Assembly (NCBI GenBank): GCA_021162935.1
Contig: JAGGXR010000102.1
Span: forward strand, 1 to 45,736
Source: Deltaproteobacteria bacterium
GTDB taxonomy: Bacteria; Myxococcota_A; Polyangia; HGW-17; SLPX01
Direction: 5' to 3'
Length of the DNA stretch: 45,736 nt
Part shown: one piece after another, positions 1 to 45,736 of the stretch
Position numbering within the stretch: the stretch's first letter is position 1
Layout of the letters: each line of letters begins with the position of its first letter
Notes under the pieces: model-generated
Seen by the model: the letters and a program-made list of their open reading frames with translations, nothing else
Databases searched by the model: none
Told to the model about the DNA's origin: nothing
Made by a program: the position numbers and the translations under genes

Positions 1-456
1 CTTCGTATTGACCTGCATCCCAACCTCCACGTGAATGTCGACGGGGCGACGTCCACCAATATTTTCTGTTCGTCCTCTCACGTTCCGTTCGGCCACGAGG
101 CCCTGCCCGTCCGGTCGTCTTCCCGACTATTGCTCTCGTGCCTGGCCGCCTGGGTACCTCTAGCCGAAAGTATAACCCTGCAGCCTGCGTCATGGAAGTC
201 CCGTGTCATCGGCCTCGTGGAACAACTTTTTCGATCAATTCGGCGCGTTTTTCCTGCACCACGCTCAAAACGAGTTGGCCACTGGCGCCTTACAGATCCT
301 CCAACCAGCCGATGCCACGCCCGTCCAGTCGGTGCTTCCTTTTGGATACTGGAACATGGACATGTCCATGGAGCCAGGATTTTCCATCCGGGGTAAAAGC
401 GCCGAGCGAGTCGTTGAAATCTGGTTCCCGTAACGATATGGAATCGAATGTTTGGT

Positions 457-1407
457 CTACCGCATCGGGCCTTCGAGGACCGCGCGGATCGTATCCTTGA
501 TCGTATGCTTGGGGAGAAATCCGAGTTCGGTCCGGGCCCTGGTGCCATCCACCATGCAGACGTAGCGCAGGTGATTCATCTCGGTGCCCTTGAACAGGGA
601 CAGACCAGTCCGCCACAGGGTGCGAAAGGCCATGGGCGCAAGAAAATGTGGAATCGGCACGGTGGGGCGCCCGAGTTCCGAGATGATGACCGACAGAGGC
701 ACTTCACCAGGGCCTGGCACGTTGAACACACCCCGGACCAACGGGTTGAGTGCCAAAACCAGGGCCTCGACCACGTCCATCTCGTGGATGACCTGCATCA
801 TGGGATCGAACCCGAGCAGGGTCGGGATGCGGGGCAGACGCAGGTAATTGGAGATGGCGTTCGAGACGCGACCCAGAATGTGGACGGGCCGCAGGATGAC
901 CGTGTCGATGTCTTGCGCCTTCCAAAAAAACGAGCTGCAGAGCATGTCGGTGACCACGAGATCCCGCATGGTCGGGGTGTCCTGGGCACCAAGCAAAGGA
1001 GCGTCCTCTTCGAGGAACTGAGAATTTTCGGGTCGTGCTCCGTAGACGGTATGGCTCGACAAGAAGACGACCTTCGGGACATGATACATGCGGCAGTAGT
1101 CGAGCAACCTGGCCGTACCCTCCACGTTCCATTCGTGGTGAACTTTGGCCGAGCTGCGCGGGTCGTGCATGATGCCTAGGTGCACGAGGGCCTGGGGTCG
1201 TTCTTTGCGGAACACGTCTCTGGTGCGCTTGGAACGCAGGTCCACGGCTCGATGATCGATATCGGGAGGCCGATCCTCGAAGGGACGACGATCGATGCCG
1301 ACCACGCGATACCGGCCTTCTCGATGGAGCCTTCGTGCGAGCAAACGCCCAAGCCGGCCTGCAATGCCGGTGATCACGATGGTTGGTTTGTCGTCGATTC
1401 GATCCAT
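457..1407 (-). CDS. NAD-dependent epimerase/dehydratase family protein (extended SDR/Rossmann fold)
   Basis: Translation has an N-terminal glycine-rich dinucleotide motif (TIVITGIAGRLG) and an SS.TVYG segment typical of sugar-nucleotide epimerase/3beta-HSD-like enzymes. The ORF track starts at a TTG (1437). The first ATG (MDRIDDK, 1407) has GGGAG about 5 nt upstream, so it is used here. Confidence 0.75.
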   Translation of the reverse strand: MDRIDDKPTIVITGIAGRLGRLLARRLHREGRYRVVGIDRRPFEDRPPDIDHRAVDLRSKRTRDVFRKERPQALVHLGIMHDPRSSAKVHHEWNVEGTARLLDYCRMYHVPKVVFLSSHTVYGARPENSQFLEEDAPLLGAQDTPTMRDLVVTDMLCSSFFWKAQDIDTVILRPVHILGRVSNAISNYLRLPRIPTLLGFDPMMQVIHEMDVVEALVLALNPLVRGVFNVPGPGEVPLSVIISELGRPTVPIPHFLAPMAFRTLWRTGLSLFKGTEMNHLRYVCMVDGTRARTELGFLPKHTIKDTIRAVLEGPMR

Positions 1408-1447
1408 TGTGCTCCCACCAAAAGGTGCTCCCACCAAAAAAGTGTTC

Positions 1448-2311
1448 CTACCAAAACACGTGTCGTCGCTCCTTGAGGCCCAGGTGGATCATGGACTGGA
1501 TGGTGGAACGCACTTCGGCCACGAGCGGTGCGATCTCCTCGTCGTCCAGGTCCGGGTCCGCATCGATGGTCATGGGCGGCCCGAAGTAGAGTCGATACCG
1601 CACGGGCAATGGAACGATGGGCAAAAAAGGCGGAAACGGCACCACGGGGAACGCGGGCGCCCGGAACAGCTTGGCAAGGGGCTCCACGTTGAACGCCGGT
1701 GCCTGTTCTTCGGCGCCGATGACCGCCACCGGCACGATGGGACAACGACTCTCGAGGGCGAGCCGCATGAAACCATGCCCGAATTTTTGGAGCTGATATC
1801 GTTTCGAAAAGGGTTTCGAAATACCGCCAACGCCTTCGGGAAAAACCAGGACGACCTCTTCGTCGTCCAGGAGGCGGATGCAGTTTTCCGGAGTCCCTAC
1901 CACCTGCCCCCAACGGTTCAGGATGAAGCTGACGTATGGGAGGCTCGGGACGTAGCGCTCGATCATGGAGCGAGCCACCCGCGGCGGATCCATGTCGAAG
2001 AGCAACGAGCCGGTGATGACCATCCCGTCGAAAGGGAGCTGCCCCGAATGGTTCGCAATGAGCAGCACGCGCCCAGGAGGAATGTGCTCGGTGCCGTATG
2101 CCTGGGCCCGAAAGTAGTAGCGATACATATATTGGACCAGCAGGACCGCGATTTTTGCCTCATCGCGATTGAACCCGAACGAGTCGTAGCCGTATTCGTT
2201 CTGTCTTGTCGGTAGAGAGAGAAGTTTTTGGACGAATTCCGGATTGAGGCGTTCGTCCAGCCAGTCACGATATCGATGATGCAAAGGGGACAGGATCCGA
2301 TGCAGGAGCAT
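1448..2311 (-). CDS. 1-acyl-sn-glycerol-3-phosphate (lysophospholipid) acyltransferase, PlsC family
   Basis: Contains the acyltransferase H(x4)D box (NHSGQLPFD) and an FPEG motif. A GAGGAGG RBS lies 7 nt before the ATG at 2311. Sits directly upstream of the epimerase on the same strand, so it is probably an operon. Confidence 0.8.
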   Translation of the reverse strand: MLLHRILSPLHHRYRDWLDERLNPEFVQKLLSLPTRQNEYGYDSFGFNRDEAKIAVLLVQYMYRYYFRAQAYGTEHIPPGRVLLIANHSGQLPFDGMVITGSLLFDMDPPRVARSMIERYVPSLPYVSFILNRWGQVVGTPENCIRLLDDEEVVLVFPEGVGGISKPFSKRYQLQKFGHGFMRLALESRCPIVPVAVIGAEEQAPAFNVEPLAKLFRAPAFPVVPFPPFLPIVPLPVRYRLYFGPPMTIDADPDLDDEEIAPLVAEVRSTIQSMIHLGLKERRHVFW

Positions 2312-2323
2312 CTGGCCGCCTCC

Positions 2324-3712
2324 TCAACCCAATTGCTGACCACAGGATGGACAGAACTTCGATCCGGGCGCCACATGGACACCACACTTGGGACAGACGG
2401 TCTGCACGGCCCTCGGCGCTCCGCAGCTCGGGCAGAACTTGCTTCCGTCTGGAACCATGGCGCCGCATTTGGCGCAGGGCGTGCCGGACGGCAGTTGGAC
2501 CGGCTGGCCACAGGATGGACAGAATTTGAAGGAAGGCGGAACCGGATTGCCGCACTTGCTGCAGGTGATGGTGTCCGCCGCCACGGGGGCTGCTCCTGCC
2601 GCAGCGCCGGCTGCGGCTCCTGCTGCAGCGGCTCCCGGCGTCACCCCGGCTGGAGGCTGGGCGGTCGGGGCCTGGGGCGGGTAGCCCTGCTGCTGGGGCT
2701 GCCCCTGATAACCTGGCGGCATCTGGCCTGGCGGCATCTGGCCCGGCGGCATCTGGCCTGGCGGCATCTGGCCCGGCGGCATCTGGCCTGGCGGCATCTG
2801 GCCTGGCGGCATCTGGCCCGGCGGCATTTGGCCTGGCGGCATCTGGCCCGGCCGCATACCCGGCATGGCCCCAGCAACCATCCCAGGCATCATGAACCCC
2901 ATGCCGAGGCCCATTCCCATTCCCATTCCGGCGCCGGCCATGCCGCCAGCCCCTTCGTTTTGCGCCATATCCCGCATGGCGTAGGCCATCTGGTACTGCT
3001 GCATGCCACCGAGGTTCTCTTCGAACAGCCCCATTCCCGAACGTTCGTCGATCTTTGCCTGGACCTCTGGCGGCGGGGTGATGGCGTTGAGCACCAAATC
3101 TTCGAGTTCGACACCGTACTTGGCAAAGTCGTCGGCGACCCGCGCCTTGGTGGCGATACCCAGTTCGTCGTAAAGGGCGGCAAGATCCAGCAGGGTCTTG
3201 AGGTTTTCTCCAAGCACATCCGTCAGACGAGCCACCACGATGGAGCGAAGAAACTCGTTGAGTGTTTCGCCCGTATACGTCGCCTGGGTACCCACGACCT
3301 TGTTGACGAACAACTGCGGGTCGATGATCTTGAAACTCAAGATTCCAAAAGACCGCAACCGGACCACCTTCAAGACCTGATCCCGGAAGGTGATGGGTTC
3401 CTTGGTGCCCCACTTCTTATTCATAAAGGTCTTGGTGGAAACGAAGTAGACCTCTGCCTTAAAGGGGGTCTCGCCACCAAAGGGAAGCTTGATGAGTCGA
3501 TGGAGCAACGGCAGATTCGCCGTGCTCAGAGTGTGGCGTCCAGGCGGAAAGGTGTCGAGCGCCTGGCCGCCACGATAAAAGATGGCGACTTGGCTCTCGC
3601 GGACGACGAGCTGGGCGCCCAGCTTGATGTCCGCGTCGCCGGATTCAGGGAATCGTGTGACGATATTGTCGCCGGTTGCGTCCTGTACATCGATCACTTC
3701 AATGAGTGCCAT
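2324..3712 (-). CDS. SPFH/band-7 domain protein (YdjI-like), with a low-complexity linker and four C-terminal zinc ribbons
   Basis: The N-terminal ~250 aa resemble the SPFH family often annotated 'virion core protein' (e.g. B. subtilis YdjI). Then comes a Gly/Met-rich stretch, nine PGQMP repeats and an Ala/Gly-rich stretch. The C-terminus has four zinc-ribbon units (CSKCGNPV..FCPSCG, CAKCG..FCPSCG, CPKCG..FCPSCG). GAGGAG RBS before the ATG at 3712. Confidence 0.75.
   Translation of the reverse strand: MALIEVIDVQDATGDNIVTRFPESGDADIKLGAQLVVRESQVAIFYRGGQALDTFPPGRHTLSTANLPLLHRLIKLPFGGETPFKAEVYFVSTKTFMNKKWGTKEPITFRDQVLKVVRLRSFGILSFKIIDPQLFVNKVVGTQATYTGETLNEFLRSIVVARLTDVLGENLKTLLDLAALYDELGIATKARVADDFAKYGVELEDLVLNAITPPPEVQAKIDERSGMGLFEENLGGMQQYQMAYAMRDMAQNEGAGGMAGAGMGMGMGLGMGFMMPGMVAGAMPGMRPGQMPPGQMPPGQMPPGQMPPGQMPPGQMPPGQMPPGQMPPGQMPPGYQGQPQQQGYPPQAPTAQPPAGVTPGAAAAGAAAGAAAGAAPVAADTITCSKCGNPVPPSFKFCPSCGQPVQLPSGTPCAKCGAMVPDGSKFCPSCGAPRAVQTVCPKCGVHVAPGSKFCPSCGQQLG
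2715..2864. repeat. 15-bp perfect/near-perfect tandem repeat (GGCGGCATCTGGCCY, about 10 units) inside the SPFH gene, encoding (PGQMP)x9
   Basis: Units at 2715-2729, 2730-2744 ... 2835-2849, then a degenerate unit. Alternating T/C at the last position. In frame. Confidence 0.9.
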
Positions 3713-3825
3713 CTCGTCGTCTCCTCGTCGTCTCTCGGGCTTTGGTCTCGGCCTCTAGCCCGTCGCTGCCTTTCGTGTCGGGTTGCCTCATCGACTGACC
3801 ACATCCGGGTCCAGTCAATGGATGG

Positions 3826-4317
3826 TCACTGCTCCGAGCCCTCCTGACCGCGAATGAGTTGTTCCCGCTGATTGAGGTGCCGGTCCATCTCACGGAGCAG
3901 GTTGGTCAATTTTCTGAACTCCGCCGCCACCTGACCACCCTCGTCGAGCACGGCCTGAATTTGACCAATCTGCCCCTTGATCTGCTCGCGCTGTTCCACA
4001 AGCGTCTTGTCGAACTGCTCGACCTGTTCGAGCCTCTGGTTGTCGACCTTGTCCCTGGCGAACAGGGCGGAAAATCCGTAGTTCGAAAAGCGCAGACGAT
4101 CCCGGAGTTTGGTCAGCACCTTGGTGCATTGGTCGGCCGGATTGAGGGCCGCCAGATTGCCGCCGCTGGTGAGCTGCACCTTGATGTCTTCGAGTTGCTG
4201 GTGGTTTTCAGCCAGGAGCTTCGAAACATAGTCCCGAAAGAGCTTGTCCGTTTCGCGGCTTTCCTGGCGGAGCCGGTATCCCTTGTAGCCAGGAATGAGA
4301 TAGTCCAAAATCGCCAT
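3826..4317 (-). CDS. hypothetical coiled-coil protein (163 aa), co-operonic with the SPFH protein
   Basis: Good RBS (GAGGAG 6 nt before the ATG at 4317). High charged/Gln content with heptad-like stretches. No family recognised. Lies 113 nt upstream of the SPFH gene on the same strand. Confidence 0.5.
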   Translation of the reverse strand: MAILDYLIPGYKGYRLRQESRETDKLFRDYVSKLLAENHQQLEDIKVQLTSGGNLAALNPADQCTKVLTKLRDRLRFSNYGFSALFARDKVDNQRLEQVEQFDKTLVEQREQIKGQIGQIQAVLDEGGQVAAEFRKLTNLLREMDRHLNQREQLIRGQEGSEQ

Positions 4318-4428
4318 GATCGTCTCCTCGATTCCATCGAACCAGATATTTGTTTCTCAATGCATCGGAGCCCCGAACCATCGACGCCTCGCAGCACAGA
4401 CGACCGTACCTCCAATCGATCCGACCGA

Positions 4429-4791
4429 TCAGTCGGGCCGAATCGTGGACTTGGGCCCAGGAGCCTGCCCGGATCGAGACCTCAGATACCCGATGCCAGC
4501 AGCGATGGCGATGACCACGAGGGTAAAGGGCCACCCTCGTTTGAGCGACATGGTGCCAAGCGTGCCAAGGAGCACGACACCGAACACGCCAACGAAGCTT
4601 AGACCCAGCTCATAGTATCGTGCCAGCAAGAGGACGAGCCCCACGGCGACGAAAAGCGTGGGCCAGGTCTCTCCAAAGCCCGGACCATCGAACGTGTACT
4701 TGCTCATGGCCATCCCGGCCAGGACCAGGATGACCAAAATGGACCCCAGGCTGGTGGTCAATCGATTCTTTCCCTTGTCTGTGTCGCCCAT
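4429..4791 (-). CDS. small integral membrane protein (about 3 TM helices), first gene of the SPFH operon
   Basis: Hydrophobic segments SILVILVLAGMAM, LFVAVGLVLLLA and FVGVFGVVLLGTLG. The ORF track starts at TTG (4836). The first ATG (MGDTDKGK) is at 4791. Confidence 0.45.
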   Translation of the reverse strand: MGDTDKGKNRLTTSLGSILVILVLAGMAMSKYTFDGPGFGETWPTLFVAVGLVLLLARYYELGLSFVGVFGVVLLGTLGTMSLKRGWPFTLVVIAIAAGIGYLRSRSGQAPGPKSTIRPD

Positions 4792-4954
4792 GCCCCACGT
4801 CCTCGTTGTGTTGCCGATGCGGCGTTTCGATCGCAACCAGCAGAACCGTCCTGTCGATTGACGATTGTTTCATGGAGTGTAGTGGGTTGGCGACAAAAAT
4901 GCAATCTGCCCAGAGCCCCTAGCTCCCCGTCGCATGAAGGACCAAAAGACATCC

Positions 4955-4983
4955 TTGTTGAACGATCTGTGCCGTGATATTCT
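4955..4983 (+). promoter_or_regulatory. candidate sigma70-type promoter for the lysozyme gene (-35 TTGTTG, 17-nt spacer, -10 TATTCT)
   Basis: Read directly from the sequence in the divergent intergenic region 4837-5028. A moderate match only. Confidence 0.3.
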
Positions 4984-5028
4984 ACTGCACGAAAAGGAGT
5001 GTGTCGTGGATTGCCGAGGAGAATCGTG

Positions 5029-6498
5029 ATGCGTCGTATGCCATCTATTCGCTTGTTTGCCATCTTGTTCGCCCTGACCTTCGGGGCCTGTTCGACAGGT
5101 CCCGATTACGAGACCCTGCAGCAGGGCCTGAGCGTCTGCGCTGACGGCGACGTGCTGTACGGAATCGATGTGTCCCACTGGCAGGGCGTGGTCGACTGGG
5201 ACCGCGTGGCGGCCGATGGAGTGACGTTCGCGTTCATGCGGGTGAGTGACGGGACGCGCGTCCTGGACAGCCAGTTCTCCAGGAATTGGTCCGAGACCCG
5301 CCGCGTCGGAATCATTCGTGGGGCCTATCAGTTTTTCCGTCCCAAGCAGGACCCTGAAGGTCAGGCCGATGTGCTCATCGACGCCCTGGGCGGCACAGTC
5401 ACTCCGGGCGACCTTCCTCCCGTGATCGACGTAGAGGTTTCGGATGGCCTATCCCGCTCCACGGTGACGACTCGGATCCAGCGATGGGTGGATCGGGTGG
5501 AATCGCGTCTGCACGTGGCCCCAATCGTGTATACGAGTCCTGGTTTATGGTCATCGATTTCCGGAAGCGACGACTTTGAAAATCTGGCTCTCTGGGTCGC
5601 TCATTACCGAGTGACCTGTCCAAGGATGCCATGGCCCTGGACGCAATGGGCATTCCACCAGTACTCGGACCGGGAATCAGTGAACGGAATTTCGGGCAAA
5701 GTGGACGGCGACAAGTTCAACGGGACCCTGGCGGACCTCCAGGCCCTGACCGGAGCCTCGTTCGAGTGCGGAAACGGAGACTGCGAAGCGGGTGAGTCAG
5801 CCACGACCTGTCCCGATGACTGCTCTCCCTGCGCAACGATTCCAGAGGATGGTCGGATCGTCGATGAAACCGATGCCTGTTTCGAACCAGGCGGCGACCC
5901 GCGCTGGCTCCGCAGCGAAAATTCCGGCTGGAACGACAATCTGCTTTGGACCCATGCTGTGTCGTCCAAGTGCTACAACTACGGAGTTTGGCACCTGCGA
6001 ATGCGTCAGACAGCTCGCTATCGAGTCGAGGTGTACCTGGCTGCTCCTTGGGGGGAAACCCGGCATGCAAAGTACCAGATCCGACATGCAGGCGTGACCG
6101 ACGTGGTCGAAATGGATCAGACGGCCTACGATGGATGGGCCACCTTGGGTGAATTCGACTTCGCCATCGGAGGTGGACAGTGGGTGCGGCTCGAAGATCT
6201 CACCGGCGAATCGCTCAGTGACGAGCTTCGGGTCGTCTTCGATGCGGTGCGCCTCACTTACATGGGGCCTGCTCAGTCCGGATACGGGGGCGTGGGGGAT
6301 AATCAGCAACTCGATCCGGACCAGGATCGTGCAGCCGGTGCTGGCGTAGACGACGGCGCAGGCGACGGTCAATTCGTCGGGGGTTGCTCCATGGCATCGT
6401 CCCAACCATCCCGTCTTCCCCTGGGAATTCTCATCGCCCTGGCATTGGGCCTGGCATGGAGTCGGAGGCGCGGCAACGGGGAACGCCGATATCGATAG
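5029..6498 (+). CDS. secreted GH25 muramidase (lysozyme) with a C-terminal beta-rich domain and a MYXO-CTERM sorting signal
   Basis: GH25 signature GIDVSHWQG..DW..V...GVTFAFMRVSDG. N-terminal signal/lipobox (LTFGACS). The C-terminus GGCSMASS...LGILIALALGLAWSRRRGNGERRYR* has a Gly-Cys patch, TM helix and Arg cluster, matching a MYXO-CTERM tail. GAGGAG RBS 7 nt before the ATG at 5029. The track start at 4999 is a GTG. Confidence 0.8.
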   Translation: MRRMPSIRLFAILFALTFGACSTGPDYETLQQGLSVCADGDVLYGIDVSHWQGVVDWDRVAADGVTFAFMRVSDGTRVLDSQFSRNWSETRRVGIIRGAYQFFRPKQDPEGQADVLIDALGGTVTPGDLPPVIDVEVSDGLSRSTVTTRIQRWVDRVESRLHVAPIVYTSPGLWSSISGSDDFENLALWVAHYRVTCPRMPWPWTQWAFHQYSDRESVNGISGKVDGDKFNGTLADLQALTGASFECGNGDCEAGESATTCPDDCSPCATIPEDGRIVDETDACFEPGGDPRWLRSENSGWNDNLLWTHAVSSKCYNYGVWHLRMRQTARYRVEVYLAAPWGETRHAKYQIRHAGVTDVVEMDQTAYDGWATLGEFDFAIGGGQWVRLEDLTGESLSDELRVVFDAVRLTYMGPAQSGYGGVGDNQQLDPDQDRAAGAGVDDGAGDGQFVGGCSMASSQPSRLPLGILIALALGLAWSRRRGNGERRYR

Positions 6499-6597
6499 TC
6501 GGCCTGCTGCAGAGACGATCGCTGGTGGGGAATTTCAGTGGTTATGCCCGCTGATGCTCGAGTGGTCCTTCCTTGTTCTTTGGGGAAAGGTGAACCA

Positions 6598-8943
6598 ATG
6601 TCGACATTCGAGAAAGCCGCGTTCGATGTGGATTGGGCCGTGCGACACAGAATACGGCGAAACCGATTCGCTGGTGGGATGATTCTGGTCGGTGGGCTTC
6701 TGTCGACCCTCGGGATTTGGGTCGGTTGTGGCGGCGGTGGGCACCATGCCGAAACCTGCGGACCCGACACCTGTGCTCAAGGCTGTTGCCGAGACGGGGA
6801 ATGCACGTCGTCGTCGGATCAGACCTGCGGGGTTTCCGGACAGGCCTGTCAGGACTGCACTGCCATCGACGAAACCGACACATGTGACCAGGGCGCATGT
6901 ATCTGTCGCGCGGCCGGGCAGTCCTGTGATCCTGGAGAAATTTGTCTCGCGACGGGCTGCTCCAACTGCCATCCGGATTGCGCAGACAAATGCGTCGGGG
7001 CGGACGACGGCTGCAACGGCACGTGCCAGATCAACGATTGTGCGGGCTGCTGCAACGACCAACACCAATGCGTAAGCTCAGCGAATCAAACAGCGTCCCA
7101 ATGCGGAACCGGCGGGGAATCCTGTGCCGACTGCACATCGTCCGACAGGACCGATGTCTGCAATCAGGGAACCTGTGTCTGCCAGGCGACCGGGCAGTCC
7201 TGTCCATCCGGTCAGAACTGCACCCAGACGGGCTGCTCCAACTGCCATCCCGATTGCTCCGAGAAATGTGCCGGTGCAAACGACGGATGCGGCGGATCCT
7301 GCCAGGACAGCGACTGCAGCGGATGCTGTGACGCAAACGCCCAATGCGTGGCCGTAGCCCAACAGTCGGACGCGGCCTGTGGTCTGTCGGCGGAGACCTG
7401 TCGGGATTGCCGCACCGGGGACTGGAGTTGCAACGCCGGACGGTGTTTGTCCGTTCGGGACCGGGACGCCGCGTTCCTGTCCGAAGTGGTGCCGGCGTCC
7501 GTATCGCTCGGCGGCCAGTTTCAGGTGACCGTCACAATGCGGAACGTGGGTAGGGACACCTGGACGGCGGCGGACCAGTATCGTCTGGGTGCCCAGCGGC
7601 CTCAGGACAATGCGACGTGGGGGCTGAGCCGCGTCGAACTGAGTGCAGCGGAATCCATTGCCACCGGGCAGGACAAGACCTTTTCCTTCTCTGTGACCGC
7701 GCCGTCGAGCCCAGGTTTTTACGACTTCGAGTGGCGGATGCTCAAGGAGGGAGTGGCCTGGTTCGGTCAACGTTCCGAACCGCTGCGCATCTACGTAGGC
7801 ACGGAGCAGGTGGAGGTCTGTGAGGCCGCCCGGGCCTTGGCCAACCAACAGACGGACGCGTCGTCCACTATTCAGGCCTGCATCGATGCAGCCCCTGCGG
7901 GCGCCTTCGTGGAGTTGCCGGCAGGGCGCTATCAGTTGGACCACCAAATTCTGATTGCATCCCATCCCGTGACCTTCAGGACCGAGCAGACCACGCTGTT
8001 CGATCCACCTTGTGACACCAGCGGAACGGGCTGCGCCGTACTCGTGGCATCCGCCTCGTTTGCGGACACATTGGGCGTCCTGCGAGTCCTCCAAAATGGA
8101 GCAGCCCTGGATCACATCGTGGTGGACGGCAACAAATCGGGTCGGTCCCAGACTGCCTCTGCGCAACATTGCGCTTCGTACGACAACCAGTACGGCTACA
8201 ACATCCAGATGGTCTGTGACGACTGCAGCCTCACCAACAGCGTCACGCAAAACGCCCTGTGCGGAACAGGCTGCGAGGTGTCCGGGGTGCGGCACAACGT
8301 CCTCGTCTGGCGCAACACGATTGCGTCCAACGGTGTGCACGATCACGAAGGTATGTGGTCCGACGGCCTGACGGTGCACGATGGCCGACAATCGGTGTTC
8401 TGCGAAAACCGAATCATGGACAATACGGACGTAGACCTGATCTTCGGAGGCTGCGTGGATTGCGAGATCCGCGACAACGTCTTGTCCCATTCGACCGCGT
8501 TCGCATCCAGCTCCTTTGCCGCGGTGATGCTCCATGCGTGGCCAGATGGAAACGGCGGAAACGGCACAAGCGGTGACTACACGGGCACGGACACCGTCGG
8601 AAACATCATCGACTGCGGGACGCAGCATCGCTGCGGCATTGGGCTCTACCTGGGATCCGACGCCTGGTACATCACCGACGTGCACAGCGGCACCGTATTC
8701 GGCAACGTGGTGGACCGTGCCCAGCAGGGCCTGCTCATCGACGATGTCCATGACATGATCGTGTTCGACAACGTGGTGGCGCACCCAGCCCAGACATCCA
8801 CAGCTTCCTGTGGCACCAAGGCCACGAACGCATACGGCATCGGCACGAGATCGCACAACGTGGATTTTTCGCAGGATCGTTTTGGCACCCAGTACACCTC
8901 AGTGGACTGGGACGGTTGCATCCCGAACTGGTGGAATCCGTAG
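6598..8943 (+). CDS. secreted multidomain protein: two tandem Cys-rich modules, an NBR1-like Ig domain, and a right-handed parallel beta-helix (pectate-lyase-like fold)
   Basis: N-terminal signal anchor (GGMILVGGLLSTLGIWVGCGGG). Two ~110-aa repeats of a Cys pattern (CGxxGxxCxxC...GCSNCHPDCxxKCxGAxDGCxGxCQ..DC.GCC). An NBR1-like segment (GQFQVTVTMRNVGRDTW....FYDFEWRMLKEGVAWFG). A C-terminal region with the periodic small-residue/Asn ladder expected of a beta-helix (NVLVWRNTIASNGVHDHEG.., DNTDVDLIFGGCVDCEIRDNVL.., GNVVDRAQQGLLIDDVHDMIVFDNVV). AAGGTG RBS before the ATG at 6598. Confidence 0.65.
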   Translation: MSTFEKAAFDVDWAVRHRIRRNRFAGGMILVGGLLSTLGIWVGCGGGGHHAETCGPDTCAQGCCRDGECTSSSDQTCGVSGQACQDCTAIDETDTCDQGACICRAAGQSCDPGEICLATGCSNCHPDCADKCVGADDGCNGTCQINDCAGCCNDQHQCVSSANQTASQCGTGGESCADCTSSDRTDVCNQGTCVCQATGQSCPSGQNCTQTGCSNCHPDCSEKCAGANDGCGGSCQDSDCSGCCDANAQCVAVAQQSDAACGLSAETCRDCRTGDWSCNAGRCLSVRDRDAAFLSEVVPASVSLGGQFQVTVTMRNVGRDTWTAADQYRLGAQRPQDNATWGLSRVELSAAESIATGQDKTFSFSVTAPSSPGFYDFEWRMLKEGVAWFGQRSEPLRIYVGTEQVEVCEAARALANQQTDASSTIQACIDAAPAGAFVELPAGRYQLDHQILIASHPVTFRTEQTTLFDPPCDTSGTGCAVLVASASFADTLGVLRVLQNGAALDHIVVDGNKSGRSQTASAQHCASYDNQYGYNIQMVCDDCSLTNSVTQNALCGTGCEVSGVRHNVLVWRNTIASNGVHDHEGMWSDGLTVHDGRQSVFCENRIMDNTDVDLIFGGCVDCEIRDNVLSHSTAFASSSFAAVMLHAWPDGNGGNGTSGDYTGTDTVGNIIDCGTQHRCGIGLYLGSDAWYITDVHSGTVFGNVVDRAQQGLLIDDVHDMIVFDNVVAHPAQTSTASCGTKATNAYGIGTRSHNVDFSQDRFGTQYTSVDWDGCIPNWWNP

Positions 8944-8975
8944 AACGACCCTTGTTTGCGGCTTGTTTCGAAATC

Positions 8976-10226
8976 TTAGGGTTCGCTCGGGCGGGCTGGA
9001 GGATCCGGTAGGCCAAACACCACGGGGACGGTCCCAAGTGACGCGAGTGACGCGACCACGAGGGCCTGGTGGAGGTCCATGAGATCGCCGAGCCAGCCCA
9101 CGAGCAGGACGGCAACGGAGCTGCCCGCAAACGAAATGGTCATGTAGATGCCGTTGAGAAAGGCTGGGCGTTCCCGAGCAGTTTCCTGAACCAGGGCCAA
9201 CAGGATCGGGCTCGACGCAAAAACGATGAAGCCAACCAGGATCAGCAGGAGCAGAGAGGCCCACCCGTGCATGGATAGAAACACGAGGGCCGCAAGCGGG
9301 CCTGTTGCCGACACGAACACAAGGAGTCGTTTTCGCCCCAGATGGTCCGACAGGGTGCCGCCCAGCAACGTGCCCGCCGCGCCCGCGACCTCCATAATGG
9401 TCAATGCGGCTCCGGCGAACCAGAGCCGTTCTCCTCGGGCCATGAGATACGTGGGCAAAAAAAGCGTCAGAGACGACTTAAGCATGGCCCTCAGAAACGT
9501 GAAGGCCGCCATGCCGAGCAAGAAGCGTCTGTGACGAATCAGGGTGTCTCGAATGGGCAGGGGTGGTTTGGTGTTTGTCGGGTTGGGCTGATCTTCCTTC
9601 ATTCGAAAGAGCGGTACCACCAGAAGGGCCGAGGCGACCAGGCCTACCGGGATGAGCCTCCAGGTGCCTTCGAAGCCCCACCAGGACACGGCCGCCACGA
9701 TGACGATTGGGCCTAGGGCGCGAGCCGTTTCCCCTCCCAGCATGTAGAGGCTCATTCCGCGGCCCACACGGTTGCCTGACGCCTGTTTGATGAGCACGGG
9801 AGCCGGCACGTGGAAACAGGTGACACCGATCCCCACGATTAAGAGAAGCAGGGTCACCATGGCGTAGCTGTCCGCCCAGCCCAGCAGACTCATGGCCGTA
9901 GCGGTGAGCGCTGGTCCCAGGGCGAGCAAGAACCGAAGTCGTCCGCCATCGGCCCACAGGCCCATGAATGGATTCAGGAGGCTTGGAACCTGGCGGACCA
10001 CGTTCAACAGAGCTGCCCGCGTGTAATCGATGTGGAGCTTTCGAATGAGCAACGGCAGAATCGGCGGCAGGAACGCGGAAAAGATATCGTGCACGAGATG
10101 CGCCGTGGCCACGACGAGCACTGCTCCCAGTCGGAATCGCTTCTGTGCACCGGACATTCGTGGGGTAGAATCGGATGACGACGGGGTTGGTCCCTCAGGT
10201 GCCATGACCTTTCCTGCGCTGGACAT
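8976..10226 (-). CDS. MFS transporter
   Basis: About 12 predicted TM helices. MFS-like loop motifs (GxLSDHLGRKR between TM2-3-like segments). Alternative in-frame ATG starts at 10205 and 10157. Convergent with the upstream gene. Confidence 0.75.
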   Translation of the reverse strand: MSSAGKVMAPEGPTPSSSDSTPRMSGAQKRFRLGAVLVVATAHLVHDIFSAFLPPILPLLIRKLHIDYTRAALLNVVRQVPSLLNPFMGLWADGGRLRFLLALGPALTATAMSLLGWADSYAMVTLLLLIVGIGVTCFHVPAPVLIKQASGNRVGRGMSLYMLGGETARALGPIVIVAAVSWWGFEGTWRLIPVGLVASALLVVPLFRMKEDQPNPTNTKPPLPIRDTLIRHRRFLLGMAAFTFLRAMLKSSLTLFLPTYLMARGERLWFAGAALTIMEVAGAAGTLLGGTLSDHLGRKRLLVFVSATGPLAALVFLSMHGWASLLLLILVGFIVFASSPILLALVQETARERPAFLNGIYMTISFAGSSVAVLLVGWLGDLMDLHQALVVASLASLGTVPVVFGLPDPPARPSEP

Positions 10227-10318
10227 GGGCCATGTATGGCTCAGGTCGGCAGCCCTGTCCAGTCTATGGCATGACGGAAATTGCGGGAGGTCTTGCCCCG
10301 AGCCGTGGGCCTGGTAGG

Positions 10319-11794
10319 ATGGATGTCATGGTGAGCCTTCGTTTTCATTGCGTCCGTTTCCTTCGACCAGGTCGAGATACGCCCCGGTGGCAGTCGACCG
10401 TCTTGGCATGTGTGACCCTGGTGGCGCTATCCATCGCTGGCGGCTGCGGCACTGGCCATGGATTTTCGTACGATGGTGATCCGGGCCAGGCCGAGCAGGC
10501 GACCCTGGTTGCCTGGGCACCGGCGGTCGAGGCCATGATCGTGCCGCCGAGCGATGCGTCGCCCATCCAGGGCCTGTTCCTCCTGGACACGGGGTCGCCC
10601 GTTTCAGCGGTGGACCTGGGCTTCCTCGCATCGCAAGGGCTGGACACGGGAATCGGATCGGACCCACGGCTCCTGTCCGGATACGAAATCGATGCTTTCG
10701 GCCTCCACTTCTTTAATCGGAGGCTGGTTGCCGCAGCCTTGTTCAGCCCGTCGCAGCCTCTCGACGGCATCATCGGAGCCGACATCCTGGATCATTTCTG
10801 CTTGGCCCTGGACGACCAGGCACACACGGTGACCTTGGCCCGAACGAGCGACGACGTTGCCGCCGCGTCTCCGGTGGCAGATTCCCGATCCGTTTCCTTG
10901 GAGGTGGCTGGCGGCGGAATCATGATCCTGCCAGGTGACGTGCGTCTGTCGGTTCCCGCCACCAGACTGCTCGTAGACGTGATGGTCGAGGGCCGTACCG
11001 TGACCGCCGTGGTGGACACGGGTGCCTCGGCGGTGCTGCTGGGCCCGGACCTGGCAAAGGACCTCATGACCGACGACCCGACACGACCCAGGCTCGACGG
11101 CCTGGAGGTGGACACGGCAGATGGTCTGGCAGACGCATCCATGATTCGGGTGGCGTCCCTGTCCGTGGGCACGTCGGTCGCTCATTCGCTGCCCTGCATG
11201 GTGGTACAAGACGCCGTGGCGTTCCAGTCGCTCGAAGCAGAACTGGGGCGCCCTGTGTCCCTGCTCCTCGGAGACACGTTCCTGCGGGAATTTTTCGTGG
11301 CCCTGGACATTCCAAGACAAACAATGCTGCTGGCGCGATATCAGAGCATGACGCATCTCGACCCAAGAGAGTTCGTCTTCGTGGGCCTCTCTCTTCGGGC
11401 GTCGGGCAATGAGGTGGTGGTGGACCATGTGTATCCTGGCAAAGACGCCGAAGCCAAGGGCGTGCGCAGTGGAGACGTGGTGATGGCCATCGACGACAAC
11501 ACGGTCACCTCCGTCGAGCGGGCTATGGATTTGGTACGTGCCCATGACGTCGGGCAGACCGCGGCGTTTCGATTCGAGCGGAACCGGGCCACGTTCAACG
11601 CGGACCTCTTGGTCGAAGACTTGCTGCCTGCCTACCCAGCCCAAAAGTCCACACCGAATCGCGGCGATCTGGATGCCGACGCCCATGATGGAGGCTCCCT
11701 TTGGTGGCAACAGCACAGACTGGGTGGTTTGGTCAACGTGCTCGGCCCATTTGGCCTGCCACCGCTCGTGCGATCGGGGAGCGCTCGGCCATGA
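10319..11794 (+). CDS. secreted pepsin/retropepsin-like aspartic protease with a C-terminal PDZ domain
   Basis: Two DTG-type active-site motifs (LFLLDTGSPVSAVDLG and VTAVVDTGASAVLLGPDLA) give a bilobed aspartyl protease. The C-terminal PDZ-like segment is GVRSGDVVMAIDDNTVTSVERAMDLVRA..GQTAAFRFERN. N-terminal signal/lipobox-like peptide (LACVTLVALSIAGGCG). The stop overlaps the next gene's start (ATGA). Confidence 0.6.
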   Translation: MDVMVSLRFHCVRFLRPGRDTPRWQSTVLACVTLVALSIAGGCGTGHGFSYDGDPGQAEQATLVAWAPAVEAMIVPPSDASPIQGLFLLDTGSPVSAVDLGFLASQGLDTGIGSDPRLLSGYEIDAFGLHFFNRRLVAAALFSPSQPLDGIIGADILDHFCLALDDQAHTVTLARTSDDVAAASPVADSRSVSLEVAGGGIMILPGDVRLSVPATRLLVDVMVEGRTVTAVVDTGASAVLLGPDLAKDLMTDDPTRPRLDGLEVDTADGLADASMIRVASLSVGTSVAHSLPCMVVQDAVAFQSLEAELGRPVSLLLGDTFLREFFVALDIPRQTMLLARYQSMTHLDPREFVFVGLSLRASGNEVVVDHVYPGKDAEAKGVRSGDVVMAIDDNTVTSVERAMDLVRAHDVGQTAAFRFERNRATFNADLLVEDLLPAYPAQKSTPNRGDLDADAHDGGSLWWQQHRLGGLVNVLGPFGLPPLVRSGSARP

Positions 11795-13815
11795 GGCATT
11801 CTGTATCGCATCGCCTCACGCTCCTCGCCTCGCTGGTCGTGCTGTTCGTGGCAGGGCAGGCAGAAGCCCAAATCGTGTATCAGCAGGTTTACAAGCCCCA
11901 GCCGGCCAGACAGGCAAAGCCGCGCAAGGGCGCAAGGGCAGCAAAGGGGCGGAAACCGAGACGCGGGGGCAAGGGCGCCAAGGCGGGCAACGCATCAAGG
12001 CCTGGCCAGGGCACCAAGGGTGCAAACGCGGCCAAACCACAGCCGCGGGGAAAGCCTGGCCAGGACACCAAGGGTGCAAACGCGGCCAAACCACAGCCGC
12101 AGGGAAAGCCTGGCCGGGGCACCAAGGGTGCAAACGCGGCCAAACCACGGACGAGCGCTGGAACCAGGGCACAGACCAATGGAAAGGTGCCGCTCAAGGG
12201 CCATGGGCCCGGATGGAAACGATCCTGGACCATGCCTTGGAGCCACGCCAAGACAAGGCCTGCCGGGCAAGCTGCCGGTGCCGGCGGCAGCGTGGGCGAA
12301 AGAGGCGGGACGAAAACTGGTTCTGGTATCCATGGCGCACCTGGTTCGCAGGGCTCGTCGGACGGATCCGGAGGAACCGGCACCAAAGCAGCAGACGCGA
12401 CCGCGTCGAAGAAAATCCTGCGGGTCTGGAAGGTGACGGTCATTGGAGTCACCAAAACCTCGAAGGAAACGGTGCGGGCGATGTCGGAGATCCATCGGGG
12501 CGATCTCATCACGCCCGAATACGTGGATCGCGTGCGCAAACGACTCATCAACACGAAGGTGTTTCGCAAGGTGTCCATTCTGTGGGAAGAAATCCCGAAC
12601 CGTCCCGGCTGGGCAGCAATCTTTTTGGAATGCAAGGACCGATGGTCCTGGTTCATCGCCCCCATGTTCACCTGGCAGCAGGGTCGATGGGGCGGCGCGT
12701 TGGCGTACGGAGAGGCAAACCTCTTTGGATGGGGTAAACGGCTTGGAGTGGCTGGTGCGTACCTGACCGATTCCCAATATCTTGGGGTCGGGTACCAGGA
12801 CCCGAGTATCCACGGGTCGCGATTCGTGCTGAAGGTGGGCCTCGGATTCAAACGCCAGCTCTTCAAGGAGTACCTGCGGATTTTGGGCAAACCTCTGCAC
12901 GATGCCCAGTCGATTCGGTCCCTGTGGGTCCAGCAGCTTTCGGCGACCATGACCCTGGGCTACAAGTGGTGGGGAAAACTGGAGACCAGGATCGGATACA
13001 AATTCGCCCTGGTCGCCTTCAACCACCCCAAGTGTCCGTTCCAAACGGGACCAGACGGCCAGACGGGAGACTGCGCCACCCCATGGGACGAGTACGGCGG
13101 CTCCTACAGCGGCCCCATCGTATTTCGACAAAAAGACGGAACGTATCTGGACCATACCTATGCGAAGGGAAAATTCTGGCGGTATCGACGTGAGGGAATC
13201 GTCCAGCTCGGCATCGGATACAGCACGGTTTTGGACCTGTTCGGCATCAAGCAAGGATGGTCAGTGGGATTCAAGATGGACATCTCCCACCCGCACCTTG
13301 GCTCCCAGTTCCAGTACGTCAAGTGGTCGGTTTCCGGATACAAGGCATTTCGGTTCTTCAAAAGCCACGTGCTGGAACTGTTCGCCAAGCACGAAGAGGC
13401 CTATGGGGCGCCCTATCATCGAGAGCTGTACATGGGCGGCAGCTACCTACCAGGCTACGTGTACCGGCAGGCGCTGGGAGACATGGACACGTCGGTCAAG
13501 GCGGCCTATTCGGTCCCCTTGTTTCACGTGTGGTGGTTTTCGTTCCGGCAGGTGTTCTACTACCGGTTCGCATGGATCTTCTTTCGTGACGGTGGCAAGA
13601 AACGGCCCTACTACGAAGAACACAACGGCGTGCGTCGCTATCACCTCGCCTTCGAGCCCGGACCCAAGGACCGAGCCTCTTTCCTGGAGAGCATCGGCAC
13701 GGGGCTGCGGCTGCACGTCAAGGCAGTGGCCATGCCACTTTTGGGCGTGGACGTGGCCTACGGATTCGAAGCCAATGCCGTGCGGTTCTATTTCTACGTC
13801 GGGAAGAACTACTGA
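11791..13815 (+). CDS. Omp85/BamA-family outer-membrane beta-barrel protein with one POTRA-like domain and a Lys/Pro/Gly-rich repetitive N-terminal region
   Basis: Signal peptide MRHSVSHRLTLLASLVVLFVAGQAEAQ. A ~200-aa basic low-complexity region containing a 54-bp tandem repeat. A POTRA-like segment (ILRVWKVTVIGVTKTSKETVRAMSEIHRGDLITPEYVDRVRKRLINTKVFRKVSILWEE). A long C-terminal region of alternating aromatic/hydrophobic beta-strands ending ...RFYFYVGKNY. Translationally coupled to the flanking genes (ATGA at 11791, TGATG at 13813). Confidence 0.5.
   Translation: MRHSVSHRLTLLASLVVLFVAGQAEAQIVYQQVYKPQPARQAKPRKGARAAKGRKPRRGGKGAKAGNASRPGQGTKGANAAKPQPRGKPGQDTKGANAAKPQPQGKPGRGTKGANAAKPRTSAGTRAQTNGKVPLKGHGPGWKRSWTMPWSHAKTRPAGQAAGAGGSVGERGGTKTGSGIHGAPGSQGSSDGSGGTGTKAADATASKKILRVWKVTVIGVTKTSKETVRAMSEIHRGDLITPEYVDRVRKRLINTKVFRKVSILWEEIPNRPGWAAIFLECKDRWSWFIAPMFTWQQGRWGGALAYGEANLFGWGKRLGVAGAYLTDSQYLGVGYQDPSIHGSRFVLKVGLGFKRQLFKEYLRILGKPLHDAQSIRSLWVQQLSATMTLGYKWWGKLETRIGYKFALVAFNHPKCPFQTGPDGQTGDCATPWDEYGGSYSGPIVFRQKDGTYLDHTYAKGKFWRYRREGIVQLGIGYSTVLDLFGIKQGWSVGFKMDISHPHLGSQFQYVKWSVSGYKAFRFFKSHVLELFAKHEEAYGAPYHRELYMGGSYLPGYVYRQALGDMDTSVKAAYSVPLFHVWWFSFRQVFYYRFAWIFFRDGGKKRPYYEEHNGVRRYHLAFEPGPKDRASFLESIGTGLRLHVKAVAMPLLGVDVAYGFEANAVRFYFYVGKNY
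12001..12162. repeat. 54-bp tandem repeat (about 2.8 copies) encoding PGQGTKGANAAKPQPRGK units
   Basis: Units at 12001-12054, 12055-12108 and 12109-~12150 are near-identical. It is in frame (18 aa per unit) inside the Omp85-like gene. Confidence 0.85.
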
Positions 13816-15359
13816 TGGGCGATGACCGAAAGCAGTGGCGGTCGATGGAGGCGAAGAACGGTATGACGGTGCATGATCGGATGGTGATCGTGATTGCGGT
13901 GGCCTTGCTGTCCGATCTGGTCCCAGGCCCTGCCTGGGCCCAAAATTCCGCACGGGGACGCATGTGGACCGAAGCCCTCAAAGGAGCCGCCCTGGCCGCC
14001 GACGGAAAACTCGACCAGGCCTGTGTACGGCTCGACCGGGCCCGCCGATGGAAGAACGACGTGGCGGTGCGTGCGGCGCTGGCTCTCTGCCACCTTGCAG
14101 CAGGTCGGCCGACGACAGCAAGGCTCATGCTGGAAAAGCTCGCACGGACCGCGGGCGAACTCCCTGCTGTCCAGTACTGGCTCGCTCGCCTATTGGCGCG
14201 ACGATCTCCCGTTCGCGCCTGCCACGCCATGAACGCCGCCTTGAGTTTGGGAGGAGACCTGCCTCGGTACCTGGTGGGCAAGGCTCTGCTCTGTCGATCC
14301 GTGTCCCATGCGGCCGCGGTGGACAGCCTGGCATTGGCGGCCTCGAAGACGTGGGACATCATGGATCCCAGGCTCTATCCCGACCCGGTGGCCGGGCTGA
14401 TCGACATGGTGGACCAAGCGCTTCGGACCTTTCCCAACAAACAGCAGGTCCTGCTCACCCTGGCCCATCTGTATGTCACGGCGCATCGTTTGTCGTCCGC
14501 CGAAGCCACGGCGCGCCGGGTGATCGCCACCTGGGGCCACGTGCACGAGGCCTATTTCGTGCTCGCCCGCGCTCGATATCTTGCAGGCGATTACAAGGCA
14601 GCGGCGACCTGGGTCGAACGGACCCTGGGCAGCGACCCTTCCGATCCGCAGGCTTTGGCATTGCGGGCGGCCCTGTCCATCCGAGAGGGAAAGATCGTCC
14701 GAGCCCGTTCCGACCTGGAGCGTTCCGTTCGCGCTGATCCCACCGATGCAGTGAACCTCGCGCGCCTCGGACATCTGTACTGGAAGACGGGCGCCTACCC
14801 CCGCGCAGAAAAAATGTTTCGTTACAGTTTGGCCAGAATGCCGTCGCTCGCTACGGCCCACCACGGTCTCGCCCTGGCCCTTGCCCGCCGTCGTAAGTTC
14901 GTCGAGGCTGAGCGCCAGCATCGACTCGCCATTGCCGGAAATCCGGTCAATGCTTTGTATCGCCGTGGCTATGCGCAGTTTCTCCAACAGCGAGGCAAGG
15001 CGGCAGCAGCACGCCAACTCGCGGTGGCCAAGTCTCTGGAACGACAGTATGCGCGTTTCGCCAAAACAGTAATGCTTGCCCAGGCCTATCGACGCCAGGT
15101 ACTCGCGCTCCATGGTGGTCGCGTGGTTCGTTCGTGGCGAGGACCTGCAGCACCAAGGTTCTTCATCCTGGCCGGAATTACCAAAACCCAGTCGGATCGC
15201 CGCCGGAAGGCAGCCCGAGCCCTATCCGGGCTGAAGGCACGGAAACTGCTCGGCCTGGATTCGGTAGTCGTGTTGCAGCATTCGGGCCGCCTGCGTGGCG
15301 GTCCATCGTTTCTGTACCGCCAGTACCTCGACTTCGTCCGCCCCTCACTGCTTCGCTGA
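13815..15359 (+). CDS. TPR-repeat protein with an N-terminal signal peptide (periplasmic?)
   Basis: Multiple TPR-like helical repeats (..AYFVLARARYLAGDYKAAATWVERTLGSDPSDPQALALRAA.., ..NLARLGHLYWKTGAYPRAEKMFRYSL..). Signal-like MVIVIAVALLSDLVPGPAWAQ follows an internal ATG at 13863, which is an alternative start. The start overlaps the stop of the Omp85-like gene. Confidence 0.6.
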   Translation: MGDDRKQWRSMEAKNGMTVHDRMVIVIAVALLSDLVPGPAWAQNSARGRMWTEALKGAALAADGKLDQACVRLDRARRWKNDVAVRAALALCHLAAGRPTTARLMLEKLARTAGELPAVQYWLARLLARRSPVRACHAMNAALSLGGDLPRYLVGKALLCRSVSHAAAVDSLALAASKTWDIMDPRLYPDPVAGLIDMVDQALRTFPNKQQVLLTLAHLYVTAHRLSSAEATARRVIATWGHVHEAYFVLARARYLAGDYKAAATWVERTLGSDPSDPQALALRAALSIREGKIVRARSDLERSVRADPTDAVNLARLGHLYWKTGAYPRAEKMFRYSLARMPSLATAHHGLALALARRRKFVEAERQHRLAIAGNPVNALYRRGYAQFLQQRGKAAAARQLAVAKSLERQYARFAKTVMLAQAYRRQVLALHGGRVVRSWRGPAAPRFFILAGITKTQSDRRRKAARALSGLKARKLLGLDSVVVLQHSGRLRGGPSFLYRQYLDFVRPSLLR

Positions 15360-16283
15360 ATCCAAAGGAGACGTCCGGGGGCGCCCGGCGATCCAAAACA
15401 CCCGCGTCGCAGCCGACTCGTCATCGATGAAGGCATCGATTCGGTAGATCCCCGGGCAGTATCCCAGAGCCGGCCTTGGCAAGGTAAATGTGTAGCGACG
15501 ACTCTGCTTGAGAACCAACGACGGACTTTCTGCGAAAAAATGGAACGCCCCGTCCACGCCCGCGCGTTTCCACACGATTCGGAGGTGCTTGCCCGCCAAT
15601 GGATTGAGCACCTCGACACGACAGGAAACGGGCGCCGTCGTCCCCATCGAAACCGGCCATGCTTCGCTGCCGCATTGGATGCGGTACTCGGTCTTCGCAG
15701 ACACCTCGAATCGGACCTTGGCCACCACCTTGCCATCGAGGGTGGTGATCACCTCGTAGTGACCCGATGGCCAGGGACCTCGGCGACGCGTGGCTCCGAA
15801 CGTAACCCGGCCGGTTCCATCCACCACCTTGAGTCCAGTACGGAACAGCCAGGGCTTCCCATGTTTTTGCTTGGCTTCTCTTTTTGTCTGCTGTGTCCGT
15901 TTCATTTTGGGGAATGCGTTGGCTGCCAGGGGGCGCTTGTCCAGGAAATACCACCGGACACGCACCTCAGACTCAGGCTCGAGATTTTCGTAGACGACTG
16001 CCGTGACGAGCCGGTCCTGCAGCGGACTGAACGTGGCAACGACGAGGCCGAGAGTCTTGGTTTGCGGATCAAAGGATCCGTGCATCGTCACGGATCGGAT
16101 CCGACCAGGCTCCAAGTTGCAATGGCACCGAAAACCGAACCCGCCGGTCCATGCCAAGACGACCAAGAGGACCTCCATGAACACCGTGGTGCAGAGCGGA
16201 TTCGACAGCCGCCGAAAATGTGGAAGGCCGGGGCTCGTCCCGCGCTGGATGCATGGTCTTCGTTGTTCCAATGGTTCGTTCAT
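15345..16283 (-). CDS. hypothetical secreted protein
   Basis: A 312-aa ORF with an N-terminal hydrophobic segment (MEVLLVVLAWTGG, alternative ATG at 16178). No recognised family. Its 3' end overlaps the TPR gene by 15 nt (convergent). Confidence 0.35.
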   Translation of the reverse strand: MNEPLEQRRPCIQRGTSPGLPHFRRLSNPLCTTVFMEVLLVVLAWTGGFGFRCHCNLEPGRIRSVTMHGSFDPQTKTLGLVVATFSPLQDRLVTAVVYENLEPESEVRVRWYFLDKRPLAANAFPKMKRTQQTKREAKQKHGKPWLFRTGLKVVDGTGRVTFGATRRRGPWPSGHYEVITTLDGKVVAKVRFEVSAKTEYRIQCGSEAWPVSMGTTAPVSCRVEVLNPLAGKHLRIVWKRAGVDGAFHFFAESPSLVLKQSRRYTFTLPRPALGYCPGIYRIDAFIDDESAATRVFWIAGRPRTSPLDSAKQ

Positions 16284-16381
16284 GATTCCAGACGCTAGCA
16301 GAGTCGGGTCTGCGTCACAACCCCAAGACAGATGTGGTGGTGCTACCGGCTGGTCGAGTGGATGAGTGGATGTACGTGCTG

Positions 16382-16408
16382 AACAAAACAGCTGTTTTGT
16401 TATATAAT
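16382..16408. promoter_or_regulatory. 20-bp perfect palindrome AACAAAACAGCTGTTTTGTT directly abutting a consensus -10 hexamer TATAAT
   Basis: Read from the sequence. The palindrome is 16382-16401 and TATAAT is 16403-16408, about 90 nt upstream of the lipoprotein gene that starts at 16500. Confidence 0.6.
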
Positions 16409-16499
16409 AGCTTTCGCCCGGACTGTCGAATCACGTCGAAGCCATATTTTGGGCTGATGTATTGGCCCATGGTCCGCGTATGAACGAGGAGGTTGTGGT

Positions 16500-18260
16500 A
16501 TGTTGCGTCACGAAACGCATCGTCGATGGAATTTGTTGTTGGGACTGCTGACGGCTTGCGGAGTCATCGTAGCTTCGGGCTGTGACCTTGGAGTCGTTGC
16601 GCTCCACAAGGGCGGCGATGGCAGCACCACCCAAGATGGTGGTCCGATCATTGATGGCGGATTGAATGATGGTTCGTTGCTGGACGCGGCGATTGTCGCC
16701 TGCGACAAAAACGAGGATTGCGACGACAGCAATGCCTGCACCACCGAGTCCTGTGGCGACGATTCGATCTGTCACTATTCGCCTGTTTCTTGCGACGATT
16801 CGGATGGCTGCACCAAGGACATCTGTGACCCGGATGCCGGCTGCCACCACGAGGACGCCTGCGACACGAACGCCGTCTGCGTGGACTCCGCCTGTCAATG
16901 CAACCATGGCTTTTCCGGTGATGGAACCACATGTCAGGACATCGACGAATGCGCCACGAGTCAGGCGGGCTGTGACGCCCATGCCACGTGTGCGAACACC
17001 GAGGGGAGTTTCACCTGCACCTGCAACGACGGCTGGCACGGCGACGGGTTTACCTGCAGCCAGACGCTTTGTGCCGATGGAATCTGCGAAGAGGGGGAGA
17101 ACGTGGCGTCCTGCCCCCAAGACTGCGACTACGACCTGGTGGTCCTGGTGGAACAGAGCCTTTCATCCTCGCTCAACAGTGCGCTCCAGCGGTACGTAAG
17201 CGACACGGCGACAGCGAATTGGAAAGTGCGCATCGAGACCTGGTCCGGTGGGGACGTGGGTGCGCTCAAGAATCTCATCCATCAACAGTTCGATGACTAT
17301 GCGATCGAAGGAGCCTGGCTCATTGGGAACTTGCCGGCCGCCTGGTACGAACGCACGTCCTTTGAATCGCCCGAAGAGTTTCCCACAGATATCTTCCTCG
17401 AAACCATGGACGCCACATGGACCGACCAAGACAACGACGGAAAGTACGATGCCCACGGGGATCTCGTGCTGGACATCTACACGTCTCGGCTCATCACGGG
17501 ATCGGCGGCCGAATATCAGGCCTATTTCGACAAGGATCACGACTATCGAACGAACGGATCCCTGGCCAGGAAGGCAGCGTTTCTGTTCTTCGATGACGAC
17601 TGGTCGAGTAACGCGAACACCTTCGGCCTCGATGGTCTCTACGGCACCATCGACATGCTGTCCGACACGAGCGAGACCACGAAGGCCGCCTACATCAGCG
17701 AAATGACTGGTCCTGGAGCAGAGTTCGTGTACCAGTGGATCCATGCGACCCCTACGTTCATGCGTGTGAGCGGAACCGGTGGCGGCGATATCCGCGTGTC
17801 GGACATTGCGGCAGGCAACTACCAAGGGTCCTTTTTCGATCTGTTCGATTGTTCCGCGTCGCGATTTACCGGCACGAATCTGGCGAGTACGTATCTGCTC
17901 AAGACCGATGATGGGTTGGCGACCGTCGGGACCACTAAAATCGGAGGCATGTACTCTCCATCTCATTTCTTCGACCCGTTGGTACAGGGTCATCCTTGGG
18001 GCGAAGCTTTCTTGACCTGGTACAACCAGACGGGCAGACTGAGTGATGAATGGCACCTCGGAATGATGATCCAGGGGGACCCCCTGCTCACCATCGACAA
18101 GGACCCGAATGCGCCGTCCGTGCCCACGACTCCGCAGGTCTGGACCCTGGATCAACTCCAACACCTCCGGCGCATCATGGTGCGCCATGCGGCGCAGGCA
18201 CAACTGGACAGCTTTGATGACTACCAGGCCGACCATCCCGAGTTCTTTCCTCGATACTGA
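16500..18260 (+). CDS. lipoprotein with EGF-like/calcium-binding-EGF-like Cys modules and a ~400-aa C-terminal domain of unknown function (possibly a clan-CD-like peptidase fold)
   Basis: Lipoprotein signal LLGLLTACG (lipobox LTAC). EGF-like module DIDECATSQAGCDAHATCANTEGSFTCTCNDGWHGDGFTC plus further Cys modules. GGAGG RBS. The C-terminal domain contains ..IHATPTFMRVSGTGGG.. and ..FFDLFDCSASRFTG.. about 45 aa apart. Confidence 0.6.
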   Translation: MLRHETHRRWNLLLGLLTACGVIVASGCDLGVVALHKGGDGSTTQDGGPIIDGGLNDGSLLDAAIVACDKNEDCDDSNACTTESCGDDSICHYSPVSCDDSDGCTKDICDPDAGCHHEDACDTNAVCVDSACQCNHGFSGDGTTCQDIDECATSQAGCDAHATCANTEGSFTCTCNDGWHGDGFTCSQTLCADGICEEGENVASCPQDCDYDLVVLVEQSLSSSLNSALQRYVSDTATANWKVRIETWSGGDVGALKNLIHQQFDDYAIEGAWLIGNLPAAWYERTSFESPEEFPTDIFLETMDATWTDQDNDGKYDAHGDLVLDIYTSRLITGSAAEYQAYFDKDHDYRTNGSLARKAAFLFFDDDWSSNANTFGLDGLYGTIDMLSDTSETTKAAYISEMTGPGAEFVYQWIHATPTFMRVSGTGGGDIRVSDIAAGNYQGSFFDLFDCSASRFTGTNLASTYLLKTDDGLATVGTTKIGGMYSPSHFFDPLVQGHPWGEAFLTWYNQTGRLSDEWHLGMMIQGDPLLTIDKDPNAPSVPTTPQVWTLDQLQHLRRIMVRHAAQAQLDSFDDYQADHPEFFPRY

Positions 18261-18287
18261 TCGAAGACAATCCGTCAGGAGGGTGCA

Positions 18288-19520
18288 GTGACGACACGTC
18301 AACTGAAACTTGTATTCGTTGGATGGGAGGGCAAAAATCTGTGGGCCGATGCCACGGCGCGCGGATGGACGTCCCTTCTGCATGGCGCACCAGTGGGAAT
18401 CAAGGTCGTGGGAAGAGGGCCCACCATTGATCCATCCATTTCGTCTCAAGGAGCATGGGCGAGCGCTTCGATTTCGGGAGACCCGCACGGTTCCTCGCCG
18501 AATATGGCCTCGATATCCGAGGTCTGGGACAAAACCGCTGCCTCGGTGCTTCTGGTTCGGCCCGGGACGCCTCCGCCCAATGGAGCATTTCTTGGATCCT
18601 TGCTCAGTGGGCTACTCGATCTGTCTCTTCCAGATGGTCGGGCACCTGGCTCGGTGCGGCAATGGGCGCAGATGGCGGTGACCGCAATGAAAAGTCGCGG
18701 CTTGGCGTTGGGATCGACGGTCACGGCGCGCGAGGTGCCTTCCTGGCCGGCCTGGCTCCAGCATCTGGTGGTCGGCGGGTCGCAGCCCGACACCGTATGG
18801 TCTTCCACGAATCGGGACGATCGAGGATCCTCGGCGGGTCAAACAGGTGCTGGATGGCTCGATCCGTCGTGGGCCTGTCGTCCTGCGGATCCAGGGGCTG
18901 TGGGCGCCTTTGCCTCCATGCATGGATTCGATGTCGATGGCTACACCGCGCTGGCTCCTGGGCGGCTCGATGCTCACAACCCGGCGTTTCCCGTAGCACT
19001 GGCCAGGGTGGCTGACTACCTGACCGCGGAACGAGGTCTGCCATGCATCCTCCTCGGCAGTGATGCCGCAGAGGTTTGTTCCTGTGCGTCGGTGGCTCGA
19101 TCCAGCCGGATTCGACACGACGTGTTCGGCCCCATGGATCTCGACGCCCCGATGTCCATGGCCCTCGTCCGTCACGCACAACTCCTGGTGGGGCCTGCAT
19201 CCTGGGCGCGGTCCTGGGCCCTGCGCCTCGCAGTGCCCACCGTGCCCATGACACAGACAGACCCAGGATGGATCTGGCCGGATTCCTTGGAACCGCTGGC
19301 CGAAGCGCCTAAACCCAACGAAGCTCCCTGGTGGACGGCCCTGGACCGACTCTTCGACGATTGGAGGATCCGGACGGATCTGCTCGCTGCCATGGAAACC
19401 TCCTGCTTGCTCGGCCTGGACGAACTGGCCAGGCTGGTTTCGTGGGTGCGCAGCCGACTCGATGTACCCAACGACGCTCCGTTCCGTGCGTTACTTCCAG
19501 CCTTTGTGGCTGATCCATAG
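18288..19520 (+). CDS. hypothetical protein, probably co-transcribed with the lipoprotein gene
   Basis: GTG start with GGAGGG 5 nt upstream, only 27 nt after the upstream stop. Weak resemblance of the C-terminal part (GSDAAE...LLVGPASWARSWALRLAVPTVPM) to GT-B/heptosyltransferase C-termini. Not a confident call. Confidence 0.35.
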   Translation: MTTRQLKLVFVGWEGKNLWADATARGWTSLLHGAPVGIKVVGRGPTIDPSISSQGAWASASISGDPHGSSPNMASISEVWDKTAASVLLVRPGTPPPNGAFLGSLLSGLLDLSLPDGRAPGSVRQWAQMAVTAMKSRGLALGSTVTAREVPSWPAWLQHLVVGGSQPDTVWSSTNRDDRGSSAGQTGAGWLDPSWACRPADPGAVGAFASMHGFDVDGYTALAPGRLDAHNPAFPVALARVADYLTAERGLPCILLGSDAAEVCSCASVARSSRIRHDVFGPMDLDAPMSMALVRHAQLLVGPASWARSWALRLAVPTVPMTQTDPGWIWPDSLEPLAEAPKPNEAPWWTALDRLFDDWRIRTDLLAAMETSCLLGLDELARLVSWVRSRLDVPNDAPFRALLPAFVADP

Positions 19521-19525
19521 GAGGC

Positions 19526-19574
19526 TGTTCAGAATAGGGTAAGCCAATTTGGCGCCTCGAGGCGCCCGTCTGGC
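19526..19574. repeat. copy A of a ~48-nt conserved extragenic element (TGTTCARAATAG..GCCAATTTGG-hairpin-CCCGTCTGGC)
   Basis: Begins 6 nt after the stop codon at 19518-19520. Contains the perfect 16-bp palindrome GGCGCCTCGAGGCGCC. A second copy is at 24021-24068. Confidence 0.7.
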
Positions 19575-19672
19575 CCTGGGCGGGCCGGTGACGTATAGTA
19601 AGGACGTAGAGACGCTTGGGGCGATGTCGGTCGTTGCGGCCGACGGCCCCATACACGGAGGCGACGTGACCC

Positions 19673-20689
19673 ATGGCTGGCCGGAGGAGACGGTTCCGAT
19701 GGCGGTTCGTTCTGGTGGCATTGCTGGTCGCCTTGCTGCTCCATGCCGTTTTATTCGTGTCGGGCTGGTACGTAATAAATCGGTGGGGCCTGGGCGGCGA
19801 CAAATCCTACCGGGTCCATGAGTTCAACGTGAACATCGAAGAGACGATTCCAAAACCGGGCGAGACACCTCGTCCGGACCATCAGATCGTCACCATCACG
19901 CCGCCAAAGCACGAGCAAAAACCGAGCAAGGCACGATTTTTCAGTGAGTTCGACTCCAAGGTAAAGAGGGAATCCAAGGCGCCAGGACGCAAAGCAACCA
20001 AGGTGCTGACCCAAGAATCAGCCCATAGGGTCGGCACCGGTCGTCGTGGGCCATCCGGACCTCCGGCCCCATCCTCGAACCCGAACCAGGGAACCGCCAC
20101 GGTTCCTCCGTCGCCACTGGCCATGAGACCCGGGCGCCAGACCCGACCTGGTTTGGAGGCACCACGCCGTCCTGGTGAGAATCGTCCCAAGGGCGGTCGG
20201 GTCGGACATCGCCTGACGCGGAAGAATCTGGCCCTGTCGGATCGGGCCCTAGCCTCAGCCATTGGGTCCGCCTTCCCCGACGCACTCAAGAACGTCCCCG
20301 AGGGGGCAAAGACCCTGCTCGATACGAAGCGCTGGCGCTTCGCCTCGTTCTTCAACCGCGTCAAGGGCGCGGTGGCACAGCAATGGCAGCCGGGAAAAGT
20401 ATACCGTCGGGTGGACCCGACCGGCGAGATCTACGGGGACGCCTCTCGATTGACCATCGTCAAGGTTTGGCTGTATCCCGACGGGCGGCTCAAGAACATC
20501 GTGATCCAAAAACCCTGCGGCATCGATGCTTTGGACGACGAGGCGATTCGAGCCTTCAAGGCGGCGGCACCGTTTCCAAATCCGCCGCGGCGTCTCGTGG
20601 ATTCGCATACCAGGCTCATCTCGTTCCGTTTTGGTTTCATGTTGGAGATCACCAAGGGACCGCTGTTCAAGGTGTTTCGCTACCATTAG
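19673..20689 (+). CDS. TonB-family protein (N-terminal membrane anchor, Pro/basic-rich spacer, TonB C-terminal domain)
   Basis: Anchor [20 protein letters not shown] Pro-rich linker. The C-terminus ...[55 protein letters not shown] matches the TonB_C pattern. Confidence 0.6.
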
Positions 20690-20828
20690 CCGCGGCATGA
20701 CATCTCAGCCAACGACCCGGTCGATTCCATTGCAACGGCGCTGGGACATCCCAAAAAAAAGCTGCCGGTCCATTGGTAATCGAGGTAAACTCGCTTTGAA
20801 TTTTTTCGGCCGACCACGGAGGTTCCAC

Positions 20829-22904
20829 ATGGCGAAGACGCAGACCGATGTCAACAAGTTGATTGCTGAAATCGCAAAGAGGCAGAATGTCGCCGAGTAT
20901 CAGGATTTGCACTGGCAAGGATCTTTTGCAGACTATCTCGAATTGGTTTCACAGAACCCGGCAGTCATTCGGACGGCATTCCAACGGATCTACGACATGA
21001 TCCTGTCCTATGGGCAGGAGGAATACATCGACCACAAGAAAAAGATCGTGGTCTACAACTTCTTCAAGGACGAACTCAATCAGGGTAATGACGCCATTTT
21101 CGGGCTGGACATTTCCCTGATGCGGCTGGTAAACGTGATAAAAAGCGCTGCCCATGGTTACGGCCCCGAACGCCGTGTCATCCTGCTGCACGGCCCCGTG
21201 GGAAGCTCCAAGTCCACCATCGTCCGACTCCTCAAGAAGGGTCTAGAGAATTACTCAAGAACACCAGCAGGTCGTCTGTTCACCTTCGAGTGGGTGCTTC
21301 CGCCCGAACTCAAGCACATTTCCGGTGGGATCGAGCATTACGCCTGCCCGATGCACGAAGAGCCGCTCCACCTCATTCCCGAGGACCAGCGGGACCAGGT
21401 GTTGTCGGATCTCGTCGCCAATCCGAGCCGGTACAAGTATTCCCTACACGTAGAGGGAGAACTCGATCCGTCCTGCCGACAGATCTATCGTGATTTGATG
21501 GCCCACTACAAGGGGGACTGGTCCAAGGTGGTGTCTCACGTCAAGGTGAAGCGCCTGGTGATGAGTGAGAAAGACCGCGTGGGCATCGGCACGTTCCAAC
21601 CCAAGGATGAGAAAAACCAGGACTCGACCGAACTGACAGGAGACATCAACTATCGCAAGATTGCCGAATTCGGGTCGGACAGTGACCCCAGGGCGTTCAA
21701 CTTCGATGGCGAATTCAACATTGCAAACCGGGGCATCGTGGAGTTCATCGAAATTTTGAAGTTGGACGTGGCGTTCCTCTACGACCTGCTCGGAGCAACG
21801 CAGGAACACAAGATCAAGCCGAAGAAGTTCGCCCAGACCGATATCGATGAGGTCATCATCGGGCACACGAACGAGGCCGAATACCGAAAGCTCCTCAACA
21901 ACGAATTCATGGAGGCGCTCAGGGACCGGACCATCAAAGTTGACGTTCCGTACATCACGAGGTTTTCCGAGGAAACGAAAATTTACACGAAGGACTATGC
22001 GACCGACAAAATTCGAGGCAAACACATCGCGCCACACACGCTGGAAATGGCAGCCATGTGGGCCGTGCTGACCCGACTCGAACAACCCAAACGCAGCGAC
22101 GTCACGCTGCTACAGAAACTCAAGCTATACGATGGCAAGCTGCTGCCCGGATTCACCCAGGACCACGTCAAGGAATTGCGCAAGGAGACGACCCACGAAG
22201 CCATGGAAGGAATCTCGCCCCGGTACATCCAGGACAAGCTCTCCAATGCCCTGGTGTCCGAAAAATCCGAGGGCTGCATCAACCCGTTCATGGTTCTTCG
22301 AGAGCTGGAGAGTGGCCTGAAGCACCACAGTCTCATCACGTCCGAAGAAGAACGCGAGCGGTATCGCGAACTGCTATCCGTGGTCAAACAGGAATACGAG
22401 GAGCTCGTAAAAAATGAGGTGCAACGTGCCGTCAGTGCAGATGAACGAGCCATCGAGACGCTGTGCGACAACTACCTGGAAAACGTCAAGGCCTATACCC
22501 AGGAAGAACGGGTCAAGGACCGGTACACGGGTGAGAGTCGTGAACCCGATGAGCACCTGATGCGTTCCATCGAAGAAAAGATCGACATCGCCGAGAGTCG
22601 CAAAGACGATTTTCGGCTGGAACTCATGAAGTACATCGGCGCCTTGAGCCTGGAAGGGAAGAAGTTCGACTACAAGAGCAACGAGCGACTCCGGCGTGCA
22701 TTGGAGCTCAAGCTATTCGAGGATCGCAAGGATGCCATCAAACTGTCGAGCGTGGTGTCGTCGGTGGTGGATCGCGAGGATCAGGCCAAAATCGACGTGA
22801 TCAAGAACCGGATGATCCGCCAGTACGGCTATTGTGAAATCTGTTCCACGGATGTCCTGAACTACGTGGCATCCATCTTTGCCCGAGGCGACGCCAAGGA
22901 ATAG
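20829..22904 (+). CDS. prkA: PrkA-family serine protein kinase (AAA+ N-terminal domain), YeaG ortholog
   Basis: [48 protein letters not shown]... with a Walker A motif [11 protein letters not shown]. About 690 aa. GGAGG RBS 6 nt before the ATG at 20829. The ORF track's upstream extension from 20526 has no support. Confidence 0.85.
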
Positions 22905-22913
22905 CAGGAACTC

Positions 22914-24014
22914 ATGGCTGAACGCATCGACATCGACCGAAGGCGCTTTCGCCAAATCGTCCGGGGCAAGATCAAGGAGAACCTCCGCAAGTACATCAGC
23001 CGCGGAGATCTCATCGCCCCGAAGGGCAAGGATCGCGTCTCCATTCCCATGCCCCAAATCAACATTCCCAAGTTTCGCTATGGAGGTGAAAAGGGGGTCG
23101 GTCAGGGCAAGGGCGACGTGGGCGACCCCGTTGGCGAGGGAGACAAGGGACAGGGCAAGGGCAAAGCCGGCGAACAGCCCGGACAGCACGAACTCGAAGT
23201 GGAATTCACGGTCGAAGAACTGGCGGCATTACTCGGAGAGGAACTCGCCCTGCCCAACATCCAGCCCAAAGGCGTACACCAACTCGAAACGATCAAAGAA
23301 CGCTATACCGGAATTCGGCAGACCGGGCCCGAGTCGCTGCGTCACTTCAAACGGACCTTCAAACGGGCACTGAAGCGGCAGATCGCATCGGGGACCTATC
23401 GACCAGAGAGTCCCATCATCATCCCGATCCGCGAGGACAAACGATATCGTTCCTGGAAGACGGAAACGCTGCCTCAGTCCAATGCGGTCATCATCTACAT
23501 GATGGACGTCTCTGGCTCCATGGGGGACGAGCAGAAAGAAATCGTTCGAATCGAATCCTACTGGATCGACGCCTGGCTCAGGACCCAGTACCGAGGCATC
23601 GAGTCCCGCTACATCATCCACGACGCCAAAGCCAAAGAGGTGGACCGGGAGACGTTCTTTCGAACGAGAGAGTCGGGGGGCACCATGATTTCGAGTGCCT
23701 ACAAGCTCTGTCAAAAAATCATTCTGCAGGACTACCCGGCAGGATTGTGGAACATCTACCCCTTCCATTTCTCGGACGGGGACAACTGGTCCGGCGACGA
23801 CACGTCGGTCTGTCTGCAACTTCTGGACAAAGAACTTTTGGGCCAGGTCAACATGTTCTGCTACGGCCAGGTCAAGAGTCCGTACGGATCGGGGCAGTTC
23901 ATCAAAGATCTCCGGAAGCAGTTTCCCGAACACGACAGTCTCATCACGTCGGAGATTCGGGACAGGGACGCCATCGTGGACTCCATCCGGGATTTCCTGA
24001 GCAAGGGAAAATAA
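22914..24014 (+). CDS. yhbH: YhbH/YeaH family protein (DUF444, vWA-like), partner of PrkA
   Basis: Starts 10 nt after the prkA stop. Has the conserved [10 protein letters not shown] vWA-MIDAS-like motif and the Gly-rich/basic N-terminal region typical of YeaH/YhbH. Confidence 0.8.
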
Positions 24015-24020
24015 AAAGGG

Positions 24021-24068
24021 TGTTCAAAATAGCGTTGCCAATTTGGGGCACCGAGGCCCCCGTCTGGC
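24021..24068. repeat. copy B of the ~48-nt conserved extragenic element
   Basis: Begins 6 nt after the yhbH stop (24012-24014). About 85% identical to copy A over 48 nt, with a compensatory base-pair change in the hairpin (GGcGC..GCgCC versus GGgGC..GCcCC). Confidence 0.7.
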
Positions 24069-24445
24069 ACGAAACGACGAGGGCACGTGCTGGCAAAAGC
24101 ACGCAACCGAGGAGCTACAACGCCAGACAGGCTGGATCGCGGTCCCAAATGACACTTTTATTCTGATCAGCCGACTCATGGGGCTCGCGGTCGATTGGTC
24201 AGTGGTCACGGTGGTCACCAGGGCCGATGCAACCGAGGGCTGGACCGACCCCGATAGCGTGCTTATGTTTTGCATGTCGAACACTCGCCATGATCCGGCC
24301 CAGTCGGACAGGATCGCCTTCGGGCTGTGACTGGTGACGATCATGAGCCGGAATATCAGGTGTCTTACGATGCGACAAAGAATTGCCCCGACATCGAGCA
24401 CGGACATGCTCGTGAATCGGGGTGGCTCAGTAAGGAGTGACCAGA

Positions 24446-24979
24446 ATGGGATCGAAGCCCCAGGCACGCCAGGACCAGAGAAGCCAAAACAAAGGCCCCC
24501 TGCCGAACGACGCCACGTCGAACCAAATTGATTCGGAACGCGACGCCTATGTGCGGCTGCTCGCGGATTTCGAAAACTATCGACGGAATGCCGAATCTCG
24601 CTTGCAATCGTCCCGGCAACGGGGAGAAGATGACATGCTACAGCAACTCATCCCAGCGATTGCGGACCTGGAACAGGCGGTCCAAACCAAGACTCACGAC
24701 GCCGAAGCCCTGCGCCATGGAGTCGATCTGGCCCTGAGAAAGCTGGAATCCATTCTGGCGGGCCTGGGCTACGAACGGATCAAGACGAAAGGCCAACTCA
24801 TGGACCCAACCCTCCACGAGGCCATCGCCGCCCGACCGGCGCCTAAAATCCATGGAACCATTATCGACGAAGTCACCCCAGGTTACCGGCGAAATGGTCG
24901 TCTGGTGGTAGCGCCCAAGGTCGTGGTGTCAAGCGGGCCGGCGGGACCGGCCGACGCAAAAGGAGGTGATCCCAGGTGA
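24446..24979 (+). CDS. grpE: nucleotide exchange factor GrpE
   Basis: Signature [10 protein letters not shown]-like segment ([13 protein letters not shown]). AAGGAG RBS 8 nt before the ATG at 24446. The track's GTG at 24437 overlaps the RBS. Confidence 0.85.
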
Positions 24980-26109
24980 ATCAGGACCTCTATGACGTGC
25001 TCGGTGTCGGCAAAGATGCATCGGAACCACAGATCAAGAAGGCGTACAAGCGTCTGGCCAGAAAGTACCACCCGGATCTGAACAAGGACGACCCCAAGGC
25101 AGAAGAACGGTTCAAACAGATCACCGAAGCGTTCGAGGTCCTGGGGAATCCGGACAAGCGAAAACTCTACGACGAATTCGGTCCCGTGGTTCTCAGGCCC
25201 GGATTCGACCCGGAACAGGCCCGTCAGTACGCCCGCTGGCAAGGCGGTGGAGCCTCGTCCGGCTCGGATTTTCACCCCTTTGGCGACGATGGACAGCAGA
25301 TCCCCTTCGATGATCTGTTTGGTTCCATGTTCGGTGGCGGCTTCTCCCAGGGCCGCCGCCGCCAGACGCAGGTCCGAGGACAAGACGTCAGGGCCAGTAT
25401 CGAACTGGCCCTGATCCAGGCCCTCAAGGGAGGCAAGGTCGACCTGACCGTCCAGGTCCCACAACCCTGTCCGAATTGTCATGGCACAGGGCGCACCGGG
25501 CAACCCAGGGTCTGCCCCGCCTGCGGAGGTACGGGCAGGCGAGCACTCGGAAAAGGGATGCTCAACATCCAGATTCCCTGTGACGAATGTGCAGGCACAG
25601 GGCAACTCGCCGGCCCACCCTGTCCACGTTGTGGCGGCACCGGATCGATATTGAAGCGCCAGCGACTCAAGGTGAAGATTCCGCAGGGCATCAAGGATGG
25701 GGACACCATTCGTCTCTCGGGCAAAGGACGCCCTGGCATGAGGGGTGGCGGAAATGGTGACCTGTACCTCCAGGTCCACGTACGCCCCCACCCCTGGCTG
25801 CGTCGGGACGAAGACGATCTCTACATGAAACTTCCGGTCACCGTGCCTGAGGCTGTTTCCGGTGCCTCCGTTGAGGTCCCCACGTTGGACGGCACCGTTC
25901 GGGTCAAAATCCCCCGAGGATCGAACAACGGCCAAAAGCTGCGCCTCCGAGGCAAAGGCGTTGCGAAGAAGTCGGGGGGGGGAAAAGGCGATCTCTTCGT
26001 GGAGCTCTCCGTCGTCCTGCCAGACGGGGGAAACGACGATTTGGAACGCATTGCCCAATCCATGGCGCCATTTTACACTTTGGATATTCGACAGAATCTG
26101 TCGCTGTAG
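24976..26109 (+). CDS. dnaJ: molecular chaperone DnaJ (J domain, G/F region, four CxxCxGxG zinc-finger repeats, C-terminal domain)
   Basis: [33 protein letters not shown] (HPD motif). [35 protein letters not shown] start with GGAGGTG 6 nt upstream. Overlaps the grpE stop. No dnaK lies between grpE and dnaJ. Confidence 0.9.
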
Positions 26110-26141
26110 GCAAGCATCTCCAACGCATCGTCTCATCTAAA

Positions 26142-26193
26142 GCGCTATTGCACGCCCACACGCATCGGCCATCTTTATCGCTGTCAATAGCGC
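26142..26193. promoter_or_regulatory. inverted repeat GCGCTATTG-N34-CAATAGCGC downstream of dnaJ and upstream of hsp20
   Basis: 9-bp perfect arms at 26142-26150 and 26185-26193. No T-tract follows, so it is not a classical intrinsic terminator. Confidence 0.4.
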
Positions 26194-26344
26194 ACAACTA
26201 CTATCTACACAGTCATCCACACTGTTCCTGTAGAACTGCGTCTATGCGCTTCTAGACGGATGCTCCGGTCCCGCTCCGAAGAAAAACATCTGGAGGGCTT
26301 GACCGCGATGTGCTCGTGATTAGCTTGTTTATTGCGAAACAATG

Positions 26345-26360
26345 GATCGACCGGTCGATC
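26345..26360. promoter_or_regulatory. 16-bp perfect palindrome GATCGACCGGTCGATC about 30 nt upstream of the first hsp20 start codon
   Basis: Read from the sequence. Lies between a TTGACC-like -35 hexamer region (around 26299) and the GGAGG RBS of hsp20. Candidate operator. Confidence 0.5.
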
Positions 26361-26390
26361 GAATAGTGCAGACAAGAAAGGAGGTTTGCC

Positions 26391-26819
26391 ATGCTCTACG
26401 GATGGGACACTGCGGATCTGTTCGGTGAACTGCGTAGGATGCAAAGTGAGATGGATCGGCTCTTCCACAGGGTTGGCTCCACCACAGGGACCTCTGGCGT
26501 CTTCCCGCTTGCAAACATCTACGACGACGGCGAGGTCTATCACATTCGAGCAGAACTGCCCGGCGTGGATCGTAACACGCTGAACGTCACGGTGACGGGA
26601 GACCAGATCACCATCACCGGTGAGCGAAAGCCTGAAATTCCTGAGGAAGCGAGCTATCATCGTCGTGAGCGGGACCACGGAGCGTTCAGTAGGGCGATTA
26701 AGCTTCCAGCCGTCATGAATGCCGACGGGGTCAAGGCCCTGTACAAGAACGGGGTGCTCGACGTCCTCGTTCCAAGGGCGGAAGAGGCGAAGCCTAGGAA
26801 AGTGGCGGTGGAAGGCTGA
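26391..26819 (+). CDS. Hsp20/alpha-crystallin family small heat-shock protein
   Basis: ACD-type segments (..YHIRAELPGVDRNTLNVTVTGDQITITGERK.. and ..GVLDVLVPRAEEAKPRKV..). AAAGGAGG RBS. Confidence 0.85.
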   Translation: MLYGWDTADLFGELRRMQSEMDRLFHRVGSTTGTSGVFPLANIYDDGEVYHIRAELPGVDRNTLNVTVTGDQITITGERKPEIPEEASYHRRERDHGAFSRAIKLPAVMNADGVKALYKNGVLDVLVPRAEEAKPRKVAVEG

Positions 26820-26841
26820 CCAAGAAACGGGAGGTGTCATC

Positions 26842-27246
26842 ATGTCCAAAAAGAAGGCATTGGCCGTAACCGAGAAGCGGGCGATTGACATGGCTTCGGG
26901 CGAACCAACCCAAAACGGGCTGTTCTTCACTCCTCTGGTGGACATCTACGAGACGGACGAGTCCTTGACGTTGGTGGCGGACATGCCAGGGGTGACGAAG
27001 GGGAACCTGGACATCGACCTCGCTGAAGGAATCCTGACGATCACAGGGACGGTTCCAGTAGGCGAAGACATGCCACAGCTGGCCTACCAAGAATACCAAA
27101 TCGGAGGGTTCACGAGGAAGTTCCGAGTCGGCGAGGCCATCGATCAAAGTGGCATTCGGGCGAAACTGGAGGACGGTGTCCTGAGACTCGTTCTACCCAA
27201 GGCCAAGAGCCTCAGGCCAAAGAAAATCGAAGTGGAAGTTGCGTAA
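26842..27246 (+). CDS. Hsp20/alpha-crystallin family small heat-shock protein (second copy)
   Basis: ..TLVADMPGVTKGNLDIDLAEGILTITG.. and ..GVLRLVLPKAKSLRPKKIEV... GGAGG RBS before the internal ATG at 26842. The upstream track extension (26719) is unsupported. Confidence 0.8.
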   Translation: MSKKKALAVTEKRAIDMASGEPTQNGLFFTPLVDIYETDESLTLVADMPGVTKGNLDIDLAEGILTITGTVPVGEDMPQLAYQEYQIGGFTRKFRVGEAIDQSGIRAKLEDGVLRLVLPKAKSLRPKKIEVEVA

Positions 27247-27264
27247 ATCGAGGCCCAAGACGTG

Positions 27265-29088
27265 CTATCGGGGAAAAAGGGAGAGATCCAATTCGAACGC
27301 AGCCGCTGGATGGGACAAACCAAAATGTTCCAGAACCTCTGGATGGATTTCTCCCAGATGCCCGATGGGACGCCCCGATACAGACACGATGCCGCAGCGG
27401 CCATCGAGATAGCAACCGAGCGACGCATTTGCAAAACTCGGATCCCGGCCAAGCTCCACGAGTAACTGCTTGCACAGGGATCGTGCATCGGCGGCGCCGG
27501 CCTTGGAATCAATCAATACCGCAGAAACCACGAGGTGCTCACGGGCGCCAGTTTCTGCGGACTCATCCAGATGGGAGGTCGGACCAACCTCGAAGAGCTT
27601 CTGAGGCAACTCCCGATTCGTATTGTGGGCGAGGGTATCGAGCAGACCCGGCAGAAGCGAGAGGCGAAGCATGGTCTGTTCGGCGCTGATAGGATTTTCC
27701 AGAATCACGGCGTTCGGGTCCTCGTCGAGCCTCATTTTGATAAAGGCTTCCTGGTCGGACGTCAGGGCCAGGGTCATGACCTCCAGAAAACCGAATCCGG
27801 TCATGACCTGACGGACGTCGGCGGCACGCTCCTGCTCCGGATCCGGTGCGCCGATGGTCAATGTGGGAACGATGCTCGTCTCGATGTTGTGGTAGCCGAA
27901 CGCGATCGCCACATCCTCCATCAAATCCCGAGGATGGATGATGTCGCTGCGGTAGGCAGGAATCACCACATCGATCCGATCGTCTTCGGTCACCTGGGTG
28001 CGATGACCCATGCATTCGAGGAGCCGAACCACGTCGTCCCGATCCAGATCGATGCCCAGAAGGGATGCCGTGGCCTGAGGGTCGAGCAGCATGGTCGCCG
28101 GGGTCAAGTCCGGCGTGTCGATTTCATGATCAGGATAACGAACGGTCACCTGTTGCACTGCCACGTCAGGCTGAAGTTCCTTGATGGAGGTCACCATGAC
28201 GGCCAGAGCCTTGTTGACGATGTTCTGGTTCGTTCCGGTCACGTCCATGAAAAATCCGCTCGTGGTCTGACGGACCCGGGTCTGCTCACTATTGATGATT
28301 GGAGGCATGGACAGAATCCGCCCCGTGGAATCCCGGAGAATCGGATACCGCCGAAATCCGTCCAGCAGCTTGGCGAATGCCACGCCCTTGGGGTGCTTTT
28401 CGAGAATCTGAGCCGGGGTCATCGCCGAGTCTGTCTCCTCGGGATTACAACCGAGCGGAACGAAAGTCAGTGCATCCGGTTCGACGGATGTGTACTCGAA
28501 AGGCCCCGTGACGGTATCAAGGTCGTAGACACCGATGGAGGCATGCTTGCGATCCCGACCGAGCGCCCAATGGAGATTCTCCTGGAGCTTCATGACCACC
28601 TTGATGAAGTCGTCGTCCAGAGTGATCCCGGAGACCATGGCCGCGGCAATGGCGGGCCTGGGACAGAGATCGGTCTGGGTGGAAGGATCCACGGTCACGC
28701 TCTCGGCAGGCGGCTCGATGTCGTACTCCTTCAGTCCGACCCGATGGCCCAAATATGCGTTGAGGGTTCGGGCGAGGCCGCCTGGATCGAACAGGTCCGG
28801 TCGCACCGCAAGCAGCTCCATACGAAGGACCTCGGTCGAATCGAGTTCGGCCATCTGGTCGGGATGGTCCTTGAACGAGAGACCGCAGCCACCACACAGC
28901 ACGGGAGGTTCTTGGGTTTCGGTGATCTCGGCGATATGCCCGCAACGGTTGCAGCGAAATCGCCTCAGGATGGCGAACCCTTCCACGTCGCATCCGAGAT
29001 GCTGCAGGTGTAAGATGAGGGTGTCCCGATCCATCTTCTCGATCAGACCCTTCTCTAGAAGGTCGACGGATATTCCAATTACCGGCAT
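27265..29088 (-). CDS. pheT: phenylalanine--tRNA ligase beta subunit, archaeal/eukaryotic type (~607 aa)
   Basis: N-terminus MPVIGISVDLL.. and overall length match archaeal/eukaryotic beta (bacterial beta is ~800 aa with an anticodon-binding/Tyr-Arg-rich region). Contains B3/4- and B5-like regions. Has an extra CxxC...CxxC insert (FRCNRCGHIAEITETQEPPVLCGGCG) near the N-terminus. Overlaps pheS by 10 nt. Confidence 0.75.
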   Translation of the reverse strand: MPVIGISVDLLEKGLIEKMDRDTLILHLQHLGCDVEGFAILRRFRCNRCGHIAEITETQEPPVLCGGCGLSFKDHPDQMAELDSTEVLRMELLAVRPDLFDPGGLARTLNAYLGHRVGLKEYDIEPPAESVTVDPSTQTDLCPRPAIAAAMVSGITLDDDFIKVVMKLQENLHWALGRDRKHASIGVYDLDTVTGPFEYTSVEPDALTFVPLGCNPEETDSAMTPAQILEKHPKGVAFAKLLDGFRRYPILRDSTGRILSMPPIINSEQTRVRQTTSGFFMDVTGTNQNIVNKALAVMVTSIKELQPDVAVQQVTVRYPDHEIDTPDLTPATMLLDPQATASLLGIDLDRDDVVRLLECMGHRTQVTEDDRIDVVIPAYRSDIIHPRDLMEDVAIAFGYHNIETSIVPTLTIGAPDPEQERAADVRQVMTGFGFLEVMTLALTSDQEAFIKMRLDEDPNAVILENPISAEQTMLRLSLLPGLLDTLAHNTNRELPQKLFEVGPTSHLDESAETGAREHLVVSAVLIDSKAGAADARSLCKQLLVELGRDPSFANASLGCYLDGRCGIVSVSGRPIGHLGEIHPEVLEHFGLSHPAAAFELDLSLFPR

Positions 29089-30608
29089 TGCGGAGTCTCC
29101 CTGATCCATTGAACATCGGACAGCACGGTCTGCCGAATGTCGGACATGTCGTAGCGGAACATGGCCAGGCGTTCCATCCCGAGGCCCCAGGCCAGAACCG
29201 GAACGCGACAGCCTTGGGGCTCGGTGACTTCCGGTCGAAACACGCCCGCTCCGCCCATCTCGACCCAGTCCTTCCGTTTTTCGTGCCAGACGAATACCTC
29301 CACTGAAGGCTCGGTGTACGGAAAGAACGCAGGCCGAAATTCGAACTTGTCGAAGCCCATCTTCTCATAGAATCGACGCAGCGTTCCGAGTAGCGCGGCG
29401 AAACTCGCGTGCTCGTCCACGATGATCCCGTCAACCTGGTGAAAAACGGGAAGATGTTTGTAGTCCACCGTTTCCCGACGGAACACGCGGCCCACACAGA
29501 ACACCTTTCTGGGCGGATTCGAATCCTGGGCGAGGGCCCGGATGGTCGATGCCGTCGTGTGGGTCCTGAGCACGGCACGCTCAGCCCGCTGCACCTTCCA
29601 GGGAATGCCCCAACCCTTCGATCCGGTGTCGCCGCCATCAACGTGGGTCCGCCGCACGCGTTCCACGAGGTCGGACGACGGAAGTCTGCACCATGCCGGA
29701 CTGGACACGTAAAAGGTGTCCTGCATTTCCCTTGCAGGATGGTCCTGGGGCTGAAACAGCGCATCGAAGTCCCAAAAAGCTGATTCCACGTAGGGGCTGG
29801 TCACTTCACTGAAACCCATTTCCAGAAACACACGTCGCGTTTGTTGCAGGACACGCTGGAAGGGGTGGCTCTTGCCCGGAATGACACTGTAGGACTCCAG
29901 CTCCAGATTATAAGGTCGAAAACGGACCTGCTTCCATTCGTCGTTCTTGAGGAGATCGGGCGTCAGTTCATTGACCTCACGGAGAGAGTCGATGCCCGCC
30001 TTCCATGCGGCTTTGCCTTCGGTGGTGGCCTGGGCGGTGCGCCGCACCCTCTTCTTGGTCTTGAGGAAGCCGCCGCGCTGTCCCAAAAGATCCAGTGCGG
30101 CATCCAGATCAACGCCTCGTTCGCGCAATTCCGACCCGGTCGCCCGTTTCACCTCAGCCAGGGTACGGACCAGTTGTTCATCGGCTCCCAGAGTGTCGTC
30201 GAGGTTTTTCGCCAGGTCTGTTGCCACCACGAGACGACCTTCCTTGTTCGCCCAGCCCTTTTGCTTGAGCCAACGCAGACTCTGACCAACGATTTTTTGG
30301 TCCATTCCCGCGGCTTCGGGAAGAGCCGAAATGTCGGTCGATCCGCCGGCATCCACAAGTGCCTTGGCGACCCGCCGTTCCGGAAACACACCGTCGGAAA
30401 ACAGCTCACCGGCTGGGCCGAGCTGGAATTCCTCGTACTCCTCCTCGTGCAGTTCGACCCAGCCCTGTTCAACCAGTCCTCGAATGGCCGGATCCACTTT
30501 TGCCTGGTCCTGGTTCGTGGCGCCCGCCAACTCGGCGATGGTCACCGGCTTGGATTGCTCGCAGAGGTACTTGAATACTTCATAGGGTCCTGCCGGAAGA
30601 CTCGGCAT
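29079..30608 (-). CDS. pheS: phenylalanine--tRNA ligase alpha subunit, archaeal/eukaryotic type (~509 aa, with an N-terminal winged-helix-like extension)
   Basis: Class II motifs: FQPQDHPAREMQDTFY, KVFCVGRVFRRETVDYKHLPVFHQVDG, and GAGVFRPEV...VLAWGLGMERLAM. The ~280-aa N-terminal extension is as in eukaryotic/archaeal alpha. GGAGGTG RBS before the ATG at 30608. The track ATG at 30620 lies inside the RBS. Confidence 0.8.
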   Translation of the reverse strand: MPSLPAGPYEVFKYLCEQSKPVTIAELAGATNQDQAKVDPAIRGLVEQGWVELHEEEYEEFQLGPAGELFSDGVFPERRVAKALVDAGGSTDISALPEAAGMDQKIVGQSLRWLKQKGWANKEGRLVVATDLAKNLDDTLGADEQLVRTLAEVKRATGSELRERGVDLDAALDLLGQRGGFLKTKKRVRRTAQATTEGKAAWKAGIDSLREVNELTPDLLKNDEWKQVRFRPYNLELESYSVIPGKSHPFQRVLQQTRRVFLEMGFSEVTSPYVESAFWDFDALFQPQDHPAREMQDTFYVSSPAWCRLPSSDLVERVRRTHVDGGDTGSKGWGIPWKVQRAERAVLRTHTTASTIRALAQDSNPPRKVFCVGRVFRRETVDYKHLPVFHQVDGIIVDEHASFAALLGTLRRFYEKMGFDKFEFRPAFFPYTEPSVEVFVWHEKRKDWVEMGGAGVFRPEVTEPQGCRVPVLAWGLGMERLAMFRYDMSDIRQTVLSDVQWIRETPQCR

Positions 30609-30804
30609 ATCCACCTCCATGGCTGCACATCAGGTCATTTGGCGACGCGGCCGGCACAGCCTGGTCCTTTGCCGCAAAGCGACGGCTGGATTATATGCGG
30701 GCTCCTTCGATTGTCACGACGATTATTTTGTGTAACATATATGGGGCGTAAAAAGGAGCTGTCCAGGTTTCCTGATCAGCCGGTATGCGCAAGGCGGGTG
30801 GTCA

Positions 30805-32247
30805 ATGGCTCGAAAAGCTTTGGTGGTCGATCCGGATCCGGGAGTGGCGAAACAGGTGGCGCTTTTTCTGGCAGGGCGTGGTTTCCGCACGGAATTCGTC
30901 CTGCCCGACGATGTGGAAAGCGGCCGAGTCTGGATCAAACTGTCAGATCCAGACCTTGTGCTGCTGATCGTGGATCCTACGGTCGCGGGTGGCCGCGGCC
31001 TCGACGTACTTCGAGACGTGACTCGCATCAATCCGTCGGTGGAAGTGGTCGCCATGGCCGAAAGCCGCACAGCGGAACAGGTGATCCGTGCATTCCGTTC
31101 CGGAGCGGCCGACTTCTTGTGCAAACCGCTCGATATGGACGAACTGGCCCTCGTGGTGAGTCGGATCGACGGTCTCCACCAAACCTTCAGTCAGTACCTG
31201 GAGTATCGACGGGCCATCGAGGTCTACGATGCCTGCCGTAGCCTGTCAGCCTGCTTGGACGTGGACGAACTGTCGCGGTTCGTTCCGGATCTCTTTTCAC
31301 GTCTGTTGAACACGGATGGAGTTCTGGTGCTCCTCGACACGAAGGAGGGGGACCTGAGGCCCGTGGTACGAGTGGGCATCGACTACTCGCAGTCCCAGTG
31401 GTACATGGAAATCATTGCCTCCATGGAATCGCCTCCCGAATCGGGAACGGCCCAGGATCTCGCCACCCTCGGATTGAAGGGCCCACCCGGCATGGAGGAC
31501 AGCCATGCCCTCGTCATCCCTTCGCTGGTGGAAAACGCCGGTCTGGGCGTGGTGGTTCTGATTCGACGCCAGGAGAAGGGATCGTTTACCGGGGACGAAG
31601 TGACCGCCGCCCTGTTCTTGGGGCGACAGACGTTCGTGTCCGTACGTAATGCCGAGGTGTTCAGTCACGTCCACAGTCTGAACTACGTGGACGACATGAC
31701 GGGGCTGTACAACCATCGATATCTCCAGGTGATCCTGGACCGCATGGTTTCCCAACCCCAAGGGCAACCCTTTGCCCTGTTCTTCATCGATTTGGATCGA
31801 TTCAAGACCGTCAATGACCGGTACGGCCATCACACTGGGCGCCAGGTGCTCATCGAAGTTGGCAAACTCCTCGGGCGGGCGACTCGGGATACGGACGTGG
31901 TGGTTCGTTACGGGGGCGACGAATTTGTGGTGATTGCCGTGGAGATTTCCTTGCCCGACGCCACGGCTCTGGCGGAACGAATCCGCACCCACATCGAGCG
32001 GCATCGTTTCCTGGCACGCGAGGGCAAAAACGTCACCTTGACCGCAAGCATCGGGATCGCCCAGTATCCCGAGCATGCCACCACGTCAAAGGCGCTGCTG
32101 GAGCTGGCCGACCTTGCCATGTATCGCGGCAAGAGTCTGGGGCGCAACTGCGTCTACACGGCGGACAGGCTCGAACCACGCCCCGTAACGGGCGAGGTGG
32201 AGATTGATGAGTTCAAACCGAGTCCAGAACACTTCGAAGACGGTTGA
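30805..32247 (+). CDS. response-regulator receiver + GAF-like + GGDEF diguanylate cyclase
   Basis: N-terminal REC-like fold (..LVLLIVDPTV..CKP). The C-terminal GGDEF domain has an intact GGDEF (RYGGDEFVV) and an RxxD I-site (RDTD) 5 residues upstream. Confidence 0.75.
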   Translation: MARKALVVDPDPGVAKQVALFLAGRGFRTEFVLPDDVESGRVWIKLSDPDLVLLIVDPTVAGGRGLDVLRDVTRINPSVEVVAMAESRTAEQVIRAFRSGAADFLCKPLDMDELALVVSRIDGLHQTFSQYLEYRRAIEVYDACRSLSACLDVDELSRFVPDLFSRLLNTDGVLVLLDTKEGDLRPVVRVGIDYSQSQWYMEIIASMESPPESGTAQDLATLGLKGPPGMEDSHALVIPSLVENAGLGVVVLIRRQEKGSFTGDEVTAALFLGRQTFVSVRNAEVFSHVHSLNYVDDMTGLYNHRYLQVILDRMVSQPQGQPFALFFIDLDRFKTVNDRYGHHTGRQVLIEVGKLLGRATRDTDVVVRYGGDEFVVIAVEISLPDATALAERIRTHIERHRFLAREGKNVTLTASIGIAQYPEHATTSKALLELADLAMYRGKSLGRNCVYTADRLEPRPVTGEVEIDEFKPSPEHFEDG

Positions 32248-32256
32248 GGTCGGGGG

Positions 32257-35200
32257 CTACTGTCGAACAGCGTTGAAATAGATGTCTCCGTGGACGTCGT
32301 CTGTCCTGGTGTCCACCCAAACGACGTACCCATCCGTAGCACCATCCGTCATAAGTCGCGGAGAGAAGGACTCGGCCGATCCAGGCGGACTCGCTCCATC
32401 AAGGCGGACATCGGCCGGCTGAAAGTTGAGCCCGCTATCCAAGGAATAGTTGAGGTAGATATCCCTCAGACCGTCCCGGTCGTCTGCAAAAGCGACGAAG
32501 ACCTTGCTGCCTCCCGACGCCAACTGAACGTCTGAAACGTATCCCGGACCGGCCGAAGCCCGAACCGACGAACGAATCGTGGCACCGTAGTCGATCGAGC
32601 TTGCGACTCGGATCATGGGCAGCCCCTCACGAAAGTCCTGCCACGCCATATACAAGGTCCCCGTCTGCCCCAAGGCGAAGCTCGGTTCGTACGAATTCGC
32701 GTCGCCCTTGTCGCTGTCCACCTGCCGGTCAGCGAGCCAACTCGTGCCGTTGTCCACCGAACGTGCAAGGTAGATGTCCGAGTAGGGGACTCGACGCAGG
32801 TCCTGCCAAATCACGTAGACATGTCCGGCTCCGTCCGTGCCCATTCGCGGATACTTCGACGCAGCCGCTCCGGCCGCGTCCGTATCGAGTCGAAGGTCGG
32901 AGGTGCCAAACGTCGCCATGTCATCGGTTGAATTCAGATAAATGTCCGCCGCCCCATCCCGCTGGTCCATCCATGTCACGAGAATCCGACCCGACTGGCC
33001 GATGGCCACGCGGGGCAGTGAAGCAAGAGCATGGGTCGGATCGGAAGGCACCTGGTTCACTCTGAGAGGCGATGTAAAAGTCTGGCCATGGTCGGAGGAT
33101 GCGGCAAGATAGACGTTGTGTTGTGGATTCGTATTGCCCGATCCCTCCACGAAATCCTCCCAAACCACGGCCACTCGGCCGGCTCCATCAGCAGTCAGGT
33201 CCAGGTTGAGTGAATCCACGTTTCCCGTGTCCAGTCGTTTCTCAGCATCGAATGCGGCACCACAGCCTGCGGCCCTTCTGAAGTAGATGTCACGGTCTCC
33301 ACCCGTACGAAAGTCCGTGTATACCACGTACACCCAGCCACTCGGATCGGCGAACACGCGTGGCTTGACGCTATCGGACGAGCCCGTGTCCAGACGAAGG
33401 TCGGCACTCCAGGTGACCCCACCGTCCGAAGAACAGGCATAATAGATGTCTGCGTTGCCGTTTCTCGTGTCCAGCCAGACGACGTACACGTTGTTTCCAT
33501 CGGCAGCAAGGTCCACCTGGATGGAGTTGGCTGCGCCTGGATTGCTCGTGATGTCCAATCGTTGGTCCGTTGAGTCTTCGGTGACACATCCCGCCAGGTC
33601 GGTGGTACTGTCGCAGTCGTTGTCCAGGCCGTCACAGACTTCAGCGGATGGGTCTACATTGCCTTCACAGATTAGGTGATGGTTGGTGCAGGCGGTCGTG
33701 CCGTATCGACATTCACCCGTGTTCGACACGCCGCACTGGACGCCGACTCCCTGTGGGTCATCATCCACAAAGCCGTTGCAATCGTTGTCCTTGCCGTCGC
33801 AGATCTCCGGCTGGGGATCGATGGCACCCTGACAGATTACCTGGCCGTTCGGGCACACGGTGACGCCCACCTGACACTCACCCACGGAACTGCCGCACAG
33901 GTCGCCCGTGTCCAACGTATCGTTGTCCGGCTGTCCATCGCAGTCGTTATCGACTCCATCACAGATTTCCGGCTGCGGGTTGATGCTGCCCGAGCAGACC
34001 AGGATCCCGGACGAGCAGGCCCATGTACCTTGCTGGCACGCTCCCTGATTCGTCCCACAGACACCGCCCGTATCGATGAGGTGGTTGTCCGCCACTCCGT
34101 CGCAATCATCGTCGAGGCCGTTGCAGGTTTCGGCGACCGGCCCCTGCCCACCCTGGCACAGTGGCTGTCCGCCTTGGCAGACCATGGTCCCTCGCTGACA
34201 TTGCCCAACGCCGGTGCCGCAGGGGCCGCCCACGTCCACTGGCGCGTTGTCGGTTACGCTGTCGCAGTCATTGTCCTTGCCGTCACACACCTCCACATGG
34301 TGGCCGACACCTCCAGAACAGATCAGAATTCCAGATGAACAGGCCCACGATCCATGCTGACATTCTCCTTCATCTCTACCACACGAGCCACCAACATCGG
34401 TCAGGTTGTTGTCGGCAACGCCATCGCAGTCGTTGTCAACGCCGTCGCAGACTTCTGTGCCACTGTTCGTCTCGGTGCAGGTGTATTCGCATCCGTTCCC
34501 CGGAGCGTTGTCCAAATTCACATACCCAGGCTTGCAGGAGATCAGGACGCAGCTTCCCAAGACACAGTCCATGGTGGCGTTTGGTGCCGAACAGACATGA
34601 CCGCAGGATCCGCAGTTTGCCGGATTCGACGACGTGTCCACGTTGTCGTCGATGCTCCCATTGCAATCATTGTCCAGACCATCGCAGATCTCCACGCCTC
34701 CGTTGGTTGCAACGCAGGCGTACTCGCATCCGTCGTTTTCGTCCTGGTCCAGATCCAGAAATCCGTCATGGCACCGGGTCAACCGACAGTGGCCCTCTTG
34801 ACACTCGGAATCCGCGTTCGTCAAGGCGCATGCGGTGCCGCACGATCCACAATTTGACTCGTCATTCATCAGGTCAAAATCTTCGTCCGTCTCGCCGTCG
34901 CAATCGTTGTCCAGACCGTCGCAGAGTTCCTGGCCCCCATTCGAGGGCATACAGGCGTATTCACATCCGTCAGACATGTCGTGATCCAGATCGATGTAGC
35001 CCGGAGCACAACCCTGGAACACGCACTTGCCCTGCTTGCAGTAACTGAAGCCGCCCGGAACCTGGCAAGAATTCCCGCAGGATCCGCAGTTGTCCGAATC
35101 CAGGGCCAGGTTGAAGTCTTCGTCGGTCAGTCCGTCACAGTCGTTGTCCAGTCCGTCGCAAAGTTCTGTGCCGCCGTTGGTGACCTCGCAGGGTCCTGCA

Positions 35201-38160
35201 TCCACCTTGTGGACCCCGCTGTCGTTCCTTTGGGGTGAGTATCCGTCGATGTCCTGGAACTGGTATGGATTCATGTTGCAACCACCCAGGATGAACACGG
35301 TCGCAACCGCTGCGACGAGCCTTTTACGTCGTTTCCAAACCAACGCAAACAGGGCCAGCAGGACGAGCCACAGGCCCTGGCCGGATTCACCAGCCGAGTC
35401 ACAGGAACAGCCGCCCCCACCAATGGCCAACACCTGCTGACCTGACCTGCCGGGAACGTAGTCGGATGGGTCCTGGCACTGCCCTTCTGTGCAGGTGCCA
35501 CCCAAAGGGCAGGTGACCTGCGCGCAGGGATCGTCCACGCATTGGCCGTCGCTACAGACGCGGTCCTTGCCGCAATCCACTCCACTGCAGGGATCTGGTT
35601 CACAGACGCCGTCCCGGCAGCGGTTGCCCCAGCCGCAATCCTTGTCGACGCAGGGATCCTGACTGCAGATGCCGTCCTTGCAGCTTTGTCCCGCCGAGCA
35701 AACCACGTGCTCACAGGTGTTCACACATTCACCCTGGCGACAAAACTGGTGATCCGAGCAGGTGACCTGGGCACAGGGATCATCGATACAGGTGGCGTCC
35801 CGGCAGACCTGGCCATCGGGGCACCCAAGCCCATAGCAACTGTTCTCGATGCACTGGCCTTTTTCGCAAATTTCGTCGTCCGTGCATTGGACGATATCGC
35901 ACAGGTCCACGCACTGACCGTCTTGACAGATCTGCCCTTCTGGGCAGGACACGCCGTAGCATGCAGTCTGCACGCAGTAGCCGTCCTGACAGGCCATGCC
36001 GCCCGGGCATTGAAATTCGCCTTCACTGCAAGAGATGCGACAGGCGCAGTCCACACATTGTGAACCAGGCGGACAGAGGTCTCCGTTGTCGGTCTGTCCA
36101 TCGCAATCATTGTCGACGCAGTCGCAGATTTCCGACACGGGCCCCACTGCGCCATCGCATTGCAGGGCACCGGCGATGCAGTGGATGGCGCCCAAAGAAC
36201 AGATGCCTTCGTTCGTGATGCCGCAGACACCACCACCTCCCGGATCGTCATTATCCACGACGCCATCACAGTCATTGTCCCGTCCGTCGCAGACTTCTGG
36301 CTGCGGTCCGATGGCCCCCTGACACACGAGTTGCCCCCCGATGCACTGATAGATACCTGGCCGACACTCCCCTTTGTTCTCTCCACACGGACCGCCCTCG
36401 TCCACAGGATTGTCGTCCACGACACCGTTGCAGTCGTTGTCATTGCCGTCGCAGACTTCGGGCTGCGGCCCGATGGAACCCTGACACACGAGAGCGCCGT
36501 TGACGCAGACCTCGATACCGGTCTGGCACTCTCCCACGCCGCTGCCACAAGAGCCTCCGGCATCCGTTGGATTGTTGTCGGTATGGCCGTCACAGTCATT
36601 GTCCAGGTTGTCGCAGACTTCTGATTGCGGCCCCACGGCACCCTGGCAAATTGGGGCGCCGTTCGAGCAAACCATGGTGCCCGTCTGGCATTCCCCTTCG
36701 TCCTTGCCGCAGGTACCTCCCACGTCGATGGGGTTGTCGTCGATGGCGTTGTTGCAATCATTGTCCAGGTTGTCGCAAACCTCAGGTTGCGGCCCCACGG
36801 CTCCCTGGCAGGTCAAGGCACCGTTGCTGCACACAGTCGTTCCATGGCTGCATTCTCCCACGTCCGTGCCGCAGGTGGCCCCCTCGTCGATGGGGTTGTT
36901 GTCCGTGTCGTTGTCGCAGTTGTTGTCGATGTTGTCACAGACTTCGGGGGATGGTTTGACCTCTCCTTGGCATATCAAATGGTGTTGGTAGCAAACCGTG
37001 ACACCCTGCTGGCACTGGCCCACGTTCGAGCCGCAGGGTTGGCCGTCGTCGGTGAGATTGTCGTCCGGAGTTCCATTGCAGTCATCGTCGAGCCCGTTGC
37101 ACGTTTCGGGCTGTGGTCCGACTTCCCCCTGGCAGACCAGATGGCCGTCCGTACAGACAGTATGCCCCGTGGAGCAGGTGCCCACGTTCGTGCCGCAGGC
37201 GCTTCCCTCGTCGATGAGGTTGTCGTCCGTGGTGCCATTGCAGTCATTGTCCAGGTTGTCGCAGATCTCAGGTTGCGGCCCCACAGCTCCCTGGCAGACC
37301 AGGTGGCTGTCCGTGCAAACTTGGATGCCCTGCTGACATTCTCCCTCGTCCGTGCCGCAGGGGCCACCGGCGTCGACCGGATCTTCGTCGGTCTGGCCGT
37401 CACAGTCGTTGTCCTGCCCATCGCAAATTTCCGGATTCGGGACACAAGGCGGCGTCAACCCCTCGACCAAGAGGGTCATGTCGGTGAAGTCGTTGTCGCC
37501 ACCTCGAAACAGATCTTCGAAGGCGAAGTAGAATCGGTTTTGGTGCGCCTTGGACGTAAAGACCAGGAAATGGACGTAGTCGCCATCGCCGTTGAGTTCG
37601 GTCTCCGTGTAATACATGTGACCGAAAAGATCCGGCGGCGTGAAGTCGCCGCAGTTCACATGTGGGCTCGATGTGTTGCCCTGAGGCGTGATGAGGTAGA
37701 AGCCGATGAAACCGCCATCCCAGCGTCCGTTGTCGAACTGGACATCGAAGTCGATGTCCGTGGCGTCGCCGGGTTCATTGTTGACAGGGCTGCAGTCGAA
37801 AATCACGTACAGGTGGTTCGGGTCTCCGACGTTGTACCAGCCGAAGCTGTTCTCGTATCCCGCCTGCTCCTGGATGTCTTCGAAATGCACCGTCCGCCCG
37901 GAGCCATATTCCGGAGGCAAAAAGATCTGTGGAAACAAATAGGCGTCTTTGGTGGCATCGAGATAGTTCGGATCGTTTGGATTCGAAATCCCTTCGCTCG
38001 TCTCCAATTGGGTTTGAAGGCTGTTGGTGGTGGGGACGATGGTGCCATCCACTTGACTGACCGTCGCCCGAGCGCTCAGGTCGAACAGGACACCCGAGGC
38101 AACCAGAACAACGGTACCAGAAATGATGGCAACGAGACGTAAGGAAACGAAACGTTTCAT
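32257..38160 (-). CDS. giant secreted repeat protein that looks like two fused genes. Part 1: signal peptide + DUF4114-like domain + 9 MopE-like DNDCDG repeats + Cys-rich stalk + MYXO-CTERM. Part 2: lipoprotein signal + 9 MopE-like repeats + BNR/Asp-box beta-propeller.
   Basis: Start at MKRFVSLRLVAIISGTVVLVASG (ATG 38160, AGGAG RBS). Eighteen C-x-DG-x-DNDC(D/N)G-x-D repeats. A mid-protein GGGGCSCDSAG...LWLVLLALFALVWKRRKR segment is immediately followed by LVAAVATVFILGGC. C-terminal Asp-box repeats are SSDGGVTWS, SSDHGQTFT, SVDNGTSWL, SLDSGLNF. The long plus-strand ORFs across this interval are antisense artefacts. Confidence 0.7.
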   Translation of the reverse strand: MKRFVSLRLVAIISGTVVLVASGVLFDLSARATVSQVDGTIVPTTNSLQTQLETSEGISNPNDPNYLDATKDAYLFPQIFLPPEYGSGRTVHFEDIQEQAGYENSFGWYNVGDPNHLYVIFDCSPVNNEPGDATDIDFDVQFDNGRWDGGFIGFYLITPQGNTSSPHVNCGDFTPPDLFGHMYYTETELNGDGDYVHFLVFTSKAHQNRFYFAFEDLFRGGDNDFTDMTLLVEGLTPPCVPNPEICDGQDNDCDGQTDEDPVDAGGPCGTDEGECQQGIQVCTDSHLVCQGAVGPQPEICDNLDNDCNGTTDDNLIDEGSACGTNVGTCSTGHTVCTDGHLVCQGEVGPQPETCNGLDDDCNGTPDDNLTDDGQPCGSNVGQCQQGVTVCYQHHLICQGEVKPSPEVCDNIDNNCDNDTDNNPIDEGATCGTDVGECSHGTTVCSNGALTCQGAVGPQPEVCDNLDNDCNNAIDDNPIDVGGTCGKDEGECQTGTMVCSNGAPICQGAVGPQSEVCDNLDNDCDGHTDNNPTDAGGSCGSGVGECQTGIEVCVNGALVCQGSIGPQPEVCDGNDNDCNGVVDDNPVDEGGPCGENKGECRPGIYQCIGGQLVCQGAIGPQPEVCDGRDNDCDGVVDNDDPGGGGVCGITNEGICSLGAIHCIAGALQCDGAVGPVSEICDCVDNDCDGQTDNGDLCPPGSQCVDCACRISCSEGEFQCPGGMACQDGYCVQTACYGVSCPEGQICQDGQCVDLCDIVQCTDDEICEKGQCIENSCYGLGCPDGQVCRDATCIDDPCAQVTCSDHQFCRQGECVNTCEHVVCSAGQSCKDGICSQDPCVDKDCGWGNRCRDGVCEPDPCSGVDCGKDRVCSDGQCVDDPCAQVTCPLGGTCTEGQCQDPSDYVPGRSGQQVLAIGGGGCSCDSAGESGQGLWLVLLALFALVWKRRKRLVAAVATVFILGGCNMNPYQFQDIDGYSPQRNDSGVHKVDAGPCEVTNGGTELCDGLDNDCDGLTDEDFNLALDSDNCGSCGNSCQVPGGFSYCKQGKCVFQGCAPGYIDLDHDMSDGCEYACMPSNGGQELCDGLDNDCDGETDEDFDLMNDESNCGSCGTACALTNADSECQEGHCRLTRCHDGFLDLDQDENDGCEYACVATNGGVEICDGLDNDCNGSIDDNVDTSSNPANCGSCGHVCSAPNATMDCVLGSCVLISCKPGYVNLDNAPGNGCEYTCTETNSGTEVCDGVDNDCDGVADNNLTDVGGSCGRDEGECQHGSWACSSGILICSGGVGHHVEVCDGKDNDCDSVTDNAPVDVGGPCGTGVGQCQRGTMVCQGGQPLCQGGQGPVAETCNGLDDDCDGVADNHLIDTGGVCGTNQGACQQGTWACSSGILVCSGSINPQPEICDGVDNDCDGQPDNDTLDTGDLCGSSVGECQVGVTVCPNGQVICQGAIDPQPEICDGKDNDCNGFVDDDPQGVGVQCGVSNTGECRYGTTACTNHHLICEGNVDPSAEVCDGLDNDCDSTTDLAGCVTEDSTDQRLDITSNPGAANSIQVDLAADGNNVYVVWLDTRNGNADIYYACSSDGGVTWSADLRLDTGSSDSVKPRVFADPSGWVYVVYTDFRTGGDRDIYFRRAAGCGAAFDAEKRLDTGNVDSLNLDLTADGAGRVAVVWEDFVEGSGNTNPQHNVYLAASSDHGQTFTSPLRVNQVPSDPTHALASLPRVAIGQSGRILVTWMDQRDGAADIYLNSTDDMATFGTSDLRLDTDAAGAAASKYPRMGTDGAGHVYVIWQDLRRVPYSDIYLARSVDNGTSWLADRQVDSDKGDANSYEPSFALGQTGTLYMAWQDFREGLPMIRVASSIDYGATIRSSVRASAGPGYVSDVQLASGGSKVFVAFADDRDGLRDIYLNYSLDSGLNFQPADVRLDGASPPGSAESFSPRLMTDGATDGYVVWVDTRTDDVHGDIYFNAVRQ

Positions 38161-38402
38161 GGCTCCTACTCCTGTGATTGGATCCACAATCGTGGGGTGT
38201 CGATTACGAGGACGCTCTCATCCTTCGGCCATTCGGCCCGAACCCCAAGCCGATCAAGGACCTCCTTTACATCTTACACCAACCCCCCTCGTTGTCATCG
38301 ACTGAATCGCCGACTCACAGAGTGTGACTCATTCATTGACTGGTGCAAGGATGGCTCCTAAAGTAGCAGCCAGAATCTCGCCGTTTGGAAAGAGGAATCG
38401 CA

Positions 38403-38804
38403 ATGGAGCGTGCAAGACGGGTGCTCGTGGTCGAAGACTCGGATGCAATGCGTCACATCGCCTGTGACGTGTTGGAGATGGAGGGCTTCGAAGTCCTTGA
38501 GGCAGTCAGCGGATTCGATGCCCTCAAGCTGCTTGCTGCCGAGCAGGTCGACGTGGTGGTGACCGACATCAACATGCCGGACCTGACCGGCCTGGAACTC
38601 ATCAAGTTTTGTCGCAGCGATCCGAAGCGAAAAGACATCCCGGTGATCGTAATCTCGACGGATTCATCGGCGGCCGACAGGGAACGGGCCATCAAGCTGG
38701 GAGCCAACGATTACCTGGTCAAGCCCTTCGAACCGGATGATCTGGTGGCAGCCTGCCGTCGACGCATCGATGCCACGACAGAGACACGAGGCGGCGATGA
38801 GTGA
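38403..38804 (+). CDS. CheY-like single-domain response regulator
   Basis: VLVVEDSDAMR...VVVTDINMPDLTG...KP gives the D-D-K receiver signature. AGAGGA RBS 7 nt before the ATG at 38403. The track start at 38385 is a TTG. Confidence 0.8.
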   Translation: MERARRVLVVEDSDAMRHIACDVLEMEGFEVLEAVSGFDALKLLAAEQVDVVVTDINMPDLTGLELIKFCRSDPKRKDIPVIVISTDSSAADRERAIKLGANDYLVKPFEPDDLVAACRRRIDATTETRGGDE

Positions 38805-40839
38805 GGGCACCGGAAAACTGAGCCTATCTGAATTCTTGGTGGAGGCTCAAGAAATCGTCGAAGAATTTGGGCATTCGCTCATGGAACTGGACCGGGCGGT
38901 TGCTGCCGGCACAGCTCCCCCACCCGACCTGGTCAATTCCTGTTTCCGTTCGATCCACACACTCAAGGGTCTGTCGGGGCTGTCCGGGGTGGAGTCCATG
39001 GCGAGGCTCTCCCACATCATGGAAGATGTCCTCGATGGTGTCCGCATGGGCCGGGTCGCGCCCGAGCGGGGCATGTTGGATCTGTTGTTCGAGTCATCCG
39101 AACTGCTCCAAGCCATGATGGCGGCAGCCAAGGGTGAGGTGACAGAGCCGGTACAGCAAGCCGAGTCCCTCATGGCGCGGTTGCAGGCGGCGGCGGCCCA
39201 AGGGCCCTCGTCTGACCGTAAGGCGATCCTGTCCGGATTGGATCCAACGCTTCTGGACGTGCTCACCGAATATGAAGAGCACCGGCTACGCGAAAACGTT
39301 TCATCGGGCAAGCATCTGTACGTGGTTGGGGTGAACCTGGACATCGTATCCGTGGACAAGGATCTCGACGCGGTTCGGGAGGGACTCCAGGGATTCGGTG
39401 AGGTCATCACGTACCTGCCCGCCGAAGGGGCGCTGGACGACAGCAAGTTGGCCCTCGAAGTCCTCTTCGCCGGCGACGTAGAGGCGCAGGTAGTGCTCGA
39501 AACCGTCCAGGCCATCGACCCAACCGCGCAACTTCGCAAGTTGAATACAGCGCCGCCTCGTCCGGCACCGCTTCCCCCCGAAGCCCCCGAAGTGGAATCC
39601 GCCGCTTTGGAAATGTCTCTCAAGAGTGTTTCGGCGACGGTGCGCGTGGACATCGGAAAGCTCGATAGTCTGATGAACGTGGTGGGCGAATTGAACATGA
39701 GTGTTTCAGCCCTGACCGAGTTGCTCACGTCGGACGAGGATGCCCACCAAAGCCGGAGCTTTCGCCACCAGATGTCCAAGACGCAACGAACCCTGCAACG
39801 GGTCGTGGGGCACCTGCAGCAGCGCATCCTCGACATTCGTATGGTGCCGGTGGAACGGTTGTTCCAGAAGCTTTCCCGAGTGGTTCGAAAGTTGTCTCGT
39901 AGTTCGGGCAAACTGATCGAACTCAAGATGATAGGCGGTGACACGGAACTGGACAAGCTCATCATCGAGGAGCTATCCGACCCGCTCATGCATATCATCC
40001 GCAACGCCGTGGATCATGGCATCGAAAAACCGGACTTCCGAGTCCGGATGGGCAAAAACGAACAGGGGACCATCACGCTCAGAGCCCGCCAGCAGGGAAG
40101 CCACGTGATCGTCGAAGTCGAAGACAATGGGGCGGGCATCGACCGAGCAGCCGTGATTCGAACGGCCAAAGCCAGCAACCTCATCGAGGAGCCGGATGCA
40201 AGGGACCTGTCCGACCGGGAAGTGTACAATTTGTTGTTTCGTCCTGGATTCTCCACCAACACCGATGTGACCGAAGTTTCAGGCAGGGGGGTGGGGCTGG
40301 ATGTGGTCAAGACGAACCTAGCCAGGCTCTCGGGAATCATCGATATCCAGTCGACGCCGGGTGCCGGCACCACCTTCATTTTGACCCTGCCCGTCACGCT
40401 GGCCATCATTCGCGTGCTCATGGTCCGGGTTACCGATGAACTGTATGCGGTTCCGCTCAATGCCGTCATGGAGGCGGTGGCGATTCAGCCCGAAAAGATT
40501 CGGATAGTCGGTCGACGTGAAATCGTGGATCTGCGAGGCACGACCCTGCCGGTTTTGCGACTTGAGGAACTCTTCGATCTGCCCCGTTCTGCCCAGCCCC
40601 CCCGAGACGCCGATCGGCAGTTCATGATCGTCGTGGGATTGGCCCAACATCGTGTGGGACTGATCGTGGATGAACTGTACCATCAACAGGACATCATCAT
40701 CAAACCGCTTGGAGCCACGCTGGAGGATGTGCGCGGAATTGCCGGAGCCACGATCCTGGGCTCTCAAAAGGTCGTCTTGGTCCTCGACCTTGCGGCTCTG
40801 ATCGAAGACATTCTGGACCAGGCCCGAAATGCCGCCTGA
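38797..40839 (+). CDS. cheA: CheA-type histidine kinase (HPt/P1, dimerisation, HATPase, CheW-like P5)
   Basis: HPt signature FRSIHTLKGLSGLSG. ATP-binding boxes (..HIIRNAVDHGIE.., DNGAGID, GRGVGLDVV). C-terminal CheW-like domain. Starts 8 nt inside the CheY-like gene (ATGAGTGA overlap). Confidence 0.85.
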   Translation: MSEGTGKLSLSEFLVEAQEIVEEFGHSLMELDRAVAAGTAPPPDLVNSCFRSIHTLKGLSGLSGVESMARLSHIMEDVLDGVRMGRVAPERGMLDLLFESSELLQAMMAAAKGEVTEPVQQAESLMARLQAAAAQGPSSDRKAILSGLDPTLLDVLTEYEEHRLRENVSSGKHLYVVGVNLDIVSVDKDLDAVREGLQGFGEVITYLPAEGALDDSKLALEVLFAGDVEAQVVLETVQAIDPTAQLRKLNTAPPRPAPLPPEAPEVESAALEMSLKSVSATVRVDIGKLDSLMNVVGELNMSVSALTELLTSDEDAHQSRSFRHQMSKTQRTLQRVVGHLQQRILDIRMVPVERLFQKLSRVVRKLSRSSGKLIELKMIGGDTELDKLIIEELSDPLMHIIRNAVDHGIEKPDFRVRMGKNEQGTITLRARQQGSHVIVEVEDNGAGIDRAAVIRTAKASNLIEEPDARDLSDREVYNLLFRPGFSTNTDVTEVSGRGVGLDVVKTNLARLSGIIDIQSTPGAGTTFILTLPVTLAIIRVLMVRVTDELYAVPLNAVMEAVAIQPEKIRIVGRREIVDLRGTTLPVLRLEELFDLPRSAQPPRDADRQFMIVVGLAQHRVGLIVDELYHQQDIIIKPLGATLEDVRGIAGATILGSQKVVLVLDLAALIEDILDQARNAA

Positions 40840-40907
40840 TCCCGAGTCGCCCGGTTTGGGCCTCCAAAGCCGCTCACACCGACAAAAAATGAGACAGGGT
40901 TTTCATT

Positions 40908-40936
40908 TTGACAGAAAGATAAGGCTCTTATATAGT
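40908..40936 (+). promoter_or_regulatory. near-consensus sigma70-type promoter (-35 TTGACA, 17-nt spacer, -10 TATAGT)
   Basis: Read from the sequence in the AT-rich gap between cheA and the small membrane-protein gene. Confidence 0.55.
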
Positions 40937-40939
40937 CCA

Positions 40940-40976
40940 GGCAACGTTTTAGGTGTTAGCCTTGAAAGACGTTGCC
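40940..40976 (+). promoter_or_regulatory. imperfect inverted repeat (GGCAACGTTTT...AAAGACGTTGCC, 11/12 match, 13-nt loop) immediately downstream of the -10
   Basis: Read from the sequence. It would sit at +1 to +40 of the transcript from the promoter above. Candidate operator or 5'-UTR hairpin. Confidence 0.5.
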
Positions 40977-41008
40977 CGCAGGGGCATTGCAATCAGGAGT
41001 AAACCGTC

Positions 41009-41464
41009 ATGAAGATGCTCGCAGGCTATACTGCGGTCCTGGTGGCTGGAGGGTGCTTTTTCCTCGTCCTCATCATGGTTCTGGTAGGGATGGTCAAGGG
41101 GCTCATCGACAGCAAGAATCACCCAGAACCCATGGACCCACACGATTCGGATCCCAACATCTTTTCCGATCGGATTCCTGGTCTCGCGAAGACGGACATG
41201 ACCCATTTCGAGGTAGGTTCTGTCAGGCCCACCATCGCATTCACCATTGCGGCCCTGCTCGGGACCCTCTCGGTCCTTGGATTTTCCGCCTATGGCCTTG
41301 CGCAGATGACGCAAGGCACCAAGACCACGGCCGCCATGCGAAACGAGGCCAAAGCAAACGCCAAACAGCAAAAGCGGGAGCAGGCCGGCGAGGTGGAACT
41401 GGGTGGAGACGAAGAAAACACCCATCACAAAGCCGGTTCCACCTTCGATATCAAAGCAAAGTAG
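41009..41464 (+). CDS. small membrane protein (2 TM segments), hypothetical
   Basis: AGGAG RBS 8 nt before the ATG. TM1 is YTAVLVAGGCFFLVLIMVLVGMV. TM2 is IAFTIAALLGTLSVLGFSAYGL. Lys/Gln-rich C-terminal tail. Confidence 0.45.
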   Translation: MKMLAGYTAVLVAGGCFFLVLIMVLVGMVKGLIDSKNHPEPMDPHDSDPNIFSDRIPGLAKTDMTHFEVGSVRPTIAFTIAALLGTLSVLGFSAYGLAQMTQGTKTTAAMRNEAKANAKQQKREQAGEVELGGDEENTHHKAGSTFDIKAK

Positions 41465-41667
41465 CCACTTCCCTTACTCTCCTTCTTTTTTTTCCTCACC
41501 TCCATTGAGTTCTGCGGAAGCTGAAGCTCTTCAGGCCATCGTGGATTTGTGCAGATACATGGCTTTCTGGACGGAAGCATTTTTCGATCAAGCCCCAGGG
41601 TGGATACAGCACTCCGCAAGTCGAAGACTGGATTTTTGTGTCTCTCACCGTGGGCGGACGGATGAGG

Positions 41668-43359
41668 CTAATGCTGGAAGGACGACTGGACCGGGTTGAG
41701 GTCTCGTGCAAGGACGGGACGGGACGGGAACCGTAGCACTTTTGGTTGCTTCGCAGCGATGGACGGGCTCACCGGTCGTCTGGTCTCGACCACAGGCCGG
41801 GCGCTTGCCCGCTCTTCGTCCAGTTCATCCAGAGCGGCGTCGAGTCTGGGCAGGACGTACTCCTGGGTGTATCGAATCATATGCTCACCCTGAATGGCAT
41901 GGACGACCGCCCACTTGAGGGTGTGGGGTGCCGCTCCGAAGCTCTGCCGCAGAAGCCTCCAGAAAAGCCTGCGATGAGGACTCTTGAGACCGATTTTATA
42001 CAAGGCGTTTGCGAAATCTTTGATATCCGTCACGCCCGCCAACCCCCCGGTTGGGAGACGACCGGCTTCTTTGATGTAGGCCTCACATCGCTCGTAATAC
42101 GCCTTGGGGCTGTAGAGATCCGCCATGAGCTGACGGTAGCCAACGAGCAGGGCACGTTCGTCCATGATCGGAACAAAATTGGACCGGCCGAACTGGTCGC
42201 CCGACGTGGAGGCACGCAGTCTTCCCTCTTCTTCGAGGCGCCGCCACAGGGCTGTTTCCGGCAAAGCGATGAGGGGGCCGATCATGGCCAGTGGGATCGG
42301 ATTCGACTGGATGAACGATCGCTGGATTTCAAAAATTTCCGGACCGTCCGAGTCGAACCCCACGATGAATCCCCCCATCACCTCCAGGCCGGCCCGGGTC
42401 ATGGTCGCGATGGCTTCATTGAGATCGACGGCCAGGTTCTGCTTTTTTCCCGCCTCTGCGAGCGCCTCGGCCGAAGGGGTCTCGATCCCCACGAACACAG
42501 ATCGGAAGCCAGATTGGATCATGGAGCTGGTCAACTTTGAATCGCGAGCCAGGTTGATACTGGCTTCGGTGTAGAAGTCGAAGGGGCGGCCGTGGGTTTC
42601 CTGCCATGCGGCGATTTTCGGCAGAAGGCGCCGGACGGCCTTCTTGTTCCCGATGAAGTTGTCGTCCACGAAAAAGATACTGCCTCTGAAACCGAGGCGG
42701 TGGATTGCATCCAACTCGACGAGGATCTGATCGTCCGTCTTGACACGCGACGCGTGGCCGAAGATCTCAACGATGTCACAAAACTCACAGTGAAATGGAC
42801 AGCCCCGTGAGTACTGGATGGACATGGTCGTGTAGGCCTCGATGTCGAGCAGATCGAACCTGGGGACCAACACTTTGGACATGTCCGGATGGGTCTGTGG
42901 TGCTGCCAAGACATGCGGCAGCGCCTCCGTTCCATCAGGAGTTTTACTCCACAGAGCCGAGATGGCCTCGATCACGTCTGTCTCGCGCTCCTCGATTTCT
43001 CCTTGAACGACGAGATCCGCCTCGTCGAACAACTCGGGAGACGTCGTGGGGGCGGGGCCACCGATCACGACCGGCCGGCCCAGGCGATGGGCCCGAGCGA
43101 TCACCTCCCGCATGGAATCGAGCTGAAGGAGCATGCCGCCCACCAGGAGGACATCCGCCCAGAGGAGATCCCGGTTGTCGATAGAGACAATGTTCAGGTC
43201 TACGAGCCGCAGATCCCATTCGTGCGGGAGGTAGGCCGCCAGGGTAACCAGGCCGAGCGGCGGCAGGGATGCCTTTTTCCCAATCAGGGAAAGGCTCTCT
43301 TGGAAACCCCAGTAGGTGGTTGGAAATCGCGGGTGAACGAGAAGAATGTGCTTTTTCAT
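41668..43359 (-). CDS. B12-binding-domain radical SAM protein (DUF4070-type C-terminus)
   Basis: N-terminal cobalamin-binding-like Rossmann region. Radical SAM CxxxCxxC (CPFHCEFC). Confidence 0.75.
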   Translation of the reverse strand: MKKHILLVHPRFPTTYWGFQESLSLIGKKASLPPLGLVTLAAYLPHEWDLRLVDLNIVSIDNRDLLWADVLLVGGMLLQLDSMREVIARAHRLGRPVVIGGPAPTTSPELFDEADLVVQGEIEERETDVIEAISALWSKTPDGTEALPHVLAAPQTHPDMSKVLVPRFDLLDIEAYTTMSIQYSRGCPFHCEFCDIVEIFGHASRVKTDDQILVELDAIHRLGFRGSIFFVDDNFIGNKKAVRRLLPKIAAWQETHGRPFDFYTEASINLARDSKLTSSMIQSGFRSVFVGIETPSAEALAEAGKKQNLAVDLNEAIATMTRAGLEVMGGFIVGFDSDGPEIFEIQRSFIQSNPIPLAMIGPLIALPETALWRRLEEEGRLRASTSGDQFGRSNFVPIMDERALLVGYRQLMADLYSPKAYYERCEAYIKEAGRLPTGGLAGVTDIKDFANALYKIGLKSPHRRLFWRLLRQSFGAAPHTLKWAVVHAIQGEHMIRYTQEYVLPRLDAALDELDEERASARPVVETRRPVSPSIAAKQPKVLRFPSRPVLARDLNPVQSSFQH

Positions 43360-43441
43360 GGTTCTTAGAATGGCAGGAAAATGTCATGAAATTGTCATGT
43401 TCTTCCATTTTTTTCATGGGGGCCATGGCAACTGACAGAAA

Positions 43442-43476
43442 TGGTCGAAGGACAGGTCGAAGGACCGGTCGACGAA
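43442..43476. repeat. three tandem direct repeats GGTCGAAGGAC / GGTCGAAGGAC / GGTCGACGAA in the region upstream of the radical SAM gene
   Basis: Read from the sequence (43442-43452, 43455-43465, 43467-43476). Also downstream of rho. Confidence 0.5.
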
Positions 43477-43561
43477 ACACGTACCCCAGGGATCTGCTGG
43501 GGGTACGCAGTCAATGATGGGATAGATGACAGAATGAAGGGGAGGAAAAAGCGAGCCGTCC

Positions 43562-44809
43562 CTACTGAGACATGCTATCGACGAATTCCTGATTGCTTGC
43601 AGTCTTGCTGAGCTTGTCCCGCAGGAATTCCATGGCGTCGATGACGTTGAGCGGGTGGAGGAGCTGGCGCAGGATCCACACGCGGTTGAGCACGTCGGGA
43701 GCCAGGAGCAGCTCTTCCTTGCGTGTTCCGGACTTGTTGATGTCCAGGCAGGGGAAGATCCGCTTTTCCATGAGCTTACGGTCGAGGTGGATCTCGCTGT
43801 TGCCCGTTCCCTTGAACTCCTCGAAGATGACCTCGTCCATTCGGGAGCCCGTGTCCACCAAAGCCGTGGCCACGATGGTCAGGCTGCCGCCCTGTTCCAC
43901 GTTCCTGGCGGCACCGAAGAAACGCTTCGGTTTATGAAGCGCATTCGAGTCCACGCCGCCGGACAGAATCTTGCCCGACGGGGGAACGACCGTGTTGTAG
44001 GCCCGGGCGAGCCTCGTGATGGAATCCAAGAGGATGACCACGTCCTTGCGGTGTTCCACGAGGCGTTTCGCCTTCTCGATGACCATTTCCGCCACCTGTA
44101 CGTGCCGCGATGCCGGCTCATCGAAGGTGGAGCTGATGACCTCGCCATCGACCGACCGAGCCATGTCCGTGACTTCCTCGGGTCGTTCGTCGATGAGCAG
44201 GACAATGAGGACCACGTCCTGGTGGTTGGCGGTGATCGCGTGGGCGATATCCTTGAGGAGCATGGTCTTACCAGCGCGTGGCGGCGAAACGATGAGACAA
44301 CGCTGCCCCTTCCCAATGGGGGAAAGCATATCTACGATTCTCGTAGACATATTCTTCTTGTCAAATTCGAGATTCAGCTTCTCATCGGGATACAGTGGGG
44401 TCAGGTTGTCGAACAGGATCTTGCCTCGCTGGGCATCCGGCGGCTCGAAGTTGACGTCCTGGACCTTGAGCAATGCAAAGTAGCGCTCGGAATCCTTGGG
44501 GGGCCGAATCAGACCGCGAACGGTATCTCCGGTCCGAAGGCCGAAACGACGGATCTGCGAAGGCGACACGTAAATGTCGTCTGGCCCCGGCAGATAGTTA
44601 CAGTCGGGCGCTCTCAAGAAACCGAATCCATCGGGAAGGGTTTCCAGAACGCCCTCTCCGTAGATCTCCTTCTTTTCTTCGGCCCAGCTTTTCAGGAGTG
44701 CGAAAACGAGATCCGAACGCCGCATGTTCGGGGCATCGGTGATGCCGGCAGTCTGAGCCATCTCAGTGATTTCCTTGATGTTGAGTTTTTTCAGTTCGCT
44801 CAGGTCCAT
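43562..44809 (-). CDS. rho: transcription termination factor Rho
   Basis: [19 protein letters not shown]... N-terminal domain. Walker A ([11 protein letters not shown]) and Q/R loops. GAGGAG RBS before the ATG at 44809. The track's 5' extension to 45019 is the leader, not coding. Confidence 0.9.
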
Positions 44810-45019
44810 GAGTCTCCTCTTTGCATCGTGCGCTGCGGTTCGAAGGTCTGGCGAGGACGAAAACGGTTCGTTCAGACGTGCAGACTTTTTCGGTTTGAAC
44901 CACGAACCAGCATGCGGAAGGTGGGTACGGTGCCTATTGACGTTCCTCTGTTTTCTTGATTCTTGTTGTTTTTCTATCTTGTGACGCAAAAAAAGTGTTG
45001 GTGAGTCTTTTCGTGACAA

Positions 45020-45047
45020 ATATTAGCTTTGAACGGATACATGTCAA
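45020..45047 (-). promoter_or_regulatory. sigma70-type promoter of rho (-35 TTGACA, 16-nt spacer, -10 TAATAT on the minus strand), about 200 nt upstream of the rho ATG
   Basis: The reverse complement of 45020-45047 reads TTGACATGTATCCGTTCAAAGCTAATAT. Confidence 0.5.
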
Positions 45048-45081
45048 GGATTTTTAGCGGTTTTTTCATGGAGCGAAATAA

Positions 45082-45351
45082 ATGAGAGTACATGCTCATG
45101 TCCACGGATTGGTGCAGGGAGTCTCTTTCCGCTATTTCGTGCTTTCGGCGGCAAAAAGGCTGACGGTGACGGGATGGGTTCGCAACCGTTCCGATGGATC
45201 GGTGGAATTCGTTGCAGAAGGGCCACGCGACGATCTCGACAGCCTGATCGACGCCTGTCGTAAGGGCCCCCCCATGGCCCGGGTGGATCGCTTGGATGCG
45301 CAATGGGAGAACGAGCAGGCTTCCATGTCGGATTTTCAGATTCGATTCTAA
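45082..45351 (+). CDS. acyP: acylphosphatase
   Basis: VHGLVQGVSFRYF... acylphosphatase signature. 89 aa. Confidence 0.85.
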   Translation: MRVHAHVHGLVQGVSFRYFVLSAAKRLTVTGWVRNRSDGSVEFVAEGPRDDLDSLIDACRKGPPMARVDRLDAQWENEQASMSDFQIRF

Positions 45352-45736
45352 CGGCGGCGCCTCAGCACAAAAAATAGGCCGGCAAAAATGAACGGCAACC
45401 AGGGCATTCGGCTCGACCCCGACGCGTGGCAGGCACAGCCGCCACCGCCCGAGGCGCTCACGCTGAAATCCTTGGGCCCCACCTGTCCATCACCTACCGC
45501 CGCATCCAGGACGGACGCGTCCCTCTGATTCGGGCCACCGTCCCGGCCCGTTCCCGAGTCAGAAACCCCGCCATCCTGTTCCACTGGCTCGCTCGAAACA
45601 CATTGGCCTCGTTCGTCACATTGGCTGCCCGACGGACAGACGATGAGACGACACGGATCGTCGATACAGGAGCCATGACGGCAAACCCGACCCGACCCAC
45701 ACATGACTCCACCGCAGGGATCCTGAGCACATTGGC
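45348..45736 (-). CDS. Cys-rich secreted protein with MYXO-CTERM tail. Partial: the N-terminus lies beyond the window edge.
   Basis: The C-terminus GGGGCACHASGSSRMPWLPFIFAGLFFVLRRRR* is a textbook Gly-Cys / TM / Arg-cluster tail. The upstream sequence (CIDDPCRLIVCPSGSQCDERGQC) resembles the Cys-rich stalk of the giant protein. The reading frame stays open from 45704 to the window end. Confidence 0.6.
   Translation of the reverse strand, partial: QCAQDPCGGVMCGSGRVCRHGSCIDDPCRLIVCPSGSQCDERGQCVSSEPVEQDGGVSDSGTGRDGGPNQRDASVLDAAVGDGQVGPKDFSVSASGGGGCACHASGSSRMPWLPFIFAGLFFVLRRRR

Follow-up and report, generated by a model that had tools for sequence, protein, structure and literature searches.

The BamA-like branch of the Omp85 family includes paralogues with one to three POTRA domains, which have been proposed to act as assembly factors additional to BamA and which have diversified in myxobacteria (PMC4104836; Heinz & Lithgow 2014). 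Some Omp85 proteins are joined to hydrolase passengers, as in PlpD and in the group called 'Metallo' (PMC4104836). In PlpD (type Vd), enzyme passenger, POTRA and barrel form one chain, and in Slam a DUF560 barrel and an N-terminal TPR region share one protein. In the BAM complex, lipoprotein and TPR partners are arranged around the barrel. Envelope proteases that act together with TPR modules, either at the outer membrane or close to it, include BepA at BAM, NlpI-Prc and LbcA-CtpA, and the PDZ domains of Prc and CtpA read C-terminal tails. Retropepsin-like proteases of bacteria, such as Rickettsia APRc, the Caulobacter PerP-type enzymes (TIGR02281) and Pseudomonas RimB/RloA, are single-domain, dimerising proteins, none of which is known to carry a PDZ domain or to be paired with an Omp85 protein. 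In Pseudomonas, the secreted, retropepsin-like RloA proteases influence the shape of the cell and its tolerance of envelope stress (PMC12239564).

Here, we characterized a conserved gene module whose parts are familiar and whose ensemble is undescribed. The window, that is, the whole stretch of DNA that was analysed, comprises positions 1-45,736 (45,736 nucleotides, forward strand) of contig JAGGXR010000102.1 in assembly GCA_021162935.1, a Deltaproteobacteria bacterium (GTDB Myxococcota_A; Polyangia; HGW-17; SLPX01). The genome is that of an uncultured, myxobacterium-like organism. The ORF listing contains three closely spaced ORFs, all on the + strand, and we count the convergent gene P4 as a fourth member of the module, beyond the three genes grouped by an earlier sequence-only reading:

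10319..11794, + strand: P1, protease-PDZ lipoprotein, 491 aa; likelier start ATG 10328
11791..13815, + strand: P2, BamA-like Omp85 protein (PF01103), 674 aa; ATGA contains both its start and the stop of P1
13815..15359, + strand: P3, secreted TPR protein (TPR Pfam families), 514 aa; alternative start 13863
15345..16178, - strand: P4, convergent conserved gene, about 277 aa; found by tblastn beside the TPR gene in relatives

The junctions ATGA (11791-11794) and TGATG (13813-13817) were read in the sequence as that reading had claimed, and its remark that it did not recognise the locus as any named system agrees with our literature search, which found no published description of the module. A search of the window against Rfam gave no match, and a promoter and terminator scan gave matches at chance level.

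When related loci were compared, the order protease, Omp85, TPR protein was found in five of them (L005, L006, L008, L009, L010), in agreement with the sequence-only reading, and P4 adjoins the TPR gene in seven (L005, L006, L008, L009, L010, L014, L015; tblastn). The four module genes are common to the window and the related loci, while the flanking genes differ completely. The protease and Omp85 genes overlap or are separated by no more than 3 nt (ATGA, GTGA or TGATG) in the window and in L001, L005, L006, L008, L009, L010 and L016; judging from these junctions, P1 and P2 are predicted to be translationally coupled wherever they are adjacent. The coupled loci fall into two clades, between which Omp85 identity is only 25-29%. 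The N-terminal arm of the Omp85 protein (described below), the TPR protein and P4 are all present in clade A, where a P3 orthologue lies downstream of the Omp85 gene in 8 of 8 informative loci, and all absent from clade B, which has the protease and Omp85 genes without a TPR gene. Two loci (L014, L015) combine an arm-bearing Omp85 gene with the TPR gene and have no adjacent protease. In two others (L020, L021) the protease lies beside the same downstream amidohydrolase as in clade B and the barrel is absent, and in L002/L003 and L004 the protease stands alone in unrelated contexts. The link between protease and barrel postulated in the sequence-only reading is thus frequent and recurs in two diverged clades, but it is not obligate (L014, L015, L020, L021, L002, L004). 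In every locus the protease and the barrel are encoded by different ORFs, and no fusion was found among the long family members. The amidohydrolase downstream of the clade B genes was considered as a part of the system and left out for want of a signal peptide. Scans with the Omp85 alignment found only two loci in GTDB and one in JGI; the known loci are few, each of them from a related, uncultured Myxococcota-like genome.

P1 is a lipoprotein and a predicted single-chain aspartic protease, in which a duplicated retropepsin-like domain forms a predicted pepsin-like cleft and is followed by a PDZ domain. Its parts are as follows:

10445..10447, + strand: TGC codon of Cys43, the putative lipid-attachment site, after a hydrophobic signal segment (VALSIAGG-C)
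10481..10858, + strand: retropepsin-like protease lobe 1, residues ~55-180, with D90-T91-G92 at 10586-10594
10859..11353, + strand: retropepsin-like protease lobe 2, residues ~181-345, with D233-T234-G235 at 11015-11023
11366..11620, + strand: PDZ domain, residues ~350-434 (PF13180; alignment)
11639..11791, + strand: C-terminal disordered tail of ~50 aa with a WWxQHRLGxL motif (pLDDT ~30)

The likelier start, ATG 10328, is the one that a gene caller chose for P0001. Cys43 is near-invariant in the family alignment (A1), and a lipobox-like Cys occurs in 118 of the 141 full-length family members. The earlier description of P1 as a secreted, bilobed aspartic protease with a PDZ domain therefore holds for the fold, the two lobes and the PDZ domain, but not for free secretion, since the protein is a lipoprotein (LSIAGG-C43). 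In 128 of the 141 full-length members the motif D[TS]G[AS] occurs exactly twice; in the alignment both DTG motifs of P1 are kept in 10 homologues, the motif of lobe 1 being invariant, as are D233 and G235 in lobe 2. Lobe 2 matches PF13650 (Asp_protease_2) at residues 219-318 (3.3e-14, 53.8 bits against a cutoff of 24.3) and, in the PDB profile search, Ddi1. Lobe 1 matches HIV-1 protease over profile positions 42-129 in the same type of search, and the two lobes align with each other by hhalign (probability 96.5%, E 8.7e-10). The AlphaFold model of P1 is confident and superposes on pepsins at ~3 Å rmsd, from which we infer that both catalytic Asp residues line a single predicted cleft, one opposite the other. 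That the DTG motifs lie in an aspartyl-protease fold is thus supported by model, superposition and PF13650.

The fold strongly resembles pepsin family A1 (pepsin, plasmepsins, BACE1, polyporopepsin), but P1 is not a sequence member of that family (PF00026 13.6 bits, cutoff 19.9). Unlike those enzymes it is lipid-anchored and PDZ-bearing, and the homology of its lobes to one another and to retropepsins can still be recognised. Judged by these sequence relationships, P1 looks like a duplication of a retropepsin-like domain separate from pepsin's. The PF13650 match above cutoff and the DTG motifs place it among the retropepsin-like proteases of clan AA. The score against TIGR02281, the PerP-type clan AA DTGA protease, lies under the cutoff (40.3 bits, cutoff 57.95), and P1 differs from the PerP-type, APRc and RimB/RloA enzymes in having two domains in one chain. 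Its PDZ domain (PDZ_2, PF13180, residues 355-430, 5e-10, 39.9 bits against a cutoff of 27) has the (V/I)-G-(F/L) motif of the carboxylate-binding loop intact and is closest in sequence to envelope quality-control proteases, namely DegP, DegQ, CtpA and RseP (DegP PDZ1 E 6e-8, CtpA 1e-6 in the PDB profile search).

The architecture had been called unusual, a view that is contradicted by a family of at least 334 sequence clusters (E <= 1e-30) and by an exported 'putative endopeptidase' of Bacteroides fragilis (PDB 9IY9), which is a putative solved precedent. A weaker counterpart is Parabacteroides BDI_1242, a 'PDZ domain protein' (PDB 4L8N). Sequence identity of P1 to 9IY9 and 4L8N is only 13-14%, 9IY9 lies outside the 60 best matches of the P1 sequence profile search, and a literature search found no paper on 9IY9. 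A third homologue search, with an alignment as query, added only 3 proteins. The C-terminal tail occurs only in the closest relatives: it is missing in the 9 other homologues of alignment A1 and is found in L005 and L006.

P2 is a divergent Omp85 protein consisting of a signal peptide, a long disordered arm, a single POTRA domain and a barrel:

11791..11868, + strand: signal peptide (FVAGQAEA-QIVYQQVY), from the alignment and from upstream ORF extension in L005, L006 and L010
11869..12420, + strand: disordered arm, 184 aa, pI 12, Gly/Lys/Ala-rich, with a conserved 'MPW' motif (pLDDT 23-33)
12000-12148: 54-nt tandem repeat within the arm, 2.8 copies, 95% matches (Tandem Repeats Finder)
12421..12639, + strand: single POTRA domain, residues 211-283, beta-alpha-alpha-beta-beta (AF2 pLDDT 65-83)
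12685..13812, + strand: Omp85 beta-barrel, residues ~299-674 (PF01103), with an LPGY variant of L6 and Cys415/Cys428 in a long loop

PF01103 matches P2 at 5.6e-8 (33.1 bits, cutoff 24) over profile positions 1-323 of 325, and it matches all nine relatives (best E 4.5e-13). The Pfam POTRA profile reaches 16.6 bits at residues 212-261, under its cutoff of 21.3, and is matched in 5 of 9 members. In the AF2 model there is exactly one POTRA domain, and everything N-terminal of it is disordered. The best Foldseek matches of the model are BamA (1.8e-14) and TamA (1e-10), with TM-scores of only 0.26-0.41, and a protein identical to P2 has been named 'BamA/TamA family outer membrane protein' by NCBI. 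The earlier assignment to the Omp85 family with one POTRA domain is borne out by PF01103, the POTRA fold in the AF2 model and the Foldseek matches. The model is of low confidence (mean pLDDT 47) and contains 16 DSSP strands, so that strand count and closest subfamily are uncertain; the P2 profile had no match among PDB sequences. P2 is not BamA proper, scoring 39.9 bits against TIGR03303 (cutoff 297.15) and having one POTRA domain as against five in BamA and three in TamA. The three POTRA domains of TamA are thus absent, and no TamB-like ORF was found among the ORFs scanned between 4999 and 22904. In its POTRA number and its divergence from BamA and TamA, P2 is like the BamA-like paralogues with one to three POTRA domains (PMC4104836). 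It differs from BamA, TamA and those paralogues alike in its LPGY L6, its long N-terminal disordered arm and its coupled protease gene.

The Cys415/Cys428 pair is invariant. The loop-6 motif of Omp85 proteins is usually (V/I/L)-R-G-(F/Y). In the window and its clade A relatives it reads L-P-G-Y, L-Q-G-Y or L-P-G-F, and the usual Arg-containing form was not encountered among them, whereas the distant Omp85 partner in L001 retains L-R-G-Y. Since Pro replaces the usual Arg in P2, the barrel may work differently from BamA.

The arm consists of 20% Lys plus Arg, 20% Gly, 16% Ala and 9% Pro. Its description as Lys/Pro-rich overstated the proline, which makes up only 9%; in the window it is Gly/Lys/Ala-rich. 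Nor is its 'basic, TonB-linker-like' character conserved, as a comparison of composition showed: in relatives the arm is a variable charged linker of about 130-200 aa (133-199), mostly basic, with net charge from +37 to -16, lineage-specific repeats and conserved motifs at both ends. The motif Q-I-x-[SY]-x-R-[WV]-Y at the N-terminus of mature P2 is kept in relatives. GC content by codon position does not discriminate the reading frame of the arm. The possibility that the arm is untranslated was rejected: the short gene calls have no signal peptide, whereas in 8 loci an open frame is preserved together with the signal peptide and the N-terminal motif of the mature protein. Cleavage or maturation of the arm by the protease was likewise rejected, because clade B pairs the protease with an Omp85 protein without arm and L014 and L015 have the arm without an adjacent protease. 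The proline-rich N-terminal region of cyanobacterial Omp85 proteins differs in being Pro/Ala/Glu-rich, negatively charged and mostly shorter, whereas the arm of the P2 family is mostly basic and has end motifs. To our knowledge, the cyanobacterial region has been without explanation since 2010.

P3 is a secreted, periplasmic TPR protein. A match to TPR_19 (3e-21) and further TPR Pfam families confirmed that a TPR protein follows the barrel gene. The signal peptide ends in VPGPAWA-QN and a lipobox Cys is absent. Since ATG 13863 has GGAGG 11 nt upstream and yields a normal signal peptide, P3 may start there instead of at the overlapping ATG 13815; with either start the spacing between P2 and P3 is below 50 nt. 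In profile comparison the TPR region matches LbcA (PA4667) at ~3e-15, which ranks below the matches to O-GlcNAc transferase, Cdc27 and designed TPR proteins. TPR_Slam is matched faintly (E 0.076, 13.9 bits, cutoff 35.2), as it is in an orthologue. P3 is not an M48-TPR fusion of the BepA kind (NF052400 18.8 bits, cutoff 570, TPR part only). In P4, a signal segment precedes the motif F-[RK]-C-x-C and a pair of repeated beta-rich modules. The 3′ ends of P4 and P3 share 15 nt, and P4 had no match in Pfam, NCBIfam or PDB. The module resembles BepA, NlpI-Prc and LbcA-CtpA in combining an envelope protease with TPR modules, probably at the outer membrane or close to it. It differs in catalytic class, aspartic in P1 as against M48 or S41 in BepA, Prc and CtpA, and in the TPR module, which is fused to the protease in BepA and a lipoprotein in NlpI and LbcA, whereas P3 is a separate, non-lipidated protein of 514 aa.

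The outer-membrane export or processing machine that the sequence-only reading suggested is hypothetical. The best explanation, to which we give a probability of roughly 40%, is that the P2 barrel forms the centre of a BAM-like outer-membrane complex with P1 as a PDZ-gated protease. In such a complex, the protease itself would be the lipoprotein subunit. P1 would be anchored in the inner leaflet of the outer membrane, beside the POTRA domain. The PDZ domains of DegS, DegP and Prc read the C-termini of outer-membrane proteins, and that of P1 could capture the C-terminal tails of clients of the barrel, which the aspartic site would then process or remove in parallel to BepA at BAM. A clade-specific accessory set would consist of the TPR protein, P4 and the arm, whose terminal motifs are conserved; its role would probably be to bring in clients or to hold the complex in place across the periplasm. 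This explanation is supported by the folds and domains, the lipobox Cys, the kept overlaps, the four shared genes, the PDZ matches, the co-occurrence of arm, TPR protein and P4, and the precedent of Omp85 paralogues (PMC4104836). Counting against it are the non-obligate pairing, the poor barrel model (pLDDT 47) and the Pro in L6.

The main rival, which we consider possible and on the whole unlikely, is dedicated surface display, in which the Omp85 barrel would move the lipoprotein protease to the cell surface with the TPR protein as periplasmic receptor or chaperone, in the manner of a split PlpD, an Omp85-based two-partner secretion system or Slam-dependent surface lipoproteins. Adjacent cargo and transporter genes are typical of two-partner secretion and Slam systems, and here the protease gene precedes the barrel gene in conserved coupling and encodes a lipoprotein. 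Hydrolase-linked Omp85 proteins are known from PlpD and the 'Metallo' group (PMC4104836), but the protease and barrel are separate here, unlike in PlpD. The faint TPR_Slam matches in P3 and its orthologue point the same way as the gene order, yet they lie far under the cutoff, and in contrast to Slam the barrel is of the PF01103 type and the TPR region a separate protein. P1 and P2 had no match to PF03865, PF08479 or a TPS domain at E <= 1, so that P2 has no POTRA_2/ShlB and P1 no TPS domain as in type Vb systems (TpsB). Moreover, PDZ proteases are periplasmic as far as we know, and loci exist in which the protease has no barrel or the barrel no protease next to it. A doubtful, more far-reaching form holds that barrel, disordered 'fishing line' spanning the periplasm, TPR receptor and P4 constitute a new Omp85-based system that places P1 on the surface of predatory or degradative Myxococcota; if true, it would represent a new type V-like or Slam-like secretion branch handling lipoproteins.

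Less likely again is adaptor-guided regulated proteolysis, in which P3 would serve the PDZ protease as a substrate adaptor, as in NlpI-Prc and LbcA-CtpA, for the degradation of specific periplasmic targets such as cell-wall hydrolases, with the Omp85 protein a mere anchor or target. The tight gene cluster, the LbcA (~3e-15) and CtpA (1e-6) matches of TPR and PDZ regions, and the effects of RloA on cell shape and envelope stress tolerance (PMC12239564) are consistent with this possibility. However, the TPR matches are generic, with O-GlcNAc transferase, Cdc27 and designed TPR proteins scoring higher, a lipobox such as NlpI and LbcA have is absent from P3, and the TPR gene is linked to the arm-bearing Omp85 gene rather than to the protease (clade B; L014 and L015). 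It is least probable that these are functionally unconnected neighbouring envelope genes, conserved only through genome kinship, since the four genes stay together between wholly different flanks and the overlapping stop and start codons of protease and Omp85 are kept at 25-35% protein identity, even though the few known loci all belong to related uncultured Myxococcota-like genomes and every pairing is broken in some of them.

Should the proteins act together, as in the BAM-like complex that we prefer, the module would add to the Omp85 family its first machine to which an aspartic protease is dedicated, as subunit or cargo, and the known roles of BamA paralogues would widen. The arm is a concrete case of a disordered N-terminal Omp85 linker with conserved end motifs. 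P1, as a bacterial retropepsin-like domain duplicated into a pepsin-like enzyme, bears on the origin of two-lobed aspartic proteases. A long member of its family, P0156, is a tandem duplication of the protease-PDZ unit.

The P1-P4 module is built of familiar parts in a conserved combination that has not been described before. Its genes and the distinctive genes nearby are arranged in the window as follows:

4999-6498: GH25 lysozyme with a Golvesin_C domain
6538-8943, plus strand: Cys-rich secreted protein
10319-11794, plus strand: P1, lipoprotein aspartic protease with a PDZ domain (491 aa)
11791-13815, plus strand: P2, Omp85 barrel with a disordered arm (674 aa)
13815-15359, plus strand: P3, secreted TPR protein (514 aa)
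15345-16178, minus strand: P4, convergent gene whose 3' end overlaps that of P3
16500-18260, plus strand: Cys-rich secreted protein

The stop/start overlaps by which the sequence-only reading had tied the first three genes together, ATGA (11791-11794) and TGATG (13813-13817), were both read in the sequence. ATG 10328, chosen by a gene caller for the identical JGI protein P0001, is a likelier start of P1 than 10319, and ATG 13863 may be an alternative start for P3, since GGAGG lies 11 nt upstream and a normal signal peptide would result. NCBI annotates P2 only as a 'BamA/TamA family outer membrane protein'. One of the two Cys-rich proteins carries EGF-like repeats and a Peptidase_C25 (gingipain-like) domain, and the other a Cys-rich N-terminal half, an Ig-like domain and a NosD-like beta-helix. 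Otherwise the window holds ordinary chromosomal genes, for PheRS subunits, CheA, a PrkA/DUF444 pair and an MFS transporter.

Related loci in other genomes include two sets, clades A and B, that carry the protease and/or Omp85. Clade-A Omp85 proteins are 45-63% identical to P2, and all informative clade-A loci have the arm-bearing Omp85 gene followed by the TPR gene and, adjoining it, the convergent P4. In the window, L005, L006, L008, L009, and L010, the protease gene comes immediately before the Omp85 gene. In L014 and L015 it does not; there the barrel gene is abutted by the same upstream neighbours as in L008. Clade B is 32-35% (protease) and 25-29% (Omp85) identical to the window; the order in L001 and L016 is protease, Omp85 without an arm, and a cytoplasmic amidohydrolase, L017-L019 are short contigs ending inside the Omp85 gene, and in L020 and L021 no barrel gene stands between the protease and the amidohydrolase that follows it. 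A barrel is also absent from L002/L003 and L004, which hold the most distant relatives of the protease. Wherever protease and barrel genes are adjacent, they meet in ATGA, GTGA or TGATG or are separated by 2-3 nt. The flanking genes in the related loci are all absent from the window, indicating that conservation is confined to the module itself. The expected synteny of the three genes was found in relatives, yet the protease-barrel pairing, although frequent, ancient and tightly coupled, is not obligatory; the arm, TPR protein and P4 accompany the clade-A barrel as a set.

In P1, Pfam identified a single Asp_protease_2 match (residues 219-318, 3.3e-14) and a PDZ domain (residues 355-430, 5e-10), with PF00026 below threshold. 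As judged from profile comparisons, the protease domain is present a second time in the N-terminal half, in more divergent form: with a ten-homologue profile, lobe 1 matches HIV-1 protease and lobe 2 matches Ddi1, and the two lobes match each other with 96.5% probability (E 8.7e-10), their DTG and (I/L)IGxD/T..L..F motifs lining up. Among homologues, the first catalytic triplet (D90-T91-G92) is invariant, as are D233 and G235 of the second, in which T234 is near-invariant; exactly two D[TS]G[AS] motifs occur in 128 of the 141 full-length family members. Together with a confident AlphaFold model (mean pLDDT 80, core >90), the homologous lobes and invariant triplets support a predicted aspartyl-protease fold that includes the DTG motifs, and the model and the retropepsin-type matches indicate that P1 is pepsin-like in shape and retropepsin-like in sequence. 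The earlier proposal of a secreted, two-lobed protease with a PDZ domain was therefore borne out in its architecture but not in its localization. C43, which follows a hydrophobic N-terminal segment, is near-invariant and relatives have canonical lipoboxes (e.g., LAAC|G, LLGC|G), so P1 is a lipoprotein rather than a freely secreted enzyme. A disordered C-terminal tail of ~50 aa (window 11639-11791) with the motif WWxQ(H/Q)R(L/I)GxLGPV is common only to the window, L005 and L006, other family members ending a few residues past VEDLLPxYP.

PF01103 spans the C-terminal 363 residues of P2 end to end and matches nine of nine relatives. The AlphaFold model, poor overall (pLDDT 47), has sixteen strands and one beta-alpha-alpha-beta-beta POTRA unit (residues 211-283, pLDDT 65-83); Foldseek ranks BamA (1.8e-14) and TamA (1e-10) highest for this model, though the overall superposition is poor. 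On the Pfam match, the POTRA unit and the Foldseek matches, we accept P2 as an Omp85 protein with a single POTRA domain. The NCBIfam BamA model scored far under its cutoff on P2, and the P2-family profile found no sequence match in the PDB. The loop-6 motif of Omp85 proteins is normally (V/L)RGY. LPGY takes its place in P2 (window 13435-13458, residues ~549-556), and all clade-A members depart from the motif, while the distant L001 Omp85 keeps LRGY. An invariant Cys pair (residues 415/428) lies within a long, poorly modelled loop.

The arm (P2 residues 27-210) is predicted to be disordered in the AlphaFold model. Its composition (20% Lys+Arg, 20% Gly, 16% Ala and 9% Pro; pI 12) fits the description 'basic, TonB-like' in this genome, where it contains a recent 54-nt x 2.8 tandem repeat, but the description does not extend to the family: all clade-A relatives have an arm (133-199 aa), but its net charge ranges from +37 to -16 and its repeats (KDKDKDES, RKGAKPS, REKPREEP and KKDAD, among others) are unrelated and lineage-specific. 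The signal peptide and the mature N-terminus, Q-I-x-[SY]-x-R-[WV]-Y, are conserved in P2 relatives, and PW..KYGTHLPW motifs directly before the POTRA domain are kept in most. Armless gene calls in L005 and L006 were rejected, the upstream frame being open and the only one to supply a signal peptide. At L010:1617-3585, the arm (a 187-aa ORF) is in a different reading frame from the POTRA domain and barrel, which could mean that an A-rich run was misassembled, that the gene is a pseudogene, or that it is truly split. Cyanobacterial Omp85 proteins have a comparable, unexplained N-terminal region of low complexity (PMC2878562).

P4 is predicted to be secreted, with a signal segment, then F-[RK]-C-x-C where the mature protein is predicted to begin, and a repeated beta-rich module whose two copies end in WPxGxYE and YCxGxYR; nothing in Pfam, NCBIfam or the PDB matched it. 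Pfam shows P3 as a generic TPR protein, with a signal peptide and no lipobox found, and its PDB matches are generic TPR proteins that include LbcA (~3e-15), the partner of the PDZ protease CtpA. A PQQ_2 beta-propeller-repeat protein (~815-832 aa) is encoded one or two genes past P4 in three loci (L008:13113-15563; L010:6165-8612; L014:8058-10556), and an OmpA-family protein farther along in L010 and L014; neither gene is present in the window. PQQ_2 is the Pfam family that matches BamB.

We infer, with a probability of roughly 40%, that P1-P4 assemble into an outer-membrane complex resembling BAM, with a protease as its lipoprotein subunit. The PDZ domain of P1 would bind the C-terminal tails of the barrel's client proteins (compare the PDZ domains of DegS, DegP and Prc), and those clients would next be processed or cleared at the aspartic site, a role comparable to that of BepA at BAM. 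The arm, TPR protein and P4 would be accessory parts specific to the clade, serving to capture clients or to anchor the complex across the periplasm. The main alternative, to which we give rather less credence, is that the barrel serves to place the lipoprotein protease on the cell surface, in a split PlpD-like or Slam-like arrangement. That the TPR protein acts as an adaptor for the protease, like NlpI for Prc or LbcA for CtpA, is doubtful, since the TPR gene co-varies with the barrel rather than with the protease. Pure coincidence of neighbours is the least probable, because overlapping junctions are kept at ~30% identity amid unrelated flanks. The module, so far found in only a few uncultured Myxococcota-like genomes, has several unusual features and offers a testable hypothesis. 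It lacks defining features of BamA, TamA/TamB, TpsB/TpsA, PlpD, Slam, and BepA, and full-text literature searches turned up no paper in which an Omp85 protein is linked to an aspartic protease, nor any description of this architecture, in agreement with the initial impression that it is not any named system. P2 can be placed in the loosely defined 'BamA-like' group of Omp85 proteins, whose proposed role is no more specific than assembly in general (PMC4104836).

The P1 family is not a small one: searched exhaustively with HMMER, 1.84 billion representatives yielded 334 proteins at E <= 1e-30, almost all of them unnamed metagenomic sequences, and most of the best 150 of the 334 span nearly the full profile length. 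The unusually long matches showed no protease-Omp85 fusion; P0156 (802 aa) is a tandem duplication of the entire protease-PDZ unit. P0007, a distant relative of P1 (31% identity; L002:8001-15391 / L003:1014-8404 region), has as neighbours a MATCAP-like peptidase, a RimK-type ATP-grasp enzyme and a 1268-aa protein with TPR, DUF3857 and transglutaminase-core domains. The same gene combination is found in the Pseudomonas rloABC operon, which encodes retropepsin-like RloA, the inactive transglutaminase RloB and the ATP-grasp protein RloC (PMC12239564), suggesting that some members of the two-lobed P1 family may act on polyglutamylated substrates.

Follow-up and report, generated by a model that had tools for sequence, protein, structure and literature searches.

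A short extragenic repeat in an uncultured marine Myxococcota lineage as the probable left arm of a MITE/REPIN-like mobile element

A repeat of about 48 nt that occurs twice in the window (the whole stretch of 45,736 nucleotides analysed here) is probably the left arm of a longer, non-coding and non-autonomous mobile element of the MITE/REPIN-like kind, restricted to a lineage of uncultured marine Myxococcota. Six units are known in all (A, B, B', C, D and D'), distributed over four loci, of which three are in the source species and one in a relative; A and C are left-arm fragments, and B and D are full copies. Two of the loci show insertion polymorphism, with C present in its own contig and the site empty in L065-L069, and B present in the window and its site empty in L059-L063.

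The two copies first seen in the window, A (19526-19574) and B (24021-24068), share 41 of 49 aligned columns (84%, with one gap), in good agreement with the first-pass annotation, which had placed them at these same coordinates and put their identity at ~85%. The similarity breaks off abruptly beyond ~19521-19575 and ~24015-24070, and the core GCCAATTTGG-N13-CCGTCTGGC has just two exact matches in the window, one in each copy. Stop codons lie immediately upstream of both, TAG at 19518-19520 for copy A and TAA at 24012-24014 for copy B, with TGTTCA beginning 5 and 6 nt further on, respectively. When more copies are aligned the homology extends back up to the stop codon, and copy A starts at the G of the TAG that terminates a 410-aa ORF. 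Its right end is CTGGCC, a boundary that comes from the comparison with the related locus L061. With nhmmer, copy A is recovered at E=4e-8 with the full-element profile and at 1e-15 with the profile of the unit. Copy A is followed by a TonB-like gene, prkA and a DUF444 gene, and copy B by grpE, dnaJ and two hsp20 genes. The features of copy A are as follows.

19521..19575, plus strand: copy A, a left-arm singlet matching profile positions 2-56 of ~165
19543..19574, plus strand: core of copy A, a GCCA/TGGC outer stem enclosing the perfect palindrome GGCGCCTCGAGGCGCC

Copy B is contained within a considerably longer structure, the parts of which are listed here.

24012..24014, plus strand: TAA stop codon of the DUF444 gene, abutting the left tip; by analogy with the TTA/TTA of D, it may be the left-hand member of a T-N-A target duplication of 3 nt
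24015..24175, plus strand: element B, a 161-nt imperfect palindrome composed of left arm, central spacer and inverted right arm (nhmmer E=4e-53)
24015..24070, plus strand: left arm of B, which includes copy B at 24021-24068
24071..24120, plus strand: central spacer of B, with a small apical hairpin CGTGC ... GCACG at ~24086-24103
24121..24175, minus strand: right arm B', the unit in inverted and diverged form (~64% identity with copy A), without the local GC hairpin
24176..24178, plus strand: TCA abutting the right tip, which may be the right-hand member of that target duplication in diverged form

The reverse complement of 24121-24175 matches units A and B at 64%, running from the tip through ATTTGGG to TGTCTGGC, and TGATCAGAATAA is found on the minus strand at 24158-24169, within the inverted repeats of the extra DNA at B. 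The local alignment of B' with unit A scores 20, a value reached by none of 5000 dinucleotide shuffles, and B' is the top match in the window apart from copies A and B themselves. Because B' aligns to the unit in inverted orientation and does so beyond the level of shuffled sequence, B is best described as an inverted doublet extending across 24015-24175, and the 48 nt that had been taken as the unit are instead the left arm of a palindromic element of ~160 nt. The layout of a full element is thus two inverted arms of ~55 nt separated by a spacer of ~50 nt; full elements measure 158-161 nt and have no coding capacity. Terminal inverted repeats are present, since in both B and D the two tips, GGAGGCTGTTCAAAATA and GGAAGCTGATCAGAATA, are imperfect complements and the arms pair along their whole length, and the palindrome in every left arm has CCAATTT as its 5' flank. 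As single-stranded DNA or as RNA the full element is predicted to fold into one long hairpin, with the proviso that B taken alone folds no better than its shuffles (z=-1.27).

The second full copy, D, is a 158-nt element between convergent genes at an unrelated locus in the closest relative (10029-10186 of contig L076, from the same sample as the relative with 95% identity in DUF444). Translating the frame that runs through B and searching with it led to a spurious gene call of 58 aa (P0361) at D; no other recorded reading frame crosses the element, and the only other library match of P0361 is a repetitive protein of 694 aa at E ~1e-4. Aligned end to end, B and D are identical at 125 of 167 columns (75%), and D is flanked by TTA on both sides. 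The long hairpin common to the two comprises 42 pairs, and the differences between B and D within it include seven one-sided changes that keep the pairing (six of them via G-U) and one compensatory change. Folded as single-stranded DNA, D reaches z=-4.7, and none of 200 shuffles folds as well. The right arms B' and D' are alike and both are without the small GC hairpin, which argues that copying involved the entire asymmetric element and not the 48-nt unit.

The insertion at B is evident from comparison with relatives in which the gene order tonB-like, prkA, DUF444, grpE, dnaJ, hsp20, hsp20 is kept. The spacer between the DUF444 gene and grpE is 422 nt in the window as against 145-147 nt in L059 and L060, where the DUF444 protein is 95% identical, and in L061-63, where it is 75% identical. 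About 165 nt of the extra DNA in the window aligns directly 3' of the DUF444 stop codon, and this segment is absent from all five loci (L059-L063). The DUF444 protein itself is identical on metagenome contigs of several assemblies, and its next relatives have names such as Polyangia, Kofleriaceae and Haliangium, which places the organism among the uncultured Myxococcota. An empty site for copy A was sought through homologues of the TonB-like protein, and no close relative was found, the best match below 100% being 56% identical.

At the locus of copy C, filled and empty alleles can be compared within one species. Copy C is a left-arm fragment of 65-69 nt in L010, on a contig whose G+C is that of the window, and it lies between an amino-acid-kinase-family ORF and asnS. 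It spans profile positions 14-75, and is without 10 nt of the tip and without the entire right arm; there is no TGTTCA on its left, it is 91% identical to B over 56 nt, and it shares with B a further ~16 nt on the right. Of the central spacer of B, the first ~25 nt are common to copy C. The interval from the stop codon of the amino-acid-kinase gene to the Shine-Dalgarno sequence of asnS is longer by 69 nt in L010, and the corresponding site is empty in L065-L068, which are of the same species (AsnRS 98% identical), have near-identical flanks, and have a spacer of 11 nt; a 70% relative is likewise empty at the asnS site. The filled allele reads CACTAA-GGAG-[ATAGGG...GCGCATGAT]-GGAG-GCTGTAGATG and the empty allele CACTGA-GGAG-GCTGTAGATG, and the junctions are also compatible with a 4-nt GGAG microhomology. 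Lacking part of the tip and the right arm, copy C does not fit simple cut-and-paste transposition, with a later deletion and a repair-templated insertion using the GGAG microhomology equally possible.

Two further observations concern this region. The 9-mer GGAGGCTGT, which is the left tip in A (window 19520-19528) and in D (L076 10029-10037) and which occurs only once in the window, is also the native asnS Shine-Dalgarno region exactly at the C insertion site (L065 ~9990-9998). This match may reflect insertion beside sequences similar to the tip of the element itself, or chance may account for part of it, as GGAGG is a generic ribosome-binding site. The AsnRS encoded at L010 1717-3111 has about a dozen relatives at 61-70% identity, mostly unnamed, and its best named matches (57-60%) are otherwise from Cyanobacteria and Melainabacteria and not from Myxococcota; the asnS of this lineage may thus be of horizontal origin.

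Searches for additional copies show the family to be narrowly distributed. A scan of metagenome contigs for exact matches to the core gave seven loci, of which three are those of this organism (A and B from a low-coverage sample, and C on L010) and four are chance matches without flank similarity. The same scan of GTDB genomes gave 43 single matches in unrelated phyla, none of them like the element, where ~70 are expected by an estimate from the 17 specified bases, and viral contigs gave two chance matches only. BLAST searches of plasmids and phages with the full element and with the tip returned no meaningful match, and profile and Smith-Waterman searches of ~273 kb of sequence from this lineage returned no further copy. 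There is no transposase gene, RAYT included, among the window ORFs or the called genes of the flanks examined, and no autonomous element with matching ends in the lineage loci, plasmids or phages examined. Rfam reports nothing at the gathering threshold in the window and nothing on the element at E<=10 in L008, L010 and L013. A tRNA or tmRNA fragment, or an attachment site, was considered and rejected, as ARAGORN finds nothing in the window.

All copies at the four loci are intergenic, and the left flank of each terminates in TA, TAA or TTA, which for A, B and C is the stop codon of the upstream gene. The flanking repeats are TTA/TTA at D and TAA/TCA at B; at C they are TAA...TGA plus an extra T or, alternatively, the 4-nt GGAG repeat. 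Relative to the empty site, B and C have one extra T each. Taken across the four loci this is in keeping with a target of T-N-A or TA and a short duplication. We propose that the element lands on T-N-A sites; tolerated sites of this type in a genome of 59% G+C would be largely stop codons, and this could account for three of the four copies abutting one. Long terminal inverted repeats together with T-N-A flanks favor a DDE-type enzyme with a ~3-bp target duplication, and the element would presumably be mobilised by a transposase encoded elsewhere in the genome. Effects on adjoining genes, by way of transcript hairpins or insulation, would be by-products of its presence.

A more specific version of these events appears doubtful to us. 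In it the element targets stop codons as such (T-N-A being TAA, TGA or the TA of TAG), the stop codon is regenerated by the target duplication, and the left half with its GC hairpin may be mobile on its own by a single-strand, hairpin-guided route of the RAYT/IS200-like type and not by a DDE enzyme. Jointly these features would constitute an undescribed REPIN-like system in the Myxococcota.

The small hairpin within the unit was the basis on which selection for structure had been suggested. Copies A and B can each fold a 5-6-bp GC hairpin within the GCCA/TGGC outer stem, and the small palindrome is formed by the left arms A, B and C and in a shifted version by D; it is missing in the right arms B' and D'. 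For their composition, the 60-nt units have ordinary fold energies (z of +0.24 to -1.74). The covariation reported in the first-pass annotation amounts to a single compensatory pair (C-G in one copy, G-C in the other), which copy C breaks in register, and the covariation score is matched by 243 of 500 shuffles; statistically, the covariation is thus not supported. A strain variant of copy B found in L008/L009, corresponding to window 24037-24068, carries G in place of C in the 3' arm of this hairpin, with which a stem is still possible in a register shifted by one and with a 7-nt loop.

These properties bear on the possibility that the repeat acts at the level of RNA, in a 3' UTR or between cistrons, whether as a terminator lacking a U tract, as a stabilising hairpin or as a processing site, and has been retained for that function, its mobility being secondary. 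It is in keeping with such a role that three copies begin at a stop codon, that stable hairpins are possible for the units as well as for the full element, and that most positions of the long stem at which B and D differ are G-U-compatible on the plus strand; transcript side effects of this kind are known from REP and Correia elements. We nonetheless regard it as improbable that function of this sort explains the repeat, because the orthologous sites in relatives are without the element, and because the small hairpin has not been kept by the right arms and shows no significant covariation. The terminator proposed earlier is unlikely for the singlets in particular. In contrast to an intrinsic (Rho-independent) terminator there is no U tract directly after the GC-rich stem, the hairpins being followed by CCGTCTGGC..., and the terminator scan reports no canonical terminator at either copy. 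A strong terminator at C would moreover be harmful, since C splits two genes, one of them asnS, that are 11 nt apart in the empty allele and presumably co-transcribed there.

Less probable again is that the element, instead of being selfish DNA, is a multi-copy small RNA gene of ~160 nt with a single long hairpin. The full-length homology of B and D and their common fold would be expected of such a gene, but neither promoter nor terminator signals nor an Rfam match accompany them, and the half copies A and C, the presence or absence of copies at stop codons, and the flanking direct repeat at one locus look like insertion and not gene duplication.

The occurrence of A and B upstream of plus-strand stress-related genes had led to the suggestion that the repeat is a regulatory site shared by those genes, whether an operator or an ECF, sigma-32 or sigma-54 promoter, serving the tonB-like/prkA-DUF444 and grpE-dnaJ-hsp20 operons; CCAAT...CGTCT within it does, by eye, loosely resemble ECF-type -35/-10 boxes. 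The comparison with relatives makes this very unlikely, as the same spacers in syntenic relatives are without the repeat and retain other motifs. One of these, GGGCTGGACCG-N-GCTTATGTTTTG, stands before grpE (window 24236-24272) and is kept in the repeat-free relatives (L059 ~2225-2262; L061 ~11195-11232), and a similar motif, GGGCTTGACCG...GCTTGTTTATTG, stands before the first hsp20 gene (window 26295-26330); GGCTKGACCG matches exactly only at these two sites within the window. The GGGCTGGACCG...GCTTATGTTTTG motif resembles sigma-32-type heat-shock promoters, and the grpE/hsp20 motif is a likelier shared signal of these stress genes than the repeat is. Similarly, CTGGCC-N18-TATAGT before the TonB-like gene (window 19570-19599) has a counterpart, CTGGCC-N18-TATATT, in the 75% relative L061 (~6600-6629), and is a probable promoter; the CTGGCC hexamer, which precedes the TATAGT box by 18 nt, is overlapped by the right end of copy A. 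The stress operons therefore have conserved motifs of their own, kept where the repeat is absent, and the repeat is not their signal. The other copies point the same way, with C preceding asnS and missing in other strains and D lying between convergent genes, and the near-perfect identity over ~50 nt is well above that usually shared by promoters. Particular promoter classes were also considered and rejected: for sigma-54 the GC is one position off GG-N10-GC in A, B and C, as read from the sequence, for sigma-70 and sigma-32 the scans give no sigma-70-type match at the repeat, and the ECF likeness is contradicted by the relatives.

Two differences in the same region may be recorded separately. 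GrpE is called at 177-180 aa here and at 222 aa in the 95% relative (window 24437-24979 as against L059 2323-2991), and the distance from the promoter-like motif to the start of grpE is greater by ~90 nt in the window.

Least credible is chance similarity or a one-off local duplication, the case that the first-pass annotation had itself set against its reading: the window does hold just two copies, 4.5 kb apart, but none of 100 dinucleotide shuffles of the window contains two core matches, and copies on other contigs and in another species refute it.

We thus return to the mobile element, which can be set beside several known classes of bacterial repeat. Among bacterial MITEs, the Correia elements of Neisseria and the RUP elements of Streptococcus pneumoniae are examples in which the terminal inverted repeats are long and the target duplications of TA type. 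The element described here is like these in being ~100-170 nt long and non-coding, with long imperfect terminal inverted repeats and a hairpin that takes in the whole element, and also in its intergenic placement near gene ends, its A/T-containing flank repeats (TTA/TTA at D), its presence or absence among strains, and its truncated copies. It differs from them in that there is no sequence similarity, no cognate insertion sequence has been found, and the copies so far are very few; furthermore, a clean target duplication is seen at one locus only (D), and C is a half element and as such not a normal product of cut-and-paste transposition. The MIRU-type repeats of mycobacteria are intercistronic and overlap stop and start codons, and copy C resembles them in its placement exactly at the upstream stop codon, inside an operon of a GC-rich genome, but MIRUs are direct tandem repeats with small in-frame ORFs, whereas those described here are inverted-repeat hairpins.

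There is also substantial similarity to REPs and REPINs. The unit is composed of a 5' flank, a short GC-rich palindrome and a 3' flank, an inverted pair of units with its spacer forms a long hairpin (B/B' and D/D'), singlets occur as well (A and C), and the repeats are extragenic and differ between close strains. A GTAG-type tetranucleotide at the foot of the palindrome is a feature of the REPs of E. coli and Pseudomonas; no such head stands beside the palindrome here, where CCAATTT is found instead. The arms are also longer than REPs (~55 nt as compared with ~20-35 nt), and the units in the right arms have lost the short palindrome. A REPIN consists of two inverted REP units forming a hairpin, each unit having the structure flank-palindrome-flank (PMC3337134), and both REPs and REPINs are mobilised by RAYT transposases (Bertels & Rainey, PMC3116915, PMC3337134). 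No RAYT is present among the window ORFs or flank genes, and six units are known so far, where REP/RAYT systems have tens to hundreds of copies per genome. REP singlets are regarded as immobile remnants (PMC3337134), whereas singlet C is seemingly a recent insertion. The earlier proposal of a REP/BIME-like extragenic palindrome was therefore broadly right as to kind, given polymorphic insertions on other contigs and in a related species, and membership of the REP/RAYT family is not established.

Repeats of quite different types are present elsewhere in the window and its relatives. At 2667-2887 there are eleven tandem 15-nt repeats of the CCTGGCGGCATCTGG type in a minus-strand SPFH/Band-7 gene with zinc ribbons, which would encode a proline/glycine-rich pentapeptide repeat, and at 11916-12158 there are four tandem 54-nt repeats, the last three 87-94% identical, at or near the 5' end of an Omp85-family ORF (11701-13815). 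A very long ORF (~1970 aa) with matches to DUF4114 and MopE-like proteins occupies 32257-38187 on the minus strand; it is made of numerous repeat modules of 162 nt and 237 nt, in which D-x-D-x-D-G/C motifs are frequent. Comparable giant MopE-like genes are found after asnS in L065 and, in L072, beyond the position of the window's right end.

In the literature searched we found no MITE or REPIN described for myxobacteria, and this family adds a small mobile repeat to a poorly known lineage of uncultured Myxococcota, the kind of element itself being well known. For the stress genes a false lead is removed, as their promoter-like motifs lie elsewhere in the spacers. The family also supplies strain-level insertion markers, of which the asnS site is an example. 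If stop-codon targeting is true, it would permit harmless colonising of even 11-nt intercistronic gaps in essential operons, and the preference for stop codons, if real, would be a neat case of safe-site choice by a bacterial MITE.

Follow-up and report, generated by a model that had tools for sequence, protein, structure and literature searches.

Bacterial lipoproteins canonically mature through the action of Lgt, LspA, and Lnt. MYXO-CTERM sorting tags, in turn, are cleaved by the myxosortase MrtX at an invariant cysteine (PMC11980579). According to the same authors, sorting tags work in the middle of a protein, and Myxococcus xanthus MXAN_5598, whose mid-ORF MYXO-CTERM they ascribe to the fusion of two genes, was proposed to be processed so that its N-terminal part becomes anchored at the surface (Sah et al., mBio 2025, PMC11980579). 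In the TraA/TraB pair of M. xanthus, the ORF of a MYXO-CTERM surface protein overlaps the ORF of its partner envelope protein (PMC11980579). A precedent for processing of a "C-terminal" tripartite sorting signal away from the C terminus comes from the archaeon Haloferax volcanii, in which, as the work of Abdul Halim et al. (2017) is summarized in PMC11980579, a central PGF-CTERM-like tripartite signal of a Tat substrate is processed by the archaeosortase ArtA. As presented in that summary, the Haloferax case differs from the one described here in being archaeal, in its enzyme and motif, and in having no lipoprotein signal after the tripartite signal.

The window analyzed here, the whole stretch of 45,736 nt from a Deltaproteobacteria bacterium (GCA_021162935.1, JAGGXR010000102.1:1-45736), contains a long ORF that resembles MXAN_5598 in carrying a MYXO-CTERM midway. 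MXAN_5598 differs in what follows the tag, an outer-membrane β-barrel and an OmpA domain, and in being a single example, described as rare. In the window, by contrast, a lipoprotein signal of the signal peptidase II type comes straight after the tag. This arrangement, in which the two often share one basic cluster, is kept in 33 loci counting the window, with split orthologs documented. Like canonical lipoproteins (PS51257), the window protein has an n-region, an h-region, and a lipobox, but unlike them it has its signal ~960 residues in, behind a predicted stop-transfer helix. Our literature searches found no report of an internal lipobox or internal lipoprotein signal, or of Lgt or LspA acting on one, and no paper on this protein family under the combination of DUF4114, MopE, and MYXO-CTERM. 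The pairing of a MYXO-CTERM with a lipoprotein signal appears to be undescribed; one internal MYXO-CTERM, that of MXAN_5598, is already published.

Architecture of the long ORF

The ATG at 38160 is the likely start of the ORF (Table 1), giving a protein of 1967 aa and 205.8 kDa, and an independent public scaffold has the gene annotated as a single 1967-aa product. Homologs keep the mature end of the N-half, xxSQVDGTxVP, and the motif FEDLxRGGDNDF is invariant in the conserved DUF4114-containing N-terminal domain. Pfam PF11617 accounts for 17 stretches across the whole protein. Database names of homologs and the repeat content agree with the MopE-related or "Notch-like" repeat proteins of the Myxococcota (Pfam PF11617), annotations that cover only the repeats and none of which mentions the internal junction. 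The model of the C-terminal domain matched sialidase-type propellers when searched with Foldseek against the PDB (E about 1e-11, TM 0.4-0.5); Pfam BNR matches to this domain were weak, and a sequence search of the PDB returned a single marginal match only. A 13-residue Kyte-Doolittle scan of the whole protein found strong hydrophobic segments only at residues 13-39, which is the N-terminal signal peptide, 935-953, and 955-972. DUF4114/MopE surface proteins and propeller lipoproteins are widespread in Polyangia-type myxobacteria.

Table 1. Features of the long ORF and its internal junction, with positions in the window and residues counted from the first codon of the ORF
Feature	Position	Strand	Basis or remark
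Whole ORF, 1976 codons, one frame without interruption	32257..38187	-	
N-terminal Sec-type signal peptide, M10-A41, ...LSARA/TVSQVDGT	38065..38160	-	Hydropathy peak 2.7 and homolog N termini; predicted cleavage site
Conserved N-terminal domain including DUF4114	37408..38100	-	Pfam match to residues 158-242 (37462..37716)
MopE-type repeats of the N-half, CDGxDNDCDG, "putative metal-binding motif"	36088..37440, approximate	-	Pfam PF11617 and sequence
Cys-rich stalk, short C-x-x-G-x-x-C repeats, N-terminal to the sorting signal	35473..36087, approximate	-	Sequence
Internal MYXO-CTERM sorting signal, residues 924-956	35320..35418	-	TIGR03901 matches, invariant Cys column, hydropathy
GGGC signature with invariant Cys927	35409..35407	-	Part of internal MYXO-CTERM
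Helix L939-W951	35373..35335	-	Part of internal MYXO-CTERM
Basic cluster KRRKR	35334..35320	-	Common to MYXO-CTERM and lipoprotein n-region
Internal lipoprotein signal (signal peptidase II type)	35278..35334	-	PS51257 core pattern, invariant Cys column, alignment to stand-alone orthologs
Lipoprotein n-region, the same KRRKR as in MYXO-CTERM	35334..35320	-	
Lipoprotein h-region L957-G969	35319..35281	-	
Lipobox L-G-G-C with invariant Cys970	35280..35278	-	
MopE-type and Cys-rich repeats of the C-half, NGGxExCDGxDNDCDG...NCGxCG	33745..35220, approximate	-	Sequence and Pfam
C-terminal sialidase/BNR-like β-propeller domain	32260..33744	-	AlphaFold2 pLDDT 88.7, pTM 0.87

A MYXO-CTERM signal runs into a lipoprotein signal

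The original prediction described a MYXO-CTERM-like signal followed, in the same frame and with no stop, by a lipoprotein-type signal, and this is what residues 923-970 contain (GGGGCSCDSAGESGQGLWLVLLALFALVWKRRKRLVAAVATVFILGGC; G923 at 35421..35419 and C970 at 35280..35278, minus strand). The junction reads GGGGCSC...LWLVLLALFALVW-KRRKR-LVAAVATVFILGG-C. The first signal was judged by the criteria of Haft (bioRxiv 10.1101/2023.06.07.544157) and by the NCBIfam profile TIGR03901 (curated cut-off 20 bits), 33 of whose 34 positions (1-33) align to residues 924-956. When the whole 1976-aa protein was scanned, the score was 19.4 bits, just under the cut-off; an excised 74-aa segment scored 26.0 bits (E = 8.8e-6). 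The match is more than chance. The signature is present as GGGGC927SC, with the invariant Cys where the domain starts. The hydrophobic helix and the cluster of two to five basic residues that characterize these tags are represented by LWLVLLALFALVW and then KRRKR (hydropathy peak 2.79), and the same protein has an N-terminal signal peptide at residues 10-41. The tag is not terminal, with 1,020 residues C-terminal to R956, and the same domain is terminal in the 29 split orthologs described below. Two further proteins in the window carry canonical terminal MYXO-CTERM tags (ORF 4999..6498, plus strand, and the ORF ending at 45348, minus strand), and therefore the organism uses the MYXO-CTERM pathway.

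In the second signal, AVATVFILGGC fits the PROSITE PS51257 lipobox core pattern, {DERK}(6)-[LIVMFWSTAG](2)-[LIVMFYSTAGCQ]-[AGS]-C. The junction Cys shares its alignment column with the lipobox Cys of orthologous stand-alone lipoproteins, seven of which (P0005-7, P0022, P0025, P0035, and P0038) have M...lipobox-C at their start and then the same x-x-x-P-Y motif. Counted from the ATG, Cys970 is residue 961, outside positions 15-35 of the precursor where an N-terminal lipoprotein signal places this residue. It would be residue 22 given a start at the in-frame TTG at 35343..35341, which had been pointed out earlier and is indeed present as the codon of L949, but there is no ribosome site to back initiation there. 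The parts of the predicted window hairpin are short, with two helices of 13 residues each and a loop of 5 residues.

The two halves are adjacent, overlapping genes in many relatives

We compared the window with 80 related loci from species-representative genomes. The set was built by a genome-contig scan; when proteins were searched with just the DUF4114 domain of the N terminus, only 29 short fragments came back, and these carried no information on architecture. The junctions of L017, L019, L021, and L070 were assigned by eye and by anchors, and P0053 and P0062 were rejected as junction carriers, both being false positives of regular-expression detection. Counting the window, 33 loci are fused and 29 are split, and 15 were uninformative. 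A stop after the basic cluster, the feature that the original prediction proposed looking for in related genomes, is present in the 29 split loci and absent from the 33 fused ones.

In the 29 split genomes, the two halves are adjacent genes in the same order. Gene A encodes a DUF4114/MopE protein with a true terminal MYXO-CTERM, and gene B encodes a MopE/β-propeller lipoprotein. The stop of gene A lies 5-27 residues past the basic cluster and overlaps the start of gene B (ATGA/GTGA, or TGATG). The lipoprotein gene is in another frame, with a GGAGG site of its own. Such a ribosome site, in the form of GGAG, GAGG, or AGGA 4-17 nt 5′ of the B start, occurs in 28 of 29 split loci versus none of 33 fused loci. 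This overlapping A/B module matches the overlap of TraA and TraB; TraB differs in being an OmpA-domain protein rather than a lipoprotein, and the PA14-type receptor domains of that system bear no relation to DUF4114, MopE, or the propeller. The likeness is a resemblance, not homology. Because each half has orthologs elsewhere that are genes of their own, lying next to each other and in matching order, we read the window ORF as a gene fusion. Almost certainly the junction is a genuine, conserved fusion, in frame, of two genes that normally overlap. Nothing is left in the window junction of the A tail, the ribosome site, or the stop, and the start and n-region of B are likewise gone; therefore KRRKR abuts the h-region directly, and this cluster of A also serves as the positively charged n-region of B.

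Alignment of the 33 fused junctions gave a mean column identity of 31%, and no columns are invariant apart from those of the two anchor cysteines; one Arg is conserved in at least 90%. The loops between the helices comprise 3-31 residues with 3-9 K+R and 0-1 D+E, a composition that fits a predicted cytoplasmic location. TIGR03901 matches 20 of the fused junctions and TIGR03382 matches 11 of the 33, and the strict lipobox pattern is found in 24, the remaining 9 retaining [AGS]-C. No in-frame start codon is present in the junction of seven fused loci, and therefore their C-half can come only from the long precursor.

The fused or split state follows deep clades, with at least three changes across 62 taxa whose N-domains are roughly 40-70% identical. 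Judged by this distribution, the fused state is old and clade-structured. A midpoint-rooted neighbor-joining tree prefers a fused root, a preference that is not robust as to fusion versus fission. When a profile of the junction was searched against 1.84 billion representative proteins, 69 complete junctions were recovered, 52 of them internal. A second junction family has a sulfatase-modifying-factor-like (FGE-sulfatase) C-terminal domain and occurs in split form in cultured Sandaracinus amylolyticus. Among cultured strains, Polyangium fumosum, Polyangium sp. y55x31, and S. amylolyticus were found, and all three are split. The fused examples are all from metagenome assemblies, and cluster look-ups of 10 representatives returned only metagenome-derived entries and no cultured organism with the fused form.

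Proposed processing of the fused precursor

That the fusion might be processed at the junction was one of the options raised in the original prediction, and it is the one the evidence favors. The locus would derive from a two-gene module in which A is a secreted DUF4114/MopE-repeat protein with a MYXO-CTERM end and B is a translationally coupled MopE-repeat/β-propeller lipoprotein. In the fused protein, the N-terminal signal peptide would export the first half through the inner membrane, the MYXO-CTERM helix would act as a stop-transfer segment leaving KRRKR in the cytoplasm, and the lipoprotein h-region would restart export of the second half, so that the two helices would form a 42-residue membrane hairpin. 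Lgt and LspA would then lipidate Cys970 and cleave N-terminal to it, and the MYXO-CTERM pathway, with the myxosortase MrtX, would process at Cys927. For MYXO-CTERM proteins in general, MrtX cleavage goes with display at the surface via the type II secretion system. Two products are expected in a 1:1 ratio, the same as from the split arrangement: a surface protein of ~92 kDa anchored by its C terminus and a lipoprotein of ~105 kDa acylated at its N terminus. The hairpin would be discarded. We infer both cleavages from conservation, and on that footing dual processing, with the hairpin excised by the myxosortase and Lgt/LspA to give two lipid-anchored proteins, is the probable course of events. 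Points against it are the shortness of the helices and the loop, the whole-protein MYXO-CTERM score just under the cut-off, the origin of all fused examples in metagenome assemblies while the cultured strains found are split, and our literature searches, which turned up no Lgt or LspA substrate with an internal signal peptide. We also lean, by a little, towards regarding the protein as a natural bacterial "lipo-polyprotein," in which a back-to-back cassette of ~40-70 residues would be excised from one Sec precursor by MrtX and Lgt/LspA to yield two lipid-anchored proteins of opposite polarity, in strict 1:1 ratio and at the same site.

It is unlikely that one signal alone is processed, for example with LspA releasing the lipoprotein half and leaving the first half hairpin-anchored in the inner membrane, or the reverse. 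The ~14 extra residues after the MYXO-CTERM basic cluster do differ from a canonical tag, and the tails tolerated in split A proteins are confined to 5-27 residues; however, the tail left after the LspA cut (loop plus h-region, ~18 residues in the window) falls within that range, the MYXO-CTERM model is still above its cut-off on most junctions, and both cysteines are invariant. The same cysteines bear on the idea that the ~206-kDa protein remains uncut, anchored in the inner membrane by a permanent helical hairpin with both large domains in the periplasm and with the two motifs as relics of fusion. The topology is equally compatible with this, but a permanent hairpin could do without either cysteine, yet no other residues are invariant in junctions with 31% identity and loops of 3-31 residues. 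Decay of relic motifs would be expected given the age of the fused state, and fused and split orthologs would end up in very different locations, all of which makes an uncut protein quite improbable.

Very little probability attaches to separate production of the C-half from an internal start such as the TTG at 35343, with the long ORF incidental. Initiation at this TTG, ahead of KRRKR, would give a textbook lipoprotein precursor; against it, a Shine-Dalgarno-like motif 5′ of an in-frame start is found in none of the fused loci versus 28 of 29 split loci, the seven start-less junctions offer no candidate, and, with no stop, ribosomes from the first half would still read through. Last, an artifact or pseudogene, whether by sequencing or assembly error or by a recent stop loss or frameshift merging two genes in one genome, is exceedingly improbable: the junction does resemble two gene ends and the out-of-frame TAA noted earlier at the A-run is real (inside CGT AAA), but an independent second assembly with 14 differences in 23,480 nt elsewhere encodes the identical protein, a further 32 loci at species level, as well as 52 representative proteins, have the same uninterrupted junction, both halves are intact over 1976 codons, and the junction has no ribosome site, stop, or start, all of which would have survived if a split locus had been merged in error.

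Of the fusion first proposed, then, the evolutionary part stands, with 29 split orthologs in the same gene order, and the particular mechanisms suggested, namely a recent stop loss, a 1-2-nt indel at the A4 run, or a sequencing or assembly error, are not supported: the second assembly encodes the identical protein, the junction is uninterrupted in 33 loci, and its state follows deep clades. Nor would restoring a stop after KRRKR recreate the split arrangement, since the other frame, the ribosome site, and the overlapping start are all absent. On these comparisons, the fused frame is both inherited and reproducible rather than an accident of a single genome.

Consequences for sorting and annotation

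If the proposed processing by MrtX and Lgt/LspA is correct, the junction would be a compact natural cassette by which one gene yields two differently lipid-anchored envelope proteins. If the lipo-polyprotein reading holds, LspA and Lgt would accept internal signal peptides and myxosortase would accept nonterminal tags; evolution has toggled between fused and coupled two-gene forms, and the two forms would therefore be functionally equivalent. The locus makes several questions addressable: whether MrtX needs a free C terminus, what lipidates the MYXO-CTERM Cys, and whether Lgt and LspA act on an internal signal. Comparison of split and fused loci also leads to the prediction that the DUF4114/MopE surface protein and the propeller lipoprotein are physical or functional partners. 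Signal predictors that consider only the termini will mislocalize both halves. Annotation pipelines treat each junction protein as one polypeptide, labeled "MopE-related," "exo-alpha-sialidase," or "SUMF1 family enzyme," and overlook both sorting signals.

A MYXO-CTERM Signal Joined In Frame to a Lipoprotein Signal

The large ORF of the window has a plausible start at ATG 38160, giving a protein of 1967 aa. Residues 923-970 (numbered from the first ORF codon) form a stop-free junction, GGGGCSCDSAGESGQGLWLVLLALFALVW-KRRKR-LVAAVATVFILGG-C, between a MYXO-CTERM sorting signal and a lipoprotein signal. Translation places G923 at 35421..35419 and C970 at 35280..35278, in agreement with the original prediction, and two further details that it described, a TTG in frame at 35343 and a TAA out of frame within CGTAAA, are both present. 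The NCBIfam MYXO-CTERM profile TIGR03901 covers residues 924-956 (profile positions 1-33 of 34), scoring 19.4 bits in the whole protein and 26.0 bits in the excised segment alone against a cut-off of 20, and the second junction element matches the PROSITE lipobox core pattern. By hydropathy scan, the whole protein has just three strongly hydrophobic segments: the N-terminal signal peptide and the two adjacent junction segments. Pfam identified DUF4114 (residues 158-242), 17 MopE-type repeats, and weak C-terminal BNR matches; the last 495 residues are confidently modeled as a β-propeller (AlphaFold2, pLDDT 88.7) that resembles sialidase-type propellers in fold only (TM 0.4-0.5, identity 10-16%).

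Features of the window discussed in the text
Feature	Position	Strand	Basis or remark
Large ORF, single, 1976 codons	32257..38187	-	ORF reading of window
499-aa ORF, canonical C-terminal MYXO-CTERM (...FVGGCSMASSQPSRLPLGILIALALGLAWSRRRGNGERRYR, then stop)	4999..6498	+	Sequence
Cys-rich/MopE protein, canonical terminal MYXO-CTERM (...SASGGGGCACHASGSSRMPWLPFIFAGLFFVLRRRR, then stop)	45348..45704, past window end	-	886-aa gene, 153..2813 of overlapping scaffold L001
Ordinary N-terminal lipoprotein ORF (MLRHETHRRWNLLLGLLTACGVIVASGC DL...), comparison for internal signal	16500..18260	+	Sequence
pheS/pheT-like genes	within 27265..32247		Flank of large ORF
Response-regulator/GGDEF gene	30805..32247	+	Flank of large ORF
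Response regulator and CheA-like kinase	38385..40839	+	Flank of large ORF

The 499-aa ORF provides an internal control: in this organism, MYXO-CTERM is used in the normal terminal position. No lipoprotein partner was found downstream of the Cys-rich/MopE gene, where the next gene encodes an acylphosphatase. We detected no obvious sorting enzyme among the tabulated neighbors flanking the large ORF, nor was a myxosortase gene recognized among the annotated genes of L001, the overlapping scaffold.

A sequencing error, one origin proposed for the junction, is contradicted by an ENA metagenome scaffold, which encodes an identical 1967-aa protein called as one gene; because 14 of the 23,480 bases compared do not match those of the window, the scaffold represents an independent assembly or strain. 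A C-half search returned many full-length homologs (1,680-1,800 aa, identity 33-56%) with an N-terminal DUF4114 and a C-terminal propeller and, as in the window, a stop-free internal GGGC, helix, RRR, hydrophobic segment, and [AGS]-C.

Fused and Split Loci among Relatives

One genome per species was scanned with an N-terminal-domain alignment as query, and the best 80 loci of 166 relatives were retained. All but two are from MAGs, labeled Myxococcota, Deltaproteobacteria or, for a few, more vaguely; the two cultured strains are Polyangium fumosum DSM 14668 and Polyangium sp. y55x31. The window and the best 80 of 166 relatives include 33 fused loci (window counted), 29 split loci, and 15 that are truncated or unclear. 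The idea of two adjacent genes holds for the 29 split loci, where the halves are neighboring genes and the stop sought after the basic cluster is present; it is absent from the 33 fused loci, and these are not frameshifted versions of split loci, which argues against an indel or shifted stop.

In split loci, the DUF4114/MopE gene ends 5-27 residues past the basic cluster, the lipoprotein gene starts at -1 or +2 nt relative to that stop, and a GGAG/GAGG/AGGA motif lies 4-17 nt upstream of a start in 28 of 29. Fused loci read through without a stop and need no second start; the motif occurs in none of the 33, and seven lack any in-frame start codon at the junction. The fused C-half is therefore very likely to be made only within the long precursor. 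Junctions as compact as that of the window occur in several other species, e.g., RRRR-AALALVVLVSC (L051) and RRRKR-LVAMAV...GAAGC (L037).

Stand-alone C-half proteins start with a normal lipoprotein signal. On two contigs encoding them, the upstream DUF4114/MopE gene ends in a true C-terminal MYXO-CTERM (in one example ...GAGGVDCSVRGG..WSLVLLLGVWAVRRRRG, then stop), and its stop and the lipoprotein start share 4 nt (GTGA, ATGA). The tail after the Arg cluster in split loci L006-L008, L048, L053, L064, L072-L078, and others (...GGAR, ...EVSR, or ...GRAS before the stop) is the translated GGAGG(TG) ribosome-binding site of the lipoprotein gene, so the short tail sequence is constrained at the RNA level.

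Conservation of the Junction Signals

Aligned, the 33 fused junctions have a mean column identity of 31%, and only two columns are invariant, the MYXO-CTERM Cys (C927 in the window) and the Cys of the lipobox (C970). A further column, an Arg, is at least 90% conserved. Inter-helix loops of 3-31 residues contain 3-9 Lys plus Arg and 0-1 Asp plus Glu, as expected for a cytoplasmic loop. TIGR03901 is matched by 20 of the 33 and TIGR03382 by 11; the strict lipobox pattern is found in 24, with [AGS]-C retained in the remainder. Other Cys-containing tail families resemble the junction region: NF058595 (NCBIfam "lipo-invert putative C-terminal anchoring domain") is matched by one fused junction (E = 0.006) and JDVT-CTERM by four.

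In a neighbor-joining tree built on the N-domain for 62 taxa, the fused or split state tracks clades and requires at least three changes; the window groups with fused L004, L009, and L010, adjoined by the split clade L006-L008. Two invariant Cys at 31% identity, together with the clade-wise state, indicate that the fusion was kept through deep divergence while the rest of the junction, charge excepted, drifted.

Proposed Processing of the Precursor

The arrangement is topologically coherent. The first half would be exported by the N-terminal signal peptide, transfer would be stopped by the MYXO-CTERM helix with KRRKR staying inside the cell, and export would be restarted by the lipoprotein h-region; both large halves would end outside the cytoplasm, linked by a 42-residue hairpin. 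If both signals were processed, the products would be a ~92-kDa surface protein and a ~105-kDa lipoprotein. Judged from sequence, such dual processing is somewhat probable, and we favor it because both Cys are invariant, the fused form interchanges with the two-gene form, and the independent start has been lost. Processing at a single site is possible, as is a junction that persists as a permanent hairpin anchor.

MYXO-CTERM is cut by MrtX at the invariant Cys, and sorting tags are reported by the same authors to work mid-protein (PMC11980579). They proposed processing of MXAN_5598, the single published case of an internal MYXO-CTERM, and ascribed this protein to fusion of genes in a manner like TraA/TraB (PMC11980579). 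Three features appear to be undescribed in the literature searched: a MYXO-CTERM paired directly with a lipoprotein signal, in many cases with one basic cluster common to both; the conservation of this pairing across dozens of species and in two or more families; and documented toggling between a fused gene and a translationally coupled gene pair.

The Junction in Other Proteins

A profile built on 25 database junctions plus that of the window, searched against 1.84 billion representative proteins, gave 120 matches at E <= 1e-3. The whole junction was covered in 69, of which 52 were internal (median protein length 1,657 aa, maximum 4,799 aa), and 22 of the 120 were the MYXO-CTERM half alone at a true C-terminus. 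In a second junction family, MopE repeats, with or without a VWA domain, precede the junction, and MopE repeats plus an FGE-sulfatase-like domain follow it; cultured Sandaracinus amylolyticus, for which the genome is complete, carries the split form of this family, also with an ATGA overlap. The mature N-terminus of all junction lipoproteins is close to C-x-V-[DE]-P-[YF]-C; the longer conserved motif at the lipobox Cys, C-x-V-[DE]-P-[YF]-C-x-x-C (variant C-N-M-N-P-Y-Q-F in the window, 35254..35280), is common to the propeller and FGE-sulfatase families. Database labels for junction proteins ("MopE-related," "SUMF1 family") leave the junction unmentioned. Some junction-bearing proteins, P0166, P0168, and P0169, are very large (4,000-4,800 aa) and have a roughly central junction; P0169, the one scanned against Pfam, contains MopE repeats and a VWA domain.
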